Origin: Fonticula alba ATCC 38817
Taxonomy: Eukaryota; Protista; Nucleariida
DNA: 42,623 nucleotides
Assembly: GCA_000388065.2 (NCBI GenBank)
Contig: KB932203.1
Direction: 5' to 3' (one strand)
Part shown: positions 1 through 42,623 of the stretch, piece after piece
How the letters are laid out: every line of letters begins with the position of its first letter
How positions within the stretch are numbered: position 1 is the first letter of the stretch
The notes under the pieces: generated by a model
Seen by the model: the letters and a program-made list of their open reading frames with translations, nothing else
Databases searched by the model: none
What the model was told of the DNA's origin: nothing
Position numbers and translations under genes: made by a program

Positions 1-3000
1 GGGGGGGGGGGGGGGGGTGCGCCGCTCGGGGCACACACATGTGGATGAACGCGGAGCGGGGGGTGAATATTGACGCGCGGCGGGGGCCTCGTCAATACAG
101 CGCCGAGGAGTGGAGGCGGGGAAATGGGAACAACGCATGGGCTGAACCCGGGCCGGTCCCGAAACCGGCCAGTGCCAATGCATTGTCCGGGTGATTGCCC
201 GCCGGGGCAAGTCCAGGAGCAAGGCCGCCCGAGCTCCCCGCGCTCGGTCGCCTGCCTGTCTTGGCGTTAAATATGTCTTTATTTATGCCACACAACATAC
301 ATGCCCTGGCACTTGTGATTTGGGAGGCTGGGTCCACCGGGCGGCAAGGTCCCGGTGGCAGTGTGCCTGTTGTTTCAGGGGCTCGTTGGCCGGAATAGGG
401 TCTGAATCTGGCCGAAGCTCGAAGTCCCGGCGAGTGGCAATGCTCGAGACGTGAAGGAGGTCACCACTGTGCGGGCCCACGAGGGGACCCTTTTTCAAAG
501 GGAACACTTGCGGCTGGTTGCTGGAGGAGCAACCGAAACGCGCCGTCGTGTCCGTGGGCCGGGGTCCCGCGATGTCTGCAACAGTAGCGGGATCTTGGGT
601 GGCGGTGTGCGAAGGAAAAAACAACCGAATGCCAGGGGGATTTCACGCAAGCCGCTAACATGGCCACATGCCCAATCCCGGGCATCAACATTCCTGGCAC
701 ATGACTAAATCCGGATCTATCCCCGATAAACTCCGATGCTATTTTCGTAGATGCCCCTTTCGTGTTCAAGCTGCCCGGGCCTGCATGCGAGTTTCGCTCC
801 TCGACCGATGCCTTGCCCAAAGCCCCGGTTTCATGGGAGAATCCTGTGCCCCTGTTCCTGGGTGTGGGGAAACTGGTCGGAGCCCAGCGCGGGCACGCAT
901 CGGCCGATCCGGTAGACAAGCGCGCGAGGGGATCACCGCCTGTCCATGAGCCTGGCCAGGTGCCCTGGGCCGACGAACATGCTCACGCACATGTACCTAC
1001 TCTCACCCCAGGCCCCGGTGCACCGGGGGATCCTGGTGGCATAGCCGGCACAGACAGGTCGCCTGGGGATGGCTGCCTCGGGGGGCGGGGCAGTGGTGCC
1101 GGGGTCGGGGGCCGTGACGGGATGGCAGGCAAGTGCGACTCAAAGGGGCGCCGGGTGGGGCGAAAATGCTGTCCACATGCATTTCCGGTTCTATGCGGCT
1201 CTTATTGAACCGGTGCCCGGTGGGAGGGCCGCCGCTGGGGGGGGGGGGGGCTTGACAGCCCCGATCTTGGGACCTCTTGCGATCGTTTTGACTGAGCGAG
1301 GCGGGCACGAGCTGATGCGGGCCATCCGTCGACGTCGACATCGATGGCAGGGTCAGCCCGAGGGCGGGGACCGAGATCCGGGCGGAGGGGGCTCTTTTTT
1401 CTGCCTCGACCGAATCGAAAGCCCTTTCGAGGGTCCTGGTACCGAGGTCGCCAGTGTGCGTCTCTCCGATGGGAGATTTGACGCGGAAAAATGCACATCA
1501 CGTCATGCCCAGATGTCCAGCGACCGCAAGGGGATGTGCCTCGCGGCAGCGGGGCCCTCGCGTTGGGATTCCTGCGGACCCGACGGGTCACGGGCATCAA
1601 CAGGGCAGGCTTGTCTCCCAGGCCAGAGGCCGGCCCGGGCGATGGCCCTCCCTGGCGGGAGGCCTCCCGCGCTTGTTTGCCGGCCACCAACCCGGTGATG
1701 CGGGCCATCCGATGCACGGTGCGAGACATGGGAGATCCCCTTGTTTGCATTGGTCGGGTATGTGTAGGATACGTCCCGACAAGCGCAGGTCATGGGGACC
1801 GCCAGCATCGGCCCGCGCGTCGGAGCGGGTCGTCTTGGCATGCCGCCGGGGCAGCATCCGCGAGAGCACTGGGCGGGATGGCCATGTCACTCATGGTCCG
1901 AGCCGAATAACCCCCGGTCAAGATGCCCGCATTGGGGCCGTCAGCCGCGGGTGTGCAGGTGAGAGGGGCACCCAGGAGCGCCGAAGGAGAGGGCAGCGTC
2001 GGAAGAAAGGGGACCAGTGGGGCAGCATTGTCTCTTTCAGGGGGAGATGCCTGCCCGGGCGACAACTTCGGGGCGGGGAAGATTGACGATCGGCAATCTG
2101 GCACATGAGGGCCTCTCGATGGCGTTGGCGATGGGCCAGACACCCCCGGCAGCAATGAAGACGTGCGGCCTTGCCCGGACGTCGGGCACCCCGGCGAGAT
2201 GGACGCCACAGGGCCCGGGACCGGCCCGCCTCGATGGCGGATGGCCCGGCAAGAGCAGGCCATGCTATCACACTCGTGGAGGGATCGCGCCGGACCGCGA
2301 GCTTGGCGAGCAGGTCGGCGGCAGGGGCGGGCAGATCCGGCACTTCGGCCGAGAAGGGGAGGCGGGCGGGGAGCATTGCCCATGGCTTCGCATTTGGGCA
2401 TGAGTGTGCCCTTTTCTTCCCCGATCATGGGGCGTGGCTGCGGCTTTGACCGTGGCTTGGGTGCGGGGCGTTCCGAGGAGGAGCGGCTCCCGCCTCGGAG
2501 CGGGGCTTGTTTCCGGTGCACTCCGGGGGGATGCGTCCCTTGGGGATCCGGAGGGGGTGGGCGCTCTTCATTTTTGATGGGCCCCTTCCGGCGGCGGATA
2601 GTGGCCGGCTGGAGTTTCCGGTCCTCGACACGTTGGCGACACCGGAAGCCGACAAGGTGCCGAGGGGCCCTGCTTTCGATCGTGACTTGTCCATGGCGCC
2701 GACTCGGCCAGCTCGCGGCCGGGCACACCGGCGAGATGGGGCGCTGGCTGGCGGTGGCCTGGCTCCGGGCCAGAGGGCCCCTGCCCGGGGTGCTGCTTGT
2801 GAGCCGGTCACTGTGGGGGACAGATCCGGGAAGAGGCCAGCCGAGGGGAGACGCTGGTTCCCGGGCCATTTGCGAGCACAACAGTTGTCTTGCCTTCCCG
2901 TGGCGTCCCTCTGACCGCGACTCGGCCCCACTGGTCGCCACCGATTGCCGGCAAAATGCCAACTCCGCTGTCGGAAAGGTCCCGCTGAGGCGGGGCCGCA

Positions 3001-4570
3001 TTCCCGGAGCTCTCAAGGTTGTTTCCTTATAACCGGCGACCTGCCAGGCAAACGCCTCCCGGAGTGTGCCGGGCGGGGGAGACAGCGGATCCCAACGCCT
3101 GGATGGCGCCGGTCAGGGCGGTGTTCAATGCGTGTGCCATGTGTCCCGGAGGCTGTTTCGATATTTCCTCTGGGCGCATGGCTGGTCACTGAGGCTGGTG
3201 GATTGCCTGGTGCCGGCCGCTCTGCCGACCGGGTTCGGTTGCAGCGGGTCGCCCTCGGTGTGGCGCATGTTTAGAGTGCGCGAGGGAGGTGCAGCCTGGC
3301 GCGCCGGTCGTTGGAAGGGGCCTGATTCGGGTCGAAGAGCGCGCGGGATACCCTGGAAGAGGGGGGCCCAGGAAAGGAAATAAAAGTGGCTCCCTGCCCG
3401 ATGTGGGGAATGATGATCCGGGGCGCGCGCCCGGCCACGGGGCTCAAATTTGCGGCGTGTAGGGTGCGGGCCGCCGCCGACACTGGCCACGGGTGAGTCC
3501 CGGCGGTGTGGCGGCGGGCCCGATGGAACCACCAGCGGGGCGGAAAGAGCGCCCCGGAAAGTGCCGGGCAGGTACTCGAGCGGCCGTGCGTTGGCAGATT
3601 GATATCGCCAAGGGTGGCCCTCATTTGGGTCGGGCGCGCCAAGGGGGCTCTTCGCCTGGTGGATTTAAAATCTGGGGGCCCGGAGGCCAGGTGGTCTGCC
3701 CTGGGGGCAAGATGACTCGGGTCCGCGCGCCACCAAAACGCGGGGTGAGGGCGCTCGAGCGAGGCGTCCGGCGCATTCTCTCCGCAGGCAAGGGCGAGGG
3801 ACGATGGGGCGCCGCCAGTAAACTGGGCACCAGGAAACGAGTCCCGGGCTCCGCTCATCAGAGCCTCCGTGTGGGAGTGCTTTGGGCACACTGTCCCCAT
3901 CTTTTCCCCTTGCCCCTGGCGGCTTGCGGCCACAGTGCCGCGTGCGGTTCCGCCTACAGGGCCTGCGACAAGTTCGCGTGCTGCTGGCCAGCTGGCCCAC
4001 CGTCGATCTGGGATACCTTTTAGGCGGGCGATCGGCGTGGCGTACGTGCTGGGAGACGGCGCTGACGTCAGGCCTCCCGGGTGCCGAGCCCTGCTCCGAC
4101 TCCGGGGGCGAAGCGGTGGCCGGCTGTCGCGACGCTTGGGATTGCCCCTTGCTGTGTGTCTGCCCGGTTCTCGGCGCTCGCCGGGAGACACCCGTGCATC
4201 CCTCTTCCCTGGTCACCGGCCCAGGCCGGGGGGGGGGNNNNNNNNNNCAACACCCCGTCAATGCCACAGTAACTTGAAAAGGGGTCCAAAAGCCCGCGGG
4301 CCCATCGGGCCGAGAGCCACCTTCCGGTGCCCGGACACCCTCGTTCCTCTCTTGCCTTTCTGCCCTTCCCTCCATCTTCGCCGCTCCCCTCGCCTGCCTC
4401 TCTCGACCTGCCTTGTCTCTCCCCCCCCCCCCCTCCCGTTTCCCGGCTCCTCCTTGGCTTGGACCCTGGCGGCGGTTCCTCCCTGGCCGGTGTGTACCAC
4501 GGTCCCGGGTGCCGAAGGCCTGATGGTGCCGGGTGCCGTCGCGCGGGGCGGCCAGGCTCGCCTGGCTCCC

Positions 4571-7500
4571 ATGGCAGGGTCATCTTTCCTGCTGGTCCTG
4601 GCGCTGCTCGTGTCGGTACTCTTGATCACCCTCTCCCAGGGGCAGGACATCTTCCTCCATGTGGCTCCGTATCCCCTCACGCTGGCCGACAGCCCGGTGG
4701 CCTTCTCTACCGACCCCCGAGGCCACTCGACCGCCATCATCCGCTCGAGCCCCACCCTCATTCAATGTTTCCTGCAGTACACCTCCTTCGAGCACCAGGC
4801 CGAAGTCCGCTGGGGCACCTTCTTCGGGAGGGTGGGGCCCGGGTTTTCCAATCCGGACCCGGCGAATGTGAGCCCCTTCCCGCCGCTGTTCCTGCCCCTG
4901 GCGGCCCGTATGGCTCCCCTGATAGTGGACCACACCCGGTCCATGGTGCGGTTCTTCACCTCGCCGTCGAAGTACCCCCTTCCGGCTTCGGAAACGGAAA
5001 TTCTGGCCGGCGTGGCCACCTCCCAGGATGAGGCGTTGCTCCTGGGGCTGACCGGGGACCCTGCCCTGTCGCGCTCGACATACCTGGCCCGGCTCACCGG
5101 CACCGGGCTTGTCAAAATCAATGGCCTCGACATCCAGTTTGAGGGTCCGGTGCTGGCGATGCCAGGGACCGGGGCCTCCTTCTTCATGGGGTCCGGGCGG
5201 CGGGTCACCTTTGCGGCCACGGTGGCGTCGGTGAATGTTTATCAAACCTGGCTCGACCTGCCGGCCAACATCCTGGCCATGACCGTCACGCGGACCCTGT
5301 CGACGGACAGCACCTGCGCCCAGGCGTCCGATGTGGTGGCCCTTCTGGACACCGGATCGATCTATGTGGTGCCCTGTTTCGGGATCGGGCAAGTGGGCGA
5401 CCCGGTGGACACCCACTTGCCGGCCGGGCTCAACCGGTCCGGGGCCCGGTTCCTGGCTGCTCCGGCCAATGCCATTTTGAACGAGGTGGCGCCCTTCTAT
5501 GTGGTGCTGCCGAATGTGTCCAATCCGCTGGACCGGCTCTGGCAGGGGTCCCTCCATCAGGGCATCTTCTCCTGGCGCCGGGTGGTCCTGCCGTCGGCGG
5601 TGGTCGGCCTGGAGGACTTGCAGCTGATTCGCCTGCGCACGGACGCCATCACCCCCGGCTCCTGGACCCTGGTGTCTGGAAAGAGGGCCCTTTTTGACTC
5701 GGCGGCCTTCCGGTGCGAGGAGGACCGCACCATCCTGTGCGATGGCCCGGGCTCGCCGTCCCTCTCGTCGGCCGGGTGGACATGTGGCATTGGTCATGTC
5801 CAGTCGCCCTTCGTCACGCCGGGGCATCTGTGCGCCGGGTGCCAAGATGGCTGGTACCTGGACCGGCCGGCCGGTGCGTGTGCCACCGGTCACTCTCCAT
5901 CTGCTGCTTGGGTGCCTCTGGCGGCCGTCTCGGCCCGCTGACATGGTATTTTTCTGCGTGTTTCCCCCCCAATGACAGGCGAGGCGCCCTTCACGCAGCC
6001 GGGCCACAAGTGTCTCCCCTGCCCGCAGGAGCATTGTAACATTTGCGAGGGCCAGCACTGCCTCCTCTGTTCGGGCAGCTACCTGCTGCAACCGGGCAAT
6101 GGCGAGACTTTGTGTGTGTCTTCCTGCTCGGAGGGGTTCCTTCCGGTGGGTGGGACTTGCCAGCCGGGCGGCCAGGCGTTGCCGGTTTTCCAGCTGTCCC
6201 CTCCCGCCCCGTATCAGATTCCTGGACTGGATCCCGGTGATCGGATTACCGCCATGGGCCACACATGGCTGGCGGTAGACCCGGACACCGGGCAGATGGT
6301 CGTCCCGGCGGCCGCGGCCCCCGGCCCCGGCCCGCGGGTGCTCATCTTTACCGAGCAGGACAAGAGCTACATCATGTCGGCCGGTGACATTGACCGGCCG
6401 GTTGAGTCGGCCCTGCGGGAGATTCCCCTGTCGGGAGTATCGCCGTCCGGTTACACCATCGACTTTGCCGAACTTGGGCCCTTCCTCTATGCGGGGCGGG
6501 TCCGGTATTTGCTGGCTTTCTGCCGGTCAGATGGGCAGGGGCCAATGCTGACCTTGCAATGCTCGGGCCCGGCGCCATGCATGCCGACCGAGCAATTTGT
6601 CCAATTGCACCCTTCCCCCAGTTGCCATGCGATCCACCGCCTGTCGCCGGAGAGTATCCTGTTTCGGAGCTACCTCACCCAGCTGAACATCCTTTGGTTT
6701 GATCCTCTTTCCCAGGGGTTGAAGGAGTCCCTGCTCGTGGGCGGCGCTGTGGTGAGCCTGTCGGTTGGTCCGGCGGCCGGTGGCCGGGCCCACACTTCCC
6801 CCGGTGACTGGATTGTGTGGAGTGATTCGACTCCCGGGGTGACGGCCCTCCCGGTGGCGATGGTGGGCTCGGACCCGCGCGCCATGCCGCTGTCGGGGCT
6901 CTTTGTGTCTGGGCTGTCGGCCGCCGAGGGGTCCTTCGTGCCGGTGCTCCTGCCTCGGGGTGCGGCGGCTCCGGCGGAGCTGGTCTTCGTCCGGGGCTCC
7001 GGCACCGAGTGGCTGGCTGTCCGGACCCCGCGGGACATGCTGCCGGGTGGCCGGTCCAATGGGCTACTCTCCAGAGAGCAAGTCCTTGGAACGTTCCCCC
7101 GGGCCTTGGCCTCGCCGGGCCACCGGGCACCGGATGTCCTCTTCCAGGGGGTGGAGCTGCCGGCCGTGAACCCGGCCTTCCCGAGTGCGCTGCTCGTGCA
7201 GGCGCGTACCTTTGTGGGCATCTCGCTGATGTACTGCCCCGGCGGGGCCACCGGGCCGTGTACCCTGCAGCCGGCCATGTTCGTGTCGATCCCACTGGCC
7301 AACCAGCTTCCGGACGATGAGCCGCTGTGGTTGCCGGCCATGGTGTCCCTGCCGGGTGACTTGGGCGACCCGGTGCAAGCTGCCGCCCTGTCGGCAGGCG
7401 CACAGAATTTGGTGACCTTCTCGCGCTACGGCGGGCCGATGGTCCTGCCATTGAAGATGACCTGTCCGCCCGGGCACCATGGGGTCCAGTGTGCTCCGTG

Positions 7501-10500
7501 TGATGCGCGATGTGCCGAGTGTGATGGGCCCGGTGGGGAGTCCTGCACCGCCTGCCCGAGTGGCAGTTGGCTTCTTGATGGGGCATGTGTCGGGGTCTGC
7601 CCGGACGGCATGTGGCCAAAGGCGGACACTCATACGTGCGAGCCCTGTCCGGCTGGCTGTGGCATGTGCACCTCCGGGGACACATGTACCAGCTGTCTTG
7701 GCCAGCGGTTCCTGGCTGGGGATGGATCATGCGGCCAGTGTGACGGGGCATGTGCCGAGTGTGTGGATGCCATGAGCTGTACGGTGTGCCGGCCGGGGTT
7801 GGTCTTCATGGGGGCCGATGCCGCGGTGCCGTCGCTGTGCACCTCCTCCTGCCCGCCGGGCATGTATGTCGGGCCCGAGCGATGTGCCGAGTGTGACCCG
7901 AGCTGTGACCTGTGCACCGGAGGGGCCATGGAGTGCGAGGCATGTGCCGAGGGCTTCCGGTGGCTGGCCCGGCCGCCCCCGGGCGGCACCGGGGCCTGTG
8001 TCCCCTGCGACGTGGGGTGTGCCCTGTGCACGGAGGATGCCTGCTTTGCCTGTGAACCGCTGCGGTTCCTGCAGGCGGATGGCCGGTGCGTGGCCGACTG
8101 CCCGGCCGGGTTCTGGCCCAATGGCGAGTCCTGCCAGCCGTGCGATGTGTCCTGTGCGACGTGTGTCGGCGGCCAGGCGGACCAGTGTGATGGCTGCGCC
8201 GCCGGGTTCGACCTCCTCGAGACTGGCCCCGGGGTGGGGGCCTGTGCTTCCGGCTGCCCGGAGGGCCAGTACCACGCTGGTGGCGGGGCTTGCCTGCCGT
8301 GCGATGCGGCATGCGCCGCATGCAATGGCCCGACCAACCGCGACTGCTGGCGATGCCAGGGCGGCGTGCTGCAGGACGGCGAGTGTGTGCAGGACTGCGC
8401 CACCGGGCACACTGCCGCCGCCGGCCGGTGCCTGCCCTGCCACCCGTCGTGTGGCGAGTGCACCGGCGTCCGGAGCACCGAGTGCGGCACCTGCACCGGG
8501 GACTTGCTGGCCCTGCCGGCCGGCCAGTCGCCGATGCGTTGTATGCCGGCCTGCCCGGCGGGGTACAGCACCACGGCCGCCGGGTGTGCCTCGTGCAGTG
8601 CCCACTGCGTCAGCTGCCCGGGGGCCACTGCGAGCTGCGCGCTCTGCGAGCGGGGCTGGCTGCTGGACAGTCCGGGATGTGTGGCCTCCTGCCCGAGCGG
8701 CACCACGGAGCTGGGGAACTTGTGCTCCACCTGCCATGCCGTGTGTGCCACTTGCTATGGCCCGGGGCCGGACCACTGCCTGACTTGCGATCCGCTGGCC
8801 CCCTTCCTGGTGGGCAGCCAGTGCCATGGGGCCTGCCCGGCGGGCACCTTCCAACATGGGGAAGCCTGTCTGCCGTGCCACTCCACTTGTGGCCAGTGCA
8901 CCGGAGCCGGGGTCGACCAGTGCGTCGGCTGCTCCGGGGCCCGGGCGCTTTACCAGGGATCCTGCCTGACCGCCTGCCCGGGGGGCTTCTTTGCCGAGGA
9001 CAATGTCTGTGTCGAGTGCGAGGCTTCCTGCGGCACTTGCATCGAGGCCGGGACTTGTGCCACTTGCCGGGGGCAGGACATGCTCATGCCGGGGGGGACT
9101 TGCGTGTCGGTGTGTCCGGCAGGCTGGCATGGGTGCGCGGCTTTCGGCGAGTGTCGGGCCTGTCCGAGCCGCTGCACGGGATGCGCCTCGGCCGGGGCGG
9201 CCTGCGCCGGGGTGTGCACGGCCTGCGAGGCGGGCTTCGTCCTCTCCTCGGGCGCATGTGTGCGGGAGTGCCCGGCCGGGGAGTTCGCCCCGCCGGGGGC
9301 GAGCGCCTGCCAGCCCTGTGACAGTGCCTGCGCGAGCTGCCTCAATTTGGGGGATTTCTGCACGCGCTGTCCCGAGGGGCTTGTCCTGCGGCCGGTCGAG
9401 GGGGCCTGTGTGACGACGTGCTCCGGGGCCGAGGCCCCGGTGGGCGGCGTGTGCCTGAGCTGCCTTGCCGGATGCGAGCGGTGCACGCCGGCCGGCGACC
9501 AGCCCGGATGCACGGTCACCGATGGCGGCATCCTCGATTGCCCGGACATCGGCACTTGCGATCGTTGCGCCTCCGGCCGATATCTCCTGGGCCGGACGGC
9601 CTGCGTGGAGACCTGCCCGAATGGGTACCATGTGGATGAGGAGGGCCCGTCGGCCGGCTGCATGCCCTGCCACGCGAGCTGCGCGGCTTCCTGCCTCGGC
9701 CCCGGGGTCGAGGGGTGCGTGGACTCGGTCAGGCCGAAGGCCTCGCAGGTGGGCCTGGCCGTCGGCCTGGCCGTGGGCCTGCTGCTCCTGCTGCTCCTGT
9801 TGATCTTGCTGGTGGTTTGCCTTGTCCAGCGGCGGGAGAGGACCCCGGCCCCGGGCAAGGCCACCGACGATGAAGATGCCACCATGATGAACACCATCGT
9901 GGAGCTGGCCCTGCCCGGGGCCATCCTGGTCGATGTGGAGATGGACTTCCGGCCGGTCGATGAAGGGCACCTTGGCATGGGGGCCCAGGCGTCGGTGTTT
10001 GCCGCGCAGGCGGTCGGGGCCGGGACCCTCGCTCGGCTGGGCTGCCCGGAGGTGGTTGCCATCAAGCGCATGGCGGTCGAATCCATGGAGCCAGTTCGCC
10101 ATTCCCTCTTCCAGAATGAGGTCGCTCTGATGTGGCTGCTGCGTGACTGCCCGGGCGTCGTGCGGCTTTTCGGGTACAGCGAGGCCCCGGCGGCCGTGGT
10201 CATGGAGCGCTTCGACTCGGACCTTTCGCTGCTGCTCTGCTCGGAGATCCAGCTGTCGGCGCTGGCGGTGGCCGACATCTGCCACCAATGGGCCGCCGGG
10301 CTGGAGGCCATGCACGCGCACGGGGTGGCCCACTGCGACTTGAAGCCGGCCAATGTGTTTGTCAGTGCGACGCCGGCCGGGGGCTGGCGCGTGGCCCTCG
10401 GCGACTTGGGCACATCCCGGAACTTGCATGCCAACCGGCTGTCGGCCCTGCTGAACACCATGCCCGAGCTGAATGCCATGACTGTGCGGTATGCCGCGCC

Positions 10501-10810
10501 GGAAGTGCTGCAGGCCTTCCAAGGCAGGGTCCCCTTGGATTTGGGGCTCTTTTTCCCGGCCGATGTCTTTAGCGCGGGGATCATGCTGCATGGGTGCCTG
10601 ACGCGCGCGAGCCCCTGGCAGGGGCTGGCTTTGGAGGATATCATGGCCGCCGTGCAGGCCGGCGACCGGCCAAGCGTGGACGGCCTCCCCGTGGCAGCCG
10701 CGGACCTGGTTCAGGCTGCCTGGCAGGGGGACCCCCATCGGCGCCCGGTGGCTGCCCTCTTCCGCCAGCGCTGTGCCGGCCTGCTTGTTGCAGCCGGTGG
10801 CCTGGCGTGA
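4571..10810 (+). CDS. Receptor-like TKL-group Ser/Thr protein kinase with furin-like cysteine-rich ectodomain (kinase 1); join(4571..5873,5979..10810), about 2044 aa
   Basis: ATG 4571 opens a signal peptide (MAGSSFLLVLALLVSVLLITLSQG); ATG 4523 is an in-frame alternative. Phase-1 intron 5874-5978 (G|GTGCGT donor, CTGAC branch near 5938-5942, CAG acceptor) joins ORF 3869..5941 to ORF 5972..10810 in frame. Then many CxxCxxxCxxC/CPxG repeats, TM GLAVGLAVGLLLLLLLLILLVVCLV (about 9750-9826), and kinase motifs GMGAQA, VAIK, NEV, HCDLKPAN, DLG, YAAPE, DVFS. Stop is TGA. Confidence 0.92.
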
Positions 10811-13800
10811 GCCAGGGCGATCCTGCTCGTGCACCGGAATATAGTTGCGCGGCTCTTCGGGTTTGTTTTTTTTTTTTGTTCGAACAGGCGCGGGGGGCGA
10901 GGGCGGGGGGGCGGCGGTCTGCTCCGGGGGTGGCGGTCACGCGCAAGCAGGGTCTCGCGCATGTTCGTGATGGCAGGCGCAGCAAGCGGGGGTGCAGGCG
11001 GGGGACTTGTTGTGAAGGGGTTTTGTTCGGGCCTCGCCCTGCCCTTTTCAATGGGCTAAGGGGCTCCTGTCGGGCAGGCAGGAAGGGACACTCTGGCCGG
11101 GGACGGGAGGGTGACATTGTCCGGTTGGCCGTCCTCTGACGGCGGCGGGGGGGGGATGCTGATGCTGCTTCGCATGGTGCACATGCTCATTGGGCCTTCT
11201 TTTTTTTTCACTCTCGAGACCCTCCTGAGGCGGCCCGAGGTTCCCGGGGTATGGCCTTCTCGGTGCCAGAAGCCAGGGGGGGGGGGGGGAGGTTGCTGCC
11301 ACTGGGGCATGGGGAGTGCCGCCCGCTTCCTGGTGTGGCTTCCGCTGTACAGGCATGGCAGAGGCCCGGTCGAGCTGTCCCCTGGCAACTCGGCCCGGTC
11401 GTATGCAGGCGCCGATGTCGACGATGAGGCGTGCCTCTCACGCGTGCATGAGGGAATGCCTTTTTTTGCCCCCGGGCTCGGAGCTTCGGCTGCCTATGCC
11501 AGGCATCGGGAGTCCCCGCCCGTCAGGGCCAGAGGCAGTAGCGACGGCACGCCTGGTAGCGGGAGAGCCATCGCACGCAGGGGCTCTTGGATGGCGCTCG
11601 ATGGGGAGGAGGGACCGCTCTTCGGGGCCAGCTGCCTCGCCAGGGGCCAAGTATTGAGCATCGAGATTCGGGCCTTGGGGGGTTTTTTTTACCCCGTGCC
11701 GCAAAGGTCCAGGGCCGGTGCAGATGGCTCTCCTGCCGGACGGCCGGCCCCCTGACGCCAGGTGGCTAGGCAGGGGTGCGCGCTCAGCCGATCTTTGAGA
11801 GCGAATGCCGCGCCCCCGGACTCGGCGAGCAGCCCGGCCGACTTTGTGCTTCACGAAGCCCACTGCTCGGGTACCACACCAGGGGCGGCGTTCTCGCATT
11901 GTCTCCGCCCGGCCATGCTGGCCCCGGCGGATGGGGCGGACGTGCCCATGGCGAGCGTGCTCCTTAGGGCCGGCTTCGGTCACACTGCCAGCCTCGGTGT
12001 GACCAGTGGCCTCTTTACGGGAGGACGGCGGGGACCCCCGGGTGTAGTGCACTCGGCTGGGGGCTCGTGTTGGGGGACATCGGTGAGCATACCAAGCGGT
12101 CGCCCGAGTCGAGGGGGCTGGATGACGCCCGCAAAGAGAGCTCGCCAAGGCAATGGGCCTCGCTTTTCCGCCTCTCCGGCGTTGTGGCACGCCGGCTCGT
12201 GGCTCGGCATGTGCCTTGGAGGGGAGGACTGCCGGTGACATTCGCGGGAGGATGCTCGCGGCGGCGGCTTCGGTCTGGAGCACAGGTCGGGGGTCTTTGG
12301 CGAGGGGCTCAACCGGCTCTCGGATGGGTGCCGCAGCCCGGGTCTCCGCTGTGAGCGCGGCCAGCGGCCTGGCCCCGGGCACGGACCCGGCCGCGGGCAG
12401 GATATGGGGCCGGCCCATGCGACCTGCCTGAGGTTCCGTCCGAGGCTGGGGCACTTGTGCTTGATGTGGCGTCGGCTGGCAGCCGTATTGTCGAGATTCC
12501 GATGGGTCGTCATTCGCAAGCATGCCCAACGGCCGAACGTGTGTGGCCGGCAGTTTTTCCGGTATCGCGCCCGGAACAGACCGGTGAGGCATGTGGAGCC
12601 GAGGCATTGGATGGCATGGAGGGGATTCGGTGTTCATGGATGACCGGGGATGCGAACAGGCGCGACGGGACTCGCAGGAGGGTGTCCTTTTGTGGGGGGC
12701 CCGGTGTGGCGGGTGTCCTGTCGGATCCGGCGCACATGGGTGGGTCCCGCCTGGAGGCTTCTCCTGCGGCCGAGCTTGGCCGAGGGAGGAGTTGTACCGG
12801 TAGCAGAAACCCCCGGCCGGGGGCGGGGACCAATGCCAGCGTGGTCGGCGCCGGGGACTGGGGCAGCCTTGAGCCCGGTGCGCGGCCCCGCCGGGAAGGA
12901 CGTCGAATCTGCCACTCGGGCGCCGGAGCCCCGGAGGTAGGCTCATACACAGGGCAGGCCTCCTGCGCAGGGAGTCGAGCTGGGGGAGGATCCCCAGGCG
13001 GCGGCGGTACCACCGGGCCCCGAGGGCGACCTATCCAGCGGCGACCCGGTGACCGTGGGCTCGGCTGCCGTGGGTGTCGGGTCCCGGCGGCTGCCGATGC
13101 GTGCAGCAGGCGCCTCCACCGGTAATGGGGCTGTGATACAAATGGGGGATCGCATCGATCGCGTGCCATTGACCGCCGCCCCATGGAGCAGCCTCCGGGG
13201 GCTACGCTCCAGGACACAAGAGTGCGTCCGGGCCCCTGGCCCGATGACGCGCATGCCCGTCGCAATTTTTGCCACGGCCGCAGATGAATGGGGTATGTGT
13301 TCTGGACCTCCCCCGTCCCCCTCCAGTCGCCCTGGGCCCGAGGATGGGGGAGGGCATCGCTGTTTGCCGACACTCCGAGGCGCGCTCCGACCCGGAAGGG
13401 GATCTTTCCCCGGGCGAGAGTCACTTGCGTGCTTTGGCACCACGAGGCCAGGAACGGCATGCTGCCTCAGGTCATTGGCGCCCGTTGCTCATGCTTCACG
13501 CAGGTCTTGCAGGCCCTCGTTTTCGTCGCATCTGGTGCCCTTTGCCTCGGGCACCTGCGCCACTGCTCCTCCGGAGAGCTGAGTATGTGTTTGCCCGGGG
13601 CGAGCCGAAGAGGATGAGATGCCATGGAGACCGCGGCGATCGGTCTCGGCGTCCGGGATCTGATGTCGGGAGCCGAGGGCTTGGGGACTGTCGGGCGGGG
13701 GGGGGGGGGGGGCTCTATGTAGCCGAGTCGTCCTGCCCTGGGGCGCGACTGGTCCCAGGCAGGGGAAAGGGGCTCCGCCATACGGCGATCCATCGCCCAG

Positions 13801-15419
13801 GGAGGGGGGGGGGGATGCCAGGCAAGTATGAATGCATCGGGGTGGCAGTGCCATGGTGGCCGGGCTTTTTTGCAGGGCGTCGGGCGGGTAAGGGTGTTCG
13901 TCGAGCGGCAACGCGCCCGTGTCGCGGATGGCACGCAGCAACAGCAGCAGCCGTACATGGTAAAGCCAAAAGGCAACGGCGGGAGGAAAGGGAAAGGAGT
14001 GGATGCGTGGCGAGTGTCGGCCGAGCGCGGGGCGGCAGCAGACTGCTCAATAACAACAGAGAAGAGCGAGCCCGGGAGCGCTCGGTGACCGGGGAAGAAG
14101 ACACATCGGCCGGTCGGCACATTGCCTGGGGGGGTCTCGTGCCGGGGAGGTGTCCAAAGGTGACGCATGGTCGAGGCATGTCCCTGGAGGGCACTGCCCC
14201 CTCCAGGATGCGGAGGGGTGTCCTCCTTTGTAGGGCATTCGCTGGGAACAACTGCAGCGTGGTGGACTGCTTGCGAGGCCTTTCTGGGACGGGGGCGTTT
14301 TCGCGCCGGCTACCGAGTGGCTGTCGGCGGGGTGCTCGGCGGGTTTGCGCCCCTCCCTGCCGCCTCGGGATTTCGCCTTCCGCTCGGGCAGACTCCCGGG
14401 CAAGCCGACAGGCAAGACCATCGGCACCCATTCGAGCGGTATCTCGGGCGGCTCGGTGCGGCAGGTGCCCGGCGCCCGGACGGGGCAGGGCAAGACACCG
14501 GCTCCGAAGAGAGACAGATGCCTGGCCGATCCCGCCCTGACAAGCACACGGATCCCGGGCAGCCTCGGACGCAGGTGGCAAAAGGTCCGAGCTTCGGTGG
14601 CTCGCTGATCGTCCCAGCACGGTGGACGAAATGGGGGACCCTCTGAAGCAGAGGAGGGATGTCGGTAAGGTGTGGGGGGCGCGCGCTCGATGACGCTCTC
14701 GCGTGGGCCCCGGCTCCGGGGCCACGTCCAGTGGGCAGGAAGACTACCAGCGGTACGGCTTCCAGAAGGGAATCCGCGTGCATGCTCCTTGGGCCCCTGA
14801 GGGCGAGATGTGGCATTCGGGCATTCTCCCCACCAGCGGCAGCATCACTCAAGGGCGAGAGAGACAGGGAGAGAGAGAGAGAGGCTGGGCTGCCGAGCAA
14901 GTCCACACCTGAAGGTTGTATTATCGTGGAGACAGAGTCCCACGGGCTGGCGCACAGGCCGTTTCGGTCATTTCGCAAGGACACGCAGGGGCGCGCACGC
15001 GCGCGTGGGCCCGCCGAATGCATGAAAAGGACAGCCCGGTGCCGAGGTGCTGCCTTCTCCGGGCCGGGACGGACCCCACATCATGGGCCGCATGCGGCCG
15101 CACGGAGGGCCGTCAGGGTCATCTGCTGAGCGCCGGGGCCCGGGCTGCTGCTGGCTGGCGGCCACCTTGCGCGGCACTTGCCAGGCCTTTGTGGAGGGGG
15201 ATCGGCGAGGGAGCACAAGCGAAGAGCGGGGATGGGGGGACTATGGTGCTGGAGTGTCTTTTTTTTTGTTTGCCGGCTGTTGAGGACCTCCAGCCCGCGC
15301 TGGGACAGACACCCGGGGCTTGGGGCGGCCATATGCCGCGGAAAGAGCCGGGGGAGGGGGCCTCCACGGACAGGGTAGCGGGGGCGTGCGATCAATCGGA
15401 CGCGCTTTCGCGGGAGCGA

Positions 15420-18400
15420 TCAGGGGGCCGCCAGAGCATCCAGCGCGCCGGCCAGTTCGGCCTGCGCTGCGGCGTCCGCGGAGAAGAAGCCCATCATGGA
15501 GTTCAGAGCCTGTGCAAGCTGGCCGTTGAGAGCCGGGGGGTTGCTTCCGGCTGAAGGGCAACGATCGGGATGGAGCCCCGGGGCGGGGTGGAGGCCATGG
15601 GGGCAGGTGTCAGCAAGACACCTCGCACGGGCAGGGGCAGCCCAGTGAATGGTGCAGGGCGAGGAGGCAGACGCACCATTGTAGGCCAGGCACGCCATGC
15701 CGCGCAAGACATATCCCAGGGCCTCGGCGGTGATGGTGGGTCCAGTGGCCAAGGCCACCAGGTGCTGGGCCAGCAGCCCATTCAGTCGCCGGGAGTTGGC
15801 TGCTGCTGCAGGCGAGAGCGGAGTCGGGGTGAGCGAAGGCACCAGGGGCAGGGCGGCCGCGCAGGACCGAGCAGGAGGCAAGTCGCACCGTTGTCAGCGA
15901 GCAGCATCAGTCCGAAGGCCCGGCGCGAGTGGAAGTGCGGGCTGTGGTGGGCCTGCTGCAGGCTGAGAGCCTGGAGGAGGGCCATATTGCTGCGAGGGCA
16001 ATTCCGCGTGGCTTGGGGGATGCATTTCCGCAGGGGGGGGGGGGGGGGGGGATTAGCGACGGTGCCCGGGGGCGGGGTGGGGGCGCGGGGAAAAGGAACA
16101 CATGCAAGGCCGCCCGGGCCAAACGGTGGAGAGGAGGAGCAACGCACCGGCGCCGCAGAGATTGGCCAAGCCTGTGATGGCGCGCTGCTGGACTTGGACG
16201 TCATCCGGTGCACGGGCGATTGCCAGGGAAAGCTGCCGCAAGAGCATGGCATTGAGGGACCGTCGGTTGGCGAGGTCTAGCACGGTGGGTGTGCGTCCGT
16301 AAGCGTGTGTCTGTGTGTGAGGGGGAGAGAGAGAGAGAGAGGGGGGGGGGGGTGACAGCGCGCGGTCGGGCGAGCGGCGACCCGGGGATCCGGAGGGGGG
16401 CGAAGTTGGGCGGAGAGGGCATGGCACGCACAGCTGAGGGTCAAATGCGCGAAGACGGTTGTCCGAAGCCGGTGCAAGTGCTCTCCGGCGGGGGGCCGGT
16501 GTGCGAGTCGCAAGAGCAGCTGCACGATCATGCGGTTCATACGCGCGCTGTTGCCTCGCGCTAGAGCGGGCCGCGGGTGGAGGCGGGGTGGGCAACGGGG
16601 GAGTGGTCAGACTTCAACAGACCGAGGGTCCAAGGGGGGGGGGAGTGTCCGGCGGTCACACCATTCCAAGCCAACTGGCCAAGGCCGAACAGGATGAGGC
16701 TGGGCACTTGCTCACTGTCGGCGTGGTGCCGGGCCGCGGCCAGCATTTGCCGCAGGAGGATCCAATTGACCCGGGGGCTATTTTGACGCGCTGCGCGCAG
16801 GCCACGCGCATGCACACAAGCACCCGCCGAATGGCGGAGAGGACAATGGGGATGTGTGAGTAAGGCCAAGCGATGGCGGCGGGAAGGCAGGGCAGAACGA
16901 ACAGCTTCGCGCCAGGCCGACAGCACATCGAAGGACCTGGACCTCGATGGAGGGCACCCCGGCCATGCGTCGGCCGAGGTCCAGGGAGGACTGAAGCAAC
17001 ATGCCGCGCACCTGGCGGCTGTTGGGCAGTGCTGAGCTCGTGTGTGTGTGTGTGTTTGTGTATGTATGTGTGTGCGTGTGTGTGTGTGTGTGCTCGCGAG
17101 TGAGAGAGCGGAAGAGGGAGAGAGTATGAGTGGAGGGTGGAGGAGGGTGAGCGGCGCGCTAGGCAACTGATGCGGAGGGGATCGAGAGGGGCGAAGGGGC
17201 AAAGCATGCGGCGCCGTGTGGACGGGCGCATGTGCGGCACGCCAGCAGGCGCGCACAGGCGTGAGCGTGGGCGCGGCGATGTGCCCATGCAAAAGGATGC
17301 ACAGATGCACGGCTGCATGGACGTCGGGACGCAGGGGAGGGCAGAGGGCATCGACCGATCGGGCCCATGGATGCATGGGCACGCAGGCACGCACCGGAGC
17401 CGGACAAGTTGCCAAGAACGAATGCCACGGATTCCTGCAGCTCCAAGTCGCCCGGGGCGAGACCCTTGACTCGAAGGATTGCACGAAGCAGCGCCCCATT
17501 GAGGTTTGGAGGGCGCTGGTCGGCTGGCAGAGCGGGCGAGCGGGAGAGGGAGGAGCGGAAGCCGCATGAGCGAGGAAGGGGCGCCTGGCAGGGTGGAGGA
17601 AGAAAAGGAAAGCAAGCCCGGGCCCAGGGCCGCGGGGGAAACACGCACCGGCGAGGGACACCAGGTGGCGCAGGGCGCGGCCGGTGTGGCGCGCGACCTC
17701 GACCATGTCGAGGCCCGGGCCCCGCTGCGGGCTGGCGTCGAGCACCGCAGAGAGGATGACAAGCAGGTCCCACACGAAGTCCATGGGATCTTGGTTGCGG
17801 GGCGGGCCTGCTCTCGGGCTGTGAGTATAGTCCAGGCGGGGGGGGGGGGGGGGGGGGGGGGGCCTGGCCAGCAATTTCCTCACCCAAGCCGAGCCCGCCT
17901 GTATGTTCCATTGGCCAGGGTGGAGTGGGGGGGGGGGGGGGGGGGGGGGGGTCTTGTGCGCGGAGGGGAGCGAGTGGGGCCTTGTGCGCGCGGCGGAAAC
18001 GCACCGCCCGATGCCACGGCCGACAGGCCGAGAGCAAGCCATGCACAGTCACCGGGCTGGAGATCGCCCCATCGGACGACGGCCTCGGCACATTCAAGCA
18101 TGCCCTGCCAGAAGCCAAGGCAGAAGAGCTCTGTGGATCCGGGACCGAGGGGGCGGGGGGGATTCCACAAAAGTGAGGGGCATGCCCGGGAGCGGGGCCG
18201 TGTAGATGTCTGGAGTCGGCGCACCATCCTGGGCAAGATGCGCCAGGGCAAAGGCCACCGGGCTGCTGAGATGCTTGGCGGACTGCGATCGCTGGGCCAG
18301 CGTTTGCATGCTTCTCAGGATGCCCATATTGAAGGGCAGCGGATTGGAGCGCACTGGCAAGGTGGGCCCGGGGGTCAGCATCATGGATTGCGCCCTGGTG

Positions 18401-19051
18401 GGAAGGGGAGAGAGGGGGGGGGGGGGGCAGCGCTCGCCCGGTTGGGAGGATGAGCCTGTTTGCGCCGATCACTGACATGCTAGGCTGCGTGCGTGGGGCA
18501 CCGAGGGCGGATGTGCACATTCGTGCGGGCGCATGCTCGCGCATGCGCATACATATGCATGCATGCATTTTCGCGAACACGCCGACCCGGATCAGGAGCG
18601 CACCGTTGAGGGAAAGCCCAGCCAGTGCCCGCATCGCGGGGGCCGCGACGTCGGCGTCATCCGACAGGACGAGGCCTCGGGCATGTTCGAGCACCGCCCT
18701 GTTGACCTCTTGGTCGGCCTCCTGGGCTGTGTGGAGCACGAGTCGCGTCCTTGGTCAGTATCAGTGTCTGTCGGCCGGCCGAGAGCCGAGGGGCGGCAAG
18801 GCCAGTGTCGGTGGCTGTGCCAGGGGATGGGCGAAGGGGAAGGGCCACCCCCTCGACATACATCGGTGCCCCAGGGCGGCCAGCGCGCGGGACAGGTTCC
18901 TCTCGGCCGCCGGCTTGCCGGCCAGACGCGCAAGATGAGGGAGCAGTTCCTGGTCAGGGGGTATGAGGCCGGCTTCCGCCGCGTCGGCCAGGCTCCGGGC
19001 TGCTGCTGCAATGTCACCGCCAAGGTCTTGCAAGGAATTGGGAGGGCCCAT
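15420..19051 (-). CDS. Armadillo-like (ARM) helical-repeat protein, 13 exons, about 578 aa; exons 19051-18862, 18726-18604, 18353-18225, 18130-18005, 17789-17649, 17523-17395, 17031-16903, 16790-16662, 16560-16432, 16276-16148, 16011-15889, 15805-15677, 15550-15420
   Basis: Twelve GT-AG introns read by hand (donors GTATGT, GTGCGC x2, GTGCGT x6, GTTCGT, GTGTGA, GTGCGA) splice into one stop-free 1737-nt frame. Start is GCCATGG after a pyrimidine-rich leader; stop is TGA at 15420. Repeats such as MLLRQLSLAIARAPDDVQVQQRAITGLANLC and ALLRAILRVKGLAPGDLELQESVAFVLGNLS match the ARM helix2-helix3 pattern. The exon-5 acceptor could alternatively be 17807, and an additional upstream exon is not excluded. 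Confidence 0.85.
17041..17092. repeat. Imperfect (TG)n microsatellite in ARM-gene intron 6
   Basis: tgtgtgtgtgtgtgtttgtgtatgtatgtgtgtgcgtgtgtgtgtgtgtgtg. Confidence 0.9.
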
Positions 19052-21479
19052 GGCGAGATCGAGAGAGGGGAGAGATGATGACGATGGATGAAGCGAGGGG
19101 ATCGAGAGGGGAAGGCGCGGGGAGGGATCCTCCCGAAGCACATGGAGCAAGTCCCCTTGAGGGTGTCTCATGGCGGGGAGGGGAGGCGTGGCTGGCAGAT
19201 CCGCGGACCGCGGCTGGCGGCCGGGGAGAAGCCGCGGGCTTGGGCCGAGATCGTGCTCGGTGGTGGCGCCCGAAGAGCACCCCCGGCTCGGAACCTCCGC
19301 CATGGATGGGCCTACTCGGAGCCGCACACGGTGAGCAAGTCATCGAGCACAACATGCTTGGCTTGACGAGGGAAGGACAGCGCTCCCGGGGGGGGGGGGN
19401 NNNNNNNNNGGGGGGGGGGGGGGGGGGGGCGAGCGTGTGTCTGCCCAGCGGAGCCCACGCCGGCGGCAGCCTTCGGAGGCGTGTTGTAGGGCGTGGGACG
19501 CATCCCCCGACGCCGGAGCCGAGGGCTTCGGCCGCCGGAGACAAGCGCCAGCGCCAATGGCATATCTACCAACGCACCGGCCGGCTTGTCCCCCGTGTTC
19601 GGCCCCGTGCGCAGTTTCCGAGGCTGGGACGCATGCAGGTGGCCTCATCTCCCCTGGATGGCAGTCCCCAGGCAGGGGGCATGTGAGGAGACACCGATCA
19701 CCGGGCTGCGCCGGTCGAGTCGCTCGGGCAAAACTTGGCCAGGGAGGGAGTCACCCGCGAATGGGCCGATCCCGAGTGGCAGCAGTCTTCGGGGTGCTTC
19801 TTCCGTCCTTCAGCCCCGGAGCCCGGCAGCGGGCCACGTCCGGGGAGCCTCCCGCGACTGAGGCCCCTTTCGGCTGCATGTTGGGGGGGGGGGGCACAGG
19901 GAAAGAAGGGCCGGTCTCATCGGCGGGTGCCATCCGCTGGAGCCCCTCTCTCTCCCCTGTGTGAGCTGACTGTGCCCGGGAGAGAGGGGCGCGAGACTCC
20001 CGGCGACGAGGGGCGAGCAGGCTCAAGGCCGCAGGGTCGCCGGTGCAGACGACCGGCACATCGGCGGGACAGCTATGGCCCGAGATCAAACCCAGGGATC
20101 GGGGACCCTGGCTGGGGCAAAGCAAGACGCAAGTCAGTGGCGGTGCACATATCTCCCAGCCTCTTGCTCCCCCTCTCGAAGGAGGGTGGACATCGAACAG
20201 GCAGCGACACCGTGGCATCTGGCATCCGGCGGCCGACCACGGTCGTCCGTGGGGCCGGTGGACGCGTCGGGTGTTGGCCTCCCGCGCCCCGCGCGCGCCT
20301 GGACACACGGGGAGGGGGCCATTGCAAGAGAGAGCATGGGCGCCCCATACGTTGGTACATGAGGCCGGCGGGACACGTGTTGCCCGTACTTTTATTTGCG
20401 CATCGTGGCGCTCGCATTCTGGGCGGCCGAGTGGCGTTCTCTTTCCCGGGCGTGGCCGTTGGGGGGACCGGCATGCGGCACGCCGGGGCAAGCCAGCTCA
20501 AACACCACATCAAAATGGGGCCGAAAAATCGTGTCTCTAAATATTTGGAAATATACCCCGCGCATGTGTGGCGAAAGGGCACCCCCTCGCATGGCATCTA
20601 CATTGGCACCAGAATCGGGGGTCTCGTTGTGTGCGACGAGTCAACCGTGCAACCTGCTTGAGCCAACTATCACCGCGGGGGATCTGGCCGGATGAGGATC
20701 GCCGGAGGGAAAACAAAGGGCCATCAAGGCGCACCGGCGATGGTGCTGCTCTGAACGCTTCCTTGCCAGCCGGCTCCCCTTGCAAGGGGGCGGGGGCGGC
20801 CTCCCTGCGAGCTTTCTTGAGCCGCGGTGGCCTTCGCGGCTGGCCGGTGCCTTCTCCTTCTTCCTCTCGGCCGAAAAATGCCTGCGTGATCACACAATGC
20901 TCCTGCCCGTCGGATAGCACCACCTCCGGGCGGCGTATCGCCCTCCAAGCGGATGTGGGTTTCGTTTGCGAGGCTCGAGGTTTTTTTTCCCACGCAACCG
21001 ACTCGGCGTCTGTTGCGGAGCCCACCGGCTGGTCGGTTCTCAAAGGGGGNNNNNNNNNNGCGGAGCCCACCGGCTGGTCGGTTCTCAAAGGGGGCATAGC
21101 TGGTGTTTTGGTTGTGGGTCTTTTTGGGTGGGTTTGGGGTTGTTGGGGGGGGGGGGGGGGGGGGGGGGGGGGCATCGACACCCAGTGCCCTGAGACATTG
21201 GCCGGGAGGCGCAGACCGACCACAAGGGGGAAGGCGAGAGGGCAGACACCGGGCGGGGCTCGGTAGTTGTGATTCGTGGCACCTGCACAATGCTGAGTTC
21301 CGCACGGAAAGCCTAAAACAACGCACCGACAGTCGAACCACTCTGGTTGATTCGGAGTGATTACGGAGGCCGGCAGCGAGCGAAGAATGCCACACGCGCG
21401 CGGGCAGCCTGGTTCTGTGCTGTGCGTGACCCCCCTGCCGGGGCAGGGGTGCGGGCCGGGCGGCAGACGCCTTGAGGCT

Positions 21480-21481
<2 letters not shown>

Positions 21482-21524
<43 letters not shown>
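21482..21524. repeat. (CT)n microsatellite
   Basis: About 20 CT units, directly visible. Confidence 0.9.
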
Positions 21525-22286
21525 CGGCATGATGATGGTCTCTTTTTGTCTCTCCCCCTTTATCCCTCTCGCACCCCATACGAGGCTCGGTTCAAGGCAC
21601 ACTGGCCCGAGGATGATGTGCTCCTCTGACCGGCCCGGTCGGCCCGGTGAATCCCACGCCGCCGCCAGATGGGGGGCGGGCCGACAGCCCGGATGGGCTC
21701 ACACGGTCGGCCTTGTCCCACGCACAAGCGGGCACCATCGGGCAAGGCCGGGGTCCAGACCGCGCTCGATAGGCGGCATGCACGTGGCCCGTTCGGCCGT
21801 TGCGCATGCCATGTTGTCGGGTCCTTTATTGTCTCGGAGAATGTGGCATCGATTGGCACTCGCTGCCGGGGGGCGGGGGGGGGGGGGGGACCTGCCCTTT
21901 TCGTGCTCCCCTCTGGCTCGGCCGGTGCCCCGTTCCCCCGACCCTTCCCCAACAAACTATTTCGCCAACTTCCCCCCCTGCCATTGAGCCCGGCATGCCA
22001 GTGCGCACGCCTGCCAGACGAATGCTGCCGGTTTTCCTTGAGGGAGCAGAGGGGTGTGCTCTTCCGAGGGGGGAGGGTGGCGGCGTGGGGCACCTGGCCG
22101 GCCCGAAGAGCCCCCGGCCTCAATGTGGCGCGGCCGGTGGGCCTCTCGCTGGGGCATCCACGCCAGCCGTTCTCCTCCCTGCATCTTCTTTTCGCTCCCC
22201 TCCCCCCCCCCCCCCCCGCCGCCCCCTCTCCAGCCTCTCCTTCCCTCCTGTATCTCCTCGCCCTTGTGCCGTGGCCCGCCGTCAGC

Positions 22287-25200
22287 ATGGCGGTGACCGC
22301 GCGCCGCGTGCCCGGGCCAGGTCCCGCGCCGGAGGCCCGGTCATCCTCCCTTCGCATGTGCCTGGTGCTGATGCTGGTGGGAGCCCTGCTGCAAGGGATC
22401 CGGCCACTGGGCGGCTGGGCCGAGGCCGCCATTGCCGGTGATTACGATGCCGACATGCCGCCGCTCCTGGCCATGGCATCCCCCTACGGCTCGGTGTCCG
22501 TCGCCGGGCTCTCCTTCGAGCGCCTGTACCCGACCGAGCCGCCGGTGCAGATTCATCTCCAGAATACCGGGTGCCAGTTTCACGGGCCCGCTATGCAGGA
22601 GGATCTTTTCTTTGATCGGCGTCTGGGCAGCTTCTTCTCCAAGACCCCCTCCGGGAAGGTTGTCCTGGCCGACATCCCGCTCGAGGCAAGCCCATCGATG
22701 CTGGCGATGGCGGCCCCGAGCGGGGGGGAGCCACTCTTTGCCTGGCTGTCCGGGAAGGTGATGGGCTTCTCCTGGCACGCCGACACCATTCAGCACACCT
22801 TCGCCGAGGGGCAGGATCCGAGTTTACTGGCGGCGTCGGCCACCGGGCCAAGCGCCGGCCGGGCCCTGGTCAAGCACGGCAACACCATTAGCTTGATGGT
22901 CCTCGTTCCGGGCGAGATCCAGAAGAGCGGCATGGCCATCGACACCACCGGGGCCGTGGCCGGGCTGCCGGGGCACTTCTTCCTGGCCACGGCCACCGGG
23001 TGGACGTGGTTATTGCCCAACGGTACATTGATCCCGACTCCCCTCAATGAGGCGGTCCTCCGGCTGGCAGCCACGCGGTACCTGACAGCCGATCCCGACC
23101 GGGTGGATTTGGTCGTGGTCACGGCCTCTCGGCTGTTGATCTACCTCGGACTGGGGGATGATGGTACTTGGCAGTCTGTCCTCACCAACTTCCAACCGAC
23201 CTCGCGGAACAATCTCAACCTGTCGCTGGTGCCACGCGTGTCGCTCGCTACACTTCCCACCGGGTACCTGTATCTGCATCAGGGAACGAGTGCGCTGTGG
23301 CGGGTTGTGTACCACCCGACGCGCTTGTTGTGGCAGCGTGTCCTCGGACCCTCGTCCATGACCCTGACGGGGATGGGGCTGGTGCCGGTCCATGGGGCCA
23401 GCGCGCCGGGACAGCCCCCGGAGCAGTGGCGACTGGCGGTCGGCATGCGAACCTTCACCCCGGGCGAGCTGCTCGGCTGTGCCGGGGCCGACCCCTCGAT
23501 CGCGTGTCACCCGACCGAAGCCAAGTGGGAGTGTGCCCCGGGGCGAGTGTACTCGCCTTTGACCTCGTCGGCGGAGCTGTGCGCCGGCTGCGCCGACGGC
23601 TATTACCGGGCGCCACTACCGAAGCAGCAATGTGCGTCCGGACCGTGTGCCTCTTGCTCGCGGGCTTGATGATCGCTTTTGCCGGGGAGGCTTCCTCCTC
23701 CCTTTCTCCCCTTCCTTGCCTCTCTCGCTCCTTTTCTCGCTTTCTCCCTGCCTTGCCCTCCGGCTCTGGCCCTCGCTCGGCCTCCTTTGCACGCGCATGC
23801 ACTCACACACATGTGGCTAACTGCCTTGGACATGGTAATCCTCCAGACCGCTGTTTGCCCTGCCCCGGGGCCGGATGCCGGGCCTGCGTGGCCGGGGTGT
23901 GTGTTGCCTGCGCCGAGGGGTATTTGCTGGAAAGGTCGGCCCATGGCGGCGGGCCGCCGGTCACTCGGTGCGTGAGTGACTGCTCACCGGGCTTCCAGGC
24001 CGAGGGAGCGGTGTGCCGACCGGCGACCATGCCCCCGGTGGCGGTGGCCTTCACGAAGCTGCCCAGCCTGGCCAATGGCCAGACTATCCTGTCGCTGACC
24101 CGGAGCCGGGCCTACGCGCAGGGCGATCAGCTGTACGTGTCGAATGCGTCGCTGGAGGCCCCGGAGCCGGGGGCCCTGTTGGTGATGCTGAGTGACCGTT
24201 CGCTGGGCTTCCTGGACATGGACCAGCTGCTGGCCAGCCCGACAAGCGGCCCAGTGTCTGTGACGGGGATTTCCGGGTCCTTCTTTCCCGTGAGCTCTTC
24301 GACCTCCCTGCTGGAACTCGGACCGGTCGTGCTTCCGCAGGGGGAGGTGCGACTGGCACTGGTGAGCATGCACGGGGGCCAGATCCTCGCTGTGGTATTC
24401 CAATGTGTCCTCTCGGGCTCCGGGCCCGCGGACGAGTGCCAACTGCAGGTGCAATCGACCAGCGGGCCGGCGAACATCTCGGGGACCAACCCGCCGCGGC
24501 GACTGTCGCCGACTGTCCTGGCAGTGGGCAATCAGCATTTCGAGCTCAATGCCGCGGGCAGCTTGGTCACGGTCACCGACCCGGACACCTCTTCCTCGGA
24601 CATTCCCAGCATGGGGACCCATGTGGATCGGCTTACCGGGCTGCCGGCTTCATGGGTCTATCGGATGAGTGGTTCCCAGTTGATTGCCCAGCCGTGGGCC
24701 CTCCTGCGGGTGGGGGACAGCCGGTTGAAGACCGCTGACGGGCTGCTGATCAAGCCCATCAACCCGCTTCCGGCGGAGGGCATGTCTCCGGCTTCGGGTT
24801 CCACGTGTCTTTGGGGTTGCCCGGAGGCCGGTCGGCCGGCCGGGGCAAGTGCCCCCGATGCCGAGGGCCATGCCGATGGCGGCCGCACGGTCCGCAGCCG
24901 AGCCAGCGGGACCGGGAGCTTCTCCTTCGAGCCGACCGGCTCATGGCGGCCGGTGTACCTGGACGCCGGGGCGGCCCGGCGCTCGGGGCCCCTCCCCCCG
25001 GGGGATGTCCTGGTGACTGGGGTCCTCTCGCATGGGGGGACCTGGCACTGGGGCGTGGTGAACTACTCGCTGGGCCTGGAGCCCCAGGGCCGGACCCGAG
25101 CCATTGCCGGGACGTCGGAGCTGCTGGCCCCCGTGGGTCCGCTGGCGGGTGTCACCGGAAATGCGCCCTTCCACGCGGTGGCCCTTCGGCTTGCCGGGCT

Positions 25201-28200
25201 GCCGGAGTACCCCAGCGCCTTGGTGGTGCTGCATCCGGCCTTCTTGGGGGTCATGCTGCTGCACTGCCCCGTCGGGGAGCTGGCCTGTCGGCCAGGGCCA
25301 AGGCATATATCCCCCTACCCGGCCGACTTGGAACAGACTGGCCACGAGTCGCTGGGAGTGGAGCAGCTGGTTGGGCAGCCATCGCGGCTGCCCTCCGGCC
25401 GGCCGGCCAGCATCAACCTGTTGCTGGTGTATCGCGGCTTGCCCGCCACGAGTTTCCTGGTGCAAATGGCCATCGACAGCTGCCCGTCTGGCACGTATGG
25501 GCCTCTGTGCCTGGCTTGCCATGGGTCCTGTCAGACGTGCACCGGCCCGGACGCGGGGGACTGTGTGCTGCCCAAGTGCACGGCCTTCCTGCCCTCGGCC
25601 CCGGGGGTCTGCCTGTCGGCCTGTCCGGCGGGGCTGGTTGCCGATGCGACCGGGGCCTGCCTGTGTCATGGTAGCTGTGCGGCATGTGCGAGCGCGGACG
25701 GCGTGGGGCCCTTCATATGCACGGCATGCCCCTCGGGGATGGCCGTGGCCCCGGCCGGCGAGCAGCAAGCCGGCCAGTGCGTGTCCTGCCATGCGTCCTG
25801 TCGGGAGTGCTCCGCCCCCGGCAGCGCCGGGGCTTGCACCGGCTGCTTGGGCTCGGGGATGTTCCTGCAGCCGGGTGGCATGTGTTCCGGGGCCGTGGAC
25901 TGCCCGGCTGGGACCTGGCCCGATGGATCGATGGACGAGTGTGTCGCCTGTCCGACTGGGTGCTCGGCCTGCCGAGACGCCGTCAAGTGCTCCGCCTGTG
26001 AGGCTGGCTTCCTGTTTGAAAGTGTGATGCAGGTGTGTCTGCCCTGTGCGCCGGAATGCACTGCCTGCGTCGGGGTCCCGGACAACTGCCTGGCCTGTCG
26101 AACGGGGTACCGGTGGGAAGACGGGGCACCGCCAACCGGAACGCCGCCGGCGGGCAAGTGCATCTTTTGTGGCCCCTCGTGCGCCTCCTGCCAGGATGAT
26201 GGCCAGTGCCTGGCATGCACCAACGGAAAGCTCCTGACGCCGGCCGGCACATGTACGGCCACATGCCCGAGTGGCACGGGCCCTGTCGCCGGGGGGGCCG
26301 TCTGCGGGCCGTGCCACGACACGTGCAGTCTCTGCACGATGGCCGGCGTGGCTGATTCCTGCGTGGCCTGTGTGCAGGGGGGTCTTCTTCTCCGGCACAC
26401 TGAGGGGGCCAGCTGTGTGGAAAATTGCCCGAACAAGTAGTGGCCGGTTGACGGGCAGTGCGTCACCTGCGAGGCCGGGCTGCATTTGATGCCCGAGGCG
26501 GGTGGCATGAGCTGTGTGGAAGCCTGCCCGGAGGGGCACTGGTCGTCGGGCGGGTTGTGCACCGTCTGCGGGGATGGCTGCCAGGCCTGTTCGGAGGCTT
26601 CGAAATGTGACCGATGCCAGGAGCAGCACTTCGCGGATGGCAATGGGGCATGTCGCCAGTGCGGTGACATGTGCGCCTCTTGCAGTGGCCCCCAGACGTG
26701 CGATGCCTGCCTGCCGGGGGGGTACTTCCTGAGCCCGGATGCTCAGGTGGCGTCGCCCTGTGTGGGGGTGTGCCCGGAGGGGCGGTTTGCCGATGCGGTG
26801 TCCGGCCGGTGTGCCTCCTGCCCGACCGAGTGCGGAACGTGTGTCAGCGCGGTCGAGTGCGATTCCTGTGCCCCGGGTCACGGGTGGATTCCCCGGTCGG
26901 CGGTCGAGTGCTCGGCGTGCCCGGAAAAGTGCGACTCCTGTGCCCGGAGCACCGCCTGTGACACTTGCGCGGAGGGGTTCTTCGTGACATCGACCGGCGG
27001 ATGTGCGGCCACCTGCCCGGCGGGGGCCTTCGCCGATGTGGCCACCGGCCGGTGTGCTCCGTGCGATGCGACCTGCTCCAGGTGTGAGGGTGCCTCGGCT
27101 TGCAGCACGTGCGAGGAGCCACTGGTCTTCCTGGGTGCCATTGGGCAGTCCCTGTGCGTGGGGGTGTGCCCGGCCGGGCTGTTCGCCGAGGCCGGCCGGT
27201 GCATGGAGTGCCATGCGTCGTGCGATCTGTGCACCGGGGCCGCGAACCGGTGCCAGGCGTGTGCGCCGGGGTTCCGCTGGGCCGACGGTGCGCCCGGGGC
27301 CGGGGGCAGCGGCATGTGCACCGCCTGCCCGGACGGCTGTCGAGCATGCGACCGGGACATTTGCATCGACTGCGAGGAGGAGCTCTTCCTCACTCACCAG
27401 GGGGCTTGCGTGGCGGAGTGCCCGGCGGGGACCTTCGGCGATGGCCAGTCCATGACATGCCAGCCGTGTGCGCTGGAATGCGACACCTGCGCGGGCGACG
27501 GGGCCGGCCGGTGCACCGCCTGTTCGCCGGGGCTGGATGCCGTCCCGGCGGAGGGGCCATGGGTGACATGCGTGCCGGCCTGCGACCCGGGGAAGTACCG
27601 GGACCCGGTGGGACAGCAGTGCGTCTCGTGCGACGCATCGTGCCTGACATGCAACGGCCCGTCCGATGGCGACTGCTGGCAGTGCCCGGCCAATGGCCAA
27701 GTCCTGCAGGATGGCATGTGTCAAATTGAGTGTGCGCCGGGCTTCGTCCCGGTGGCCGGGCGCTGCCTGCCCTGCCATGCGTCATGCCGGACATGCTCCG
27801 GGCGCCGGCTGGACGAGTGCACCGAATGCCGGGAGGGCTTGCAGGCCCTGCCGGCGGATGGCCCGACCGGCCGGTGCGTCAACGCCTGCCCCCTGGGCAG
27901 CAGCCAAACCGCCTCCGGGTGCGTGGCCTGTGGGGCCCATTGCAGCAGCTGCCCCGACGGGGCGGCCATGTGCTCGGTGTGCGCGCGTGGTTGGCTCCGG
28001 GCGGGGGGGGCATGCATCGAGGCGTGCCCGGGCCGGAGCTTCCCCTTCGGCGGCCAGTGCGACCAGTGCCATGAGTCGTGTTCCACATGCAGCAAGCATG
28101 GCCCGGAGCACTGCCTCGCGTGCGAGGTGGCCACCCGGCTGCTGTATGATGGCCAGTGCATGGTGGCCTGCCCGGTGGGGACCTTCCCGGAGGCGATGTC

Positions 28201-30551
28201 CTGCCTCCGGTGCCACGCGACGTGTGCCTCATGCACCGGGCCCCGGAGCACCGAGTGCACGAGCTGCCATGCGGGCGGATTTCTCCATGACAATGCCTGC
28301 CTGTCCGCCTGCCTGGCCGGGTATTATGGCGACGCGCATGGAGCGTGCCATCGGTGTCATGAGTCGTGCTTGACCTGCACCGGGCCCGGGTCGAAGGGGT
28401 GCACTGCATGCCGGGATCCGGGGCTGCTAGACCGGGGCCAGTGTGTGGCCGACTGCCCGGCGGGGCGTTACTCCTGCATGGGGTCGTGCGCGGCCTGCGG
28501 CGAGCAGTGCGCCCGGTGCACGGCCATGGCCAATGGAGCTGAGCCCGGCTGCCGGGGGGCCTGCGACGAATGTGAGCCGGGCTCGGTGCTGGCCTTCGCC
28601 AGTGGCCAATGTGTGGACACCTGCCCGGAGGGGGAGTTCCAGCAGGCCACGGGCGTCTGTGCGCCATGTGAGAGTCCCTGCCACACGTGTGATGGCGAGG
28701 CGACCCGGTGCACCTCGTGCCGAGATGCGTCACTGTGGCTGCATGTGGACGCCGGCGTTTGCGCCAGCGAATGCCCCGAGAGGGGCCGGGCTCCGGCAGA
28801 GCTGACCCCCGGGCCGGGGCGCGTGTGCCTGCCCTGTCCGCGGGACTGCCTGCGGTGCGAGTATGCTGCGCAGGGTGGGTGCCTCCTCCGGCCGGGCGGG
28901 GCGGCGGCCTGCCCGGCCGGAGTGGTGTGCACTTGGTGCGATGAGTCCTTCCTCCGGGGAGCGGATGGCGCGTGTGTGGCCGACTGCCCGGCGGCCGGGT
29001 TCTTCGCCGATAGGGAGGCCGCCCCGCCGGCATGCATGGCCTGTCACGCCCGGTGCGAGGCCTGCACCGGGCCCGACGCCGAGGACTGTCTGGCTGGTGG
29101 GTGGTCCGGTCGGCGGGTGGGTATGTGCCGCTTGGGCAAGTGGGCTGGGGGATTTCATTGGCCCTGTTGTTTCTTGATCGGCCACTGACTTGATGCCTTC
29201 CCCTCCCCCCTCCCCGAAGCCCTGGCCCTGGGCCTCGGTCTGGGCCTGCTGCTGCTGGTGCTGCTGGCGCTGCTGGTGGTATTTCTCTTTGTGCGACTGC
29301 GCCGCCGGCGAGGCGCCCGCGCCAAGGTACGACCGGGCCAGGGCCTCGGCCTGGCTCGCTGCCTTGCGTTTACCCCCCCCCCCCCCCCCCCGTCGGCCCC
29401 CTTGGCGGGTTGTGGTGACACTGACCGGCCTCTTTGCCGCTTGCCCATCGGACGCACGCAGGAAAACCTCGACGCCCTGGACGACGACTCGACCATGATG
29501 AACACGATCGTGGAGCTGTCGCTTCCCGGGAGCATTTTGGTGAATGTGGCGCAGGACTTTGCCCCGATCGGGGGGGACCCGCTCGGGGCCGGGACCCAGG
29601 CGTCGGTGTTCGCCGCGCGGGTCGTCGGGCCCGGCATCGGCGAGCGTCTGGGCTGCACGGGCACGGTGGCCATCAAGCAGATGAAGGTGGCCCGGATGCG
29701 ACCTGCACAGCATGCCCTCTTCCAGGGGGAGGTGGCACTGATGTGGCTGCTGCGCGAGGCGCCGAATGTGGTCCGGCTGTATGGGTACAGCGAGCAGCCG
29801 CCGGCCATCGTGATGGAGTGCTTCGAGACGGATCTCCGGGAGCTGCTGCACTCGGAGGTGCCGCTGGCCGAGGCCAGCCTGCTGGACATCTGCCAGCAGT
29901 GGGCCTCCGGGCTGGAGGCCATGCACCTGGCCGGGGTGGCGCACTGCGACCTGAAGCCGGGGAATGTCTTCATCAGCCCGGGGCCCGGGGCCGGGTGGCG
30001 GGCGGCCCTCAGGGACCTGGGCACCAGCCGGAACCTGAATGCCAACCGGATGTCGGCCCTCGTGAGCCGGGCGCCGGAGCTGAATGCGCTGACCGCACGG
30101 TATGCCGGGCCGGAGGTCCTGGCGGCCTTCCGCCACAAGCGCTCCATGGACCCTGCGCTCTTCCTGATGGCCGATGTCTACAGTGCGGCCATCATGCTGT
30201 GGGAGTGCCTGACTCGCCGTCTGCCGTGGGCCGGTGCGTATGCCCGGGGGCTTTTTTTTTCTTTCCCTCCTTCCCCTGGCCGGGCGGACTCGTCTGTATG
30301 CTCTAACACGCCTGCTTCCGGGCCCGGGTGGGTGGGGGGTGCTGTGCGCGGCTCGGCCAGGCATGGGCTTCGAGGACATTGCGTCGAGCGTGCTGGCGGG
30401 CGAGCGTCCGGCTGTTTCCTTCTCCGGTCCCCTGGCCGACCTGCTGGCGATGGCGTGGGACGGCGAGCCGCACAGCCGGCCTCCGGTGGTGGCCCTCCGG
30501 CAGAAGCTGGCCATGGCGTGTATCGCGGCCTCGAATGCCTCGTCGGAGTAA
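22287..30551 (+). CDS. Receptor-like TKL kinase with furin-like Cys-rich ectodomain (kinase 2), interrupted by one in-frame TAG (possible pseudogene, readthrough gene or sequence error); join(22287..23631,23847..29120,29220..29326,29462..30233,30361..30551), 2562 codons
   Basis: GTCAGCATGG start; hydrophobic signal MCLVLMLVGALL (ATG 22356 is an alternative). Introns: 23632-23846 (GTGCGT/CTAAC/CAG), 29121-29219 (GTATGT/CTGAC/AAG), 29327-29461 (GTACGA/CTGAC/CAG), 30234-30360 (GTGCGT/CTAAC/CAG). Exons sum to 7689 nt, a multiple of 3. TM LALGLGLGLLLLVLLALLVVFLFV; kinase GAGTQA, VAIK, HCDLKPGN, DLG, YAGPE, DVYS. Colinear with kinase 1 throughout. An automated annotation could split it into 22287..26440 and 26489..30551. 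Confidence 0.88.
26438..26440 (+). other. In-frame TAG inside a furin-like repeat of kinase 2
   Basis: CCG AAC AAG TAG TGG CCG GTT GAC GGG CAG TGC GTC ACC TGC reads PNK*WPVDGQCVTC. ORFs 23168..26440 and 26486..29188 share one frame and the repeat pattern continues across the stop. Confidence 0.9.
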
Positions 30552-33500
30552 ATGACACTTGTGAGCTTCTCTCTGCGGCTGCCCTCCCCCTCTCGGGCTC
30601 TCATATGTGTCTTGCGGGCACATGCGCGCGAGTGACGCGTCCAAAGGGAGGCCACGGGCCCCGGCCAGGGGAGTGTGCTCTGCGTGGGGTCGACACGCGG
30701 GGATAGCTTTCCTAGCAGGGGGGGGGGGCGGGGGGCGTGCCCGGTTTCCCCCTGTCGTGTACCTTTGAGCCCTGGGTTGTGGACGGCAGGTCGCGTGTCC
30801 ACGCATGGTTGTTTGCGATTGCCAGGCCGACCGCCGGCCCGGGTGCCATGCATGGGAGGTGGCAGCGGAGCGAGCTCGGTGCTCGGCAAAGCGAGGCGCC
30901 ACTCGATGCGGCTCGCCCTTTCGAGGGGTATTCCCCTTGGGGGTGGGCATGGGGGAACCCATCGGTCTGGGGTCTTTGCCGCGGATCCCGCATCCAGATC
31001 GGGTGGGGTATGGGCGGATGGCAATGAGCAGGGCATCTTCGGCGCGATGCGAGCTGCCCGCTCCCTCGGAGGCCCGCCGGGCGCGGCAGTTCCATTCCTG
31101 GCTGTGCCAGGGGCACATGGGCTCGCGAGGTGTCCCCTTGTGCCGGTGGCGCCTCGCCCTGCGCGATGCAGGCTAAAAAAGGTGCCTTGCCCCCTGGATG
31201 CGCAAGGGGCGCCGGGCCTTGGAGGCGTCAGGACACCTCGGGGAGGGGGCGTGGATTTGCCTGTGCCGGGCGCCATCGGGTCCGGGGCCCTGAGCGACAC
31301 GGGCCCCCATTTCCTGGCTCCGCATGAGTCGGATGAGAAGGGACCGTTGGCCGGGTGCCCCTTGCCGGCCGCCGAGGAGGACATCTGCCGGGGTCGCCCT
31401 CCGGGCCTTCCAGGACCGAATGCAAGGGAGCACGCCTGGCCGTCTGGCTGCGAGGGTGCCCCTGATTGGCGAAGCTCGCTTGGGACATCGGGATGCACCC
31501 GAAAGGGGAGGCGGGGCGCGAACATGGCAGACCCACGTGGCTCCGGGCGCCAGGGGTGAAGCAGCAGCCCGGCGTTTTGGTTAGGGCCGGGCCCGCGGCC
31601 CGGAGAGGGTGCCCCGCATGGGGGCCACTGGCAAAAGGTGGAGGCCGGGCCGTGGCGGCGGGCGGCGGACAGCCGAGCTGCGCCGATGTGCCCGCCGGGC
31701 CGGGGCGCGGGCCGGTGGCCCGGGGCCGGGAGTTGGCGTTCGGCCCTTGGAGCATGGGCACCGGGTGCCGGCCGTGGTCCCGGCGGTGGCCCGGCCACCG
31801 GGGACAAGGTGTTCGACCGCTCCGTCAGGGTCGGTCCCTTGGGAGGCCGAACAGGGATGCTGGCGAGGCTGGGCCCGCTCGAGTGGCAGCTGCCGCCCAG
31901 GCGCCAGGACCCAGTCGGGTGGCCAGGTGGATGCATGGGATGTGCCGGCGGGCTTGGGGCATGGGGCGCGGGGTTCTGCCGGGCAGGCGGCACGGCATGC
32001 CTCCACATGCGGGAGCCAGTCCGGGCTTGGGCTGGACGGCGCAGTGTCCATGGGCATGCCGCGCGCCGGGGGGTGTCTCTCGGGCGGGAGATGCCAGGAG
32101 CTGGGCAGTTGGCCACACAAGCGCCGTCCGCGGCCAGGATGCAGGGCCTCGGGGAAGGGCATTTCGGCGTCATCCGGCGAAACTCTCCTGGGCGAGCGCC
32201 ACACGGGCTCGGTGGTCTCGCAGTGCCTCGCGGAGCCGCGCCCGGCTCCTCCCCCCCCCCCCCCTGCGCGCCGGTGCAAAGGGCACGCAGGGCCGCGGAG
32301 GATGCACATACACGGCGCGCCCGGTCGAGCCAGGACCGCCTCGGGCAGGACCTCCTGGCGGCCAAGATCTCGGACGCACCGGGTCACGGTGGTACCCGGA
32401 GCGGAGGGCGGTACTCTGCGTGCCCAGGGGGGGGGGGGGGGATCAGCCAGTGGGCAGATCGATGCAGGCGCCTGGCGCGGAGCGGCCGCCGGGTAGATTG
32501 GGCACATGGTGCTCGGAAGGCCGGAGCACCGGCCGCAGGACGAGGGCGACTTGGCCGGAAGGGGCCTCTCACGGCTGGCTGGGCAGACTCGCCATCCTGC
32601 ACGCAAATGTCAGCCGGCAGGTAGACGCCCTTCCACCACGGCGCGAGTCAGGGCCGACGGCGGGAGGGGGGGGGGGGGATCCAACTGGAGGTGGCCGCCG
32701 GGGGGGCCGGTCCGGCTGTTCCTCACTGCCGGATGGATGGTGCCGAGCCGGGCCCGAGGCGCCGTTCTGCTCGGGCCGAATCCCGGGGCCCGAGGGGGCG
32801 GGCGGTGCACTGGCCGCGTGGCCGGCCGGCCCGGCTCGTCCAAAGTGTGGGTCCCGGCTGTGGACCTGTCACTGCCGAGGCGCAGTGCGACTGTCGCGCC
32901 CGGGCGGGGGGCGTGCTGGTGTCTGGGCTGGCTCGTCCAGGGGCGTGGGCTCCAGTCGATGGGCGGGTGCCTGAGCACGGGCCCACAAGTGCTTGGGAGG
33001 GGGCTTTTTTGTGTATCATCCAGGGGCCCAGCTTGCGGGAGGGACGCTTGCCCATTGTCCCGGATTGGTGTTGAGCCGAGTGGGGGCGGTGGGNNNNNNN
33101 NNNNNNNNNNNNNNNNNNGGGGGGGGGGGCGCGGAAGGGCGGAGGGACAGGGCGTTCGATATGGGTTGCTTTGATCGGTCAGCCGGGGGGGACGGTCGAT
33201 ACACGGGTCCCGGCTGGTAGATGGCGCTGGCACACCACCACCGGCAGGAGGTGTGGTCGGTCCATCCGGTGCCACGATCTCGCATCCGCGGGGCAGATCC
33301 GGCTGGCGGGACGAGGATCATGGCCGGGCCCCAGGGAGGGCATGGTTGCTGGGCACATGGGCGATCGGTGCAGGGCGCTTCCTTCTGAGAGGAGCGGGGC
33401 CGCTCCGACGGCGGACGCGCGGGAAGGAAAAGGAAGACGGTCCATGGGATGTGCCTGGGGCGGCGTGGGACACAAGGGCGCCGGTATGCGCAGGCAGCTG

Positions 33501-33852
33501 GTCCAGGGGGGAAGACCCACGGCACGGATTGCGGCATGGATCCCTGCCACTCTTGGATCTGGGAAAATGTGCATGATGGTCCCAGGAGGCATGGAACCAT
33601 CATGCGCGGGGGGGGGGGGGAAATGTGAGAAGGAGCCGTATTTGGGAAATAAAAAAGAATGCAAAAAGACAGAACATTGTGTACCTCACTGTCTGGGGAA
33701 TGTGGCCGCGCTGCGAAAGCAGAATCATCTCGCGGGAAGGCGGCCCGGGCCGCGATGCTTTGCAGGGCGTCGCATCATGAGTGCCAACGTAGGGCGGGTG
33801 CGTATCTTGCGATCGCGGCGAGTGTTGTTGGACAGGCGCGTTTCCGCGGGAC

Positions 33853-33962
33853 NNNNNNNNNNNNNNNNNNNNNNNNNNNNNNNNNNNNNNNNNNNNNNNN
33901 NNNNNNNNNNNNNNNNNNNNNNNNNNNNNNNNNNNNNNNNNNNNNNNNNNNNNNNNNNNNNN
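33853..33962. other. Assembly gap (110 N); smaller gaps at 4238-4247, 19400-19409, 21050-21059 and 33094-33118
   Basis: N runs; several adjoin G homopolymers. Confidence 0.98.
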
Positions 33963-34864
33963 CCCTCTCTCCCTCCCCCTCTCTCCCTCTCTCCCGCGAA
34001 ACATCCACACATACACATGTCCAGGCACAGGGGGCGCCTTGGGGCGAGAGTACCCCCCGAGCATCGCCAAAAGGAGGGCTTCATCCGCCCGTGGTCCTTC
34101 GGTCCTGACTGACGTTGGCCAAGGTGCCGGATCTCTTGGGGTTTTTGCATTTTTCGGCGGCCGGTCGAGGAAGCGTGCAGTTCGTGTGCTGGCTCTCCTG
34201 GGCGAAGGGGGGCGACATGGGCCTTGTCGCTGGCCGCACTCTCTCCGCCCGGGCACCGGGGCCGGCGTTCCGCTTGCCGCCGCATGGGGGAGGCTCGCAC
34301 GCCCAGCTGGTGGGTCGAAAGATTCCCTAGCCGGGTCTCACGAACCCCCTGAGATTTTCACATGTCGGGCTCGATCCTCGGACGGTGTCTGGGGGGGGCG
34401 GGGTTGATTGGTAGTGCCGTCGGAAGAGCGCCCGGCATTCCGGCCTCGCGCTGGCAAGGAAAGCCTGGGGGGCCGCCCGGTGCGGGTGCACATGCCCCGG
34501 GACAAGATTATCGCGCGTCGGGCGGTTTCCGTCCGCGGCTGAGCCTCCCCTCGGGCAGGGAGGGTCGAATGTCCGCCGGGGAGTGGGCGACGTGTGTCTG
34601 TGTGTATTTGTGTTTGAGTGCGTGATGAGGGCCTCTCAAGATGGGGGGTGCGGTGGGCGAGGAAGGCGAAGTCAATAGCCGGGAGGAGCGAGTCATGGAG
34701 CAACGGCCGGAGGAGCCATGTTTGTGCGCCCCGAAGTGGCGAAAGCCGTCCCCCTGGTTGGGGGCCTTTGCCACTGGCGGGGCCAGGGGCGTCATTTTTC
34801 CGCGGCGGACCTCGATGCGGTGGCCAGGAGACCGGGCCGGCTCTTCGCGGCATTTCTCCACAGG

Positions 34865-34866
34865 GC

Positions 34867-34900
<34 letters not shown>

Positions 34901-34904
34901 CCTC
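34865..34904. repeat. (CT)n microsatellite
   Basis: ctctctctgtctctctctctctctctctctctctccctct. Confidence 0.85.
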
Positions 34905-35896
34905 TTGGATCCTTTCGCCTCTGCGCCTGGGAGAGAGCTGTTTTTTTCTGGTGTGTGGGCTTGTGGAAGCGCCCACCGAAAATGGGCTTGGTCTCGGGGG
35001 GACAGGCCTGAGCTGGTGGGACTCCTGCTTTGTTGGGCAACCACAAGATGGGCTATTGGCAGGAACTAGGGGGGGGGGGGGAGACCCATGTGAAAGGGCC
35101 GCGAGGGCCGTGCGCGGGACGATTGGAAGGCGCTTCGTCCGGGTGGGTGGGGACTTTTGGGGCGTGTGTCGGGTGGTGGTGGAGATGTAGCGGTGTTCCG
35201 GGGTGTCGAGGCGTCGGGTGGGCGAGGATTTGACGCCGGCGAGCGCGTGCCCAAGTAGGGCAGGCACGCCGGCCCAAGAGGTTGGATCACCTTGGAGGAC
35301 CAATGCGCTGTGGTGTCGTGCCTCGGGGCCCATGTCCCCCGGGATGCCTGCGGCGTGTCTAAAGCGGGAGGTCCTGGCCAGAGTGCACGGCCGCATGGAG
35401 CGGCGTCCAGAGGACGGGGCAGGGTTCTTTAGCCAGGCAGCTCCACGGTCGGGGCGGGGCCCGGCAGGCCCGGCGGGCGATCGTGCTTTCCACGGCCAGC
35501 CGGCGAGGGCGGGGTGCCTGGCTGTGCGGTCATGGTGGCGGGTCCGGGGCGGGGACCGAGGAGACGGGACATGGAGGAGGGGGCTGGGGCCTGATCGGGT
35601 TTATTTTTGATCCGACATCGTGGTGCTATTCGCCCGGTTGCCCAAGCACCACCGGAAGATGCTGCAATGGGAAGTTGGGGCAGACACGCGGCGTGGGTGG
35701 TATTTCCCGCGAGGAGTTGTCCAGGGGGGGGGGGGGTGAGTTGGCGCGACCGATGTTTACTCGCCCCGCGTGCCAACGGTTTTCTTCGCACAATCGAGAC
35801 CCCCCGGACGTGAGATCGTGTGCGCGCTGTGTCTGGCAAGGGCGCTCCGCATAAGTGCACTTTTCGTTGGTATGCATCCACGCGCGTGGTCACCAT

Positions 35897-35935
35897 TGTA
35901 TGTAGGTGTATGTAGGTGTATGTAGGTGTATGTGT

Positions 35936-35993
<58 letters not shown>

Positions 35994-36080
35994 ATGTGCG
36001 TGTGTGCATGTGCGTGTGTGCATGTGCGTGCGTGCATATGTGCGTGTATGTATGCATGTGTGCGTGCGTGCGTGCGTGTG
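35897..36080. repeat. Compound microsatellite: (TGTATGTAGG)3, (TG)n and mixed TG/CA/CG/TA alternating tract
   Basis: Directly visible; strict purine-pyrimidine alternation from 35926 to 36080. Confidence 0.95.
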
Positions 36081-36646
36081 GGCGGTTGTCTCCGAACGAT
36101 GTGCCGTGTGCTCGGGTGTCGTTATGGTCTAAGCACCCTTCCGGCGATCAAGGGCGTGCGCACGGGCCAGCTTGGCGTTTCCAGAGGGGCAGTCCCCCGA
36201 CGGCGCGGTGGTACTCGGGACGCGCGAGCGGGGGCGAGGAGGAGAGATGGGCCAAGCGCCGGGCACCTCTGGCCACCAGGTCACTCCGGCGACATGGCCG
36301 TGGTCGGCGCCAGAGACTGGGCGTGTAGCCCGGGTCCCACCGGCCGACAACAAGAGGCCGCTGAGTGGCGGGGCTTCCCGGGGTCGAGTCCCCCCCCCCC
36401 CCCCCCTCCCGCCACGAAGAAGGGCGGCGGCGGTCCAGAAGGGGCAGGTGTGGGCCCCCCAGCCGCTAGGCCGGCTGCTTGCGTCGGCCCGGGTTGCTGG
36501 GCGGTTGGGGTCTCCCCGCAGCCGGTGCGGCCTCTCGCGTCCGGGGTGGTTGCGGTGGGAGGGCACACGGGGCATTCTCTTTTTTTTTTCTTCATTCGGT
36601 AGCCAAGCATAGGCCAGGGGCGGCCCGGACGGTGGCCTCCGGGGCC

Positions 36647-36656
36647 CTATATAAGG
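36647..36656 (+). promoter_or_regulatory. TATA box (CTATATAAGG) upstream of the kinase-less furin-repeat gene
   Basis: TATATAAG in a very GC-rich context, followed by a C/T-rich leader, with the ATG about 190 nt downstream. Confidence 0.65.
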
Positions 36657-36841
36657 ACCCACGGAGGGAGGCAAGTGAGTGGTTCACGGTAGGCAGATGA
36701 CCTCCCCCCCCCCTCTTTAGGTCCCCCCCCCCCCCTCGCCCCTTCCAGCGTTGCTCTTTCTCCAACGACTCCACCTCCCCACCCCTCATCCTTCATCCCT
36801 CCTGGCTTCGTACAAAAGCCGACGGCCGATCTCCATCGCAC

Positions 36842-39800
36842 ATGCGAAGCAAGGCCCCTCGCTTGCGCCCAAGCAGGACGGCCCTCCTGGGGCTGGTCCT
36901 GCTTCTGGGCCTGGTAGCCTCGATCCTGGGCGCCGTAAGGGCGGCCGATTGTGCGGAGGGATTCTTCAGCAGCCCGACCGGCTCTTGCCTTCCGTGCAAT
37001 GTGTCCTGCTCCACGTGCACCCGGGCCGAGTCTTGCCTTACCTGCCTGCCGGGACTGGTGTTCCTTTCGTCGGACCCAAATGTGGAGAGCCTCTGCAGCC
37101 ACACGTGCCTGCCGGGGGACTATCGCTCGATCCTCAACCGATGCCTGCCCTGCGACCCGAGCTGCCGCGACTGCTCCGACAACTACCAGAAGTGCTACAA
37201 TTGCTCGGCGAATCATGGTTGGGCCGATACGCATTTTATCGGCGGCTCGGGCGAGGTATCCACCTGTAGCCGGTGCTCGAAGAATTGCGTCAGCTGCAGC
37301 CGGAGCTCCGGATTCTTTGTCTGCCATGCATGCACGGCGGGCTTCGCCCTCGACCCCCTGGGCGATTGTATGGCGGTAGATGAGCCGGGCTTCTGGAAGG
37401 ATTCAACATCACAGCGGTTTCTGTCATGTGCTCCCACATGTCGGACATGTACCGGGCCGTCGGCGAACGAGTGTCTTAGCTGCGTCGGGGACCTGTCGCT
37501 GGAACTCCAGCCGGGACGTGCGGTGGGGCACTGTGTGTCCAGCTGCCCGGCGGGCAAGGTGCCGATTCCCGAGGTGCCGGGCTTGTGTGTATCGTGCCAC
37601 TATTCCTGCGGGCAGTGCTTCGGGCTGGCGCAAGACCAGTGCTGGGCTTGCCAGCCGGGGAGGGTCCTCCTCGGTACCGAGTGTGTGTCCACCTGCCCGG
37701 ATGGATACTACGCGACGGAGGGCCGGTGCGAGCGGTGCCATGTGTCTTGCGACAGGTGCACGGGTCCGTCGAATACTCAGTGCCTGGGCCAATGCTCGGC
37801 GGGCTTGCTGTCGTTGGATGTGCCGACCGGCGGCGGCGGCGGCGGCGGCGGCAGCAGCCGAGCGTGTGTCACCCAGTGCCCGGCCGGAACGACCGTATGG
37901 CCTGATGGCAGTTGCTCCAGGTGCAGCGCCAATTGCGCGACTTGCCACTACCTGGAGGGCGCGTCAGCCGCAACGGATGTCCCATGCGCCAAGTGCGCCA
38001 GCGGGTGGCTGTTGAACACGGCGACCGGCAAATGCGTGTCGGCGTGCCCCGAGAGGGCGAGTCGCGTTGGCACGGAGTGTTATACCTGCTCGGACGGATG
38101 CTCCGATTGTGTGGGCCCGGGTGGTGAGCATTGTCTCAGCTGCAGGCGCACCCATCCCTTTCACCTCCCGAGCGGGTGCTATGAGCGATGCCCGGCGGGG
38201 AGCTATGCCTCCGGGGAGGACTGCCTGCCATGTGACTCGACATGCCGGGAGTGCTCCGGGCCGGGACCCGCCAAGTGCACCAATTGCTGGCACGACAATG
38301 TCCTGACCATGGACGGCAAGTGCATGGGGTCCTGCCCAGGGGGATACTTTGTCCAAACCCGGGGGCCGCAGGATTCCGCAGCCTGCCAGCCCTGCTCGGC
38401 CATGTGCAGCAGCTGCCTCCGAGAGGATTGGTGCATGGCCTGCCAGGAGGATGCCTTCCTCGTAAAGGGGTCCTGCCTGGCCGAGGGGTGCCCCCAAGGG
38501 TGGACCATTTGCCCGGATTCCAATGAGTGCATCGCCTGCGACGAAAACTGCCTTCAATGCGAGGGCCACTCGGACAATTGGCAGGGAACCTGCCAGCAAC
38601 GGTGCACCAAGTGCGCCGAGCCGCTGGTGTTCTTCCCGGAGGAGGGTTTGTGCATCGAGAAGTGCTCGCCGTCGGGCATTCCGGCGTATGTGAGGAAGGG
38701 CGAGTGTGTCGCTTGTCAGGAGAATTGCCGCACCTGCCACGAGAAGGTCAGCATGTGTACCTCCTGTCGGGATGCCGACCAGTGGCTGATGGTGGACACG
38801 GGCGAGTGCAAGGATGCCTGTCCGAATTCGGGCTTCGCCGGTGTTGACAGCAGGATTATCGGCGATCATGATACCAGCAAAATGTGCTTCACCTGTCCGG
38901 AGAATTGCGACAAGTGCAGCGACTGGTCTTGGCAGGACAATTCGCACTCGAGCGGCTACACCTCGGAAAGCTCGGACAGCTACGAGAGGAGGACCCTGTG
39001 CGCGATTAGCCACGAGGATGGATCGCTGAAGTGCCCGTGGCGTTTCGAGTGCGACCGCTGCAAGAGTCCCCTGGTGCTGATGCCGAAGGATCGGACATGC
39101 GTGTCCGAATGTCCGGTCGGCACCTTTGTCGGGTACAGTCCGTATGATCCCAATGCGAGGGCGTGCATCGACTGCCAACCGGGATGCCTCGAGTGCACGG
39201 GCAATACCCATTGGGAATGTACGCGCTATGAGAAGAGTGGCGCTTCTCGGAGCCTAGGTATGTCCGGTCTCGGGCGTGATCGGCGGTCGGGGGGGGGGGG
39301 GGGCGGGGGCGGGGGCCATCGCGCTTTGCATCGATGGGCCGCCGGTCGGCCGCGCTGACCGGCAAGATGACTGACTTTTATTTGCCCCCGGCTGCCAGCC
39401 ATTGGTCTGGGCGTGGGCCTGGGCATCTTGGGCCTGCTGATTGTTGGAGGCCTGGTGGCCGGGTTCCTGGTGCTGCGGGCGCGCAAGTCGGCCGCCTCCA
39501 AGGGTGCGTCCCGGAAGGGCATGCTTGTCGGGTGATGGGGGAGAGGAGCTCCCGGGTCTCTTGGCCGGCTGACTGACATTTTGAGGCGCACCGTGCCGAC
39601 TGGACGCCACCATCTGTGTGGCTTCCGCGGCTTCCATGCCATTGGCTGTCGCCTGGGGATGGTGCGGCGCAGAATCCATCTCGATGAGTGTCATCCGTGG
39701 TGCGTGTTTACTTTCCCCCGGGAATGGGCGCGGCGGGGGGCGGGGCGGATCGAGGGGGCAACATCACACCTCGACCAGGAGGGGCCATGGGTGTTGGTAC

Positions 39801-39843
39801 TGACGGCATGCTTCGATCCGTCCTCCTTCTACATGTAGACTGA
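36842..39843 (+). CDS. Single-pass furin-like Cys-rich surface protein without a kinase, about 850 aa; exon 1 36842..39257, exon 2 from 39399; ends at TGA 39535 or via small exons 39673..39699 and 39839..39843
   Basis: Signal peptide (RTALLGLVLLLGLVASILGAVRA), then tandem CxxCxxxCxxC repeats. Phase-1 intron 39258-39398 (GTATGT, CTGAC, CAG) leads to TM AIGLGVGLGILGLLIVGGLVAGFLVL and basic RARK. No kinase motifs were found downstream. The 3' end is uncertain. Confidence 0.85.
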
Positions 39844-40162
39844 TTGTGCAAGTGCGCTGAGCGGCGAATCGGCTGCGCGAGCGGGGCCATGGACGCATCC
39901 ATGGCCGGACTGACGTGGCTCTTTCTTTGGCGTCTCCTTGCTGCGGAGCCCGCTGCCCAATGGATATGTGTTCTCCGATGGGTTGCTGACCGAAAAAGGG
40001 CCTGGCGGGGGGGGGGGGATGTGAGGGGAGAATGTCTGTCGGTTGGCCGGGCATTTGGACAAGTAGCCAGGCGGGTTGGTGGCGCTGGGATGAGAACATG
40101 CTTGCTTGTGTGCATAGAAGAGCAAGGGGAGCACGGTGTTTGCTGTTGCCCTCCCTCTATCG

Positions 40163-40163
<1 letters not shown>

Positions 40164-40201
<38 letters not shown>
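40164..40201. repeat. Poly-C plus (CT)n microsatellite
   Basis: Directly visible. Confidence 0.85.
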
Positions 40202-40202
<1 letters not shown>

Positions 40203-40964
40203 GGTCTGTGCATGCTCGTGCTTACGTGTCTAGGTGTGTCAGTCAGCCAGCGTGCGTCGATGTTCTGGCGCGCACGCATACGAATGGGAGGCGGCATGAG
40301 CTGGACAAGCTTGCAGCCGGCCTATCCGGCCATGCTAATGTTGCCTCTCGCGGCTTTTGGCGCTGGTGAAGCGGGGCGGGTCAATGCCTCGAGGGGGGGG
40401 GGGGGCCTTCTTCGAGAGCTTGCGCTTGATCCCCTGCGGTTAGGACGTTTCGACAGACGCCCCGCCGCTGCGCCTTCCATGGTATCGGCGGAACATCGGC
40501 CACGACCCGGGTCCTGCGCGTGACTCTTGTGGTGCTGGGACGAGAGCACCTTTCCTGGCCCGGAGAGCGGGCGAGGCCATGTGCCAGTGCGGGGTCGGCG
40601 GAGGGAGCCTCTGCCAGGCCCGGGAAGGGTTGGAAGGGCGAGAGAAGGGGCAACAGAAGCCGGGTCGGTTTTTCCTTTCCGCCTTCACTCGCCGGCCTTT
40701 GCGAACCCATGCACGCACAAGGGGGCATGTCTGTGGCCGGAGGGGCAGCATTGGTAGGCAGTGAGCGGGACCGCACCGCGGGCAATATGTACAGGAGGGC
40801 AGGGGGAGGGGAGCAGTCCAGGGGTCGAGAGGAAAGCCCGCACCAGTGACCCCGGGGCGAAAAAGGGCGCCGGGTTTGGCGCCGGCGCGGGCACTGCGTC
40901 GTTGCCCGGGCCCCCCTCCCCCAAGCAGTGTGCGTCTCCTGGCGAACTAGAATGGGACAGTGCG

Positions 40965-40965
<1 letters not shown>

Positions 40966-40997
<32 letters not shown>
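40966..40997. repeat. (TG)n microsatellite
   Basis: About 15 TG units. Confidence 0.9.
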
Positions 40998-40999
<2 letters not shown>

Positions 41000-41050
41000 G
41001 AGGAGGGGGGGGGGGGGACACAGGAGTGATGACCGGTTATGGTGCAGGGC

Positions 41051-41800
41051 TCACGTGGATCCGATCCTACGTCGAAGGAGTGAGGTTGTGCCGGAGGCCG
41101 CATCGGACACCGGCTCCTGGTCCGGGGCGTTCGAGGCTCCAAAAGAGGGCGAGCTGAACCCGGGAATATGCTGTTGCCTGGAAGGTGCAAGAGAGTCTTG
41201 CAACTCGGCCTGCGGCGAGCTGGAAAGCAAGCAAAGCAAAGGAGGTTGGATAAAATGAGAGGGCTTCGAGAGAGGGGGGGGGGGCGTAGAGCAGGTGTTC
41301 GCAGGTGTGATTGGTGTGTCAGTGATGTGGCTCTTCGACACATAGCTGGCAGGGTCTTGGCTCCGAGGAGACTCCAGCGAGAACATCGCCCCTTGAACCG
41401 TCGGGTCCCCCCCCCCGGTCAAAAGGGGCAGATCTGGGAGCTCCGCGCTGGCGCGGTGCTCAAAGCCCGAGCGGAGGCGACCACTCCCGGCGACCGGCTC
41501 TCTCGCCGCATTCCTGCGAGGTGGGGCATTGTCAGAAGCATCTGCAGTACCGAAAAATCTAACGATGTTGTTCAGCTTCGGGAGCACACAAGGTTCCTCC
41601 TTCCGGTGAGCATTCTCCCACACCTCCCGCCTCAGTCGGCGGATTCTTTCTCCATGATACACCAACTCCGCGTCCCTCAGCCCTGAGGTCTCTGAGATCG
41701 CCCCCTCATCTTTCACTTCGGCATAACCGGTCCAAGGGTCTCTGGGACGACCCCGCATCTTTCCCCACCGCACAACTGGCTCACGTTGGACCGAATTCAT
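41051..41800 (-). CDS. Hypothetical protein (249-aa ORF, possibly spliced in its 3' half)
   Basis: Mixed-charge, protein-like N-terminal half (DPWTGYAEVKDEGAISETSGLRDAELVYHGERIRRLRREVWENAH), an upstream TATA box, and locally lower GC. No recognisable domain. A branch/polypyrimidine/CAG signal near 41310-41220 suggests an intron. Confidence 0.35.
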   Translation of the reverse strand: MNSVQREPVVRWGKMRGRPRDPWTGYAEVKDEGAISETSGLRDAELVYHGERIRRLRREVWENAHRKEEPCVLPKLNNIVRFFGTADASDNAPPRRNAAREPVAGSGRLRSGFEHRASAELPDLPLLTGGGDPTVQGAMFSLESPRSQDPASYVSKSHITDTPITPANTCSTPPPPLSKPSHFIQPPLLCLLSSSPQAELQDSLAPSRQQHIPGFSSPSFGASNAPDQEPVSDAASGTTSLLRRRIGST

Positions 41801-42080
41801 GCGGGCACTCTGGCAAAAGTATTATTGCATTAAACAAAATGTGACCTTAGATGGCTTGATAATGTGAGAGCGACAGCCAACGAACGGACCGCTGGTTGGG
41901 AGGCCTTTCTCCGGTTTGTGTTTGGTGCGGCCCTCTCGGTGGTGTGTGAAACGCAGCGGTGTGATCCCTGGGTGGAATCGGGCAACGCGTGGATGAACGG
42001 TAATGTGTATATCTGGGTGCAAAGGGAATATACAATAGGCAGCGATGCAGACGCATCGGTGGACAGAACAGGGGCCGCAA

Positions 42081-42090
42081 CCTTATATAC
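42081..42090 (-). promoter_or_regulatory. TATA box (GTATATAAGG on minus strand)
   Basis: Plus-strand CCTTATATAC has the same TATATAAGG core as the box at 36647 and lies about 280 nt upstream of ATG 41800. Confidence 0.5.
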
Positions 42091-42285
42091 CTAGGCTGCG
42101 GCATTCATACAAGCGTTGGCAGTAGTGGGGATCACGTGTCGTGTCACGAGCGGGGCATTTCATGTGTCCCTCCCCCCCTCGCTCGCCGGGTTCCCTACGG
42201 GCGGTAGAGAGGCTGTCTGTGGATCTATTTGTGGGCGTGGGCTGCATGCGCGGGGCGCCTCTCCCAGGGTGCATGGCAACTTCTG

Positions 42286-42318
42286 TTTCCCCCCTCCCCC
42301 TTCCCCCCCCCCTCTCTC

Positions 42319-42362
<44 letters not shown>

Positions 42363-42430
42363 TCTCTGTCTGTCTGTCTGTCTGTCTGTGTGTGCGCGCG
42401 CGCCTCTCTTTTCTTCTCGCCCTCTCCCTC
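42286..42430. repeat. C/CT/CTGT-rich compound microsatellite in the putative 5' leader of the edge gene
   Basis: Poly-C, (CT)n, (CTGT)n, then TG and CG dinucleotides. Confidence 0.85.
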
Positions 42431-42445
42431 GGCCCCTCTCATCGT

Positions 42446-42623
42446 ATGTTGGCTTCAAGGACGGCCGTGCGAGCCCTGCGTGCGTGGGGCTCGCCGGCAT
42501 TGGCGACGGCAGTGGCGGCCCGGCGGGGCTGGTCTCTGGCCGGTGTATGGTCCCCGGCCGCCCGGGCCCAGGCTTCCCCCCTGGCCACCCACTGGGACGT
42601 GTATGCGACAGCGTGCCCGGCCA
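42446..42623 (+). CDS. 5' end of a gene with a probable mitochondrial targeting presequence (partial, runs off the window)
   Basis: ATG after a long CT-rich leader. MLASRTAVRALRAWGSPALATAVAARRGWSLAGVWSPAARAQASPLATHW is Arg/Ala/Leu/Ser-rich with no acidic residue in the first 50 aa and stays open to the window end. Confidence 0.5.
   Translation, partial: MLASRTAVRALRAWGSPALATAVAARRGWSLAGVWSPAARAQASPLATHWDVYATACPA

What the first reader, a model, noticed from the sequence alone, without database searches (positions are those of the whole stretch)
15420..19051. Cryptic ARM-repeat gene built one repeat per exon, with all-phase-1 symmetric cassettes
Seen in sequence: all 12 introns are phase 1, and the 11 internal exons measure 123, 129, 126, 141, 129, 129, 129, 129, 129, 123 and 129 nt. 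Each exon is one repeat, many starting with an NS..(L)N-like motif (ALPNSRQVRG, RQNSPRVNW, RGNSARMNR, AANSRRLNG) and ending in an ALxNL-like helix. Any exon can therefore be skipped, duplicated or swapped without a frameshift. Established: similar repeat-per-exon layouts occur in ankyrin and LRR genes and in the exon-shuffled ROCO-LRR and NB-ARC-TPR candidate immune genes of Ectocarpus. Inference: this is a modular ARM scaffold diversified by exon shuffling or combinatorial splicing. I do not know of a described ARM family with this layout. The gene does not appear as a single ORF in the track.
Basis: partly seen in the sequence, partly recalled or inferred. Interest (0 to 1): 0.82.

Follow-up and report, generated by a model that had tools for sequence, protein, structure and literature searches.

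The report
One-repeat-per-exon armadillo gene in Fonticula
This is a real, expressed and already annotated gene of the slime-mould-like protist Fonticula alba that encodes a 13-repeat armadillo-type helical scaffold with one repeat per exon; the layout looks like an old, frozen trace of how the gene was built, not a working system for making variants.

Summary
The observation largely holds. A minus-strand gene at 15420-19051 has 13 coding exons and 12 introns, all phase 1. Transcript contigs confirm 11 of the 12 junctions. One exon size was wrong: exon 5 is 159 nt, not 141, so the product is 584 aa, not 578.

The product is identical to Fonticula alba H696_02541, a "hypothetical protein", so the gene is not cryptic.

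Pfam finds nothing. A profile of the 12 exon peptides hits designed armadillo proteins at E=1.6e-15. The AlphaFold2 model (pLDDT 83.6) is an ARM superhelix closest to Vac8, beta-catenin and importin-alpha (TM 0.55-0.68). Every intron falls at the H3/H1 repeat boundary.

The diversification idea is not supported:
- Only one relative turned up among 5.8 billion proteins, the F. alba paralog H696_06000 (49% identity).
- That paralog has the same exon sizes and all-phase-1 introns, and 13 of 13 exons match position for position.
- Exons and introns share no DNA similarity with each other.
- The known isoforms differ by intron retention, not exon skipping.

The best reading is a constitutively spliced scaffold whose structure records ancient tandem duplication of an exon-intron module, a known class of repeat gene. 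The scan had already noted what is probably the paralog on other DNA (s1-065489).

The parts
19052..19124 (-). 5' UTR (approximate start)
   Evidence: Transcript contigs X1 and X3 reach 19119 and 19124.
18862..19051 (-). Exon 1 CDS, 190 nt, residues 1-63 plus 1 nt; ATG at 19051. It forms the first three-helix repeat.
   Evidence: Junction 18726|18862 in contigs; model helices 14-27, 34-43 and 47-62.
18604..18726 (-). Exon 2, 123 nt, repeat 2
   Evidence: Junctions 18726|18862 and 18353|18604.
18225..18353 (-). Exon 3, 129 nt, repeat 3
   Evidence: Junctions 18353|18604 and 18130|18225.
18005..18130 (-). Exon 4, 126 nt, repeat 4
   Evidence: Junctions 18130|18225 and 17807|18005 (the latter listed as 17806|18004, cut +1).
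17649..17807 (-).
   Evidence: Contig pieces at 17649-17806 and junction 17523|17649; P0001 is identical to this model. The paralog's exon 5 is 144 nt.
17395..17523 (-). Exon 6, 129 nt, repeat 6
   Evidence: Junction 17523|17649; annotation.
17032..17394 (-). Intron 6, 363 nt, the longest intron. It holds a (GT)n microsatellite and is retained in one X1 contig.
   Evidence: X1 record 2 covers 17132-17424 unspliced at depth 5.6, against 12-21 for the spliced contigs. Read-through reaches a stop at about 17160.
16903..17031 (-). Exon 7, 129 nt, repeat 7
   Evidence: Junction 16790|16903.
16662..16790 (-). Exon 8, 129 nt, repeat 8
   Evidence: Junctions 16790|16903 and 16560|16662.
16432..16560 (-). 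Exon 9, 129 nt, repeat 9
   Evidence: Junctions 16560|16662 and 16276|16432.
16148..16276 (-). Exon 10, 129 nt, repeat 10; the most ARM-like sequence (AITGLANLCG)
   Evidence: Junctions 16276|16432 and 16011|16148; 71% DNA identity to the paralog's exon 10.
15889..16011 (-). Exon 11, 123 nt, repeat 11
   Evidence: Junctions 16011|16148 and 15805|15889.
15677..15805 (-). Exon 12, 129 nt, repeat 12
   Evidence: Junctions 15805|15889 and 15550|15677.
15420..15550 (-). Exon 13 CDS, 131 nt including the TGA stop at 15420-15422, repeat 13
   Evidence: Junction 15550|15677; model.
14877..15419 (-). 3' UTR (approximate end), unspliced
   Evidence: X1 and X3 contigs run on from 15550 to 15000 and about 123 nt further.

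Best explanation
The locus is Fonticula alba gene H696_02541. It is a constitutively spliced, expressed gene for a 584-aa soluble protein made only of 13 armadillo-type repeats. Each repeat has a short H1 and two long helices, with a period of about 43 aa.

Each coding exon encodes exactly one repeat, and every intron interrupts the codon at the H3/H1 boundary in phase 1. The most likely origin (inferred) is repeated tandem duplication of one exon-plus-intron module early in the gene's history. That copies intron position and phase along with the repeat. The array was complete before the gene duplicated into the two paralogs seen today, and it has stayed fixed since.

The protein most likely acts (inferred from the fold only) as a protein- or peptide-binding scaffold of the Vac8 / beta-catenin / importin-alpha type. 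It may be tethered through its N-terminal Met-Gly.

The symmetric exons make skipping arithmetically possible, but there is no evidence that the organism uses it.
For: - Gene model: spliced contigs from two samples give 11 of 12 junctions, and the model is identical to public protein P0001 / XP_009494721.1.
- ARM sequence signal: a profile of the 12 exon peptides hits designed armadillo proteins 4rv1, 4hxt and 4rzp with a 42-residue period, E = 1.6e-15. It also hits natural proteins that carry Pfam Arm: P0010, P0011 and P0023.
- ARM fold: the AF2 model has pLDDT 83.6 and pTM 0.71. Foldseek gives Vac8 TM 0.63-0.68, beta-catenin 0.55-0.65 and importin-alpha3 0.66. All ten nearest structure clusters in the ESM Atlas are PF00514 families.
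- Intron position: the split codons at residues 243, 286/287, 329, 372, 499 and 542 coincide with the start of the short H1 helices.
- Frozen array: the paralog H696_06000 has exon sizes 187 | 123, 129, 126, 144, 129 x5, 123, 129, 129 | 107 and 13 phase-1 introns. All 13 window exons best match the same-numbered paralog exon.
- Age: protein identity is 49% and exon DNA identity 55-71%. Introns cannot be aligned, and repeats share no DNA similarity.
- Family size: no other relative in 5.8e9 or 1.8e9 proteins.
- Literature: repeat genes built only of exons equal to the repeat unit, formed by local duplication of intron/exon modules, are a recognised class (Street et al. 2006, as summarised in PMC4585158 and PMC3995336).
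Against: - Pfam Arm does not reach any threshold on the protein or on single exons. A full-length profile finds no PDB chain. ARM membership therefore rests on the repeat profile and on predicted structure.
- The alignment behind the model has only 2 sequences.
- Module duplication is inferred from regularity. No intron similarity survives to prove it.
- Contigs drop rare variants, so low-level exon skipping cannot be excluded.
- No experiment bears on the function.
Confidence: 0.8

Rival explanations
1. One reading: the symmetric phase-1 exons are cassettes in active use. Exon shuffling between copies or combinatorial splicing would then produce a varied repertoire of ARM scaffolds, as proposed for the LRR-ROCO and NB-ARC-TPR genes of Ectocarpus.
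For: - All internal exons are 1-1 symmetric and multiples of 3, so any skip keeps the frame.
- The paralog has several annotated isoforms.
- Unchecked first-reader notes report many LRR genes with the same layout in this genome.
- A single ARM exon is skipped in human RAP1GDS1 (PMC8242357).
Against: - There are only two family members, collinear 13 of 13, with conserved exon sizes at 49% identity.
- There is no DNA similarity between exons, so no recent duplication or conversion.
- Contigs show only constitutive junctions.
- The paralog's isoforms arise by retention of introns 9, 11 or 13. They give frameshifted or altered tails, not repeat loss.
- There is no signalling domain such as NB-ARC or ROC-COR.
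Confidence: 0.06
2. The repeats arose first in an intron-free array. Introns were then inserted independently at the same site of each repeat, because the conserved repeat boundary offers a favoured insertion or proto-splice site.
For: - The split codon is nearly always Ala or Ser (G|CN, T|CN) in both paralogs, and the donors are very uniform (G|GTGCG). The boundary sequence is therefore similar in every repeat.
- The introns share no similarity with each other.
Against: - Twelve or thirteen independent gains at the same codon position and phase are far less parsimonious than copying one intron.
- The introns do not look like mobile introner copies.
- Neighbouring genes are intron-poor: a 1312-aa product spans only 4154 nt. 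Background intron gain therefore seems low.
Confidence: 0.08
3. The gene and its paralog are highly diverged Vac8-type adaptors. They would be acylated at the N-terminus and tether organelles or membranes.
For: - The best global structural matches are fungal Vac8 proteins: TM 0.63-0.68 and rmsd 5.4-6.9 over about 540 residues.
- Both paralogs start with Met-Gly, and the paralog has Cys6. Vac8 is N-myristoylated and palmitoylated (own knowledge).
- Fonticula belongs to the fungal side of the opisthokonts.
Against: - Identity is only 16-18%, and no sequence method links them.
- Beta-catenin, SPAG6 and RAP1GDS1 match almost as well.
- The window protein has Pro at position 3 and no early Cys, which is unfavourable for acylation (own knowledge).
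- I did not check whether F. alba also has a canonical Vac8.
Confidence: 0.1

Closest known systems
Armadillo-repeat superhelix proteins (Vac8, beta-catenin/plakoglobin, importin-alpha; Pfam PF00514)
   Same: - Repeats of about 42-43 residues with a short H1 and longer H2 and H3.
- 12-13 repeats forming one continuous superhelix.
- TM 0.55-0.69 to these proteins.
- The repeat profile matches the H3 consensus of designed ARM proteins in register.
   Different: - No Pfam Arm hit.
- The H3 asparagine of classical ARM grooves is kept in only a few repeats. Instead, two asparagines at repeat positions 3 and 8 are the most conserved.
- There are no flanking domains.
- The family is so far confined to Fonticula alba.
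Repeat-protein genes made only of exons equal to the repeat unit (the second class of Street, Rose and Barrick 2006, as summarised in PMC4585158; see also PMC3995336)
   Same: Every exon equals one repeat, intron position and phase are uniform, and the layout is explained by local duplication of intron/exon modules.
   Different: I found no description of this class for an ARM array in a non-animal opisthokont. Here the array is old and fixed rather than variable.
RAP1GDS1 / SmgGDS (human ARM protein with a cassette ARM exon)
   Same: - One ARM repeat (ARM C) is encoded by one exon, exon 5. Skipping it gives a functional shorter solenoid (PMC8242357).
- It is a structural neighbour of the model, TM 0.66.
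   Different: Skipping is shown experimentally for RAP1GDS1. No skipping is seen here. There is no detectable sequence relationship.
Exon-shuffled LRR-ROCO and NB-ARC-TPR genes of Ectocarpus (PMC3341825, PMC11378527)
   Same: One repeat per symmetric exon, so exons can be gained, lost or swapped in frame.
   Different: The Ectocarpus genes form large families with repeat exons of identical length, variable repeat number, evidence of exchange, and signalling domains. Here there are two collinear genes, diverged repeats and no other domain.

Membership tests
Armadillo repeat (Pfam PF00514 / ARM fold) | Tandem repeats of about 42 residues | tested here: met
   Exon peptides of 40-42 aa (one of 52) align as 12 repeats. 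The period is 43 residues in the model. Hits to designed ARM proteins recur every 42 residues.
Armadillo repeat (Pfam PF00514 / ARM fold) | Three helices per repeat (short H1, then H2 and H3) stacked into a superhelix | tested here: met
   In the AF2 model (pLDDT 83.6), DSSP marks a 3-residue H1 plus two helices of 15-17 residues in at least 6 repeats, and two long helices in the rest. TM is 0.55-0.69 to solved and predicted ARM proteins. This is a prediction, not a solved structure.
Armadillo repeat (Pfam PF00514 / ARM fold) | Sequence match to the Pfam Arm model above its gathering score | tested here: not met
   No Arm hit for P0001 or P0002 at E <= 1, nor for single exons at E <= 10. The link is indirect: the exon profile finds proteins that do carry PF00514.
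Vac8 family | Detectable orthology to fungal Vac8, and an N-terminal Gly2 with nearby Cys for acylation | tested here: inconclusive
   It is the best structural neighbour, but no sequence link was found. Gly2 is present. There is no early Cys in the window protein, and Cys6 in the paralog.
Exon-shuffled repeat receptor families (Ectocarpus type) | One repeat per symmetric exon | tested here: met
   All 12 introns are phase 1 and all internal exons are multiples of 3.
Exon-shuffled repeat receptor families (Ectocarpus type) | Multigene family with variable repeat number or order and signs of recent exon exchange | tested here: not met
   There are two genes only, with 13 of 13 exons in the same order and no DNA similarity between exons.
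Exon-shuffled repeat receptor families (Ectocarpus type) | Repeat array attached to a signalling domain (NB-ARC, ROC-COR) | tested here: not met
   No other Pfam domain. The whole model is solenoid.
Repeat genes formed by duplication of exon-intron modules (Street et al. class 2) | All exons correspond to whole repeat units, with uniform intron position and phase | tested here: met

The most novel reading that the evidence does not exclude
Fonticula alba may have gone through, or may still run, an unusually productive process of tandem exon-module duplication. That process would have built phase-1, one-repeat-per-exon arrays in unrelated repeat families: this ARM pair, plus the many LRR genes that other first readers noted in the same genome. 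Some of these symmetric exons could also be skipped under conditions not sampled in the 2012 RNA data.
Probability: 0.15. Interest if true: 0.55.

Novelty: new member of a known kind. Interest (0 to 1): 0.3.

Why it matters
It gives an unusually clean example, in a close relative of fungi, of a helical repeat protein whose gene still shows its building plan: 13 repeats, 13 exons, and one intron position and phase.

It assigns a fold to two "hypothetical proteins" that have no Pfam match.

It also shows that symmetric exons alone do not indicate a diversification system. The same genome seems to hold many LRR genes of the same design, so a genome-wide census could test whether exon-module duplication was a major route to new repeat proteins in this lineage.

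Tried and rejected
Sequence alone therefore did not fix the model. Transcripts did.
- Pfam on single exons and on the full protein gave nothing useful. DUF6851 at E = 0.014 is below cutoff.
- A full-length profile against PDB sequences found nothing.
- tblastn of exon peptides against the window found no further copies outside the gene.
- The 2026 poly-A RNA-seq runs X12 and X13 (labelled organism B) gave only poly-G artefact reads and artefact joints (16052|18405, 18427|16032, 15272|16032). They say nothing about expression.
- I checked whether the ARM gene and a flanking receptor kinase were duplicated together. The kinase flanks match only at family level, at many positions, so this is not shown.
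- I looked for a relic of the paralog's 14th exon in the window's 3' UTR. The best match was weak and composition-biased (27 aa, E = 0.03), so this is inconclusive.
- Introner-type mobile introns were rejected, because the introns are not similar to each other.
- The bacterial-looking STAND NTPases with 41-aa repeats (P0003, P0005, P0006 and others) resemble the repeat pattern only. I treated them as remote or convergent.
- Literature searches for a described ARM gene with one repeat per exon, or for intron phase in Fonticula, found nothing direct.
Full report
**Gene model**

The region is about 68% G+C and full of spurious ORFs.

Spliced transcript contigs from two samples of a 2012 data set (X1, X3) settled it. 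On the minus strand they join these pairs, each with CT..AC ends on the plus strand:
- 18862|18726
- 18604|18353
- 18225|18130
- 18005|17807
- 17649|17523
- 16903|16790
- 16662|16560
- 16432|16276
- 16148|16011
- 15889|15805
- 15677|15550

The twelfth junction (17395|17031) lies beside a (GT)n tract that the tool skipped.

The resulting CDS has 1755 nt in 13 exons: 190 | 123, 129, 126, 159, 129, 129, 129, 129, 129, 123, 129 | 131. All 12 introns are phase 1. Exon 5 is 159 nt, not 141, and the product is 584 aa, not 578.

The 584-aa product is letter for letter a public protein: Fonticula alba H696_02541, "hypothetical protein", XP_009494721.1. It sits near the end of a 3.6-Mb scaffold. The gene is therefore expressed and annotated, not cryptic.

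**Repeat and fold**

The 12 peptides of exons 2-13 align as one repeat, with consensus xxNxxxxNxxLLxxL...LxxLA. Their similarity is weak but above shuffles: mean z is 2.2, and 30% of pairs exceed z = 3.

Pfam sees nothing in single exons or in the whole protein. A profile of the 12 peptides does hit three designed armadillo proteins (4rv1, 4hxt, 4rzp). The match is to their H3 helix, recurs every 42 residues, and reaches E = 1.6e-15.

Against 1.8 billion representative proteins, the same profile finds the protein itself, one paralog, and then remote hits. Three of those remote hits carry bona fide Pfam Arm repeats: P0010, P0011 and P0023.

AlphaFold2 on the two-sequence alignment gives a confident all-helical solenoid, with pLDDT 83.6 and pTM 0.71. 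Structure searches agree on the fold:
- Foldseek places it with fungal Vac8 (TM 0.63-0.68), beta-catenin (0.55-0.65) and importin-alpha3 (0.66), and also with ARMC8 and SPAG6.
- The ESM Atlas holds an independent model (pTM 0.78). Its ten nearest structure clusters all belong to PF00514 families.

The codons split by the introns are residues 64, 105, 148, 190, 243, 286, 329, 372, 415, 458, 499 and 542. Wherever DSSP marks the short H1 helix (243-245, 287-289, 329-331, 372-374, 499-501, 542-544), the intron sits at its first residue, which is the classical ARM repeat boundary. Exon 1 also folds as a three-helix repeat. The result is 13 exons and 13 repeats.

**Test of the diversification idea**

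Only one clear relative exists among 5.8 billion proteins: F. alba H696_06000, 49% identical and on another scaffold.

I rebuilt its exon chain from the annotated products. Variant 3 has exons 187 | 123, 129, 126, 144, 129, 129, 129, 129, 129, 123, 129, 129 | 107 and 13 introns, all phase 1. Apart from a 15-nt difference inside exon 5 and an extra short terminal exon, the two structures are the same.

Further results point the same way:
- Each of the 13 window exons scores best against the same-numbered paralog exon. The whole array therefore existed before the gene duplication and has not gained, lost or reordered a repeat since.
- That duplication is old. Exon DNA identity is 55-71% and introns cannot be aligned.
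- Within the gene, exons share no DNA similarity beyond 9-13-nt chance matches.
- The introns do not resemble each other, so they are not mobile introner copies.
- The paralog's five annotated isoforms differ by retention of introns 9, 11 or 13, which gives altered or truncated tails. None drops a repeat.
- In the window gene, the only variant seen is an unspliced contig over intron 6, which would end in a premature stop.
- No skipping junction appears in the contigs. Contigs can miss rare forms, however.
- None of the other profile hits I looked up comes from F. alba.

**Interpretation**

The uniform intron position and phase are best explained by tandem duplication of one exon-intron module. 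This is a recognised route for a class of repeat-protein genes (Street et al. 2006, as summarised in PMC4585158; PMC3995336). The neighbouring genes are intron-poor: a 1312-aa product spans only 4154 nt. That makes twelve independent intron gains at one site unlikely.

The protein has no other domain, signal peptide or membrane segment. The fold points to a binding scaffold. Similarity to Vac8 and the Met-Gly start hint at a membrane-tethered adaptor, but that is speculation.

An ARM repeat carried by one skippable exon is already known from human RAP1GDS1 (PMC8242357). The Ectocarpus exon-shuffling families differ in being large, variable and linked to signalling domains (PMC3341825).

**Context from the scan**

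An earlier first-reader note (s1-065489, 3585 letters) has the same length as the paralog's variant-3 CDS span (L001 6001-9585), so it probably describes the paralog. I matched it by length only.

Other unchecked notes report several LRR genes with phase-1, one-repeat exons in this genome. If they hold, the layout is a genome-wide habit rather than a special property of this gene.

**Verdict**

This is a real and tidy example of a known kind of gene architecture, and it gives a new fold assignment to two orphan proteins. The proposed diversification mechanism is not supported. Interest is modest.

Noticed in passing
window 16027-16052, 17835-17870, 17925-17952, 18410-18428, 19389-19430: Long poly-G runs on the plus strand, which are poly-C in the pre-mRNA. 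They sit inside introns 10, 4 and 2 and upstream of the gene. One of them holds a 10-N assembly gap (19401-19410). They attract artefact reads and false joints from unrelated RNA-seq runs.
   Followed up: partly
window 17033-17131 and 16303-16365: Intron 6 holds a (GT)n microsatellite and intron 9 a (GA)n/poly-G tract. Intron 6 is the only intron seen unspliced in a transcript contig.
   Followed up: partly
window 22287-29051 (+) and about 5400-10800 (+); L001 1-2546: Both ARM paralogs lie near large receptor-type kinases with Furin-like / GF_recep_IV / VSP-like cysteine repeats and Pkinase domains. The flanks match only at family level, so a joint duplication is not shown.
   Followed up: partly
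L001 9390-9585: The paralog has a 13th phase-1 intron exactly where the window gene has its stop codon. Its 107-nt last exon starts another N..LN half repeat. A relic of this exon in the window's 3' UTR could not be shown.
   Followed up: partly
same genome, other pieces (notes s1-065649, s1-065751, s1-065818, s1-066007, s1-066045, s1-066192, s1-065457): First-reader notes describe several LRR genes, and one 80-aa-repeat gene, with one repeat per symmetric exon, mostly phase 1. This suggests a genome-wide pattern in Fonticula alba.
   Followed up: no
P0003, P0005, P0006, P0009, P0017, P0021 (metagenomic proteins): STAND/AAA_16 NTPases and repeat-only proteins carry very regular 41-residue repeats (…AGTAERADSLLQELRDLAAQTPDDAEVRR…). 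These resemble the Fonticula repeat pattern and are only weakly called TPR_14 by Pfam.
   Followed up: partly
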